DNA of 64,000 bases from Phoronis australis (Eukaryota; Animalia; Phoronida). Below the pieces are notes generated by a model. The model was not told where the DNA came from. It did not search any database and was given only the letters and a program-made list of their open reading frames with translations. The stretch spans positions 39,845 through 103,844 of the forward strand of contig NMRA01000451.1 of the NCBI GenBank assembly GCA_002633005.1. Reading direction: 5' to 3'. Position 1 is the stretch's first letter, and every line of letters starts with the position of its first letter. Below, one piece after another: positions 1 to 64,000 of the stretch. Position numbers and translations under genes: made by a program.

Positions 1-59
1 CAAGTCTGGGCAGCATGCTGTGACTGAATACTCGTACAAGGAAAACACGCATTTCCAAA

Positions 60-470
60 TGCAGGTGGGTATTTTCACCTTTAGGCAGTGGGCTGAAGCT
101 CATAGCAATATATTGTGAGTACTTGGTGGGGCAGCCTGAATTTTTGTATGACAAGGTAATACACTTATAATTCAACTTCAAACCAGGTAATACTATGTGT
201 TTTTGTAATCTTTGTGTTGAAGTCCAACTGTGATTACCAGTTGTTTTTCACTTGCTCAACCCCTAGGCTTCCCAGGCCTTAGACATCACCCTTCTGCCAT
301 GTCCCTAGCATAGATGGTGGCCATGTCACAGGCCCTCCATATGCCGGAAGCTTACGTAGAAGGCTGCAAGTGTAACTACATTGAAGTGCCCGGCGTCCCT
401 GTCATAATCTGAAGGGGATGCCCCTGCCCACTTTGTCAACCGTAGATTGCCAAAATTGTAAACCCATCGT
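60..470 (+). mobile_element. Decayed Academ-type transposase C-terminus (Cys-rich CxC..CxC..C tail)
   Basis: Frameshifted + strand pieces read SQAL..ITLLPCP*HRWW, then GCKCN, RRPCH, KGMP and DCQNC. This resembles the W..A..LP.P..GW...C.C..C.C..C.C..C.N end of Academ-like transposases. Confidence 0.4.
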
Positions 471-689
471 CTACAGTTTGAGGATATGATTTCAATCACT
501 GCACTGATACATTAGCTGACTTGTTTTCAGCTGCATCAACTAATCTAATTGTCAAACGTTCAAATTTTGTAGGCGAAAGAACAGAATGCATGTAAATTTG
601 TTAGGATGATAGTAAATCAATTCCAAATAAGCCTGTCTGAAAAAATTGCATACCAAAACACCGGTCGTTAAATGCTGAATTAGTGTTAA

Positions 690-960
690 CGGTTCGGATT
701 TTTTCAGACGGACTTGCATCGCAAGCAGCAGCTTAGTCTGATAACCTGAATGTGCAAATGAAATTCAAGTTTAACGACCTTGTGGCTTTAAAAGTGAAGT
801 ACCACAGATCATGCTACGAAAATAGAAAGACAAATGGATCGTGAAGAGTGAAGAATCCTTAGTTGTCCGTTGCCTTAATTTCAAAAGTAAAGCAAGAGTT
901 TGAAGCAATGCTTCAGAAATGTGGTCTGCATGATGTTATTTGGACAGGCGTTCTTAAGAA
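690..960 (+). mobile_element. Academ-type transposase N-terminal remnant
   Basis: 776-817 translates to DLVALKVKYHRSCY, matching the DL.A.E.KYH..CY motif common in these invertebrate transposases. Confidence 0.5.
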
Positions 961-1635
961 ACGACTGCTGAAACTACCCACAGTTGCAGTTTGTGCCTAA
1001 TATGTTAACGTGGATGGACTTACGTTTGGACTACCGAGTCGACTTTAAGTTCTCCCACACACACCTTTACCTAGAAGAACTTGCACTGGTGCAACATATC
1101 CCAATTTTAAATGGAGCAGAAGTTATCGCTTTGGTGCGTGAAAACGAACAGCTAATGCAAATGATCTATTGCACGCTCCGCCACTTGCGAAGTGTCGACA
1201 AACAAGCAATAAGTTTTACCCGGTTATGTGTTGTTTGTCGGGTAAAATGGCGGCTTGGAAACGAAGATGTGTCAAAAATGCTGCATTCTAATTGATCAGT
1301 CACGTCATCACTCAAAATCCTGGCATTAGGTCAATTACGGGGTGCCAAATAAGACCAGCGTTTATGTAACAGCAGCTAATCGTACTTTTGCTTAACCTAA
1401 GGTTTGCGTCCTCGCACGAGAAGTGGTGCAAGTTACCCTGGAACAAGTTATCTTACCTCAATGGAGCAGGTTACACTTGTTTAACTAACGTCAAAACAGC
1501 CTCCAAACCTAGCAAGAACTCGTTCCAAGAGTGTCTTGTTCTGAAGTAAGTCTGTGTGTAGAGCACTTTGAAATTTTCTGGGTTAAGTTAATAAGAGTTT
1601 TACAGTATCCAAGCTTCAATTTAAGGTGTACTTAC

Positions 1636-1647
1636 CTGAGTATCTTG
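1636..1647 (-). CDS. Candidate 12-nt micro-exon (CAAGATACTCAG; ARYS if phase 1)
   Basis: Minus strand reads ccttttcttctttttcag|CAAGATACTCAG|gtaagta: long polypyrimidine tract, consensus donor, length a multiple of 3. Confidence 0.55.
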
Positions 1648-2723
1648 CTGAAAAAGAAGAAAAGGTAAATTATTGTGGATTACTACTACATATTGTGATA
1701 AATTTGATTTCGTGAACATCATCAAATTGCTCATATTTTACATACTGGTCAGTAAAACTTGCCGCATAGGTGCATGCATACTTACTGAAAACCTAAAATT
1801 AAGTTAACAGCTTTGCTGAAACTTTTGTAATCTTGGCGTCTTATCTACAAAATTACAGGGTTTGTGGTTTCATTGCTCAAGATAATATGTACTTTGATAG
1901 GTTTGATTTGTGTTCAGTTTATGCGCAGTATGTTTCTGCAGTGCGATCGTAATAACGTAAGCGGCACAACATTTGCTATTCAATACAAGTGTGACAGTAA
2001 ATATGACACTTTCAAAGCACAGACTTCAATCCTGTTGAGGTTGGTTAACTGAATAATGGTTCTCTAGCTCTATTCAGACCTTAAGTAAAGGACGACAGGG
2101 TAGCAAATTAACATCTTTTAAATTCTTAATCAGCTACCGTAACACGTAACAGAACCGAATTCTGGCTTATGTTTCATGAAAATTGATTCATTACTTAGTC
2201 AGAAATTTTGTATGCAACCTCCGTATCCGCAGGGTTTTTCTAATGTGAACAAGTAAATCATGCTATAACTTTGTTGGCGATAGCGTTAACTTCCGAAACT
2301 GATGAGAAATATCAAATTATCTTCGACGCCTTGTTAATACCAGATTAAGTTGCTGGGAACAAGTCGAAAAGTGGCATTTCACGAAACAAACATCTAGGCC
2401 AGGACTTTATGTTGTACTCGAAATCGAACTCGAAATTATTTTCAAGTTGTTTGGTTCTACTTCTTTGCAAAAAAGTAGCAATTGTGCTCCCCTCCAGTAT
2501 ACAACAAATTGTGCTAAATAGTGTCAAGTCCAACTTGTAGCGGTCATGCAGGGCTCCTCAAGTGCAAACTAATCTTGTACTGTCATCCACATAAGCCATA
2601 GTGTATTCGAGTACACACTAACGGTCACACTTATCTCGAATTCTCAGAAATGTAGAACAGAAAAAATCAAAAAATAAGTCCGAGTACGAGATTGAGTACA
2701 AATATTAGACTCCGGGCTCTGAA

Positions 2724-3152
2724 TTAATATCCTCCGTACTTCTAAGAGGGACACCCTTGCAAGTATGTCCCTTGTCTTTTTTAAATTTGCACGTTACCTG
2801 TTCAAGTAGCATTTGGTGCTGTCAATTGGGTCAATGATACCATACTTGTGCATATAAAGCGCATTGATGGTAGTTGTAAAATTTTTATGAGAGTCGAAAT
2901 CGAAAGTAATGGTTTCCGTGGCTTCCAAAAATATTATCCGGATTATCCGCCGCAGCAAACAAGTCGCTGCCAAGTATTCGGCCAGTCTCTAACTTTTTCG
3001 CTTCGATTGGCTGAGGTTAGGCGTAATGGATAAAGGCCATTTAAAAAGGGTCCGTATTAATTTTTCTATAGTGCACCAGTTCCGGGGTGAAACTGAAAAC
3101 AAATAACTTGAGCATGGAATTCGTTGTCGTCGGTTTTTGGATTACCTTCTCT
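2724..3152 (-). pseudogene. 5'-truncated pseudogene paralogue of the VWA-like gene at 23114-23896
   Basis: Translates EKVIQKPT..LFVF..YRKINTDPF*MAF..GRILGSDL..KPRKP..TTINAL.MHKYG..TKCYL..HTCKGVPLRS with stops and frameshifts. The 3' flank 2615-2720 also aligns with 23005-23113. Confidence 0.9.
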
Positions 3153-3712
3153 ACGTCGCATGATTGGAGTGCAAATCTGAGTTTACTCATTTAATAGAAT
3201 TGCTTTATTTCCGAGTTGAGTATAGAATATAGATATTAGGCTAAGGGCTCTAACATAAGCCTGAATTTTCGTAAATTATAACACCCTTTATGTCGCTTTC
3301 AGCTTGGAATGATTCTGACTCAGCTGAAAATTCTGCCTACTGGTAAATCAAAGTTGTTTTAAGCGTAAAAGTGTGACAAATTTACTTAAAATACATTCTT
3401 AAATATTTTGATTGCTCCTGGTAAAATGAGTCACGTTGTAGTATTTAAACCCTTCTTCGTCATTTGTACTTTCAGAATGAGTGGTTTGGAAGCCCCCTAT
3501 AAACACGTTTTGGGTGGATTCCCAGATTGTTGATAGAAGGAGACCGCCAGAAAAAACCTTGTTGTATTGTTCCATTTCACCTCCTTAATATCTCATGTAG
3601 TGACATTTCGCATTCGTTCAACTCTCATCTCACAAGTTTAACCGGACAAAGGTGTCCCTGTTTCGTTTAAAGTTTTGAAATGCCCCTTGTTAGGACATGT
3701 TCAGATTGTATT

Positions 3713-3962
3713 CAGGGATTCATACAGGATTTCGAAAGTAGGATGTCCAAAACGGGGTTCCCAATATTTTAGGATGTCCGTGATTCCGACAACAGAATAC
3801 CCCCACCACCGTGCACCAGCACCTCCCCCACAGTGATTTTTTTACAAAAAATACCTAGATCAAGACGTTTACATCTGAGTTTTCAAAGTAACCCTCTCTA
3901 GCGACTTTTTTACTAAAAAAATGCGTGGACTTAGACTTTTGCGTCTAAATTTATGAATACAT
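3713..3962. mobile_element. Non-autonomous DNA transposon fragment shared by both duplicated units (second copy about 32499-32755)
   Basis: Starts CAGGGATTCA..CAGGATTTCGAAA, interrupts the viral reading frame at the same site in both copies; right end uncertain. Confidence 0.45.
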
Positions 3963-5055
3963 CCAAGCAGCTTACCAGACAAATGTTAAAGATATTTTAA
4001 ACGATGAATGCATTTCGCAGATGACGTGTGGTTTATATTTTGGCAGTAGATGTCAGTATACTGTTCCATATCAAAACAGGAACAATTTCATTGAAATGCA
4101 TGAAACAGTGCTTAGTTTTAATTACTTATATTAGGTTAGTGTAAACCCTACTTCAATCATGTCAGTGAGTTTTTTTAATCTAACTTTTCAGATGTCCAGT
4201 TGAGCTAAGAACAGTTGTAAGGTAACTAATTCTTACAATGTTTACAAATGTAGTATGACTGCAGTCTAACTCCAGGTTGAAGTTATGTGTATCATTTCGG
4301 TGTGGCGAACAACCAGTATAGAGGCATCAGTATGAATTTTAAACTGAATGTCTTCTTAAAAATGTAACTATTCTCATCTTGCAGGTAATCAGAGCTGTTG
4401 TTCGCTCATGTACTTATCTTCTTTGTCACCTGCATCCTCACAATCTGCATCAAAGGGTTGTGTCTGGTCTATGCTCTATTGCAATTTAAAGTAGACAATA
4501 ATCCTGACTTCTGTCACCAAAATTAACTTTTCATTTAGACTACGTATCATTAGTATGAAATTAATCTCGATTTATTCCTCGATAAAAATAGGTGTGAATT
4601 TCGGGCTTGAAAATGTCTAGAAATTTTTTACTGCTAGAGAGAGTTTCTTCATGTTGACTTGTCACAGCATACCATTTCATTCATCTGAGATTGTCCCAAC
4701 CATAATGAACTGCCACTTCCTTGCAAGACCAAAATTATCTCATCTGAATAGCGAAAAAGCCGAGATCAATTCTATACTGATAAGTGGTTAAAACCAAAAG
4801 TTAAGTTGCGTGGATAGAACAGGGTTTATAGCCATAGTAACTGTTCTGTGAAATATGCCACTTTATCTCTCTCAGTGTTGGTTTCTTATTGCTTACTTAT
4901 AGACGATGATAGTATGAACATTGTTTAAGCTTGATAAAACAGTTGTGATAGCTTCATATTCATGCAACGGCTGCTGAGAAGCCCTTGGGACATAACCATA
5001 TTGCCAGGGGCTAAATTTCCAGTCTTAGAACTCTAGGATCCATGTAAACCATAAA

Positions 5056-6224
5056 CAGCCGATTTCATAAAGGTGGTTTAAAGTTAAACCAGGTTTAAAC
5101 TGGACTTAGACCAGGTTTAACGATAACCTGCATTTCATAAAGGTGGTTGAACTTTTAGACCAGTGGTCTTGTAAAACCTGGTTTAACTCCAGTTTAGACC
5201 TGGTCTAAGTCAGTTTTCATTTCACCAACGAGGTCTATATTCTTTAGACCTCTAGTAAGATCTTAAACCATGTTTATTTAACCTTAGACTTGGTCAGACC
5301 CAGGTTTAGCTGTTAAATATGCATGGTATAGGTGCAACTGAACGATGCCGCGGTGTGCAATTGCGACGCAGTTTTAGAGCGAAAATGGACTATTTTCATT
5401 ATTCAGGTTTACTACGACACGAGATCAAACGTAGCAGGGGCGGATCCAGGATTTTTTTAAAGGAGATGGGGACGGTCAAGCACTTTTTGAAAGGGGGCAC
5501 CAAGTCAACAATTTGAAAATTATAGATTTGATATCATTAAAATCAAAGGAAGAAGGGGGCTCCAGACCCCTTGACCCCCCTGGATCCGCCTATGCGTAGA
5601 CCAGTACGTGCTGGAGTGTGTCCTGCGGATTCCTCAGAATACGACTGGTCGAGCAGGTCTCATCGTCGCAGGCCCTACGGATTTGACTTAAGACAGCATC
5701 CTCTGATACTTCTGACTGAGTTCCACCTCCACTGTTCTCCTATTCAATGTTGCCGGGAAGGGGTCTTGCCCCTCCTTTGGCCGCGAAAAATAAAAACTAA
5801 AATGACACGGAAATAAATTTGGGCATTTATCATGTTACATCTAATCATGAGCATGTTCTTTAATGTGTGTGTGTTGAGCACACAAATTACATTTTTCCTC
5901 ATGAGAAAAGCTTTTACACCTTTGTCGTAAATGTCTGCACTGATTCTACTGGTGTATGCCATTCTATACCCACGTGATCAAGGTTTCATTGAAGCACTTC
6001 AATAGTTTCTTTGTTGGGTTTACCAAGCTCGACACAGTTGGGTGCCTTTAATACTTTAAACCTGGTTCTACTGAACCAGCCCCCTGGTGTAGCAAAACCA
6101 GGCTTTCAGACTCTTAAACCATGTTAGTGAAATGCAAGTTAGGTCTAAAATTAGACCAGGTTTAGGAAGACCATGTTTAAGTCTTCAACCTGGTTTTGTT
6201 AAAACACCTTTATGAAATCGGCTG
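5056..6224. mobile_element. PIF/Harbinger-like non-autonomous element, copy A
   Basis: TIR CAGCCGATTTCATAAAGGTG / CACCTTTATGAAATCGGCTG, 3-bp TSD AAA, many subterminal AAACC/GGTTT-AGACC motifs. Homologous to 16187-20830 and 24079-25582. Confidence 0.85.
5435..5594. mobile_element. Small hAT-like MITE nested in the Harbinger-like element
   Basis: Ends CAGGGGCGGATCCAGG / CCTGGATCCGCCTATG flanked by the 5-bp direct repeat CGTAG; present in all three host copies. Confidence 0.75.
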
Positions 6225-7167
6225 AAAGTGTTCTCCAGTGGCCATCAAAAGTTATGATGCTATGAAGATTTAAACTCCGAGTCAAATGACAATATTTGCA
6301 TTAATTCTTGCATCATTTTTCTAACTTGCAACCTCTCACACTTGTTTATACTCCATTCAGTCGATGACATGGGTACGGTTATTATTACTTGTACCCAATG
6401 GTGGTTCTTTGCCCTGTATCTTTGGTTTTCGTGTTTCAGTGCTCAATTATATTGTAACATTCCACAATCTTTTACACTTATAAGTTACACTGGTACTTAA
6501 GTGAGAAATCCAAGAAGTATGCAGTCAGTGATTAAGAAAGTTCTGTACCCCACTGCCCCTACCTTCCATAATTAGCAGATGCTTGTGAGAAGAACAAGGC
6601 GCGCACAAACTTTACACATGACTTCCAGAGGTCAACCAGTCCATTGCCTTGAAGTCAATGGTCTTGCAATGGCAACAAATGCTAATTTATCTATCTAAAG
6701 AAACTATCACTGCTTCAGTGAACAATTTACTCTAGCTTTACGTTGGCAAAGTTGCTTGACGTGGATATAGACTGCGGTCAATTCAAAAAGACATGTCAAT
6801 ATTTTTCATCATCTTCGTTTATTGTACAATATATAGCTCTGACAGTTTACTTTTATATACGTGAATCAACAATACTTGGTCACTTTTTGCCTACATACGA
6901 CTCCAAAATTGTGATACAGTACCTGGTTTGTAATTGGAGTCTTCATGGAACTTGGTTAAGGTTGAATCTATCAGCCTGCACCGTCTGCTTTTGTTGATCC
7001 ACGTGGTGTTATTTGACTACGTCATTAAAATAAAAGTGATTAGAAGTGAATTTGAGGCAGGCTAAACTTTGGCACTGGAAATCCATTCTGTTTGTTAATG
7101 TGATTATACCATTGCTGTTAAAGCTGCTATAAACCTGCCTTCCTTCAAATAAAGTCTTCATTTTGAC

Positions 7168-8733
7168 GGCACTTGCTTAATTTTGGTTCGTTCTGAATTA
7201 TGTCTTTGAATTTAATTTATTAATTTGCGAATTTTCCTGGTTTGAAACCAAGATGTGTTTGGATTGGTTCAAAAAAGACTCTGGCGAATAACTTTGTGTC
7301 CCTGAAAATCTGTTATGGACTAACAAGCCTTTCATGTTTTTGGGAATTAACTTCTCCACTGATTATAATACAATGCCAGGTATTTTCTTGTGGCAGGCTT
7401 TTGGAAATTAAGAAAAATTCTGGGCTCTTTGTCAAGAAGAATTCTTACTGTTTTAGATAAAATAACCGTGGTTAACACAATTTTGTTGCCCAAGATTGTT
7501 CATTTGCTTCAATCCCTCCCTAGCTCCTTCATTGACATGATTCAAGAATTAGAGCAAGTTTTTTACTTCATTTGGAATGGAAAGAATGACAGAGTTAGCC
7601 GAAACATAATTGTACAAAATCAGGATCATAGTGGTTTAAAAACGGTTCGTGTTAGTTTTTTATTAAGTCTTTGAAAATATCCTGGTTTAGTAAACTATTC
7701 ACCTCAAATACCATACATGTACGTTACCTTGAAGAGGCAGTTTTGGGTTGTAAAGTTGATAACTATTTTAAAATGGGAGACGCTATCCTTAAAATAGATT
7801 AAGAAACCTACAATCTGTTGTGGAATGAAGTTTTAAGCGATATAGTGCTCATGCTTCAAATTTGTGACAAAAAATGAAAATATTAATGTCTCTCCCCTGT
7901 GGTATGATTCAAAGATTGAAGTCGGTAGACAATTTATTTTCTACAAGAGCTGGTGTGAAAAGGGTGTCTATCATGTGTGTGATTTGTTTAATGCTGAAGG
8001 TTTTTTTATGTCATACGAAAAAGTGTGTAACAGTTACAACTTTCAACCTCCAATACTTGAATTCTATGGATTAAGAGGTGCATCCTTTGCAGCGTACAGG
8101 CGTCTTACGAATAGACAAGACAATACCTTTGTACCAAATTTTCCAAGTTATATTTATAAAATTTTGCAGAATAAGTCACAAGCAGTAAATATTTATGACA
8201 CCTTATTACAGTCACTTCAGACAGTTTGTAAATATAAAAAAGTGATCATCTGAGACAGATATAAACGGGTTTATTAATAATGTAAATTTTAGTGACCCTG
8301 ATTAATGGTGGAGAAAAGTAAATAAACTCCCCTTCAATTGTACAAAGGATACAACATTGCGATAGTTTGAATACCGCTTAATTCACAGAATATTGCCAGC
8401 CAATAAAATTGAAATAGAAACAAGTGATTTATGCTCTTTCTGTGGTGAACACAGTGAAACTTTTCTCCATCTGTTTTGGGAATGTCGCATTGTCACCAGT
8501 TTCTGTTGATCATGCTAGCAAAAAATAAAAAAATTTTATCCAAAAGTTTGTTGAAAAAATGTCAATTTCCAAATGTTCATAAACTTTATTAAATTACATC
8601 CTGAAGAAAATACGGTACTTGTTGACTAGTGATTTAATCTTATTCTTTGTAAATGATGTCTACCGTATTGTATTATGTGACATGTAATTATCATGGTAGA
8701 GCAAAATAAAAAAAAATAAAATAAGATAAAAAC
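7168..8733 (+). mobile_element. 5'-truncated Tx1/L1-clade LINE (RT C-terminus and zinc knuckle), decayed
   Basis: KITVVNTILLPKIVHLLQSLP, PLWYDSKI, YRLIHRILP.N and CSFC..SETFLHLFWEC motifs; A-rich tail 8702-8732; TSD TCTTCATTTTGAC at 7155-7167 and 8734-8746; empty site in copy 2 near 33718. Confidence 0.9.
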
Positions 8734-8746
8734 TCTTCATTTTGAC

Positions 8747-9405
8747 CACATGTTGTCTCGGCCCATTCGTTAGTCAAATTACAAGTGATTCCTGGAATTA
8801 GAAAAAACGACAGTTCGTTATAGCTCAAGCCTCAGCTTATCAAGTTGGCTTGAAACGCCATATCATTTTTTCTAGATGATTTTGTTCCCAGCCAAGAAAC
8901 CCATCCTCACGCAGGTAAAGAAATTTACTGAAGGGAGATTTGAGGCAAAGAATGGTTTAAATCGAAAGTTTGTTTACTATTTATGAAATGTGGGTTTTGA
9001 TGCATTACATTTAAATCCTCATCCGATTTACAATATGAAACTAAGAAATGGTTTTGGGCCTAAATTTTGTTTATTGGTGCCATAAAGTAATCACATTTAT
9101 CTGAGTACTAAGTTGTAGGCAAAACGAATATATGCATTAGACACATAAAAAGTTGACCGCAAGCAAAAGCAGATAAAGCGGTACGATTTGTAACATAACC
9201 GTTGTATGGCGAAAATATGTTGGGGAAGTCGCCTTTTGTCGTAGTCAGTACATTTGTCGAATGCCAGCACATCATTACAGTAGACTTTTTCCAATTCCTC
9301 ATTTATAAAGAAGACACCAAAAGTCCTGAAACAAAAATAAAATAATACTTTCTTCTCAGCCACAAAAGAAAAAGCTTCCATTGCCTAATGTACTTCAATA
9401 GCTGA
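8747..9405 (+). pseudogene. EVE copy 1, capping/connector region of the L-like gene
   Basis: KFTEGRFEAKNGLN (copy 2: KFTDSQSDAENGVN) followed by LHL.. resembles the TD....N..+FQ / H.H block of L conserved region V. Aligns with 33735-33811 and 36462-37090. Confidence 0.55.
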
Positions 9406-9882
9406 ATACCTCATAGAATGCACAGTTGGAAATCCATTGTCATGCGTATTTGGTATTTGCACTTAAATTTCAAACACTAAAAACTGTCAAATAATGAATT
9501 TGTTTTATTGTGTTTTGTTTTGTTTTGTTTTGTTTTGTTTGCCTAATCCCGGGCTTTATTATGAACCTGCCAATAATCTTCAGAGAGGCTTTAATAAATA
9601 TTCATGTCAAAGGCATACAGTCAGGGCCGTAACAACGTTTCCACTTAACAATTACCAAGAAAATGTTTAATACTATAAGCACTAATACATATTAGAAGAC
9701 TGGGTATAATTTGTACACATTTTCTCAATAAGTAACAATATGAGTATATTTTCAGATAATTTATTTATTTTCTAAATTGGGTTTTAAATATTGGTCTGAA
9801 ACATGTATGTGGATTGTAAGATCAAATATCTGCCTTAAGTTACTTTTATGAAAAATACCCTGGGGCACTAGTACTTAAGCAT

Positions 9883-12800
9883 CAGTCCACGGATCCACCG
9901 ACCACTGTACAGCCAACAAGCGGCAAGGTGGGGGGTCAGCCATTCAGATCCATGTTTAGTCTGATAAATCACATTAGGGATGAGAGAAAATGGGTGAAGT
10001 ATGACACCACAAAGTTTGGTGGTTTAGGAGATACAAGGGAAGTGTTCTGGGGGGCAAAATGAGGCAATTTCTTGGTGTGGAATGAGTCATTTTTTACCAA
10101 ATTTTCTACTCCAGTTTCTGCTTCAAACAAAATCGTTTCTGAACAATTTTGATATCACATGATAGGTTAATGACCAATGTCAATAAAAACGGCACCGACA
10201 CAGCAATATCGGTTACCATGGTAACACTGGAACTGTTTCCGTGGAGGTACATTTCCGTCTTGTGAAAAACCAGCAGTAAGGTGTACCCTTATAGCGAAGC
10301 TGCCCCCGCGAAAAAACTAAAAATAATAACATAGACATGTAGAAGACTCCATGCCATTGAAATAAGTACAATAAAAACTTTGTCAGCCCTTCAGGCAGGC
10401 TTGGTAATAGTTGTCTGAATTTCACTATTTTCTGACTGCGTATGTGTATTTGTCATGTTAAACCAGTCACTAGTTGTGCGCTCTTTCTACGCATTAATAT
10501 GCCGTGGTATAATACAACAATTAAAAAAATTGGTTTGCTTAAATGTTTTCAATGAGTTTTAAGGACACTAGCATTTTCCAATAAAATATGAAATTATACT
10601 AAATTTGTTCATCCAATTCGTCTAAATACCAAACTAGCTTACAATGCGTTAGTTGAATTATGGCTGACCTAAAGTGCGAGTTTGCGAATTTATATATTTA
10701 TCTGGCACTGCCAGTCGCATCGAATGTGGTATTTCTACAAATTGCGAAGAGAAACAACTTTGGAAACTCTTGGGAAATGCGCAAGGTATAGAGCGAGACA
10801 TTTGAGCACCTTATAAGAGTACGTGGAGCTGATGTGGAGGTGGAACGTGTCCTCCTGAGAAGTAGTCTTTCTCATTGTCTGCCTCGGAGGCAGGTGTGCA
10901 AGAGCTACATAATCTACCGTATTAGATTCACTTAACCGAATCATCGATACAACACTCGAGATATATTGGCGTTGCCAAAGACACTTAGAACATCCACTGC
11001 ACACCAGAGGAGAAATCTGATAGAGGTCTGAAAAATGACCAAAGACGTTAAGTCAAGGTTCAACGCCCTGCTTCGTGTGAGCTCAGGTAGGAATCACTAA
11101 ACTCCAGGGTCTGACCCTGAGGAATATTTTTAGAAGCACGTCATTCATGCAAAAATGCTTTTATTGACACACCGTGATTGCTTATAACTTGGGCCTTATT
11201 GCTTAATCATATCTTATTCAAATGTGTTGATGTTTATGCAACTACTTGTATACATTGGCATAGAAAATAGGTAGTCATCATAACTTTTCATAACAACCAC
11301 CAAATGTGTAACATGAACTCCTTTTAGAGACTAGGAAGTATTTTTGTGTCCAATGATTTTCTGCGATTATGGAGTTAATTAAACATGCTAAACCCGTCAA
11401 AGTTATTAGTGCCTTCACTTTAGCTTGGTATTCATATTTTCTGGGCCGAAATAGCCACATTAAATTCAATATGTTTAATTTATCATTAATACAATTTTAG
11501 AAATCAGGAAAGGCTTATGCTGAAGTAGTGGCTTCAGCTGAAGTTGGAGACTTGCCGATTATTAGTAAAGGTTGGGTATGGAAAAGTTCACAACCAGCAA
11601 GAAGGTACCCTTCTGGACAACTAAGTGAGGGGGCTAGAGAGAGGCCGAAAAGTCTACTCCCAGAAGATATGTCAAAGAGAATTTGTAGCTTGAGGAACGA
11701 GTTGGGGAAAAAGTATTTGCCAAAGATTACTGGCTTATACCACAACAGGTCCAAAGTAATTTGTTGAGGCCACTTTCAGCAAATGTAGGGAAACTGGGAC
11801 AGAGGAAGTGGAGTATGCATTGAAAGAGGCAATCTTCGATTGTCAAGGATGTAGCATTGTAAAAATTCAAAGGGAGGAAACAGTACAGTGGCTGGACCTG
11901 TAAATACTCTGGCTGATCTGCTAAATCCAGTGGGGGCATTATTGTGTGAGCACAGCTACATGTATGTAGGGAAGTAGGCTTGTGTGTTGTCGCAAGCTTG
12001 GCTTGCACCAGAACTGCTTGTGTGAACAGCACAAATCTAAAATTTACCTAGTCTAAGACTGAATTTTTGTCCAGGCACGGATCATGATCCTGGGCCACAT
12101 GGTAATGGTACATTGTTCATTTTGTTTAGCCACTGGATGTTTCGATCTGACAGGATTTCTCAGTGTCGCCATCACATTTAGATGATTTCTGACCACTGTA
12201 CTATTCCTTTTCCTAGAAGATGCGTAATTGATCTGAATTTATGTTTCCGCATTTTGTTTACCATTATAGATTTTTGTTTGTAAATGGGTATATATAACTG
12301 AAATTTTTAGACCCTGTTGCAGGCTGGTTTTGTTAACTTATCTTTCTGCCTGGGTTGTAAAGCCATATTCTGTCCAGGAGGTAATACGTTTTGATTTAGA
12401 CCATTTACCTCTATAAACTTTGCTCAGTTTGTTCCTTATCCAGATGGGAAGTGATTTCTGGAATTTTAGCGAATTGACAGTTTGCTATTCCTTGAGACCA
12501 TGCTGTGTGTATAAAATCGCACACTATTAGTCTGGTCTCTAGCAATTGCATATTGCCAGATCTTTCAAAGTTCTGAAATTGCCTGGAAGCAATACCTATT
12601 TTGTGTTGGTAAAATGTCTAAAACAAAAGTTGTTTTATGTGATTTTAGGCGATTATATGTCCATTTCAAATGATTTTTTGTTGGAGTACTGAAAAGTATT
12701 GGCACATTAGCTCTGGTGGCTCCTTGTTTTTTTGGCGAATTGACCATTGTATGATTCCCATGGGTAATTTTGTTACTGGTCTAGTATGTATGTACAACTG

Positions 12801-14785
12801 TAATCGTAGGGCAATTGTAATGCAAACCGTGTTGCAAAAGTATTTTTTCACGACCATTTCATTGTAAAATGCTGCCTAATTGGAACCGACAAGCCAATTT
12901 TTCATTTTGTGGTGGTTAGTTTTGACAAGAAAATTGATGTGGTAAATACAGCTACCTCAAGTTTGTGAAGAAGAGATTTCCAGTGTTGTCAGCAATATTG
13001 CAAAATCACTTTTTCGCAGTTAGTCTACATCACCTTAAATGTAATTCCCTGACTTTATGAGCTTTGTGTGGTTGACTCTGTCCTGTAGCAATTAGAGTGT
13101 TGAAAAGATCTAGACGGTAATTTTTTATTAGAGTCATAACATTTGCACTTTTGACTGTACAGTTATCTTTGCATTATATTACGAAAACATACTTTGTAGT
13201 ACACAAGTCTCTGGTTCGTATTATATTTTTTTCACCAGGAATATTTTCAACTTAGATGAGTTGTCTGTGAGGTAGGCAATTTTCAAATAAGATAATGAAT
13301 AAAATTGTCAAACATTGTTTTATTTTTACATGTGTGATCTTCCAATAAGTGATTACTTTTAAAAAACCTGTGCAGAATTTGATTTTACTCTTCATTTGAA
13401 GGATAATAAATCCATGAACCTGCATTGTCTAGAAATTTTACTCAAACTACATATTAGAGAGTTGGGGATTGGAATCTTAATACAACAGAGTCTACACCCG
13501 TACCATGAGCACTACAACACAATACACGGATATAAAAATTTGGTGTTTATGTTCCACGGAAGGATTCGTGTGCACGGTAATAGTTACTAAGGTGCGTGGT
13601 CATTGTTTGTGGATACTTTAGGATTCCTTTTCTGCGGTCATCCACGGGAAACCTGGTCGCATAGAGAACAATAGATTAGCATCTTCATTGTTCCCGTTGT
13701 TATAATAAAGATACAATGACGAGCACTTATCGGCAACGGTCGGATGTACGCAAGGTTCTACGTGTATATCCATGCGACCTGTGTTGTTACATCCAACAAT
13801 GACACAACAAAGGAAAACAATGATAGGACCGCTGGCCAAAAAATATGCGATGAGTTGCCATGGACAGTGGTGGAGTTTGACTTGTCATTCGAATGTTTTT
13901 AGAGAACTGCAAACCCGGTATTTTGTCAGGAAAATTTCTGCGGTCTTTTGTTTTAAGTCGTGGGAAAAATTGCGGTCATGTAACCAAACTTATCATTCAT
14001 TTGATATTACAATGCATTACATGAACATTTGATCAACAGAAAATCTGACTTGAGTATGTTTGAAGAAATACCCATGAGGAAATTGCAAAGTAAAATAACT
14101 GTAAATCAAAATAACCTACATTTGTCGAGTTCATGTCTAACCCTGTTCACTGTGGAGGACATAATCGGCATTTTACAAAATGGAGCCATGTATGGTATTT
14201 AGGGGTACTATAGCCCTAAGTGATCAGTAGTAAAACGTTCAAAGCATTCAGGAGGAACTAACTTGTTGCAAAATATCGAAAAACATGAAGGGCAATCGGA
14301 TTTTACGGTGCTCACGCATCGATTTCAGATATATGAAAAATTTCTTTTTTAATACATTTGAGGTGCACAAAATATATAACTAATAAACTGGCTGACAAAG
14401 TTTTTATTTCATGAAATAAAAGTCACATGTTTTGTCAACATTTTGGCATAACAGTGGGGCAGATTTGGTACAGCAGTGTACTGAACACAACCTCAAAATG
14501 GCATAACGGGGGGGCAGTGTATTAAAACTACTAAATGAGGGTGGTAAATCGGAATTGCGTTTCAAGACATCTGTGTAACAATGTACAGGCACCACTAAAC
14601 AATGCCAAGTAAATAATAAATCGATAGCTTTCATTCAAGGAAAAATATGAACTATAGAAAAACGCAATATTTTGATTAAATATTTTACCGCTGTTTATAG
14701 ATACCATAGGTCTACCTATGTGCCAAATTTCGTGAAAATCGGCTCACCCCACCTTGCCGCTCATGGCTGGTGCTCTTGTGGACTA
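9883..14785 (+). mobile_element. Academ-like DNA transposon, decayed
   Basis: Imperfect TIRs (C/T)AGTCCAC...CAGCCA..AGCGGCAAGGTGGGG at both ends. Internal remnants include IYWR..HP.H, ISKGWVWK, IERGN, YSGW and CCRKLGL..NCLC (11930-12030). Confidence 0.65.
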
Positions 14786-15249
14786 GTACTTAAATTCGTC
14801 GTCACAATTACCGTACTGCCCCTCTAACTCTATAGTTACCACCACTTTCGAGGGGAACCTAAAGCGACGAAACAGGGACCCCTGTTTCATACAATGTCCT
14901 AAGTCTACCTTATTAAGGTCAGTGCCGGGAATCCCCGGTTGCTACAAATTTTGATTCATCCCCTCACGGATGAGATGTGAACCATATTTTGTCCAGAGCC
15001 CCAAGCAATAGCTTATTTAGCTAAATGGATAATAAGGACTACATACAGTACTAATCGTGAATAAATGACAGTATACCAACAACCCTGTCGCTATTCCCAA
15101 ACAGCACACTCATCCTAGTACCGTTACACCAGTTAGCTTTTTTGTAATTCCCAAAGCCTTTTGACTGTTCAATTGACACACAACAACAATGACCAGGTTG
15201 GTCACAATTCAGTTTTTATTGCTAACTGCTACAGAGTCAATACTAAGCA

Positions 15250-16020
15250 CCATTATGAAGTGAAACAACGTTCTGACACAGACTACACAGATGTGGATCT
15301 AGGGCGCTGCAGGAAGTAGCCAGAGCTTTGGAAGGAAAACGATAAAAGGTTATTCCAAATGTCATGCCAGCAATGTTTTCTTTCATAGAGCCACATGTGT
15401 GCATAGTGAGAGTGCTTAACTGGATTTCCAAAACTGTCTTTATAAGAAATAGTCACGGGCATGAGTAAAATACAGGTGGCAGGTCGCTTCTTATACATCT
15501 TTTTACTGTAGTGGATACTTCTCAGCATCTCCCGTAGGTACACCATGGTGACAATCACAGCTGATGATAGCCACCACCACCTACATGTAGTGAGCACACC
15601 AAGTTGAATACAATGACCTCATTCTCAGATATACTTATGTGAGGCTGGAAAAAACAAACCTCACTATTTTTGAGTTCAACATGAAAGGGATTGTTGTTTT
15701 CAACAACATTCTTATTGGTGTCAGTGATACTTAATGTACTTTATCAAAGGTTTTCAATTATGTCACCTATTAAACTTGTGAGATTCCTGGTGAAAGAAAA
15801 CAACAAGAAGGGACTTGATAACACAAACGTTTTGTAGAAACCGCTTCTGTTGCTTGAGGAAACGACAGTGCTTCTTGTCTTGAATTCAAAACATACCTGC
15901 ATGTGAAGAGATCGAACAGTGACTGTCACCCAAACCCATTCCTCTGCACATGGCTCAGAGTTGTAATCATGTTGCAACTGTTGCTGGACTCGTGTTGCCT
16001 GTTGCTGATGCAACGGTGAT
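15250..16020 (-). mobile_element. hAT (Ac/ZBED-like) transposase remnant
   Basis: YFLQRPRSTSV*SVSERCF resembles the hAT dimerisation motif; a VAT..NS trace lies near 15970. Confidence 0.5.
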
Positions 16021-16341
16021 GCGCACTACGATGATCCATTAAAAAACATGACAATCATACAAAATGCCAGTCTGAGCAGTACATGGATAACATTGATTTA
16101 TACTTTCCATAGGATATACATTGATGCAAAAGTGTGAGTGTGCCTCAAATTGAAACTTCACTGTTATAACTGTTTCTAGGCCCATTCAGCCGATTTCATA
16201 AAGGCGGTTTAAAGTTAAACCTGGTTTAAACTAGACTTAGACCAGGTTTAAAGATAATCTGCATTTCATGAAGGTGGTTTAACTTTTAGACCAGTGGTCT
16301 AGTAAAACCTGGTTTTACTCCAGTTTAGACCTGGTCTAAGT

Positions 16342-18112
16342 AACTGTGATATATATTTATTGAAGGATACACAGAGCATACAAAGAAATAATAACAAACC
16401 CAGAAACCGCGAAGCATTATATCTGGGTTGTAAACAATTCATCAATGAAACTTATATACATAGAGGTATATACACTTAAGTAGTATCTAAAATAAGTATT
16501 CCCATACTTAGACATGCTATTACAGATACATAAAAACAAAAATATGTACAGATTCATGTAGGGAAATCGGATGCAACAATATTGATAAACGGTACAAAAA
16601 AATTTGCTAACGTTGCTTAGGAGGAATTCGTTGAGAACGAAGTCAAGGTTAGGACTACCATTCAGTAATAATGTAACTCTAGTAGGGATATTATTACAAG
16701 AATTGAGAGCGTTAACAATTGATTGGTTATCATTGAGTGCACGAAAGAGTGAGTCTCTCAGGCATTCGATGAGGTGACATTTGAAGAAAAAATGAGGATA
16801 AGATTGAAGGTCACCACATCTACAGTTTGGAGAGACATTACTAAAGTTGTGCCTGAACTTGTCAGAGTTGAGGAAAAGGCCACATCTTGATCTGTACAAT
16901 GCTATTTCGTTATCGCAGGTAAGGGAAAATTGAGTCAAGGGAGTTGAGTTATCAAAATTATGAAAAACAGTTCTAAAATTATTTTTTATACTCGTAAAAG
17001 AGTTGCTTTCCTTAACAGAAACTGGAAGTGAATTCCAGTTGTTGATGCACATCATGACTGTAGACCTTCTGAATGCCTGACTGAACGACGGAGGAATTGC
17101 ATATGGGGTGGAGGATCTCAAATCACTACGATGGCCTTGTCTAGTATATTGTTGACATTGTTTATTACCTTGAAAGTGAATGTGGTCATGTGAAGATTGC
17201 GTCGAGTAGACAGTTTGGGCCACTTGAGACTATTCAAAACCTTAACACTATTGGATCCCCTGTAAGCTCCGGTTATGAGTAAGGCGGCTTGATACTGTAA
17301 CTTCTCCAAATGTTGGAGTGCACCCGTATTGGCAGACAGATATATAATATCACAATAATCAATGTGTGGAAGTACAAAGGATTTGAACAAAACTTCTAAA
17401 TGTGTAAATTCAGATGACGAGAGACAAGCTTAAGTGGGTTAATTAGTTCCTGAGTTTTTTGTACGAGCTCCCGAACATGAGGGGTGAATGAGAGTTTTTC
17501 ATCTAACAGTATACCCAGATGTCTGTGCGACTGTTTTCTAGGAATGATTTCATCATTAAGTTTAAGGTCATAAGACGGGTCAACAAGGAAGAGAGCATTA
17601 ATAGATTTGAAGAAGGTGAGGTCAACACTTTTTTCTGGTTTAAAATTCATTCTCCATTCTTGTGACCAATAGCTTAGTTTATTTAAGTAGCGTTGAAGCT
17701 GCAAAGAACATTCAGGGCTGCTCCCTACGAAGGGGTAAAAAAGCGCCGTGTCATCTGCATAAAGGTTTGTGCTACATGACAGGTAAGGTTATTAATATAA
17801 ACCAAGAAGTGAAGAGGGCCCGATACGCTACCCTGGGGTACACCTGCGTTTACAAATCCAGGAGGGGATAAAGTTGAAAGTACGCCGTCGAAACGAACAC
17901 TGTATGTTCTTTCGGAGAGATATGAGGTGATCATGTTTAAAAGATTACCAGTAATGCCATAGGATCGAAGTTTGTGAAGTACATGTAGAAGGTCGTGAGG
18001 GACACAGTCGAAAGCAGAAGCTATATCTAGAAAAATGGACCTGACACTCTCGCCCTGTGAAAATGTAAATGAATCTCATGTACTATTTCAACAAGTTGTG
18101 CCACGGTGCTGT
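16342..18112 (-). mobile_element. 5'-truncated CR1-group LINE (RT and C-terminal domain), frameshifted
   Basis: FLDIASAFDCVPH, GVPQGSVSGPL.FLVYIN, HLGILLDEKLSF, LEKLQYQAALLITGA, CRCG..QS..HFFFKC; AATAAA near the 3' end; TSD TCTAAGT. Confidence 0.9.
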
Positions 18113-18507
18113 TCTAAGTCTAAGTCAGTTTTCATTTCACCAACGAGGTCTATATTCTTTAGACCTGTATTAAGATCTTAAACCATGTTTAACTATAGGC
18201 TTGGTCAGACCCAGGTTTAACTGTTAAATATGTCAGACTTGCATGGTATAGGTTCAACAGTATGATGCCGCGGAGAGCATTTGCAACGCAGTTTTAGAGC
18301 TAAAAAGGAATATTTTCAATATTCAGTTTTACTATGACACAAGATCAAATGTAGCAGTGGCGGATCCAGGATGTTTTAAAGGGCGGGCGGTAAGGACTTT
18401 TTGAAAGGGGGGGCCAAGTCAACAACTTGAAAATTATAGATTTGGTATCACTAAAATCAACGGAAAAGGGGGGCTCCGGACCCCTTGACCCCCTGGATCT
18501 GCTTATG

Positions 18508-20208
18508 TCCCCAGTGCTGTTCAATATCTACACCTTCCCACTCGCCAGACTGAACTGCGCTGACTGCCGACTTAGCACCTTTGTAGACGACATGCTGCTG
18601 TCATCGCAAGGACAAACACATCTTGAGATTCTCCACAAAGCACAGTCTTCATTGATGAAAATCTGCGAGTTTTGTGCTACCAGCGGAATGAGCTGCAATG
18701 GAGACAAATGTGAAGCTCTCTTCTGTACTCTGGACAATCGCCTCAGTGTTGATGATTTCCCTTGCCCTACATACGATGGGAAGTTGATTACAACATCTGA
18801 CCACATGCGTCACTTGGGTGTAGAACTTGACCGCAGGCTTAACTTCACAACTCAAGTTAACAGTATGATCAGCCGTGCCAACAGAGGAATCAATGCCCTT
18901 AGGGCTGCGGCTGGTCGGAAGGCGGAGGAAAGGCACCTCGTCATGCTTGATAAAGCCCTGGTCACTTCGGTCTTCGACTACGCTCTCCCCATGATCAACA
19001 TCAGTAAAAATCAAATCAACAGACTTGAGAGGCTCCAGAACATTGGTCTTCGCGTCATCACTGGATGCACAAGATCTACGTCAGTCACAGCATTAGGTTA
19101 CCTTGTCGGTATTCCCAGCATTGCAGACAGACAATCCCTTCTACAAGGTATTACTGTAGCCAAGGCTGTTCAAAGCCCCTTCCATCCATTACACAGTCAA
19201 GTGAAGACTGCACTTGACAGGTGCGTGAACCCCGTCCCTGCAACAGAAACTTATGGACTTCGTCCTAGACCTTTTCGCAATGCCTCCCACCAAAGACTTA
19301 GCAGGTGCTCGTGGACTGTCGCTGCTGTTAATGCAACCATGGGTCTCATCGGTGAACACATGATCGCGCAAGATGCTGCTTGGCTGCCAGTACAAGAACT
19401 TGGTGAGGAACAAAATGTCATCATTGCTTTCAACAGAGAAGCTCGGGAATGGCCTCCTGGAGTAGCCCAAGTATTGTGCCGTCAGCAATGGCGTGATCTT
19501 GGCGGTATTAATGCCATCATTGTAGCAACTGATGGATCCTTCGATGGTGAAACTAATCGTGCGGGATGGGGTTATCAAATACGCTGTGCTAACAACGTCA
19601 TTGCGGAAGGTAGTGGTTGCCACCATGTATACACAAGCAGTACGCGGATGGAGTTTGAGGCTATACAACGTGCCCTAACCAAGCTGTCACTCCTAGACCT
19701 GGAGAATCACACCATTATCTTTGCCACCGATTTCATGGCTGTGTTGATGAAAGTTCAATCTGGAAACCTCCCAGCCAACTGGGGTGTCTTCCGATCACGC
19801 CACCCTCATCATGTAGTGATCTGGTCTTTCGTACCTGGCCACGCCGGTGTCTTGATTAATGAGCGTGCAGATTACCTCGCTGGCTCATGCACCACCAACC
19901 AACCCCTTTACTTATATTCGGCTGACGTTAAGCTGCTGGCCCACAAACGCAACCTCGATCAGACTGCATCCCAACTGGCTGAGTTCAATGATGGCAGCCG
20001 CCTGCTCGAAGCCGGTATTACTTATGGCCATGCTGCGAAGAGTCACAAGAAGAGCCGTGCCCGAGTGCTGTCTAATCAAATGCTTACAGGCAAGGTCAGC
20101 TCTGGAGTTCTGCGCCTTCTGCTGTCACGGGGATGGTCTGGGGATGGGATTAATGCACCAGCATATCCCCAATGATCCTGTCCGTGACAGGTATTACAGG
20201 TATTACAG
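18508..20208 (+). mobile_element. 5'-truncated non-LTR retrotransposon with RT C-half and RNase H, ORF uninterrupted (18508-20175)
   Basis: SPVLFNIY, FVDD and HLGVELDRRL, then RNase H motifs TDGS, SSTRME.EA, FATD and PGHAGV..NERAD. 3' tail of TATTACAGG repeats; TSD GCTTATG. Clade (I-group/Ingi-like versus RTEX) not resolved. Confidence 0.9.
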
Positions 20209-20849
20209 GCTTATGCGTAGACCAGTACTTGCTGGGGTGTGTCCTGTGGATTTCTCAGAATACGACTGGTCGAGCAGGGTGTCATCGTCGTAAGCGCTAC
20301 GGATTTGACTAAAGACAGCCTCGTCTGATTGTTATGACTGAGTTCCACCTCCACTGTTCTCCGATATAATGTTGCCAGGAAGGGGTCTTGCCCCCCCCCC
20401 CTTTGGCCGCGGACTTAAATAAACACTAAAATGACAAGGAAATAAATTTGGGCATGTAACATGTTACATCTAATCGGGAGCATGTTGTTTAATGTGTGTG
20501 AGTTGGGCACATAAATTACAGTTTTCCGTATGAGAAAAGCGTTTAGATGTTTTTCGTAAACGTCTGCACTGATTCTACTAGTGTATGCCATGGTATACCC
20601 ACGTGATCAAGGTTTCAATGAAGCACTTCAAGAGTTTCTTTGTTGGGGTGCCTTCGATACTTTAAACTTGGTTTTACTGAACCAGCTCCCTGGTCTAGCA
20701 AAACCAGGCTTTCAGACTCTTAAACCATGTTGGTGAAATGCAAGTCAGGTCAAAATTTAGACCAGGTTTAGAAAGGCCCGGTTTAAGTCTAAAACCTGGT
20801 TTTGTTAAACCGCCTAGATGAAATCGGCTGTTTCAGTTTAGTTCAGGTG

Positions 20850-21660
20850 TTAACTTGTCAAAAAATGGTGCTGGAAGTCTGATAACAGCCGACATTCAAG
20901 GCGGACAGATGTTTTTCGAAGCACTCGTGAGGCCTTCTGTCCCGTAAACTGATTGATTTTGTTTTTGATAAAATGAGTCTGGAAGGGCCAAGTCGCATAC
21001 TCAAATTCCGAGAAGAGGTGCATAAGATAGAAGCAAGCACTTTCATCAACCTTCCCGTCCTCAGACCCATATTTACCCAATCAAGAACATACCACCGATA
21101 GTACATAACCAATTAAAAATACTGAGTCACCTGAGATGTAAACTACTCAACCTTTATTAATGCTCCTACCGATCTGCCTTTGGCTGCACCCCTTTGCCTT
21201 TGAGGAGGTCCCATTCATGGTATATTATCATGTGACAATGCTATGACCACTCTCAGGGTCCAGCAATTTAAGAACCAGATTTCTCCACTAAATAACAGGC
21301 AGCCCGATTCTAACGTATGGTTTCGTTTGGTCTGAATTTTCTCCCAACAAGCTTCGGTCTACCAACACTACCCAAGTTTGCTAGCATATAAACCTGAGGT
21401 TGTCATCGTTCATCCACTGGTTTGTGTTCAAGTGGACTAGCTAGCTGACTAGTAGAGTATAGGATCCCTTATGATAAACGATGCTTTTCTTAATAATATG
21501 GCAATGAAAATCCACGAATAACTTTGCAATTAAATTCTGAAAATTGCCAGCAGGTAGAAATCCAATCCACGACCATCGAGTGACAAGCAGGGTATATCTA
21601 ATCACAGTAACAATACACTCAATTTTAGTAACAACATTGACAGACCTAAGCTACACTACA
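20850..21660 (+). pseudogene. EVE copy 1, C-terminal (pre-MTase/MTase) region of the L-like gene
   Basis: LLSRKLIDFVFDKMSLEGPSRILKFREEVHK is conserved with 37173-37300. TGLCSSG (21415-21436) resembles the G.xSS..K motif that precedes the MTase. Collinear with 37090-38300. Confidence 0.5.
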
Positions 21661-22154
21661 GATTTTATTCGACCCGAGCACAAGAATTGCTATCAAATTT
21701 AGTACGTAATTTCCCCCGGGTAATGGTTTCATCTAATTCTAAGCGTAATAGTTAGACTGTTAAGCTCATCAAAATGTTCAAGAAACGAATAAGTTACCTA
21801 GTTAAGGCAAACTTCTCTTCTTGAAGCACTAACGGAAAAAGCTGACTATTTGTCTCCAGTTTCCAAACGATAAAACAGCACAGCATTATGGGTAACTTTG
21901 CTTTGGTTTGTTTTCATCGCGCAGAAAATAAAAAATAAAATTAAAGTGTCTGCAAGCAGTAGATCGACCTCATACTTATGAAAAGCTCTAAATAATCATC
22001 AGAGAGTATGTTTCAATGGTTTCTGTGCAGATTCATTGCGCTTTTAAAAGGTATCATATGACTAAGTTACTGAGAAAAATCCAAACCGTCGCATTTCAAA
22101 AAAAAACACCTGGGTCAGATGTGGAAGGTTAACACACAGTGATACCTAGCCAGC

Positions 22155-22978
22155 CAGCTAGCTGTATGAAGACTGTCGTCAAAATACAGCTAGGTACCAC
22201 TGTGTGGTTTTCTTCCCTAGACCCCGAAATTGCACACAGACAGGGTAATTCTGCTCGTCACCTCGCCGTGAAACTTGTAACAACATGTAAAGCTAAAAAC
22301 CGGACGGGGTGCATGCAAAATCTGGGAATCAACCGACACTCACCTTGCCCGTTACAGCCGTTTAAGTGAAAAACAATGCAATAAACAATGCGTAACTCTC
22401 CACCTTTTCTAACAATGAAAAGTATGTCGTCGTTTTGAAAACAGTGCGCTCGTGTCACGCGCACGCGCCATTTCCTGAATTGTTGAGACATATTTCAGGA
22501 GATGATGATAGCTTGGCAGCAGCAAAATTTCTTCTGAAATTCGGTTTTTCGGTATCATAATTCTGAAAACTTATAATGAAGTGAAACCAGTTCCCAATAA
22601 TTTGTTGTGACGTGTACGCAACGTCGTAAAAGAACAACAGTTGAGTGAAGAATGGGCGAAAAAAGAAACTGGCCAATAGGTGACGCAATATTTCATGGTG
22701 CCGAAAACCGTTGCTAAAGGTCGCTCCACAACTTTAGCAGTGGAATAACGGTAGAACGCCATTTTTTTCAACACCGTTGAATAATTTAGTTTACTCAAGG
22801 AAGACTGTAGTTTTTAGTGACACTTATTTTGTGCCAGATTTTATTTTACCACTTTTTTAACCAGATCGGTGCAAAGCTGTATACTAAATACATGTATACA
22901 GCTTCGCAATGATGTGGGTAAACAAGTATCAAGGCTAGTGGTACCTAGCTGTTACGATAGCTTTCATACAGCTTGCTG
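22155..22978. mobile_element. MITE with about 45-bp imperfect TIRs
   Basis: Left CAGCTAGCTGTATGAAGAC..ACAGCTAGGTACCACT versus right AGTGGTACCTAGCTGT..CTTTCATACAGCTTGCTG. Confidence 0.6.
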
Positions 22979-23113
22979 TTTAACCGGATTCATCAACATA
23001 AGCACACTAACAATGACACTTATCTTGAATTCGCACAAACGTAGTACACCAAATATTAAAAAATGAGTCCAAGCTCGAGTTTGAGTACAAAGATGAGATC
23101 ATGGGTTCTTGAG

Positions 23114-23896
23114 TTAGTATCGTGCCTTACTTCTAAGAGGAACACCCTTGCAAGTATGTTCCTTGTCTTTCTTTAACTCTGCCTTTTGCGTGTACAAGTA
23201 GCATTTGGTGTTATCAATTTGGGCGTTGATACCATATTTGTGCATACAAAGCGCATTGATGGTCGTCGCAAACTTTTCCGTGAGAACCGGGATCGTAAGA
23301 AACGGTTTCCGTGGCTTCATAAAACTCAGTGGCTCATTTTCTGCTACAATAGTCAAGTCGCTGCCAAGTAATCGGGAAACCTCTATACTTTCCTTTTTGA
23401 GTGGATGTGGGAAAGTGAAATCGACAAATGCCAGTTCAAAAGGGTTCGTACTAATCTTTCTATAGTTCACCTCATCTCGATCGAAATAGAAAACAAATAA
23501 ATTGAGCAAGAATTTCGCTCTTGTCGATCTTTGTGTTATCTTCTCCAATTCATTGCGACATTTTGTGAATTGTGCTGACGAAGATATATCATCCCTATGA
23601 AATGGTTCATGTAAGAGTTTATCCAGTGTTTCTGACATGGAGTATGACTCTATTGGCGCGATTGGTTCCAAGTCGTAACCACATCCATAAATTCCAAATT
23701 TAACGTCTCCCTTGTAGTTTAGAGATTCGATGACTTTTCTTATAAACAGCGCAATGTGGAAGTGCCATTTCTTAAATCGTACAGCGCCTCTTGCTGTATC
23801 GACAACTATGAAGACATCTGCGCCTAAGCATATTGGTTGAGGTAAAGCATGTGCCGAAAGATGCAAAAGCACGATGACTATCGTTTCAGTATACAT
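23114..23896 (-). CDS. Intronless secreted protein with a divergent VWA-like domain (260 aa)
   Basis: ATG start, signal peptide MYTETIVIVLLHLSAHA, then C..ADVFIVVD (VWA beta-A), F..FIRKVIESL..VKFGIY (helix plus beta-B). MIDAS DxSxS is replaced by DTARG. A paralogue exists at 2724-3152. Confidence 0.8.
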   Translation of the reverse strand: MYTETIVIVLLHLSAHALPQPICLGADVFIVVDTARGAVRFKKWHFHIALFIRKVIESLNYKGDVKFGIYGCGYDLEPIAPIESYSMSETLDKLLHEPFHRDDISSSAQFTKCRNELEKITQRSTRAKFLLNLFVFYFDRDEVNYRKISTNPFELAFVDFTFPHPLKKESIEVSRLLGSDLTIVAENEPLSFMKPRKPFLTIPVLTEKFATTINALCMHKYGINAQIDNTKCYLYTQKAELKKDKEHTCKGVPLRSKARY

Positions 23897-24078
23897 TGTT
23901 CATGAACATAACAAAACATGTTGTCAACACATCTCCTATCCATGAAGCAGAAACCGTATTCATGATGACACGTCGCGTAAATCAAGCGAAGAAACGCGGA
24001 TCGAAAAGAAGAAATGTGATTTGTGGAACACAAGCAGACCAATTTCCGAATGACTCAAAACCATAGAACAAACATAAG

Positions 24079-25582
24079 CAGCCGATTTCATCAAGGTGGT
24101 TTAAAGTTAAATCTGGCTTAAATTGGACTTAGACCAGGTTTAAAGATAATCTGCATTTCATAAAGATGGTTTAATTTTAACGAGTGGTATAGTAAAACCC
24201 GGTTTATCTCCAGTTTGGACCTGCTAAGTCAGTTTTCATTTCACCTACGAGGTCTATATTCTTTAGACCTGTATTAAAATCTTAAACCATGTTTAACTTT
24301 AGACTTGGTCAGACCCAGGTTTAATTGTTAAATATGTCAGACTTGTATGATATAGGTACAACTGAATGATGCCGCGGAGTGCATTTGCGACGCAGTTTTA
24401 GAGCGAAAATGGACTATTTTCAATATTCAGTTTTACTATGACACAAGATTAAACGTAGCAGGGGCGGATCCAGGATTTTTTAAAGGGGGGACGGTCAAGG
24501 ACTTTTTAAAATGGGGGCCAAGTCAATAACTTGAAAATTATAGATTTGATATCTCTACAATCAAGGGGAAAGGAGAGCCCGGACCCCTTGAACCCCGTGG
24601 ATCCGCCTATGCGTAGACCAGTACTTGCTGTAGTGTGTCCTGCGGATTTCTCAGAATACGACTGGTCGAGCAGGGCGTCATCGTCGTAAGCGCTACGGAT
24701 TTGACTAAAGACAGCATCTTCTGATTCTTCTGACCCGAGTTCCACCTCCACTGCTCTCCAAAATAATGTTGTCACGAAGGGGTCTTGTCCCCCCCCTTTG
24801 GCCGCGGAAAATAAACACTAAAATGACAAAGAAATAAATTTGGGCATTTATCATGTAACATCTAATCATGAGCATGTTCTTTAGTGTGTGTGTGTAGGAC
24901 ACAGAAATTACAGAAAAGCTGTTAGATGTTTTTCGTCATTGTCTCCAATGATTCTACTAGTGTATGCCATTGTATACCCACGTGATCAAGGTTTCATTGA
25001 AGCACTTCAATAGTTTCTTTGTTGGGTTTACCCACCTCGACACAGTGGGGTGCCTTTGATACTTTAAGCCACAGGTGCTCAGATTGCCAGATCACTCATA
25101 ACCATATATAAGAAACATAAACGTTGGACACTTAAACTTTGCCAAGCCGAGGCTTCCAACTTCAACCGTCCAAAATCCAAATAAAATATGCGTGCACCTC
25201 CCTCAGTCTGGTGTTGCATAAACGTTCGAAGCCTTATCTTTCCTAGATCCCATTAACTGTCTCCGTGAGTGGTGAATTGGCGATGCAATTTCCAAAACAA
25301 TCTCAAAACTCTGAATTCAAGGACCTGAAATATTAAACATGGCGGATTTCAGTTGTGCTTCAACTTGTACGCCTGTCGTAGGTGAAACTTCGAGTTTGAG
25401 CAAGTAACCTATATTTCAAATTCAATAACTCTAATCCAAAACTCAACTAATTGAGAATGTTAAAACCAGGCTTTCAGACTCTTAAACCATGTTGGTGAAA
25501 TACTAAAATTAGACCAGGTTTAGGAAGACCGGGTTTAAGTCTTAAACCTGGTTTTGTTAAACCACCTTTATGAAATCGGCTG
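24079..25582. mobile_element. PIF/Harbinger-like element copy C
   Basis: Same TIRs, TSD AAG. Internal minus-strand AVFSQIRSAYDDDALL resembles a Harbinger nuclease N-terminus. Part of the right arm is replaced by 25070-25460. Confidence 0.85.
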
Positions 25583-26100
25583 AAGGGTTGGACACTAAAA
25601 CTTTGCAGAGCCTAGTGTCCAAAATTCAGCTGTACAAAATCTAAATAAAATCTGCGTGCATCTATCTCAGGCTCGTCTCGCGTAAGCCTCTAAAGCTTTG
25701 TCTTCCTCTAATCCCATTCAATTGTCCTTGTGAGTGATGAATTACCGAATGAAATTCCAAAGCAATCATAACACTTGGAATTTAAAGAGGCTGCATCGTT
25801 AACATGGTGGTTTGAGTTGTAGTAAACTTGTACGCCTGTTGAAGAGTTTGAGCAAGCAGCCCCTACGTGCAAGTAAGGAAAATTTGTCCACAATTTAAAT
25901 GATTGAGACTACTGAAATTAGCGTTCCCCTTATGCGTACTTTGCTTCTTCTTATAGTTCCTTTTTGCACTTAACCTAGAATTTAAGTGTAATACCGACGT
26001 ATCTTGTGCTTGATCTTGACATTATGTGTTACTTTTGGTTAAAGTACAACGAACACTCGGCTTTTGGAGCAGATTTTCGATATCTGGCAACAGCCGGATT
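25070..26100. repeat. Unclassified interspersed repeat beginning CACAGG (copies about 25070-25460, 25583-26100 and 49007-49550)
   Basis: Shared blocks GTGAGTG(G/A)TGAATT, AACATGG(C/T)GG and AACTTGTACGCCTGT occur in all three places. Confidence 0.7.
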
Positions 26101-28010
26101 TCGTAGTAGTCAAAAGTTAATAGCCAGAAACATGTAGTTATTTGGTTATGTACCACGTTGTTTTACACTTAACCATAGTGTCACTGCATGAGAAGTCTGG
26201 CAGATGCGGGAACATGACAGGTCACGTATTTTTTGACATATAGCTTCATTGTACTCGTTAGTGGTATGATCAACACCTAAAACAGTTCCATTTGAAACTT
26301 TAAACTGATTTGCACAAAAATAACCTTTAGGAATTTTGCCTCTTTTTTGCCTGAGCAAACAATCGAATTATAGCATTTTTGTTGTGTCACTGCGCAACAC
26401 ACAGGAAATAACAGAAACTAAGAACAACGTACTGCATCGATACAACTTATATCTACATGTAACATAAAAAACACATAGGAGAATTTTGGGCTGCAAGAAA
26501 AATCAATAGCAATAACGTGAGGAAACATGTCACTAACCAGGAAGGGCAGCAGACGAGGAGGGGGGCTCAGGAGGCCCCGGAACGCGGCGGAATCAGTTTT
26601 TTTAGTCCTCCAATAGATTTTGAGAGCAGCAGCTCACATTTCGTCGCCCCNCTTATACTTTTGGTAAGTTTTTCAAACCACCTCAGTCAAGCTTTGTAGC
26701 GGGTGGAAATACTCTCCATTCGATTGTTATTCCTTTCATGAAACAGAAAGACTTAAATGACATACAACATGTGAAAATAAAATATTTGTAGAGCATAAAA
26801 ATACTAAAATACCGTGAACAACAACATGTGGGTCCTGCATGCCTCCAATGATTCCACATGCACACTTTGTTAATATCGGCAGACCTTTTCACATGACTCG
26901 TACGCTCATTTACAAACCACCAACGCACTTTCGATTTATTTGCGACACAAACTATGTCAACAAAATTATCAAGTTTTATTAGAGCTCTAAATCTTAAGTA
27001 AACCAAAATTTGTGTGGCTGGTGCACAGAACTATACGGGTTGCAAGCTCAAAGCACAGCATCAACACGGTTACAATTGTCGTTCCCCGCGGAATTTCAGC
27101 TTGACGTCTAATTAAGAAACACTTCCGGTAAAAAGTAAAAGATTAACTTTAAAAATCAAAAATATATATGATTGACTGGCAGTTATGAACTATACCATAT
27201 AAGTATCGAAGACCCACTGGGAGCACTGCGTTGTGTACCAAAGACCTACGGCAAAGAAAGTATCTTTGCCTTCGGAAAGCACTAAATCTGCCTTGCGTTA
27301 AAGGCCTACGGTCCGAGTTACAGGAGAAAAAACTCTTAACGTCGTTTAAGCCGGTTTTTTAATGTGACATGGAGTTCCAAATGTTATTAACTTTCAACGC
27401 GTGTAAAATTTTTTTAAAAAATCGTCGTGAATACTACAAACGAATGAAATGTTTACAAAGAATATAATATCCGAGATGTTCTAATGGATGTAAACATTAC
27501 AACAACGCATGCGCAGCCATAGAGGTCAACAGAATTTAGGTCGAACCCGTGGTTAAACCTATGAATAAATTGGCAAAGTAAATGAAACTGAAAGAGAAAG
27601 GTGCCAAAGAAATGAGTAATATAAGCTTGTATCAATTGATCTGTCAGAACGCATTAAACGGGAACAATTAATAAAATCAAAGGGAATTGTAAACTGAAGT
27701 AAACACCCAAGGTGTTACCAGATAGACTGGTCCGAATGGCCGGACGAAGCCGTATGAAGAATAAACTAACGTAGGCACCCAAGAAGCTATCAGATAAAGA
27801 AGTCCGTGTAGGGGACCTCTACAGTCACGTGGGAAACTGAAGGAAACACCCAGTGGGTTACCTGACAGAGTCGTACCTGAAAGTAATAATGCATAATATG
27901 ATTAATGGAATACGAAGATGCGAAAGGGGACCGAGGAATGGGGCAGTAATATAATTACGTGCATACTGAAAATATACAAGGAATTAAATGAGGTATGAGA
28001 TAAGGGACAA

Positions 28011-30282
28011 TTATGAGAGGAGACCCAGGTGGCGGAGGTGATGTCCCAAAGCGAAGAAAACGCTGAGAGCTTGCTTGCGGATGCCTGAAAGGTTAAAGTA
28101 AATGAGGGCGGGGCGGTAAAGGTGTAAAGGGTCTTTCCAGAACCCGCCTCTTTGGGTCCAAAGGGAGACTGTGGGATGGTCGGCGAGGAGGCGTTTGAGA
28201 AAGAAGTTAAGAGATTGGCAACGAGTATATAAAGTGTCGTCATCGTTGAAACAGAGGAATACCATGCCAATTATGACCGACTGAACAGAATGGTAAGACG
28301 GGAGGATAGACTAGGAAAACCAAATTAAGTCGTGGGCCAGAGACAAAGGGTGAGATTCGGGATGAGACAGATCGCCAAAAGCGATCTGTAGGAACACTAG
28401 AAAGGCCGAGAATTCGGCAATGGCTGGGGTTAAATGGCGAACAGAACGAGGGCCAGGGGCGAGTGTGGCCCCGAACAACCTGAAGGAGTTGATGGATACT
28501 GAGGACTCGTGGAAGCCTAGATTGGTAAGACCCTGATTGGTCGCTGCAGACGAATTAAAGTCCTTGTTGCAAACTTCCCATGTGTTTCTAGTATCCGAAA
28601 ATACTTACTACATAAAATCTTATTTTCGACACCCTTTCTTTATATTCTTTTCGCCTTTCTTGCCAAAAGCGATTTTTTAACAGTACTTGACCCTTCTCTC
28701 TGAGCGTATGATTACCGGTTGTCATCGGTTATTTCCGGCTCATCAGTTCAGGAACTTGTCCTGAACGACGCCATTTTTTCCTTGTAACTGAATGTGCTAT
28801 GGCTTGCTCAAAAAGTCTTCATTATTTTGTTTTATTAGTAATATATCGTGATTCGTTTGCATATGTAGTGTATTTATAATTTGTAGTTAGTGGTCGTTGA
28901 TTTTTTGGAATGTTACGCGTACTTAGTATGTTAAAATAGCATTGGTGTTTAGTTCCTTACGTAGGCGGGTCGAACCTAGGAACCAATATGGGTCGAACCA
29001 ATTTTTTTTCGGTTTTATTTTTTTCCTCGTTTTGAAAAAGTACTTTGCTATCATCGGAAAGGTAGTACATTCTACTCAGTAAAAATCGGAAAAGTATCAA
29101 AATCGGGGCAAGCACTGTAAAGTTATTGCAAGTTTTGTGGCGAAATTTGGGTCACTTTGTTTGGATCGCGTCGGCCATATTGGAGGACAGCGGGATGAGT
29201 TACGAGTTTAAAACTTTGTGTAAATTGTTTTCGCCAACAAATTACGGTGAAATTTAGTTAGACATATCTTTACTTACTATTCTGCACGATTTAGCAGTGT
29301 TCACCAAATTTCAGCCTCGCAGTTGTTACTCATTAAGTGATAAATGTGCTCACAATTCCCGTTGGACTTCGTCTCATTTCTGGCGGCACCTACAATGTCG
29401 ACTTTTGCTGAACTGAAAGGCATGTTCAATCGGCTACTTTGTAATTTGTGAAGATTTAACGTTGATACATTTTGACAAACGTTGCTACAAAAAAGAAACT
29501 TTGTTCAATTTTCGTGTTTTTTGTGTTTGTGGCCAGCGACCAGTTAGGCCTAAGGGTAGTCTTGGCGCAAGGCTGTATAGGCCTACTAACAAGCTGTATT
29601 TTGACTATAGTCTTCACTGGTAGCTGGTGACTGAGACTAACTAAGGTGTGCCGCGGCAGTGTGACACAGGACTAACCAGCCCGTAATTTCATGCAAGTGT
29701 CTGAAACTACCCTTGAATATATGCAGCATTCATCATTTGACCATTTTACTTCGACAAAACAGCTTGCAACCGCATGCATTTACCGTTCGCCAGTGTCTGG
29801 TCTCGATCCGCACCGGGTCTGATAGGCTGCGGTCCCGAGTCTAGCAAAATAATTTCTGTCAAAATTTATTCGCCACATTTATTCAGCAAATTCCATAAAA
29901 TTGTCCGTAGTTTGATTTTATCAAAATTAAGGCGCGCTGTCGATTTTTTTTATCCCCGTTTGCTGGCTGGTAACAGTACAGGCACTGCTCCAGTCGCACT
30001 GACGGCGTTTTCTCGGCCTGGGTTCCTGAATGAATTGTACTTCCGGGTTCGCGGCAAGTTCAAATGGCGGTGTTTCTTCGGGTGCGAATCGTGAGTGGTG
30101 CGTTCATTTAAACTGTTTTCGAGTACGGATCGTGTATTAGTTATGGGGTAGGTACTTCTTGGATCATTATAACATCTTCTAACCATGTAATAAGGGTTAA
30201 CAACGCGTGAGACAAGGACTTTAAGAAAGGCGTCCAGCCAACGCACGTAAGAACTGCCCAAAATCAAACAGCTAGGTGGCAT
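28011..30282 (-). pseudogene. SGNH-hydrolase-like ORF of DIRS/Ngaro-type retroelement origin, split by an insertion
   Basis: MPPSCLILGSSYVRWLDAFL (30282-30221) rejoins in frame with NSSAATNQG..GATL..VFLQIAFGDL..LNFFLK..W..RG..N.SG.RK once 28559-30220 is removed; one internal stop. Confidence 0.75.
28559..30220. mobile_element. Kolobok-like non-autonomous DNA transposon
   Basis: TTAA|AGTCCTTGT ... ACAAGGACT|TTAA; removing it restores the interrupted reading frame. Confidence 0.8.
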
Positions 30283-33200
30283 GTTTAGTCTAGAACAAAT
30301 CAAGAAACAAAGTACGATACCTTACTGAGGTGAAGAGACTTCAAAGAGAAATTCACTGAAAACTGAAATTTGGAGAGAATTATGGGCGATGGCCCAGGAT
30401 TGCGACAAGACAAAGAGATCACATGGTACAATTAAACCAATAATCGTAGAGCAAAGAGGGTCACTGACCCGAGAATCCAAACAATATGATAATGAGGACG
30501 AAGCAGTATAGCTTACATAAAATAATTTAATACTTAAATAATGTTTATACAAATGGTAGAGACTAGTAGGTCTATGTAGTGAACGTCAGAAGGAGAAACG
30601 CAGTCGTACTGCTCTACGACATTGAGAAAAAGACGTGTTAGCCAGAACAAAAGCGGCATTACCAACAAACTGTGTTCCTGTAAGCGACTCGTTCGACAGG
30701 TGAGGGACACAATGAGGACAAGACTGAATGTTTGAACTCATGAAGGTTTTACATTACAACACAAGGCTTTCGATGGACAAGTATAAGTCAGTAAGTGTGC
30801 TGTTTGTGAAATGTTCAGTGACTCGTATGCGCGGTTAGAGCATTCACTGATGGATAACTGATCTCAGTCAGCAAACATCGGACCCGAATCATTTTGAAGA
30901 GCCTCAATTCGACCAACTGTTCAGTTTTTTTCTGACATTTGTTGCGCTTACTAATATTAATACTAGTACTGATTCACGCTGACCCGGATTAGTTACACCA
31001 TGTTAGTGTAAAACATGTAGTTAAAACTGCTAAGGCCCTTTCATTCTAACGTCGACATGTCGATGTTTTGGGGAGTTGCAGTCAGTATGGATGGTTAACT
31101 TCGGTCCTGAATCGAAGTTAACTGTGTCAGTTGATTTCAGCGGAGCGTCGACGTTGCGGTGCAGTATGAATGATCAACTTCAGCTACATCGAAGAAGTTA
31201 TTGTGATGGGCCACTGTTTTCATCAATAATTACAGGGTAGTGTCGTCACTAATAGCTGCTCATATTTTGCTCGAATAGTCACCAATCGAATTAGAAATAG
31301 GTTTTTGTGTCAATTAGCATATGGCCATGTTCCCAAATTATCACATTAAAAAATCCTGGTGTACAAGTGTTGCATCTGCACTACGTTGCGATTACTTCGA
31401 TGACAACTTCGTCAGCTACAGTTAACTTAGACATCCAAAGCCGGTATAAGCGGTCCAGCTAACTTCGCAGTTCATGTCGACACTCTGCTCTGACCGGAAT
31501 TAAATACAAAAGGGCTTTTAGATCGATTTCAACTAGCAAAACAATGTAGCAGTTGGTGTAAAGAATTGTCGCGGGAGACGAGGGGAGACGTTTGCAGGAT
31601 GTGTTAGGATCTCCACGTGGCCATGCCAATAGCTTTGTTGGAAAGCTCATATCCTTGTTGGTCATTCTGAGTACAGTGGGGGCTAGGTCTTGCTCAAGAT
31701 GGCTATACTTGAGAACGTCTTATTAGTTTTGTTTTATTTTTTTCAGTAAGGATAATACTGACCTTCTAGACTTGCACCGAAAGTTGATCTTTCTTATTTC
31801 ATTAAGTTTTAAAAGAAAGAATAGGTGTGCTAAACTTATTCATTTATTGATGGCCACGTTTCTCTGTATTTCCATCTAAGACTGTGCGGGTTAGGAGAAA
31901 ATTGTTACTTGCAGTGTGCATGGTCCAGGCCCATTACTTGAACTCACAACAGTCAAATCACGTGATTGGAGTGCAAATCTTTCTGTTTGCTCATGCCATG
32001 GAATTGCTCAATTTTTTAGTTGTGTATCGAATACAGAGATTAGGCAATATGCTCTAATGTAAGCCTGAATTTTCATCAGTTATAAGTCTCTTAAGTCGCT
32101 GTCAGTTTAGAATGATGCTGTCTCAGCTACAAATTTGACCTTCTGGTAATTAAATCAAAGATGTTTTGAGCATAAAGGTGTGACAATTTGATTAAAAGTA
32201 CGTTTTTAAATCTTATGATTGCTCCTGGTAAAATGAGTCAAATTGTATTTAAACCCTACTTCGTCATCTGTACTTTCAGAATGAGTGGTTTAGACAACCC
32301 CCCTCTACGAACTTCTTTACAAGAGTCCCAGACTGGTCATCACCTGAAGAAACCTTGAGGTATTGTATTATTCATTTCCTTAATATCTCATGGAGTGACA
32401 TTTCGCATTTTATTCAACTCCCAACTCACAATCCTAACCATCACTGTTTTGGTTACAGTATTTAAACATGCCTTGTTTAAACCATGTTCGATTTCTATTC
32501 AGGGATTCACCCAGGATTTCGAAAATGAGGTGTCCAAAATGGGGTTCCCAATATTTCGGATTGTCCGTGATTCCGACGACGCATTGCCCCTAGCACCGTG
32601 CACCAGCAACCCTCCTCCCCACATATTGATTTTTTTACAAAAATACGTAGATCAAAGCGTTCACATCTGCGTTTTCAAAATAACCCCCTGTAGAGAGCTT
32701 TTTTACTAAAAAAAACTGCTTGGACCTAGACTTTCACACCTCACTTACGAATACAGCCAAGCAGCTTACCAGACAATTAACACTTGTTGATACTAGCATT
32801 CAGTTAGTGGCATAGATACAGTTATCATTACTTGTACCCAATGGTCATTTTCTTTGCACTGTATCGTTGGTTTCAGTGCTTCAGTGCTCAATTGTATTGT
32901 AACTTTTAACAATAGTTTACACTTACAGGCTACATAGGTACTACAGTGGGAAATCCAAGAGTAATGCTGTCAAGGATCAAGAAAGGTCTATACTATAGTG
33001 CCTCCGGTGTCCATAATTAGCCGATGCTTGAGAGAAAAACAAGTCATGCGCTAACTTGACACATGACTTCAGGGGCCACCCAGTTCATTGCCTTGACGAT
33101 CAATGGTTTTGCGATGTCAACAAATGTTATTTGATCAATCAAAAGAAACTATCATTGCTTCAGTGAACATCTGACACTAATTTTAAGGTTACATTTGCAC

Positions 33201-33811
33201 AGCTTGAGGTGGATATAGACTGTTGTCAATACAAAAGGACATGGCTATATTTTTTACTTTACTAATTTATCTACAGCTTATAAGTCTGACATTTTACTTT
33301 TTGTATATGTAAACCAACAGTCCTTGATCCCTGTTTGCCTACATGTGACTCGAAAAATGTGATACAATACCTGCTTTGTAATTGAAGTGTTCACGTAACT
33401 TGCACGGTTCGTGTTGAGTCTATCAACCACCGTTATCTCCTTTTACTGATCCACGTGGTTGTGTGAATTGACTATTGAAATGAATGTGTCCATGACTTCA
33501 AACAAACATATTTCGATTAATTACATGTCATGTAGCAACTCTTGATTGAATTTACATTTCTGTTGTGTTGAGAATTACATGTGTACTGCAGTGAAATGCA
33601 TTTGATGTTATACAAGTTAAACTTCGGCAATGAAATTCCATTTTAAATTATTCGTTAATGTGATTGTGTCATTGTTTTTAAAGCTGCTATAAACCTACCT
33701 TGCTTCAATTAAACCAACTCTTGATTTTGACTATTTATTGCCCCGGCCCATTCCTTACTCAAAGTACAAGTTTATTCCTGGAATTAGTGAGAACTGGCAG
33801 TCCGTTATAGG

Positions 33812-36461
33812 CAGTGGCGGATCTACGGGGGGAGTTCAGGGGGTTTAAACACCCCCCTTTGGCCAGGACCCAAAAATAAAAAACGTCTCCAGCAAAACAA
33901 AAACGGCATCGCCAGCGTGTGTAAACCCCAAGTATACCAACTTGGAAAAAATTTAGGAAAAATGTATTTTTTTGCATTGTGAATTGCTGTCATGAAAATA
34001 AACGCATTTCGAGTTTTCGTGGCTCATCGGCAAAACGCGCGGAGATCAATTGTGCGCGCTCTTCCGTCGACACTTCTGAAGTAGCCAAGCATTTTAGATG
34101 GATCCACCGCTGAAAGAGCAGCTCTATAGCTGATTTCTTTACGTAACTAGCTTCTTTGCTCTAAGATATGTTTTGATTTGATTAGGGGACAAGCTGTGGT
34201 GCCGCAACCCTGATATTCAAGCGAATTGACGTGCAACGTTTTTACCTCATCTGTCATCTTAAATTTGACTGGTATATAGTAAAGTCGTCTTGCGCAATAT
34301 CATACAGTGTACATGTACATGTAATATTTTTGAAAAAAAAACGTTTTCCGAAGAATTGCTATTGTGGCGGGCGCCGTGGTCTGGTCGCGAATCCGTTTGA
34401 AGATGCAATCTAACGAGATATGTCTATACAAGGAATGACCAAAAGGGCACTCACATTGACAAAGTGACAGCATTCGCGAACAGTGTACAGTACCAGAAAT
34501 TGCGGGGAGGCTGTACTTTTACAAGAAAGTCTTGCGGGATTCGTGTGATGTTCAATAGGCCTCCTAAGGAGCACTGGTGCCGACCTCGACACCTACCGTC
34601 TCTCTACCTGCAATAAGCATCACTGTCGTTTTCTATACTGGGAATTTTCGCAGAAAGACCCACCCGACAAAACGCCCGTGCCCATATTTGATGTTAGTAC
34701 TAAGGGTTTCAAGTGTTCAGACATTGGGACGTTTATTTCGAAAATTGCAAGAGATGCAAATAGGTCCTGGGATATTACGTCAAGGTTTGAAGTAGTCCAT
34801 GATGAACGGATCAAATTTAGTTGCGCATGCTGTAAGTCTTTTGAATGGACTTAGCAACCTCAAGGGGCTTAGTGCCAACTGAGCTGCGAAACGAGATGCT
34901 GACATGGTAGGGGCTTACAAGCTCATTGACACAGCAGTTGACGAAGTGCAAGCGTTGGGAACAAACGTCAAAGATGTCTGGGTAGAATGGTTCCAAGTGC
35001 AGCAAACCATTGGATCCGATGTATAGATTCCTCGGCAGTCTAGACAGCAGAAAGATAGGACCAACGTTCCTGGAGAAACACCCAGGTAATAAGTTATAAT
35101 TCCACACAGTTTGTATATAATGTCGTTTTTTATGCTTGTGTACAATGAAAACGAAATAGAAATTATTTTTGGACATGCCAAGTTTATCCAGTACAGCAAA
35201 GGGCCTACGAGCGCACAGAAACTAATTCTGGTTTGTATTTCCACTTGGCTCTATCTGCTTCATATCCAAAATCTATTTCACGTAGTGCGTAGTTAAATCT
35301 GTACTCGATGTTTTTTTCTTCCAGTGAGTACTACAGAACGGTGCGAAACCTCTTCCTAGACAACCTCTCGCAACAGTTGAGCACCAGATGTGTAAAATAC
35401 ACGTATGAGCAACCACTGGGGATTAAAAAGTGTCTAGAGAGAAATTTTCAATTCAAAGTTTTTTGCGAAGTACACTTTAGGTCTCGCGACGGACCAGACC
35501 AGCTTGATTTGTGTAGATATTGAGTTTCAGAGTACTTCTGGTCCGTCGGAGAACTAGTCTTGTGATGTTTTTTACCAAAGTGTGCTTTGTAAAACTATTT
35601 ATCTCAGTCAGTACTGTTTGGTCCCGCGACAACTCGACTATTTTAATAGGGATAATAAGCACAGGTGTACTTTTGGTCTCGTGACAGACCAGGCCAGAGT
35701 TTTTGTGTACTCTCAGTGTATATCTGGTCCCTCTGCGAACTGGTCCTTTTATCCTTTCACCACGGTGTACAGAATGTTTTAGTTTCGTGAAACTGTTTTC
35801 AGATGATTTGTTTCCTGATACAGTTGACGTTTTTTCAATTGTTGTCAACGTGATTCAGCTTAATAAAGTGGTAACTAATTGTTTATTGTCGCTTTTAATA
35901 ATAGACTATGAGCTGAGAGCACCATCGTTCGCCATTTTTTCTAGTAACGAGACAGAACACATGATTATTTCCGGACTAAAAGTACAGGTCTTCGATCTTA
36001 AACAGCGTGAGGCTGTTGCGATCATCTGATATTCGTGCTTTTACGCCCCGTCGGTGCTCCTTATGATCTTGAATATTTGGTACTTGTCTAAACCCCTGTA
36101 TACACACCACACCTTTTTGTATGCTAAAAAAGGTGTGTGTAAGCAGATGTTCCAACAAAAATTTTTGCTGGTGGTGTGACTCATACCCAGATGTGCACAA
36201 ATATGGTTTCACGTAACTTATGAGCCAAGTTCATGTAACGAAATCGAGAAGGGTTTTTAATTATCTTAAGAAAAACTCCAGAGACAGATTAAGTGCCAGA
36301 AACTTACCGAGATGCATGGAAAAATCACTGTTTGGCTACAAAAACAAAAAATATCTTACACGGGAGGGAGGTCTCCCCCCGATCGGCACCACGTGCATCG
36401 GATTCGACCTATGCGGGAATCCTACCCCCCTCCCCTTACTGAAAACGTAGATCCGCCACTG
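33812..36461 (+). mobile_element. Internally deleted hAT transposon (PRKRIR/THAP12-like transposase remnant)
   Basis: Perfect 16-bp TIR CAGTGGCGGATCTACG; flanks ATAGG/ATAGC; empty site at 8819-8824. Remnant exons read IPRQSRQQKDRTNVPGETP and EYYRTVRNLFLDNLSQQLSTR. Confidence 0.85.
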
Positions 36462-37665
36462 ATAGCTCAAAGCTCAGTTTATCAAGTTGCCTTGAAACAG
36501 TTTGTCATTTTCTGTAGGTGAATTTGTTTAAGCCAAGAAACCCATCCTCGCCTGGGCCAGTAAAGAAATTTACTGATAGTCAGTCTGATGCGGAAAATGG
36601 TGTAAATTAAAAGTTACTTTATTGTTAATGGAATGTTGGTTTGCAGCAACTTTACCAGTTTTGTTTCACTACATTTAAGTCTTCATCCGATTTTCAGTAT
36701 GAAACTAAGAAATGGTATTCGGCATAAAATTTGGTTATTGGTAACACAAAGAAATTACATTTACCTGAGTAGTAACTAGTAGACAAAACAAATATACGCA
36801 TTAGACACATAAAATACGGTGCTTGAGTAAATTACATAATTTGACTGCAAGCAAAGTAGATAAATCAGTACGATTTGTGACATAACCCTTGCATTGCGAA
36901 AATACGTGTTGGGGTAGGCACCTTTTGTTGTAGTTGGTACCTTTGTCGAAGGCCAGCACATCATTACAGTAGACTCTTGCCAGTTCCTCATTTATGACGA
37001 AGAAACCAAAAGTCCTGAAACAAAAATGAAAATAAAATTTTCTTCATAGCCATGTATAAGAGAAAAAATTCTAGTGTGCTTCAAAAGCTAATTTGCCAAT
37101 TCTGATGCTAGGATTCTGTAACAGCTGACATTCAAGGGTGATAGATGATTTTCGAAGCACTCTTTAGGCCCTTTGCCATGTAAACTGATGGATTGCGTTC
37201 CTGATAAAGTGAGTCTGCAAGGGCCTAGTCACACACTTAAATTCCAAGAAAGGGTACATAAGTTAAAAGCAAGCACTGTCATTAACCTTCCCCTGTCCCT
37301 AGCCCTTCATTTACCCAATCGAGACCATACCATTGATAATACAAGATGTAACCTGCTCGACCTTTATTAATGCTACTACTGATCTGCCTTTGGCTATACC
37401 CTTTTGCCTTTGAGGAGGTCCCATTCATACTATATTGTCCTGTAATGATGTGACCACTCCCAGTGTCCTACAATTTTACAGATATCTCCAATGAATAACA
37501 GGCATCAAATTTGTTGCATCCCATTCCCAACCACGGTTTTGTATGACCTCTTTTCTCGCAACAAGCTTCAGTCTACCAGCACTTCCCAAGTTTGCTTGCA
37601 TTCAATCAGAGGCTTCATCACTGATCCAGTGGTTTGTGTTCAAGTGGACTAGCTTGCTTACTAGT

Positions 37666-38087
37666 CAGTGGTGGATTTAGAGGGGGGCAAGGGGGTCATA
37701 CCCTCCCTAAAATTCTCCTAGCATCCATTTGGCAGTTCGGGGGTGCAAACGTTTGGCGAACTAAATCCAGGCCAATACTCTGCCCTGTTCCCCCAACTCA
37801 AAATCCTGGATCTTCCCCAGGGGCGGATCCAGGATTTTGAGTTAGGGTGGGTCAGGGCACAGGAATAACCATAATTTCGCGACATGCTCGCCCCCAGCGT
37901 GATGTAGGTACTCCGGGGTCTCGAATTTTTGGGTTTGTGCACCTTATAACTAAAAAAAAACGTAAACGGTAAACGGGGTTTGTTCAAGGAGCAGTCGCAC
38001 CCCGAAGTGCCAAATGGTATCTGGGAGAATTTTACGAGGGGCTATGACCCCCTTGGGCCCCCCTCTAAATCCACCGCTGTGCCCCTG
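37666..38087. mobile_element. Composite hAT-like MITE
   Basis: CAGTGGTGGATTTAGAGGGG ... CCCCTCTAAATCCACCGCTG(TGCCCCTG), TSD CTAGT; empty site near 21449. Confidence 0.75.
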
Positions 38088-38639
38088 CTAGTACAATATA
38101 CGAGTATAGAGACCCTGGTAATAGACGATGTTTTTCTTATGGCAATGAAAAACCACGAGTAGTTTTGCAATTCAAGTCCAAAGTCTGAAAACTGCCAGCA
38201 GGAAGAAATTCAATTCACGACCATCGAGTGACAAACAGGGTCTATCCAACCACAATAACATTACACTCTTTTTCAGTTGCAGCATTGATAGACCTAGGGC
38301 TAGGGCTAGAGATAGTCTTTTTGGTGCAAATCTGTATACTAAATATACTACCCTGGCTGTGTGAATTTCGGGGTCTATTGAAAAAAATCACGCATTGGTA
38401 CCTAGCTGTATAGGCCATAGTCCCAGCTCTCCTATCTTTCACCTCCGTGGCCACTTTCTGGGGGCAACGGGAAAGTTGCATCAGGCCCATCTACAGATGT
38501 TCAAAAGTCAATTTCAAAAAAGTTCCCAAGAATACACATGCACGTTTAGTAAGAATTTAATTTAAAAGTTGGCAAAAATATTAACTCAACTAATATGTTA
38601 GCCACCAGGTGTCAGTGCAAAATGATCCGTACAGCCAAT

Positions 38640-38960
38640 CAAATGCCAGGAAAATATTGTGTCCATACCTTTCCCCTTAAAAAGTCGTCTGCTTGGCATG
38701 AAAAACCTTCATCAGAGGACAGTCAGCTGATGTTACTGCTACTGACTACATTGGATTTTATTAATTCTTGGAAGGGTGTGCAAGTATTAGGCAATTACCA
38801 AGGGCCAAGGCTCAAAAACCAGCAGGCAGCAGTTAGGAATTGAAGAAAGCCAAATCAAGTGGTCACGATTGTCATCGTACTGAAACATTTCTTGGTACAT
38901 TCCTGAATCAATTTGTGTTTCGCAAAGAACAGTTTTGGGACAGCTGGGACTTTGCTGAAA
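38640..38960 (+). mobile_element. Possible Merlin/IS1595-like transposase remnant
   Basis: LKKAKSSGHDCHRTETFLGTFLNQFVFRK resembles the W..+K...G....L..YL.EF.FR C-terminal motif; heavily decayed. Confidence 0.4.
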
Positions 38961-39178
38961 CCATGAATTGTTCAACGAGTGTGCGACTTCACAATAGACT
39001 GGCAAGATGTCTGCCCCTTGTTGCATTCATGTGTCAGCTTCTGCTCAAATTTCTGAGCTAGAATTTTCAGATATAACCTGGTGTAAGGCTACTGCAAACA
39101 AACGTATCAACATTGAGTGCAAGAGAAGTATCATTTCTGAAAAGTTTTTAAGTGTTTGTGAAAGAACAGAGCTCTTGT

Positions 39179-39438
39179 CATGTGCGCATCCAGGGGTGGG
39201 GGGCTGGGGGGCTTGAACGAGCCTCCCCCATTTGGTAAAGTGGGTAAAAAAGTTTGCCTCAGAGAAAAATACTCCGAAAAAGCAGAAAATGAGACAAAAG
39301 TTCACTAAACAGGTAGGAACTACCAAAATTCGACGAACGCACAATTCATAGCTCTGGAGTACCCCGTGAATCTTAATAAATGTCCACATTCTCAAAAACT
39401 CGAGGCCCCCCCCCCCCTTTAGGCTCGGTGCGTGCATG
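39179..39438. mobile_element. Small MITE with G-run and C-run arms
   Basis: CATGTGCGCA ... TGCGTGCATG ends; flanks CTTGT/CTTCT. Confidence 0.55.
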
Positions 39439-40576
39439 CTTCTATCACAAGCAGTTACAGACATTTAACGGATGTAACAGAATTGAAAGAGCTCTTAAAA
39501 AAGAAAAAGACCAAGCTGATTATGGAAATAATGTTGAGCCCACTAGAAAATTAAGGAGATTGTCACTGTCAGTTACATGTACATTTAACAGTGCTCAAAG
39601 AAATACACCCAACATGTCTTGCCACCACAATTATGAACCATTTGCCACAAATCAACTTTCACCACAGGGGAACTTCACAAGCAAAAGAAAACTTGAAAAC
39701 CGCACAGCATTATGGGCAACATTCGTTTGTTTTGATAACGCAGATTTTAAGAAAATGAAAAATAAAGAAAAATATGTACAGGCAGTAGATCGACCCCACA
39801 CTTACGAAAAGTTCTAATTAAGTGCCAGAGAGTATGTTTCAATGTTTTTAAAACGTTTAAAAACGGGTCATATGGCTTTAGGGTTCCGGGTCACAACAAC
39901 TTCTGTTACTCACCACAGATGGCGCATCGTTAATTCGGAAAAAGAAATATCTGGGTGAACAACGAAGATGCTTTTCAATGAAATGCAGTGGTGAACAATG
40001 GTGAGGCGATGACTTTATTTTTTCTGAGTAGTACGTAAAAGGGGGGCACAAGCATCCCAAGCATCCTGAATTAATATATGTAAACAAGTAAGGTGTTTGG
40101 TCCGAGTCTGTTAATGTTCTATTGGAGATTTTGCAATAGTACACACCACCGATGACCGCTTACAAAATTTGGAATCCAGACACTCCCTACGAAAAAACCC
40201 ATATTATTTTGAGTGAGGTATCCGGACGAATATTGCGGTGAAGTTATGTGTCTTGTCGTTTTTTATTCTTGAAAATTCTGTTTCGTATCAAACATAAACG
40301 AAACTCAAGATCTTTAACTGGGTTTGGCTGAGACCCATGTATGAACAGAACATTTCATATCACGACTTTTAAAGTGAATTACAGAATAGAATAGCAGTGC
40401 AACAAATATGTGTAATAGTGATCAAAAGAAGTCAAGACATTACATCTTTTTGTCATCATGACTGCCCCACTAACGGTATGCTTCCAGGGGCGTGCAAAAG
40501 TATCATGGAATTTTATAAAAACAAAAATAGCACTACCTGTAGGTTGTGCAGCATACATAACATTCATATTAAGTAT

Positions 40577-42620
40577 CAGTCCACGGATCGACTGACCACA
40601 GTACAGCCAACAAGCGGCAAGGTGGGGGGTCAGCCATTCAGAACCATGTTCAGTCTAATAAACCACATTATGGATGAGAGAAATTGGGTGAAGTATTGCA
40701 CCACAAAGTTTGGTGGTTTAGAAGATAACACAGTAGTCTTCTGGAGGCTAAAATGAGGAAATTTCTTGATGCGGAATGGGTCATTTTTGACTACATTTTC
40801 TACTGCAGGTTCTGCTTCAAACAGAATCATTTATGAATAATTTTGATATCACATGATATATTCATGACCAATGTAAGCAAAACCGGTGCCAACACTAAAA
40901 TATCGGTTACCATGGTAACACTGGAGCTGTTTCCGAGGAGGTACATTTCATGCTCGTGAAAAAACAGCTGCAGTAACTTATATCGTCCTTATAGCGAAGC
41001 TTCCCCCACGAGAAAACAATAACGTGGGCATGTAGAAGACCCCATACCCTTAAAATTAATGCAAAAAAATTGTCACCCCTTCAAACAGGCTTCATAATAG
41101 GTGTCTGAATGTCACTATTTTCAGACCGCACATTGTGTATTTGTCATGTTAAACCAGTCACTAGTTGTGTGCCGTTAGTACGCATTAAAATGCCGCAATT
41201 GGTTTGCTTAAATGTTTATAATTAATTTCAAGGACACAAGCAGTTCCCACTAAAATAGGAAATTATACTAGATTTGTTCATCTAAGTCACTGAATACCAA
41301 ACTGAGGCATACAACATTCTTTAGTTGAATGATGGCTGATCTAAAGTGCAGGATTTGTGAATCTGGCACTGACAATCGCATCAAATATGGAATTTTTACA
41401 AATTGTCGAGAGAAAAAACTTTGAAAAACCACAAAAGACTTAACGAGACATTTGAGAACCTTAAAAGTGAGGGGAGATGATGTGAAGGAGGTGGAACGTG
41501 TCATTCTGAGCAGTCTGTCTGCCTCGGGCTCGGAGAGGTGCAGCACGCAGCATGAGCTAGATAATCTACCGCAGTAGATTCACTTGCATCGATAGAACCC
41601 TCGTCATACATTGGCGTTGCCAAAGGCACTGGATACATCCACTGCAAACACATAGGCGGATTTAGGGGGGGGCAGCGGGCTCGAGCCCTCCCCCCTTCTC
41701 CTTGGCTGCCGCAAAAAATTTAACAGCAACAGCGTAGGGAAATGTTGAGTTTATTAATTAACCCCACTAATTAAATTTATACGGATGAAACAAGATTTCA
41801 GTGTATGCAGTTTTAGTGTTTGGGGGGCTCAGACCCAATTTCAAGTGTCAAATTCGGAACACGGCGCATTCGTAACGGAACTATGGCTAAGGATAGGCTC
41901 TCCCGCAATATCCCAGGCGACCGGCAGTAGCGCTGCGCACTATGACTCCGTTTCCGTCTTCTGCTCCACTGTGCAATGAAGAAAATTTACTTCATTTTTT
42001 AAAGAAAATGGAACCTGAGTGACGATGAAAAAACAGAAGCTGCTGGTAAGATGTGAATTTTAATCGAAGACTCATAATTCTCTGTTTGTCAAACCTTAAC
42101 TTATGACAATTTCCAAAGCAATCCCGTCATTATTGCCAACAGAAAAACGGATTTGGTCCTTTGGGCATTTGAAGACTATTTTAAATACAACAACTTTGTT
42201 AAGAACTAATTGCACAAAATATATATATTTTTGTAATAAGCATTACAAAAAGAAGTTGGTTTCGCGCGCAAACGCTGTGGACCATAAACAAGTAAGCCTA
42301 GGTCTCTTACTATAAGATTTGTAGTCAAATCTTGGTGGTGTAGTGGTAAACCACGCGCGCTCTATCCGATCCACCAGGTCGCGAGTTCGAGTCTATGGTA
42401 TCATGGTGGTATTCGCAGTTTTTCCTGTTTGACGTGTTCTCCGTTTTTATTTGCCTTTTTTTCTTGTACAATACTTCGGGAATCAAGGAAAATGCTTGAT
42501 TTTTAGGGGAAAGTATTTGCCAAAGATTATCACAACAGGTCCAAAGTACTTTGTTGAGACCGGCCACTCTCAGCAAATGTGGGAAACTGAAACAGCTGTC
42601 GTTACAAAAATTAAAAGAGC
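40577..42620 (+). mobile_element. Second Academ-like copy (left part), interrupted
   Basis: 40569-41645 aligns with 9875-11000, and 42505-42590 aligns with 11704-11800. A hAT-like left end CATAGGCGGATTTAGGGG interrupts at 41651. The right end was not found. Confidence 0.75.
42334..42400 (+). repeat. tRNA-derived SINE head
   Basis: Pol III A-box TGGTGTAGTGG and B-box GTTCGAGTC at tRNA-like spacing; no complete cloverleaf. Confidence 0.55.
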
Positions 42621-44574
42621 AAAGAGGAAAGATTGCGAAACTATAAAGTAGGCCGAGAACATAACCCCATGATTACGACCAAGATGACGGTGAGTGTTAA
42701 ATTTTTCCTGGGAGTATGATAAATTGATGCAAGTCACTGAGTCAATGCCTCAATAGGAAGCAGGTCACTTCATACCCAAGTCAACACGTACCCAAGTCAA
42801 ATTTCAAAATTATTTCAAAACTATGTAATTTGGCAAAGCAGTGATTAAAATCAATCATCATATTTATGCAAAACGACTCAATATTACCAGTTATTTAGTG
42901 AATGAAAATGAAAGTATTAGTAATGTTTTTAGCAGGGGTACTAATTGACTTGGGTGCGAGTTGGCTAAGGTACGAACTGACCGGAAAGCCCTCATATGCA
43001 CAGCTGGTAAAAAGACTGTGTTCCCTGGATTCTGGATTCTGTGTCTGGCCTGTTTGTGTTTGAATCGAGCATCCAAATAATTCACTGAATAATCGGCCCG
43101 TGTGATGGCATTCAAATGCAGGTAGGATACATAATCCAGTAACAAGGTGACCATTTCATTCAGCGTATATTGTTATTTTCTCAGTAACCATAACTCTGGG
43201 CACGGTGTAAGATATCTGTCAAAATTATACTTTTTGTAATGTCCAGTTGTGGGGGAGAGGTAATCTCCATACTCGAGGCTCAGCTCGAAAACTGACCAAT
43301 TGCATGCCACAATTCTGGTACATTCAGTAGAATTGTGCACTGTGGATAGTTAGGCTTTGAGTCTGAGTTTGGAGATTACACCCTGGGCCCAGGTGATTTG
43401 CCATCAATGTCATTATTGAAATCAAATAGATGTTAGAATGCCGTGCAGTTACCGACGAATGAAAATATAAAATAGTCCATAGCACACCCTTGACAAAGAG
43501 TGCATCGCTCGAAACGTGGAGATATTTTAATATATTTTAGTACCGACGCTCGTCGTTTTAGTTTTACCAGTTCTACTATAATGTAATTATTGACTACAGA
43601 ATGCACCTATATCTGGAGCACAACCTTTAACATTTTCAAGCTACTTTTACTCTCAGGTTTTGCTAAAAGGCGCATAGGTGCCTGAATTTCAGATGTAGGT
43701 GCAGCTTCACACATATGGTTGAAGAATAACAAACCACATAGCAAATGTTTTGAGAACAGTCATTTTTATTGAGTTTTTGCTCATTCAACATAGTTTGTTG
43801 TTGGTTTGCTTTTAAAGTTATTTTGTACAGTGTTGTTGGAACACTATCTTCAAAAGTTCTACTTTTATGTGTTTTTGAAATACAAAATTTATTTGAGTGA
43901 AAGTACAATTTAGAATACTTGCATGATTGTAAAGACTTGTTTGCATATCTGAAATTGTATGTTAATTTTCAAACAAAAATTTGTTTTCAAGACCATTCTG
44001 CATACAAACCCATGGGTGTCTTTTTCACTTTTGAGCACATCACGCTGGGCCGTGTATATGGATGTCTTACTTTGAGTGTTTACTATCTGTCTTTTGATCA
44101 TTATTTGTACTTCCTTTCAGTTCTTGTAATAAAAAATTGAGTACATGTCAACATCTATCATTTTGTAGGACATGCCTACAATGCTTTCCATATTTTTAAA
44201 CTCTGACAACAGTTTTTATTTTTAATTTGCTTGGTTGTAGGTGGGTTGTTTTTGGATGCTGCTAAGGCAGGAAATGGCATGGACCTCTTGATCAGAGTAC
44301 ACTGGGAGCACTCGAAGTCAAATACCATCGTGCTCGCTACAACAGCTTCACAAGACTACTGACAAAACAGAAATCTAACGATAGTGAAATTTTCACAGAT
44401 GTATTTCAAGAGTTGTACTTTGAAGTTGTGGGGAAACGAATAATATGGCATGGGGAAATATTGCATTTGACTCTGTTAAAGTCACTCCTCGAGGAAACTT
44501 TATCCAAAAGAGGTTGTAATGTATGTGTCCGAACTAGAAATCTGAAATTGAAATTACAGAGAATTTACCCTATG

Positions 44575-45660
44575 GGACTTGCAGATGAAGTTATCAGTGT
44601 TGTTACGGTTGACGTTTTTGCAGGTAGAAAGTGGAGTTCAGAGGAGGAAGTAGCATCAGCAGAGAGCAGGTTTCACCGTAAAGATTTGGTAGGGGCACTT
44701 TCTAGAGGACGTGAAGGCCTTGGCATGAAACCGTTTAAGAGGTGGAAGACAACTAGAGGGAACGATCGTTGTTCTGTGGTATTAGACGACGTACGCCACC
44801 AGGAAGAGGAGAAGCGCTTTTCTCATGCTGTGGGTTTGAGATAGCAGGGCGCCTGGACAGCATGGAAAGGAGTTCACATTAGGCGCATTACAGCGAACGA
44901 CCTGATTTCATGTGACCAGTGTAGATTAATTTTTGTCCTGCGTTCTGTGTATGACGTACCCCCTAGTCCGACAAACCTGAAGTTGTGGGGTTGGATTGAA
45001 GACGATTCGTGCGGCAGTTGTGGGGAGCGCTGCACTTTACAGCACGTTTTGTCATCCTGTAAGTCGGCTTTGGCGGAAGGCAAGTACAAGTGGAGACATG
45101 ATAAGGTTCTCAAAGTGATTGCTCATATTATGGACCTAGAAAGAAGTAAGGCGGTAAGCAACACCGACAGCCCGCTAATATCATTTTACAGAGAAGGTGC
45201 AACCGGGAAGAGGAAAGATGCAGATGTATTGGCTACAGCGAGTGATTGGAAGATGGTTGTGGATATAGGGCCATTGGCAATATTCCCGAGCCATGTAGTG
45301 ATGTCGACATGGTATTATGGTCAGATGGTACAAATACGGTCATCATGGTAGAACTTACAGAACCATGGGAATTCCGAATGGTAGAGTACAACGAGAGGAA
45401 AAGGTTTAAGTATACAGAACTTTCCCATGATTGTTCAGTACCTGGTTGGAAGTGTTTTTGTATGCCAGTTGAAGTAGTATGTAGAGGTTTCATCGGTAGC
45501 AGCCTGTGGAGGTTGATAAAGCTCCTAGGTATCAGTACAGTGTCGAGGAAGGGTTTGGTGCACACAGTGATGAGATCTGCTGAAGAGGCGTCGTCGTGGC
45601 TATGGTTACAGCGAGACAACAGGTGGCACTCTAAGTGATGATCGAAGCCTGATCATCATT
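44575..45660 (+). mobile_element. 3' fragment of a HERO-like (R2-group) non-LTR retrotransposon with restriction-like endonuclease
   Basis: GRKW..AES..VG..GR.GLG, the CCHC knuckle CGSCG..LQHVLSSC, WRHDKVL, and RLE motifs DMVLWS..ELTEPWE..ERK..KY..PVEV..RGF; one stop and frameshifts. Confidence 0.85.
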
Positions 45661-45964
45661 GGGNAAATGTTATTCAAAATGGTATCAAAGTATTTGTAGA
45701 AGTGTATTTTTATCAAAGGTATCAACTTACACCGTAGAGCCTGGCACAGATAGTGTCATCTGCTCACGTTTCTGAATAATAAACATATAAAAGCATCATA
45801 CATTTCTTAGTTTGAAAGTGGTAAAATCTGTTGTGGACGCATACATGTTATTAAAGTGGTCTGTGGAGGACTGTATTTTGGTACATACAGACTTTAACCG
45901 AATGTGACACATATATACATGCAGTTGCGGTGATTGTATATTGGGTGGATTGTAAGAACAGTGG

Positions 45965-46185
45965 AAAACCGGGATATATAATGTAGTGGGGCATATATCT
46001 AATGGGACATATAAAGTTGCGGGATATATATGGTATACACCTAACGGGGCATATATACTTGCGGGCTATATATTGTACTGGGGCATATACCTAGTGAGGT
46101 ATATATAGTTGCGGGATATATATTGTTCCGGGGTATATAGCCAATGGGGCATATATAGTTGCGGGCTGTATATTTTATATATACC
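45965..46185. repeat. Degenerate minisatellite (about 17-18-bp GGG(G/C)ATATATA.. units)
   Basis: Recurring GGGGCATATATA(G/C)TTGCGGG(A/C)TATATATT motifs. Confidence 0.75.
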
Positions 46186-46246
46186 CCAGAACAAGGTCTC
46201 AAAATTTTACCCCACTTCAAGGTTTCAGATAATAACCCCACATCTG

Positions 46247-46267
46247 CATATATACATGTGTATATAT

Positions 46268-46301
<34 letters not shown>

Positions 46302-46302
46302 A
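46247..46302. repeat. (TA)n-rich microsatellite
   Basis: Direct inspection. Confidence 0.95.
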
Positions 46303-46700
46303 ACATGTATGTTTTCTGATTAAAATGATTGCTACTGTGGAGAAATTTGCCATCGAATCAATTTAGAAGCATTTCTTTATACCATAGAAATAGAGGAACT
46401 GGAATATCAATCCGGGATTCTGAGGCAGCTCTCCTACAAGCAGATAACCACGACAACCCGACATCTGACAACTTGCCCCTGAAGGCCCACGCTTTCCACG
46501 TATGGAAGGCAAAGCTACTTGCACGTACGGCTACCACCAAGGGTCGGTGTCAGAGTAGAATGACCAGCTTGCCGAGTAATTCTGGCAAGATATCGCCAGG
46601 TTTTCTTACATAGTAAATGACCTCCAATCCTGTTCTATGCCTTGCTTCTATTATTTCGAAACAGACTTGACATGCTTTGGTTAATACGGTTTTCATTCAC

Positions 46701-46845
46701 CTGCGCAGTGCTAGGACGAAGCTGCTGCGGAACCAGATTTTTTGGCGCAACAAGACAATAAGCACACCAACTCCAGCAATCACATAAATGGCGTAAGTCT
46801 TCACGAAAGTGCTTTTTAAAGGTTCACCAGAAGCGTCCGTCGAAT
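46701..46845 (-). CDS. Transmembrane-domain exon of a single-pass membrane protein
   Basis: tctctttcag|...|gtgaat, phase 1 to phase 2. Encodes DSTDASGEPLKSTFVKTYAIYVIAGVGVLIVLLRQKIWFRSSFVLALR. Confidence 0.7.
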
Positions 46846-47135
46846 CTGAAAGAGACATTTGTATTGAAAAAGCAGTCTCAAAACACATGATACTAAGCGT
46901 GTGCATGTGTTTATGCTATGTGGTACACTTGGATGTTGCAGGGCCAGTCCTACAGTATCTCCCACGTGCTAAGCGCATTCGGCTAAATTGGCAAACTCAG
47001 ACAATGACTGCTACATTCCAAGTAAGGAGTCCCTTTCAGTTGTTTCAAGCCACTCTTTATCATGACGAGCGAGCGTTGCATTTCTCGAATATATCTGCAA
47101 CTGCATGTTCACATCCAAAATGTCAGTGTACTTAC

Positions 47136-47156
47136 CTCCGACTCCCGGCCCTGAGC
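47136..47156 (-). CDS. 21-nt micro-exon (GSGPGVG)
   Basis: ctttgtag|GCTCAGGGCCGGGAGTCGGAG|gtaagt. Confidence 0.8.
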
Positions 47157-47459
47157 CTACAAAGTAGAGTAAATGAACTAACAATACCTACACGGTTGAT
47201 GTCGTCAGAGGAAAGTGACAATAAAAATCCGCGATCATATCATGTGACACATGCAGAATACACGACATCTCAGAACAAACATTATGCAATTAAGTCGTCA
47301 CTTTCGGAAACGCAATAGGAGGCTCTTTCAAATTAGTAGTCTGGGGTAAATACATGTATCGTTTCATTCCCAGTCTCTTCGAGTTGTCTTAATGTATTCC
47401 AATTCACCACGAGTCCATGTTGTGTGTCTTAAATGTCAGTCCAATTCCAGGATGCTTAC

Positions 47460-47480
47460 CTCCGGCTCCCGGTCTTGAAC
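47460..47480 (-). CDS. 21-nt micro-exon (GSRPGAG)
   Basis: ctttctag|GTTCAAGACCGGGAGCCGGAG|gtaagc. Confidence 0.8.
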
Positions 47481-48439
47481 CTAGAAAGCAAGGGAGTGTG
47501 AATTCAGGGTACCCATATATTCATAGACCAATTATCTGAAGGAGGCGGAGATTTAAGGATAGTTCCGCAGAAATTAGTTCCCTCAGTTTTGTACAAAGCA
47601 ACATCTGCTATGGGGCAAAAAGTGGGGACGGAACGCAATTACAGACTGGGTAGCATCAAGTCATCAAATAATTTAAATATTAACAGACAAAGAGAACCTG
47701 AAGCAAAAAAGCAAACAAACCAATACACCCTCAGATGTTTTTAAGTTGATTGGTAGTGAATTTAGACATTGATACTTGGTGTTTGACACTCGATGACTCA
47801 GCTCATTTGCCAATTGAACTCTGCACGCTGCAAAACTTCAATACAACAAAAGAAGGTACATGTATTTTTGCCTATATCCGAAACGTTCAATCGGTACACT
47901 AGCCGATGTGCTTATATTTGGAGGTTTTTAATTAGTGGAATCTTGGATAGGTAAACGGAGCACTCCCTAAAGCCATGTCACATCAAACAGGTACTCATTA
48001 TGGCATCGATAACGAGTAATAGTGTAGGATTGGACTAAATGTTGCATAACCGAAGCAGTTCTCCATGGACTACGGTCGGTATCCGAAACGCATCTGTTCG
48101 TTTTCACACAACTTCAAATCGTTTCACCAAGGACAAGACAATTTTGAGAATGAGCTTCGTGTGGCTGGCCTATACCAGGTTTATACTGTGATCTCTTGTA
48201 TTCTGTACATTCCGATTTGCAGTGCCGGTCGTGCAGTATCTCTTGCATGTACGTGCAAAGCACATTAAAGCAAACTTAGACAATGAATGATATATTCCAG
48301 TTCAGAAGTCCTCTTGAGCTGTTTGAAGCCACTCGTTTCACGTTATGGCGAGTCAGTGTTGACATTCTCGATTGTCTCTCCAACTTCACGTTGTTTTGCT
48401 CTTGATTTTTGTTCAATTAACAATGTATCAGTTGCTTAC

Positions 48440-48460
48440 CTCCGGCTCTCGGCCCTGAAC
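48440..48460 (-). CDS. 21-nt micro-exon (GSGPRAG)
   Basis: cttcttttgcag|GTTCAGGGCCGAGAGCCGGAG|gtaagc. Confidence 0.8.
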
Positions 48461-50929
48461 CTGCAAAAGAAGGGAATATAAAGTCAAGACGATATAAGTG
48501 ACAAATCAAACGGTCTACAAGGCGGTTTAAGAGTAATTCCATAGGACTTGCAAACTTTTCGTACGTACGAACAACTTCCAGGCAACAAACATTATAAAAC
48601 CATTTACAACACATATTCGGAAAGTGACAATAAAAAACCGCAAATACATTATAGTATGTGTCACTTATAAAATAAACGACATTCGAGAACAATCATAGTT
48701 AAATCGCCACTTTTGGGAACCTATCAAAAACCTGCAAAACAAATAGAATGGCATTCAGGATGCACTTGTTTTCACAGATCAATTCTCTAACGTATGAAGC
48801 AAATGTCCAAAATCTAACGTAAGCACGGCAACAAACATAATTAAATCACTTGCATAATCGGTTGACGTTATCAAAGGAAGGTGGCAATAAAAATTTGCGA
48901 ATACTATACATGACACATGCAGATTAAACGGCATCTGACAGCATACGCAATCAAATCACATGTGGCAGAGGTCAGAATAAGCTTGCAATTTTGAGATGGT
49001 TAGTATCACAGGCAGTCGAATTTCCCCATGACTCATAACCATATAAGCACCATAAACTTTGGGCACTAGAATTTAGCCGAACGCAGCCTCCCAACTTCAT
49101 TGTCCTAGTCCAAACGAAATCTGCATGCATCTCTCTCAACCCTCCGAAGCCTTATCTTTCATTGACCCCGTCAAATGGTCCATGTGAGTGGTGAATTGGC
49201 GACGGGATTTCCAAAACAAACTCAACAGTCTGAATTAAAGAGGTTAAATGGTGAACATGGCGGATTTCAGTTGTGCTTTAACTTGTACGCCTGTCGAAGA
49301 TTAAGTTTCGAGTTTCATCAACCCCTATGTGAACGCCAAGGATTGTGCCCCTAATTTAAATGATTGGGGTTACTAAAATTAGCTTACCACTTTGTTGTGT
49401 AACTTGTGAATTTAATTGAAAGAGCTGGCATATCTTGTATTTGATCTTGACACGATAAAATGTACGTGCTACTCTTGGAACAATCGGCTTTTGCCGGAAA
49501 TTCCCGATGTCTGACCGCACATTTAGTCGCGGGAAATAACATATCGGCAACTGACGGAAATCAAATTTAGGCCTCTTTTAGTAGCCCGCCACCCGTGGTT
49601 CTTCGGTTATAAACAGTGTTGTGTATCTGTCCTATCCCTTACAGTAAATGCCACAAAACATGCAGTTTTCAGCAACTGCATTTGTTGGTTATCTGAAAAT
49701 GTCACGGGTCCGCCAGTTAGCGGAACGTGTTGCTAGTAAGATGCCATGTCGCTCCAGACCTTTGTCTTTCGCATACACATATTTAGTGTTGCACTAATAC
49801 AGCACAGTACTTGAAATCAAGGTTAATTCAACAGTATGTAGCAATGCAAGTGCCGAGGAGAGGTCGGAAATACACTCTTACCAAGGGTGCGCACATTTAC
49901 TGCACGCCGCCAAAACAGACACACACGCACTCGTACCACGAAAAAATAAGGCAGCGTTAATTAGTCATCAGAGGACGTTGCCCGGTCACTTGCATTGGGC
50001 ATTGTCTGTGAAAGATTACCAGTTTTGGTTGGAATCGTGGTCATTACCAGCAATTCGTAAACTAGGTCATCCGCCAGGTTCTCTGTGTAATTTAGGTCAT
50101 CGCTTATGGACCAGTAACGCTAGGACCTCGCTAAAAAGCAAGACTTCGCGAGATTACGTGAGATATTGCCGTGCTTTTTAAATAAGAACACGTGACTTTG
50201 ACTAGGTTTGAGCTAGGTCCTAGCGTAGGTCCTAGCGTCTACTGAACGCACGCCTGTTAACGCTTCACTCTCCGCGTGTCCGAGTACTGGAGAGAAGCAC
50301 CAGGAAGGTTGTTCTACATTCTGTAGCCCAAAATTACCAAAGTTCAATTATATTCCGTTAAAGAGGAAAGACAAAACATATTATTACAGATGTCTGGCCA
50401 ATATCATGAGTCACCACTCGTAAGCAAATCAAAGCTGTCCTTACTCGTTGCCTTATCTCGCACTACCTCAATCGACTAGTTTTCAGTTCCCAATGCAACA
50501 GTACAATTCTCATAAATTCAACTTGTAATGACCCCTTTCAATTTTAAACCATGCCCGAAGTACTCGGAAACAAATTATTATTAGGTACAACGAGTTTTTT
50601 TCTCTGAAGTGGATCGTAAACACCTCAAGTGAGTTTTCCGCACAAAGCTACTTTGGTTTAGAGCTGAATTTTAGCTCCCTTACTATGGGCCGGGCCGGGC
50701 CGGTCAAGGGCCAACCCCTGTTGTACGCACTACTTAGAGCATGGGAATCAAACTGCTATATATAGAGAAAACGTTTATTAGTATACTGGTGTGCATATTA
50801 TCAGTGATTTAACCAAAAACTTCGAATTAACTAGACCCACTAATGATAGTCTATGATGATTAACTGATATCAAAAGGCCAAAATTGGCAATTTTCGGCCA
50901 CCCCATGTTAAATACAAAATTTTGTCGAA

Positions 50930-53275
50930 TTTTCGCATTCCATTTCACGTGCGAAAAGATGTCGAACAAGAAATTGCACGACTGACCGATCTCGACGTGA
51001 TTGAGGAAGTCAACGGCCCCACCCCATGGATTAGCCCAGTTGTAGTGATACCCAAGAAAGAAGGCGTACGACTGTGTGTCGACATGACAGAAGCCAATAA
51101 AGCGATTAAGCGAACCAAGCACATCATGCCGACTATTGATGACCTTGTCCATGACCTGAATGGGGCTACAGTATTCAGCAAGTTAGACATGTCAAGTGCC
51201 TACCATCAACTAGAGTTGGACGAAGAAAGTCGTTTCATCGCCACATTTACAACACATGTTGGTCTACGACGATACAAGAGACTACTGTTTGGAGTCAACG
51301 CTGCAGCTGAACTATTTCAGAATACTATTGCACAGTTACTTCAGGACATCCCAGGTGCCAAGAACCTCTCAGACGTCTCACCAAGAAGGACGTCACATGG
51401 TCATGGGGCAAAGATGAAGAGACAGCTTTCAATAACCTGAAGGATGCGCTGACAAGTACCTCAGTACTTGCATATTTCGACCATAAGAAGAAAACCGAAA
51501 TACCAGTCGACGCAAGCCCAGTTGGCCTAGGTGCTGTCTTGATGCAAGAAGATAAAGTCATCTCGTATGCAAGCCGTGCACTCACTGACACTGAGACACG
51601 ATACTCACAGACAGACCGATAAATGCTCGCACTTGTCTTTGGAGTTGAAAAGTTCCATACCTACATTTATGGCTTAACCTTCACGATCACCACTGATCAT
51701 AAATTTTTGCTTGGTATAATCAAGAGCCAGAAGCCCACCACAGCAAGAATGGAGCGATGGAGACTACGACTTATGTCATATGAAATGACCGTGCAGTATT
51801 GTCCAGGAAAAGATGAGAACAACCCAGCAGATTACATGAGTAGTCATCCACTCACACAGCCGAATCGACAAAACTCAGGAGAAGCTTACATTCAGTATGT
51901 AATGAAGACTGCAGTCCCGAAGTCATTGACTGTAGAAGAGGTACGTGCAGCGAGCCGAGAAGATCCAGTGATACAGGCGCTGGTAACAGCTATCGAAACT
52001 GGAATTTGGAACACAGCAAAACTGAGCTCGTTCACATCGTTCAGGGACGAACTATCTGTCACAGATGGAGTTGTTCTTCGAGGACACAGAATCGTCATTT
52101 CTGAGAGCCTCCAGAAGCGTGTAATCACTATTGCCCACAAGTCCCATCAAGGTGTGGTGAAAACCGAACAGCTCATCCGAGAAAATTTGTGGTTCAGTGG
52201 TATTGACAAGGCCGTAGAAAAGGCTGTGAGCGGATGTATTCCATGCCAAGCGTCAAACCCTGGACAACCTCACAGAGAACCAATTGTACATGTACCTACT
52301 GACCTTCCAGTGGAACCGTGGCATTCCCTCGCCATGGATTTTGCGGGTCCATTTCCTACGGGAGAATATCCTCTTGTAGTTATAGATGAATGCAGCAGAT
52401 ATCCAGAAGTAGAAATCGTCTCATCTACTTCAGCTAAGGCTGTGATTCCGAAACTCGAGATGATCTTTGCTCAAGAAGGCAACCCTCACAAACTCAAGAC
52501 CGACAATGGACCGCTCTCCAGCAGCCATGAGTTCTCAGCCTTCGCCCAACACTTCGAAATCGTTCACAAGAAAGTTACGCCGTTGTGGCCAGAAGCAAAT
52601 GGCGAAGCAGAGAGATTTGTGCGAACTCTGAATAAGTACATACGAGCAGCAACAGCAGCCCAAGAGAATTGGAAGACAAAACTTCCCACGTTTCTTTCCC
52701 AGTACAGAGCGACGCCCCACTCCTCTACCAAGACATCTCCGTTTGAAGCCCTCACTGGTCGAAAGATGAACATTGGTCTACCCACCATACATCAGTGTCC
52801 CAACAACGTTTCAGTTCACATTCGCATCGTTGAGAATGACACCACCAGCAAGGCCAAGATGAAGTCATATGCTGATAACCGCCGACATACACAGACTTCG
52901 AATCTGCGACCAGGAGATCACGTGCTAGTGAAGCAACCCAAGTTGAACAAAACAACACCGCCGTTCCAACCGTCACCTTTCACTGTCACTGATAAGAAAG
53001 GCAGCATGATTAAAGCACAACAAGGACAACAGATGATAACCCGTAATTCCTCACACTTCCGACAGATCCACGGTAATATCGACACCAACGAAGAAGACAA
53101 AGAAGATGGATCTACCCAGATCGATACTACAACATCTACTACATCTACCAAGAAACTGTCTACATCTAGTCCCAGTCCCCCAAGTGATGAGATTTCAGCT
53201 ACATCGCAAAACTCCAGACCCAATCGTGACCGACGTCCGCCAGACTATTTAAAGGACTATGTACGAACCCGTTAG
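50930..53275 (+). mobile_element. Ty3/Gypsy LTR retrotransposon pol remnant (RT with internal deletion, RNase H, integrase)
   Basis: PWISPVVVIPKK..RLCVDM..AN, FSKLD..AYHQLEL, VDASPVGLGAVL, TDHK, HKSHQG..CIPC and D,D35E (MDFAGP, TDNGP, NGEAER). RT jumps from NLSD straight to TKKDVTWSWG. Confidence 0.95.
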
Positions 53276-53540
53276 TTGCCGTCAATCTGATTTTGTGCGA
53301 GAGACTATTACAAACATTGTTTATCACATAGACTTTAGAGTTAGTAATTAAGTTCTTGTTCTTACTTGTTTAAGATTACTCTAGCATTCAAGTAGCATGT
53401 AGTTGTTTACTTCTGTCTTCATTTAGTGAATGAGTTTGCACTAGATCTTAGGTGCCACTTAATTAACCTTCATTAGCAAGTTGTCACGTTCTGTTTAGAT
53501 CTTCAGGAACTCGTATTGAGTAGGAATCTTCACTCTGTAG

Positions 53541-53700
53541 TATGGGAGGAGTGTAGTGTTGTTACATTCGAATAGTATAAATGTAATGTACGTCGATCGT
53601 CTGACATACAAAATACACGTTAGTTCCTGATTTAATACTTGTTTTATTAGACTAACTAACGATGCAACAATTTTTAACAAAATACTTATCTATGTTATGT
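53541..53700 (+). repeat. Polypurine tract and start of the 3' LTR
   Basis: GGGAGGAG is immediately followed by TGTAGTG at 53552; the LTR end and the 5' LTR were not identified. Confidence 0.55.
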
Positions 53701-54639
53701 GCTATCGGCAAATGTGATTGATTCATAAATAAGACCCTCACGCTGTGTTTTCTGCGAACCCCATGTATCCTGAAGGGGCTAACTGAGTGATTTTCGTGCA
53801 TGCGCAGTTCACGGTTTCAATATTGCTGGTAATGTTCCTTGGTAAAAGTGTGCTGAACGTGTTAAGAGTGTTTGGCAGGTGTGGTAAGGGTGCACGCACG
53901 TACTAAATGTGCATAGGTTCTCTGCCACGCAGCATTAGAATACGAAGATGTTCTTTAACCCTGCTTTAACGTTCAATGCAAATGCATTTACACGTTTGAA
54001 TATGGCAGCAGTTCACAAACTCCTGAAAACCATTACCCCTGAAACAAAAATACTCTTTCCATCTTCGTGGAACATCCAGACTTTTAGCTTGAATCTTCTA
54101 CTAACATATCTTACGATACTGTGACAGTTTATGCGGTTTGGGTATGTATTACAGTAATGGCTGAATTGCCACACGTAAAAATTGTTGTGACAATTTTTGC
54201 CAGCCTTCATGATCCTATTTGGCAAAGTGTTGACATTTTGGGCCTGCACACCACACGCCGGTCCGGCACTCGTCGAACATAGAAGAGCTGCAGGATTACG
54301 TCAACTAATCCACTTACACTGACCACAGTGCAAGAGCCATATTATAGCTTGGGATCAATTGTTGCTGGTGATATGGGGAAGAAAAGTTGTATACTCGAGA
54401 GCCTGTCCATCAGAAAAGCCAGTGGTGGGGCCAAGAACCGTGACGTGAGTCAGTGCTAACTCTTTCTAAAATTTATGTCATCATGATATGTGTCCCAAGT
54501 TGGTGACTTTATAAAATGACTGAAAAACCACCTAATCATCATTTGGCGAAAAAACACAAACACTGAGAGTCGAACATGCATTACATTAAACATTATAAGG
54601 AGTGCCACTACATTCATGTTACGGGGAAACCAAAAAGAC

Positions 54640-57548
54640 TGACAGCCTGATCTAAGTCCAACGTTCAGGCCTGAGGTGAGACGACGTTCACGTCAAGACA
54701 TGTGAAACTTGTCGTGTAAGTTAGCATCTTATACATGCACTATTCGCGTTGGAGCTCGGGCTGTCCACACTCCCAGAGAGGCTGCGATCTTCCCACGAGT
54801 TGCTACAGAAATGAGAAACTGCAACATCAGTTTGCTGACACTAACCGAGGTGAGGTTGAACACAGTTGGCCAAATTGATAAGCAGAAAGTAGAGACCTTT
54901 CTTTACTCAACTAAAAAAAATGAGGTTAACCCATATGAGCATGGCGTTGGACATATTTTCTAAATCAAAACTTCACCAACAGTCTAATTTAGTGGAACCC
55001 CGTCTCCGACACAATAGTCACATCAAGATTCGAATCCCGTTACCGGCGGATAATAGTTACACAATATACGCACCCACCAGGTGATGGGTTGTCATGACCA
55101 GGGTATCGTGAAAATGGCGACTTCTTCACTTACTTGCGTCTACAACAACCTGGTCAGATATTAGTAGCACAACTTTCCGTCACAAGAGAGGTCATAAATT
55201 AAACCTGTGTCCTGGTGGAAAGAAAAAAAACAAATCAATCACTTTCCCATCCGTAGACATTATATAAGAACCATGGAAGATGTCCGCAGTATGCAAGGTG
55301 CAGATATCGACTCAGACCACTATATAGTTGTTGCTGCATTGCATGTAAAGCTGTCCTCTCAGAAATTTAGTGGAAATGACAGTGTCAATTTTGTCATCAA
55401 CAAGTTACGAAACGACGACAGCAAAACGGAATTTGCACTTCGCAACAGGTTCGCTCAATTACAAGGCGAGACCGCCGATTTCACTACAGAACACTTGTGG
55501 ACCAACATCAAACACACGTGCATTAGTACATGAAGAACTTCTGGGTAAAAGCTCAGTAAAGAACAAGAAACCACGGATTACTGATTTCACTTGGGAAAAT
55601 ATAAAAAAACGAAAAGTCTTGCTGTCAACTGAGTCAAGACCTGTCTCTAGCCAGCGCACAGAACTCTACATATAGAAAGATTAAGAACTTAAAAGATGTA
55701 CAAGAACTGAAACATGGAAATATGCGTTTAGAGCTGAGGAAGCCGCTGCCAAGGGAGACATAATGACACTGTGCGCCACCATCAACCAATCGAGTGGCCA
55801 ATGCTCTATACCTTCAAACAACTTCAGGACAAGGTTGATCAGCTAATCACCAATATTGAAGAGCAATTGGAATGCTAGTGAACTCCTTTCAACACCATGC
55901 TGAATTGCAAACCTCCCTTAAATCCTCCAGCATTGGCTGAAACGACGAAGGAAATCCTCGACATCTGCGTCCATGGAATTCAAAGAGGAAATAAATCTGC
56001 CCTTCAAACCACTTAAGGACAAGGATTGTAAGCTAATCACCAATATTGAAGAGCAACTGGTATGCCAGTGAACTCATTTCAACACCATACTAAAGTGCAA
56101 ACGTCCCTTAAATCCTCCAGCATTGCCTTAACCGAGGGAAATTCTGGACATGTGTCGTCAAGAGCATGAATATTGGGAAAGCATCTGGCATCGACAATAT
56201 CTCATCTGAAGCTGTCTAAGAGGGAGGCGAATTCTCACTCAATGCCCTACACACATTGCTCAACGAGATCTAGGAAACAGATGAGACCCCACAAGACTGG
56301 CCCAAAGGGCTCTTGGTTGGACTGCCGAACGCAGGCGACCTATTCCAACCTAAAAACTTTCTGGCCACACCAAGCAAGATGCTCATCCAGGTAATGCTTA
56401 ACGGAATGAAGGAATCTCTTGACCTTAAACCGATTATATACATGTACCAACAAAAACAGATTTTCCGACAGAACGAACCTTTACTGACCAGATTGATACC
56501 CTGAGGAGGACTGTTTAACAGTCCATCCAATGGAGTTCATCACTCCACCTCGACTTTGTTGATGTCAAGAAACCTTTCGACAGTTCCGACAGAGAAATGA
56601 CTGGAAAATCATCCGGAATTATAAAACACCACGATGGGTTCACATGTCTGGTTATACACAATGTGGACTCAGTCAGCCATTCCAGGATGCAACACGTGTA
56701 CGACATGGATGGTTACTGTCACCTTTTTCTTGATTGCTCTTAATTGGGTGACACGCACCGCATTCTCCGCCCCACCAATTGGTATACTTTACCAGCCGTC
56801 TTGGCAATTTAGGGTATACAAAAAAACCCCTTCTCTTCCTTTTGGCTCAGCAACATCACGAAATTAAACTTAAGACTCGGGTGCTCTCGTTTGGAGCCAA
56901 ACATCAACGTCGAGCAAACCAAGACGATGCGCATTTACGATTGGACAAAATGACAGCATCTGAGTGGATGGGAAAGAGTTAGAAGATGCCCAGTCTTCCA
57001 CCATTTTGTGTAGACAGCACTATGGGTGCAACACAGGAAGACGTCAAGGCTCGCATGAAGCAGAAACATCAACCGCATGCCATGCCAAAACCTGTCTGGA
57101 AGTCCACTCCCTGACACCTCAAGATCTTGAACTCAAATTTCAAGCGCCCTCCTGATTCACAGCTTAACGGCATGATGACTCGATAAATCTATTATCACCA
57201 ATGCTCAAGTCTTTACAGATGACTGACTAGTCTGACAAAAAAAGTAAATTAAACCATGCGGAATAAAGCCAGTTATGAAGTCATAGAAATCCAGATAAAG
57301 AGAAGGAGTGGAGGTGGATTGGTCACACGATACAAAAACCCAATACAAATTACCACCTAGCTTGCCTTAACTGGGACCCCCCAGTGGAAACGTGTAATAT
57401 TGGAGACGAGCTGTGAATCTGAACTCCTTTCTATTGACAGGTTTTGAAACGAGACCCGAACAAAGGCTACCAACTAGACTAGATGGAGAGCAGTCATTGA
57501 GGCCTTATGCACCTGAAGGTGTCTAGAGGCATCAGTCAGGTAAGTCAC
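54640..57548 (+). mobile_element. Decayed RTE-clade LINE (APE endonuclease and RT)
   Basis: EMRNCNISLLTLTEVR, HGVG, DVRSMQGADIDSDHYIVVA and FVDVKKPFDS motifs; WRWIGH at 57309; short AGTC/AAGT-type tail. Confidence 0.85.
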
Positions 57549-57691
57549 TATGTATCGGGAACAGAAAAGAAGGAAATAAAAACATTCCGTTAATTTTCAC
57601 CTCGAGTAACTGATGCATTTGTAAGATGTCTAGTTGATCTCGGTGTTCTTAAATACACTTTGCCCAATTCACACATGTCTAATTGTTTTAC

Positions 57692-57712
57692 CTCCCGTTC
57701 CCAGTGTTGCAC
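57692..57712 (-). CDS. 21-nt micro-exon (GATLGTG)
   Basis: ctgttttgtag|GTGCAACACTGGGAACGGGAG|gtaaaa; same length, phase and GGGA..GGAG frame as the others. Confidence 0.65.
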
Positions 57713-58986
57713 CTACAAAACAGGTAGTATGAATTTAAGGAAACACAAGTTATATCAGATATGCGTTCAAGTATATTTTTTTACTCAAGAGAAAGAAAAT
57801 AACAGCAAGTGATAACTAGCAAATGGAAAAAGCACAACCTTCACGCACTCTAAACGAACAAGTTATTTTCCAAATTATACATGTGCAAGTAAATATTTAC
57901 AGAAGGTTTGCCAAAAGGTGAAAATTAGACCTTTTTCAAAACTGATAATCAGCATTCGTCTAAGTTTGATATAACGATACGATAAATGTAAAAATTTCCA
58001 AATATAGACTTGCTGTGGTCCAACAAAGACTAAAATATAAAGTACTCTCATGAAGGTAGTACCAACATACATGCTTGATATGTTAGTCTTTACTAAATCT
58101 ATGCTTTGCTTAGTTTTATTACTTAAAAAAGCTTGAAATTTGGACCAAAGCACATGTACAAGTGAACAATCACAATTAAACAAAATGATCTAAAGCTTCA
58201 ATAGCATAATAAGACACGCAACTACTATCTCTTACTATCTTCAGCTTTGTTTAAACGTTTCTATGCACATTGTAACATTTACAAGTTTTAACTTTTAGAA
58301 AGGAGTATAAGCCCAAATGGCAACGCTGTTCTGAACAAACATCACATAATCTGTGCTCTACATCAGGTTGTGAAATCAATTTATATGAAAAGTAATTTCA
58401 GTTGGCTGTACTGTATGTCATCTATTGAATTTCTCTGGGAAGAGCTCATTGTACTAGGTAACTTAATTGCCTTCATCAAAGATCAGTTTTGTAACCAATT
58501 CTATAATTTATATCTTTGTTTCATAACTTCCGAAGATAAAAACCTGTTTTGAGTGTCTGACATATCGTTTACATTAACTATGGCGGCCTTGCAGGTCCCA
58601 CTGAAACATGCAAATTTGCCATCAATCAAAATATTTCTATTTAATCAAGCAAAGTCTGCTCAAAATGCGCAATTAATCAATTTTGACTATTTCAATGATA
58701 GTTGCGTTAGAGAGACTTAGCAGCGGCGTGTCCCTTCCAAATGAACCTCTACCTATCAACAGAACCTAACTACATCCGGTCATTCGTCAACCTACCAGAC
58801 TCTACATTTGAAAACAAATGCCTCTGAACTCTGCCGTCTTTCACCTTATTCTCTCCAAAATTAATAACTTTCTCAAAATACCATTACAAAGGCTCAGAGT
58901 AAAGTCTATTAGACCAGTCTGTATAAAAATGGGCCATTAATTTGCAAGTGAACAAAGTCTTTACTGCCGGACTGTTCATACCCAAT

Positions 58987-60477
58987 AGCGGATTTGCAGC
59001 GCAAACGAACTACGCATTGCGCATGTGCGAGTTACTTCCTGCGCGAAGGCTCATGGGATAGCTTATGGTCAGGCTTGTCTTGAGGGGGCTGGATAGTGTG
59101 TGCAGTTGGATTGATTTGCAAACTAAAAACCATGTTTCATTTTTTTGCTTTGTAATACCAAGCGAGTCCTCTATCTCGTTTGTAAATACAGCGAAGCTAT
59201 GATCAGTGACCGTGTGACCGAGGGCACGACTGTCGTCATGTTCAGTATTGGGGCTATCGGCGTTGATTTCGAAATCCCCTCCGGTTTCAGACAAGTTGAG
59301 AGTTCTTGGGTTGCTAAACTTTTGTAGCTTTCGCCGTGGATATGCTAGAGACGTTAATTTTAAGAGGAAACTCCGTCGGAATGTCGTTCTCATGCGTCCT
59401 TTTTCCACCAGGAAAATGTTAGCTGCACACACGATGGTCCATAGGCAATTACATCGCACTGGATCAGTGCCGCAGGCATTCAGGGGTGATAGTACATCCT
59501 CACAAAAAGTTACTCATTTCAAAATACAGCAAATAAAATCAATACATATAGGAACACGGAGTTATTATTACCACAAACCACGACTCTGGAAACAATTTAG
59601 TCAGCAAAACTTCAACAAATCGATGAAAATCTGTCGCGGTTTGCTCGAGTTTCTCTCAGTTACCGGGTGCCATTTTGAGGAAGTTACTTGAAATTACGCA
59701 TGTTGAAGAAAAAAACATCCAAGGGACACACATCTTACAAGTTTCACCCGATACCTTCTCATGCTATTTTACAAGTGTCGCACGCTAGCGTCACGCGCTT
59801 CGCTCAGTCTCGCGCTAACCTTTGCCTAACTCGCGTGATTCAGTTGACATGCTTTGTGGTTATCGCCACGCGGTGATAAAATTAACGGCAACCAAAAAGT
59901 TGAGTTGTAATTCTTCGCCAAAGTCAACTTAATTCTCACAACTAAGCTTCATCAAAGATATGTATAGAAGTAGAAAGAACCAATGATGAAAGTAAGCGTT
60001 TTTTAAATGATAGTTTTAAGTGTAATGTATTTTTGACGAGGTGAAAACTCGAAATCGGTAACCCAAATCCGGTCACGGCCCGTTTAAAATACACTGAAGT
60101 AACGAAATGAGTACAGAAAGCGAATGGAAATATCGTAGCCCCTATATGGCCAACCGAGGGGCTACGTGTTGCCTACTAGATGGCCCCGCGTTGGTTTGAA
60201 TGCGCTAAATCTCCCCTTACTCCCAGCTCTCCTAATGTTGTTTATCCATTTTTCACGAAGTTCTTGGTTTGCAGGAAACACATAAAAATTCAGATTTTTA
60301 TCTCTCTTGTTGTTTTTGAAGCAGCCAGGATTACAACAAATGTATCCGCCGTAAGTTTTCTTCGCGCTCATACCGCGTATTATGCTTGTTACTATGGCCG
60401 CTTTCTGAATCCTGACCACAGCACCCACAATGCACCATTTTAACCTAATTTCAATATGGCGTCGCTGCAAATCCGCT
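58987..60477 (-). mobile_element. ISL2EU-like non-autonomous transposon with a truncated THAP domain (60162-60371)
   Basis: AT|AGCGGATTTGCAGCG ... CGCTGCAAATCCGCT|AT. MSAKK..CCNPGC..FYVFP..LREKWINNIRR is a THAP N-terminal half. Confidence 0.8.
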
Positions 60478-61229
60478 ATTAAGATTTCTCCCCCGAGGCC
60501 GTAAGAACTGGTCTGAGTTGCGCAATTTCTGTGTGGCTCATCATTGGTGTTTTGCCTTATGCAACTGCAAAACCTAAACATGTGGCGTGTCAAGTATCGC
60601 CAAAAGATTATTACAAGTAGAACACACCGTGGTGGTTGCTGAGTCCATGATTTTTTCACTTTAATTTAATCTGACTCGTCTCAAAGTTGGATGAGTTTTG
60701 ATAGAACGTATATTCTTTAGGCGAAAGCACAATAAACGTTCTCGCATCAGTGAAAGCGCGAATTTGAAATCCAAACAGTGGACAGTCATATTCATATTGA
60801 ACATTTAAGACGCTAAAAGATCACCCTCAAAACTTGAAATGCTGACGCCAGCTACTTGATCGCACACGACCGTGGTGTTAAAAGCACGTGCCACTTGTCT
60901 CAAGGGCAAACTTGGCTCTGAGAAGTAAACGGGAAGATCTCTGAGGCGCGAAATCGAATGAAAAACTTTGAACAGTAAAAAACCCATGGTATCATCCTCA
61001 AAACAACATATTCAGTGGATTGAGAAATCTTTCAATATATGTTACTCATCAAATCAGAAAATCCCTCATAACTTGAGAATAATATGTCTCAGCGCGAAAC
61101 CAATAATGCATCACGATAGGCATATCAAATTTCAGGAATCTCACTGAAACGATAGCAGAACTAGAGCTCCCTAAGCGATTCTTCAAAACAGCTATCACAG
61201 CGCCACCTTCTGCCGCGTTTTGCTAAAAA

Positions 61230-62802
61230 TTACAGACCTCAAGCTTTTCACAAGATACAGGATATGTGTAAATTTCCTGTGGATCAGACGTGAAATGCGA
61301 CCTAAAGCGCGAGTGATATACACCACTTTAATTGCAACAAGGAATTGGTCTGTAAACAAACACAAACCAAATCACAGAAAACTACAGGGTGACACAGACG
61401 CCCTCTCAATGAATCATTTTGCACTCAAAATAAACAGCCATGCAATGATGCAAGCACTACTTTTCCTGGTGTAATATCTGACTTTCATTTTGCACTTCTA
61501 TACTGTTGAATATGAATGTAACCTTTACAGCTATGAATGGTTGATTACTAGAAAAATAAATATGCTTTTACATATATGTATTTGTAAAAATAGTACATAA
61601 CCACTTGTTGAGATAATTGTGCAATAACACATGTTCTATATTTCAGGTTACAAAATATACTCATATTTGTGTTGCCCACTTCTTGCCTCAAGATTTCAAA
61701 TGGACACCTGTGAGAAAAAAGTTAAAGCCTGATGAAGTACCCTCACTGTTTGCTTTTGTCACCTCAGGCACATGGTTAAGATCAATCTGCAATAATAAAA
61801 TGCAATTTCGTAGAATTTTAAAGCAAATTGAAATGAATATTTGATACAGCTAGTTGAGTTATTTTCTGTCGATTTTAAATATGAATTATTTTTAAATGGC
61901 AGCATGCAAATCACCAATTACTGAATCATTATATTGTCAAAATCTGAATAAATTAAAATTTAAATTTGATCATAGCAGACACTAAACATGTTTAATACCT
62001 CCAACAAGGTCAATTTAATGTTTTTCAACACCAAATGTAATTAAGTCAATACATACTCATATTAATAAAAATTAGCATGCTACCTCAAATCATTTTAGTG
62101 ACTTCATACTTACAGATAAGTTATGGGGTGGTTCATTTTTTCTGAGATCTGAAACATTTTGCTTGCAACTTGCAAGCACTTGCAACAGGCGTTACTGTAA
62201 ACAAAATTAATGTTTTAGTTTATGACTTCTAAACTGTCCAGATATACAGAAAACAAGACACCACTTGAGATTGAATTAAAATATGAGTACATAATAGAAA
62301 CACATGCACCGCCCACGAAACATCGGTTGCATTTGACGAAATCTCGTAAATTAATTAAACTTAAAACACCCTAAGGGCCTGCAGTAGTTCAGTCAAGATC
62401 CACACACCTGAATCAACTACTTTTGAAATAAACTTATGAATTTAAAAACAAATCTGACAGCCCTCAGCATTTCAAATATAATGTGGCCAGTAGCTTTACA
62501 ACTCGTGGTCAACTTGGTATCATTGCTTTCTTCTTGTAAAACAAAAACCCAGAGAAACAGGTTTGTTATGACTGGCCAGTTGGCATCTTAACAACAACAA
62601 CTGAAGAATGTCAATGCAGCCTATAAAACTACTTACTTCTTATTGATGTAATGTAACCTTCGCTGAAATACTTGTACCCTTTGGAGAGATGGTTCTTTCC
62701 TGATGATTGCGAGGAATTTTTGCAGTATGACTCCACAAAGCCAAATGTTAAGTTTGGAACAAGTGTGAGGTCTCGATCAGCTAGCGCAGAGGAGGCTGCC
62801 AT
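61230..62802. mobile_element. ISL2EU-type remnant: THAP exons (+) converging on a SWIM/YqaJ-type first exon (-)
   Basis: Plus-strand exon from 61647 reads VTKYTHICVAHF..KLKPDEVPSLF. Minus-strand exon 62802-62637 reads MAASS..VPNLTF..KGYKYFSEGYI|gtaagt. Confidence 0.6.
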
Positions 62803-64000
62803 GATTGTAAACAGTTAGTAATCCATCAGTCCTAGCCTCGCTTTCGATTTTCACTTAATATTCATGAGGCAATATTAACAAAGGTCTATTGTCAACACGC
62901 TGCAGAAAACAACTGGAATTGGAGCAAGTCGGCTGGAAAAATAAAAAATCCTTTTAAGCACTTTTTATTTTTTATTAGAATAGTCGTCGACCACAAATCT
63001 TTAGGCGAATGATTCGCTTTTCGAAAAAAGGGATGACGTGTGGACATTCCGTTGCTAGCACAGTTTTCGCTTTCTTTCAGGAACGTCCTGGAAATACGTG
63101 GGGTTTGGTGTCGGGAATGTTGCAAACAAATTCTGAAACCTACGTACACCTCTTGTCACTATCACTTCTACGCTCATTTTCTACCGCCTGGCTCATACTT
63201 CTAGTATACCTGGCCTCCATTTGAGGTCGTAGAAGGCGAAATATGGTCAGACCACTGCGACTAACGTTCTTACTGTCTCGCCATTATAACCGTAAGTTTT
63301 CCGTAGGCGTTTTACCCGCCCTGGGCGTCTTGCCCCACCTTACCAATGAATCTTTACAACAATGTGGTAAGTTCCATATGTATTGTTGTTAAGATTTAGT
63401 ATACTAGTTTGCAGAAATTTTGGCGTGTTTACTTTATTTTATTTGATGAATTCATTCATGGTTTCTTAGCTAGTATGGTTATCTAAAATACCTTAATCTC
63501 ACATCACAAGCATGCGTATTTTCATACTATAGCTCCAAAAGTTTTACAGGTTAGGCGATAAGTACGTTTCTAACCCGTTTTTATCATAGTCCGCTGATGT
63601 AAACAACGTGGACAACGACAAGGTTCTTTCATTACCAGACACGCTCTGATGCCGACTCTCGGAGGCACGCGGTTTGCAAACAACTGCTTAATTCGATTTT
63701 CTGTTGAGGGAGTGGTGTTCTTGTATAAAAACGAATTTTGTCAAGGCTTGTTGAATAAATGTTGCAGTAAGGCAACATGATTGCTGAATTCTGGCAGCAT
63801 TTGTCGCACTTAATGGAGACAAATTAAAGTTCTGCATTTGTAATATATGTGTTTGCGTGTGCGTATGCTTGTTATGAGTGTGCATGTGTGCAAAACGGAT
63901 TAGTACTTCAGTGTAATAGTGCAGTTTGTATAGAGTTATTCACGGTAGACATACTTGCAGAAGAAGCTTGAGTCATTGCAATAAGTTGGTATCTAAAAAT

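What the first reader, a model, noticed from the sequence alone, without database searches (positions are those of the whole stretch)
46701..57712. Array of 21-nt phase-1 micro-exons encoding a Gly-rich stalk ahead of a TM exon
Seen: four exons of exactly 21 nt with canonical AG/GT sites (57692-57712, 48440-48460, 47460-47480, 47136-47156) splice in frame to a TM exon. The product is GATLGTG-GSGPRAG-GSRPGAG-GSGPGVG-DSTDAS..YAIYVIAGVGVLIVLL. Because all four are symmetric, any subset can be skipped without frameshift. Inference: a single-pass receptor or adhesion protein whose extracellular stalk length can be tuned by splicing, reminiscent of micro-exon genes. Standard annotation would likely miss these exons. 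The ectodomain exons were not found and probably lie beyond the window.
Basis: partly seen in the sequence, partly recalled or inferred. Interest (0 to 1): 0.82.

Follow-up and report, generated by a model that had tools for sequence, protein, structure and literature searches.

The report
Expandable mini-exon stalk before membrane anchor
A transcribed animal gene splices together a row of 21-letter exons just ahead of a predicted membrane anchor, and the RNA carries two extra units that this stretch of DNA lacks, so the flexible stalk they likely encode probably differs in length between individuals, a known design in a gene with no relative found.

Summary
The four 21-nt AG/GT units and the TM exon are at the stated coordinates on the minus strand and exceed chance (0 of 150 simulations). 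Stranded RNA reads from two runs splice three of them (48440, 47460, 47136); the far unit (57692) has related flanks but a weak donor and no reads. The main new result: reads join the last unit to the TM exon through two identical extra 21-nt units (G-S-G-Q-Q-A-G) absent from the window, and the introns flanking the units are 70-80% alike. The array grew by copying exon-plus-intron modules, and its unit count most likely varies between haplotypes. No ectodomain, signal peptide or homolog was found; 'receptor' is unshown and the tail looks short. The architecture is known (schistosome SmPoMuc and MEGs, chicken BG 21-nt exons, CD44 stem), and this scan reported similar arrays on other DNA. Verdict: real, a new variant of a known kind, moderate interest.

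The parts
57692..57712 (-). Unit 1 (GATLGTG): diverged 21-nt module, weak donor (GTAAAA), not seen in RNA
   Evidence: 5-9 mismatches to units 2-4; proximal 50-nt flanks match unit 2 better than all but 1 of 315 and 0 of 304 control sites but 250-nt flanks show no similarity (z at most 2.0); depth 0 on the gene's strand in bin 57309-57919
48461..57691 (-). 9231-nt intron between units 1 and 2, swollen by mobile elements (Gypsy pol on + at about 50.9-53.3 kb; LINE-like remnant on + at about 54.7-57.1 kb; high-copy repeats near 49 and 50.1-50.9 kb)
   Evidence: Length; Gypsy Pfam hits, relatives; LINE-like motifs read by eye (not scanned); repeat depth
48440..48460 (-). Unit 2 (GSGPRAG): spliced 21-nt phase-1 exon
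   Evidence: Joints to unit 3 (30 and 33 reads, CT..AC ends) and to unit 4 (14 and 14 reads) in X5 and X6
47460..47480 (-). Unit 3 (GSRPGAG): spliced 21-nt phase-1 exon
   Evidence: Joint 47478 to 48438, 30 and 33 reads
47136..47156 (-). Unit 4 (GSGPGVG): spliced 21-nt phase-1 exon; RNA carries one silent change at 47155
   Evidence: Joints to unit 2 (14, 14 reads) and, through two extra units, to the TM exon (9, 10 reads)
46846..47135 (-). 290-nt intron; in the transcribed haplotype two identical extra 21-nt units (GSGQQAG each) are spliced in at this position, and neither is in the window
   Evidence: 38 letters between the sides of joint 46847 to 47134 in 8 of 9 (X5) and 7 of 10 (X6) reads (table 5c); 0 matches in the window at up to 3 mismatches
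46923..48936 (-). Duplicated intron flanks of the modules: 46923-47109 with 48205-48392 (70%), 47193-47270 with 48859-48936 (78%), 47210-47311 with 48619-48720 (72%), 47453-47506 with 48433-48486 (80%)
   Evidence: Self-BLAST; unit 2 versus unit 4 flanks z = 17.0 upstream and 44.8 downstream
46701..46845 (-). TM exon: short Ser/Thr/acidic spacer, 16-residue hydrophobic stretch, basic tail; ends at a possible donor (CAG/GTGAAT at 46700) or reads on to a stop at 46699-46697
   Evidence: Kyte-Doolittle 2.88 over 15 residues; RNA depth 38 and 33 at 46831, 29 and 24 at 46775; donor in the top 0.5% of 3950 GT sites by my own score

Best explanation
This is the 3' end of a transcribed gene in which 21-nt, frame-preserving exons are spliced in a row onto an exon with a hydrophobic stretch, likely giving a single-pass surface protein with a flexible Gly/Ser stalk whose length probably differs between haplotypes because whole exon-plus-intron modules have been copied. 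Shown: the exons, their splicing for units 2-4, the duplicated flanks, and two extra identical units in RNA that the window lacks. Inferred: each module gain or loss (probably unequal crossing-over or slippage) adds or removes seven residues without a frameshift; the stalk is extracellular (acidic residues before the helix, basic after it); it works as a spacer that sets how far an unseen N-terminal part stands off the membrane, as in an adhesion or surface-coat protein with a short tail rather than a signalling receptor. Alternative splicing may add isoforms on top, but this is not resolved.
For: Splice joints in two RNA runs, all with the first mate on +, which by the tool's note means minus-strand RNA in most stranded libraries. 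Flanking introns 70-80% alike, z = 17.0 and 44.8 for units 2 and 4. Two identical extra units between unit 4 and the TM exon in 8 of 9 and 7 of 10 joint reads, absent from the window; identity of the two fits a recent duplication. The DNA run X1 shows both letters at 46831/46834 (17.8 of 28.4 depth for the RNA type), so both TM-exon types exist in that sample. The TM exon is the best of 2 hydrophobic phase-1 exon candidates among 483 minus-strand acceptors. Depth falls from 38 to 29 and from 33 to 24 along the TM exon, as expected near a transcript's 3' end (inference). The same mechanism is described for SmPoMuc exon 2 (PMC2576457, passages).
Against: No genomic copy of the extra units was seen, so copy-number variation is inferred; collapse in this assembly or a close paralog would look the same. 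No signal peptide or ectodomain exon was found, so topology and function rest on one 16-residue hydrophobic stretch. No homolog in three searches. The tail frame is odd: the in-frame tail is fairly hydrophobic, while another frame reads Cys-Cys-Ala-Lys-Lys right after the helix, so the window allele may be frameshifted; only 12 of 132 indel rows were displayed. Unit 1 has no RNA support. Only 15 of 87 joints were displayed and 18-19% of each RNA run was read.
Confidence: 0.62

Rival explanations
1. One reading: one fixed array whose symmetric exons are skipped in combinations, tuning stalk length by splicing within an animal.
For: Unit 2 is followed by unit 3 in 63 reads and by unit 4 in 28 reads, with similar ratios in both runs; the three TM-exon differences are in all reads of both runs (29/29, 38/38, 36/36; 24/24, 33/33, 33/33), which fits one expressed allele; only 9 and 10 reads show the unit 4-extra-extra-TM path where about 45% of 38 and 33 would. 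Unit 1 has a weak donor and is absent from reads.
Against: Skipping unit 3 in the window's array predicts a unit 3-unit 4 joint in about 60 reads; it is not among the 15 joints shown although joints with 5-9 reads per run are. Both unit-2 joints are flagged 'between: not known', and units differ by only 3-4 letters, so a second unit-2-like exon in a longer array explains them without skipping.
Confidence: 0.35
2. All individuals share one longer array; this assembly collapsed or dropped the youngest modules, and stalk length is not polymorphic.
For: The two extra units are identical, the kind of repeat that assemblies collapse (stated for SmPoMuc in PMC2576457); both RNA samples show the same extra units.
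Against: Collapse normally leaves one copy, but the window holds none, and the unit 4 to TM intron is continuous and homologous to the unit 2 downstream flank. The RNA haplotype differs from the window at 3 TM-exon sites, so it is another haplotype.
Confidence: 0.15
3. The reads come partly from a close paralog elsewhere in the genome, and the window copy is a diverged or frameshifted duplicate.
For: The window lies beside an old segmental duplication with a broken gene copy; the in-frame tail looks less typical than another frame.
Against: X1 depth over the locus is 20.7-35.8, like neighbouring single-copy bins, and 28.4 at the TM exon (the tool warns that depth is no copy number); splice sites of units 2-4 are intact and rank 2nd-4th of 4 short symmetric candidates.
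Confidence: 0.12
4. The two identical extra units arise by exon repetition in the mRNA from one genomic copy, as proposed for SmPoMuc.
For: The two units are letter-identical while all window units differ by 3 or more letters; PMC2576457 proposes this for SmPoMuc (passages).
Against: A recent tandem duplication explains identity more simply; no joint that goes back is among the displayed rows for these units.
Confidence: 0.05

Closest known systems
Schistosoma mansoni polymorphic mucins (SmPoMuc), PMC2576457 (passages read)
   Same: A tiny exon and its flanking introns repeated in tandem; repeat number varies; the region defeats assembly; transcripts hold more units than the DNA at hand.
   Different: SmPoMuc exon 2 is 27 bp, its intronic repeats are over 94% identical, it follows the signal peptide, and up to about 20 genomic copies occur; here 21 nt, flanks 70-80% alike, 4-6 units seen, Gly-rich, directly before a hydrophobic helix.
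Schistosome micro-exon genes (MEGs), PMC4015677 and PMC5825161 (passages read)
   Same: Runs of symmetric micro-exons; a few MEGs have a membrane anchor; skipping gives isoforms.
   Different: In MEGs micro-exons make up to 75% of the coding sequence after a signal peptide; neither share nor signal peptide can be tested here, there is no sequence link, and the host looks like a marine invertebrate rather than a schistosome (weak).
Chicken BG (butyrophilin-like) genes, PMC5938342 (passages read)
   Same: Arrays of 21-nucleotide exons next to a TM exon, with exon number varying between genes and haplotypes.
   Different: BG exons come after the TM exon and encode a cytoplasmic coiled coil; here they come before it and encode Gly/Pro-rich units that cannot form a heptad helix (inference from sequence).
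CD44 stem region, PMC13653113 (passages read)
   Same: Type I protein whose membrane-proximal, flexible stem changes length through variable exons; short tail.
   Different: CD44 variable exons are not tandem micro-exon copies (recalled), and their differential inclusion is established; here no ectodomain is known and skipping is unresolved.

Membership tests
Schistosome MEG | Consecutive symmetric micro-exons | tested here: met
   21-nt phase-1 exons, three spliced in RNA
Schistosome MEG | Micro-exons form most (up to 75%) of the coding sequence | not testable with these tools
   5' part of the gene not found; no genome held
Schistosome MEG | N-terminal signal peptide | tested here: inconclusive
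   No joint from unit 2 to any upstream exon in 45700-64000 among the 15 of 87 joints shown
Schistosome MEG | Isoforms by exon skipping | tested here: inconclusive
   63 versus 28 reads for two followers of unit 2, but no unit 3-unit 4 joint displayed
Schistosome MEG | Sequence kinship or schistosome origin | tested here: not met
   No homolog of the TM exon (short query, weak test); named relatives of the intronic Gypsy element are molluscs, echinoderms, cnidarians, priapulids and others
SmPoMuc-type array | Exon plus flanking introns repeated as a genomic unit | tested here: met
SmPoMuc-type array | Repeat number differs between transcripts and genome or between individuals | tested here: met
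   Two units in RNA absent from the window; the cause is not resolved
SmPoMuc-type array | 27-bp exon, 9-residue mucin repeat after the signal peptide, introns over 94% identical | tested here: not met
   21-nt, 7-residue Gly-rich units before a hydrophobic helix, flanks 70-80%
BG/butyrophilin 21-nt exon array | 21-nt exons downstream of the TM exon encoding cytoplasmic heptad coiled coil | tested here: not met
   Units are upstream of the TM exon and Gly/Pro-rich
Type I single-pass protein | One membrane-length hydrophobic stretch with basic residues after it | tested here: met
   Kyte-Doolittle 2.88 over 15 and 2.18 over 19 residues, followed by R-Q-K; short, no dedicated TM predictor run
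Type I single-pass protein | Signal peptide and ectodomain | not testable with these tools
   Not in the part of the window linked by reads
Collagen-type repeat | Uninterrupted Gly-X-Y triplets | tested here: not met
   Seven-residue units with Gly at positions 1 and 7 break the triplet period
Neural SRRM3/4-type microexon programme | Neuron-restricted inclusion under SRRM/eMIC control | not tested
   Only search listings seen; tissues of the runs are not given

The most novel reading that the evidence does not exclude
A fast-evolving surface recognition or adhesion protein of a free-living marine invertebrate whose elastic Gly-rich stalk is set in seven-residue steps on two levels at once: inherited gain and loss of 21-nt exon modules between haplotypes and combinatorial skipping within an animal, giving an individual-specific 'reach' code of the kind so far described mainly in parasites and vertebrate immune genes.
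Probability: 0.2. Interest if true: 0.7.

Novelty: new variant of a known kind. Interest (0 to 1): 0.42.

Why it matters
It is a caught-in-the-act example of a protein stalk growing by whole micro-exon modules: old, middle-aged and brand-new copies sit in one array, and the expressed haplotype has units that the assembly lacks. It shows how such genes escape annotation (no homolog in three searches) and gives a simple test case, one PCR ladder on DNA and cDNA, for whether stalk length in an invertebrate surface protein is set by inheritance, by splicing or by both. It would matter much more if the missing N-terminal part proves to be a recognition domain. The architecture itself has precedents, so it does not open a new class.

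Tried and rejected
No whole genome is held, so the adjacent DNA and paralogs could not be scanned. No RNA holder was listed by word search; RNA runs came by species label. Homolog searches with the TM exon: 0 of 49 candidates at E up to 10 among 84-2000 aa proteins, 0 hits among 1.84 billion representatives, 0 of 593 pattern matches confirmed in metagenome contigs, no Pfam family; a 47-48 residue query makes these weak. Dispersed-repeat reading: rejected within the window (only the four units within 5 mismatches; X1 depth 20.7-35.8 against hundreds to thousands in repeats). Candidate upstream exon near 62879 (44, 50 and 2 reads, same strand and sample pattern as the gene): set aside because X1 shows depth 134 in 6 contigs, no joint to the gene is displayed, and the AG-flanked 45-nt stretch has stops in all three frames (read by eye). 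The idea that the VWA-like ORF at 23114-23896 marks the family's ectodomain: it has a weak phase-1 donor at 23130, but no micro-exon array or TM-like phase-1 exon follows it; not excluded for an unseen upstream paralog. My first shuffle could stop short and was replaced by full-length simulation. My first TM-exon scan missed the known TM exon and was rerun with a looser filter. The 50-nt flank test for unit 1 was chosen after seeing the alignment, and the 250-nt test was negative. GPI-anchor reading: considered, less likely because 16 residues with basic ones follow the helix; no predictor run. Literature: four searches for this combination gave 0, 1, 0 and 1 papers, none describing it (listings only); a fifth gave 16 (one read).
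Full report
Observation. The four 21-nt segments are at the stated coordinates on the minus strand, each with a pyrimidine tract, YAG, a GGAG end and GT. I call them units 1-4 in transcript order (57692, 48440, 47460, 47136). In phase 1 they read GATLGTG, GSGPRAG, GSRPGAG and GSGPGVG. Units 2-4 differ from each other by 3-4 letters, unit 1 by 5-9. Introns are 9231, 959, 303 and 290 nt. Of 25 short exon-like candidates in the window they are the only 21-nt ones. In 150 simulated windows the same filter gave 0.33 such hits on average and never more than 2, and no AG..GT-flanked match within 5 mismatches arose. The exon at 46845 encodes a short acidic Ser/Thr spacer and a 16-residue hydrophobic stretch (Kyte-Doolittle 2.88 over 15 residues); it is the better of 2 such phase-1 candidates among 483 acceptors.

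RNA evidence. Eight runs were listed; I laid 4 of them on 45700-64000: three RNA runs of the same species label (18-19% of each read) and one DNA run. The answer displayed 15 of 87 joints, 12 of 32 between-letter rows, 40 of 1200 variant rows, 12 of 132 indel rows and 24 of 1055 loose ends, so absences are bounded by that. In X5 and X6 the four bins over the units and the TM exon have depth only with the first mate on +, which the tool says is the strand opposite the RNA in most stranded libraries; X7 has depth 0 there. Three joints concern the gene. Unit 2 joins unit 3 with canonical ends in 30 and 33 reads. Unit 2 joins unit 4 in 14 and 14 reads. Unit 4 joins the TM exon in 9 and 10 reads, but with 38 letters between; in 8 and 7 of them these letters, with the shared edges, make two identical further 21-nt units, each reading GSGQQAG (my translation). 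That unit has no match in the window at up to 3 mismatches.

How the array arose. The introns around the units are copies of each other: four blocks at 70-80% identity, with z = 17.0 and 44.8 for the flanks of units 2 and 4 and z = 3.4 and 4.0 for units 2 and 3. Unit 1 shows nothing over 250 nt (z at most 2.0), but its nearest 50 nt match unit 2 better than all but 1 of 315 control acceptors and 0 of 304 control donors; against unit 3 the downstream flank is unremarkable (63 of 304) (a test chosen). It is probably an older module, with the weakest donor (2.6 against 6.7-7.8 on my recalled-frequency score) and pushed away by mobile elements: a Gypsy pol (Pfam rve, RT_RNaseH, Integrase_H2C2) and LINE-like fragments (read by eye). 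So the array holds an old copy, three middle-aged copies and, in the expressed haplotype, two identical young ones. The RNA haplotype differs from the window at three TM-exon sites in all reads (one silent, two that keep or add Thr; worked out by hand), and X1 DNA carries both types at two of them (17.8 of 28.4). Module-number variation between haplotypes is therefore the simplest reading, but no genomic copy of the extra unit was seen, so it is inferred.

Is stalk length tuned by splicing? Two units follow unit 2 (63 against 28 reads), all reads share one TM-exon type, and fewer reads follow the unit 4-extra-extra-TM path than the roughly 45% of depth that one isoform would give. That fits more than one isoform. 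Against simple skipping: it predicts a unit 3-unit 4 joint in about 60 reads, and none is displayed although joints with 5-9 reads per run are; both unit-2 joints are flagged 'between: not known'; and a longer array with a second unit-2-like exon would give the same table. I put splice tuning at about 0.35; it is not exclusive of copy-number variation.

The protein. Acidic residues before and basic residues after the helix suggest the repeats lie outside the cell (inference). Gly/Ser/Pro units suggest a flexible spacer; the likeness to elastin or silk motifs and to Ser-Gly glycosaminoglycan sites is recalled, not tested. The tail is unresolved: the frame runs 16 residues to a stop at 46699-46697 if unspliced, there is a good donor at 46700 (top 0.5% of 3950 GT sites), and another frame reads Cys-Cys-Ala-Lys-Lys just after the helix, which would be a more typical tail if alleles differ by an indel. 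Depth falls along the exon (38 to 29, 33 to 24) and is 4 and 1 at 46540-46562, which fits a nearby 3' end and a short tail but does not separate these cases. No upstream exon is linked by a displayed joint, and no homolog was found. 'Receptor' is thus unshown; an adhesion or surface-coat protein with a spacer is my working model. The host is probably a marine invertebrate: 40% GC, and named relatives of the intronic Gypsy element include Mya arenaria (56%) and Patiria miniata (46%) among 120 of 452 hits listed; this is weak for taxonomy.

Comparison. SmPoMuc genes repeat a 27-bp exon with its introns in about 1-kb units, vary in number and break assemblies (PMC2576457, passages; lead from earlier finding e1-7201266). 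Schistosome MEGs have symmetric micro-exons, skipping and occasionally a membrane anchor (PMC4015677 and PMC5825161, passages). Chicken BG genes have variable numbers of 21-nucleotide exons, but cytoplasmic and coiled-coil (PMC5938342, passages). CD44 is the model for a stem lengthened by variable exons (PMC13653113, passages). No supplements were read. The locus works like an SmPoMuc-type array placed in a CD44-like position, and fails membership of each named family on at least one defining feature or cannot be tested. Five searches for this combination (listings) showed no paper describing it, within a library that lacks most subscription journals. This scan reported two similar mini-exon stalk arrays in other genomes (unchecked AI notes) and nothing on this DNA.

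Verdict. Real and expressed, richer than first described in one respect (extra units in RNA, modular duplication) and weaker in others (unit 1, skipping, receptor function). New variant of a known kind; interest 0.42.

Noticed in passing
window 2614-11802 and 23003-42595 (plus 20866-22022 with 37103-39848): Old segmental duplication, blocks 75-81% alike, interrupted by mobile elements.
   Followed up: partly
window 23114-23896 (-): Intact 260-aa ORF with a signal-peptide-like start (by eye); no Pfam hit, 0 of 488 candidates homologous, Atlas first hit VWA at 0.86 with 140 of 256 features, a lead only. A broken copy lies at 2738-3157 (35% identity). Weak phase-1 donor at 23130.
   Followed up: partly
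window 1636-1647 (-): 12-nt symmetric exon-like segment with the strongest splice-site score of the 4 short candidates, 1.1 kb downstream of the broken VWA-like copy; no RNA data.
   Followed up: no
window 59000-63000: THAP-domain ORF at 60162-60665 (-) (PF05485, E 2.9e-07) in a high-copy, transcribed repeat; with the ORF start near 62800 it looks like a DNA transposon (recalled resemblance).
   Followed up: partly
window 62850-62900: About 55 nt covered by 44, 50 and 2 RNA reads with the same strand and sample pattern as the micro-exon gene; multi-copy in DNA and not joined to the gene in displayed rows.
   Followed up: partly
window 50868-53275 (+): Gypsy-type LTR retrotransposon pol fragments inside the long intron, best relative 59% identical.
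   Followed up: partly
window 18394-20175 (+) and 44266-45638 (+): Non-LTR retrotransposon ORFs: RVT_1 plus RNase_H at 18.4-20.2 kb; a second, split element just downstream of the TM exon (by eye).
   Followed up: no
window 50112-50298: Very high-copy short element (X1 depth 36433 in its bin; over 1000 loose-ended RNA reads per run) with a 12-nt tandem.
   Followed up: no
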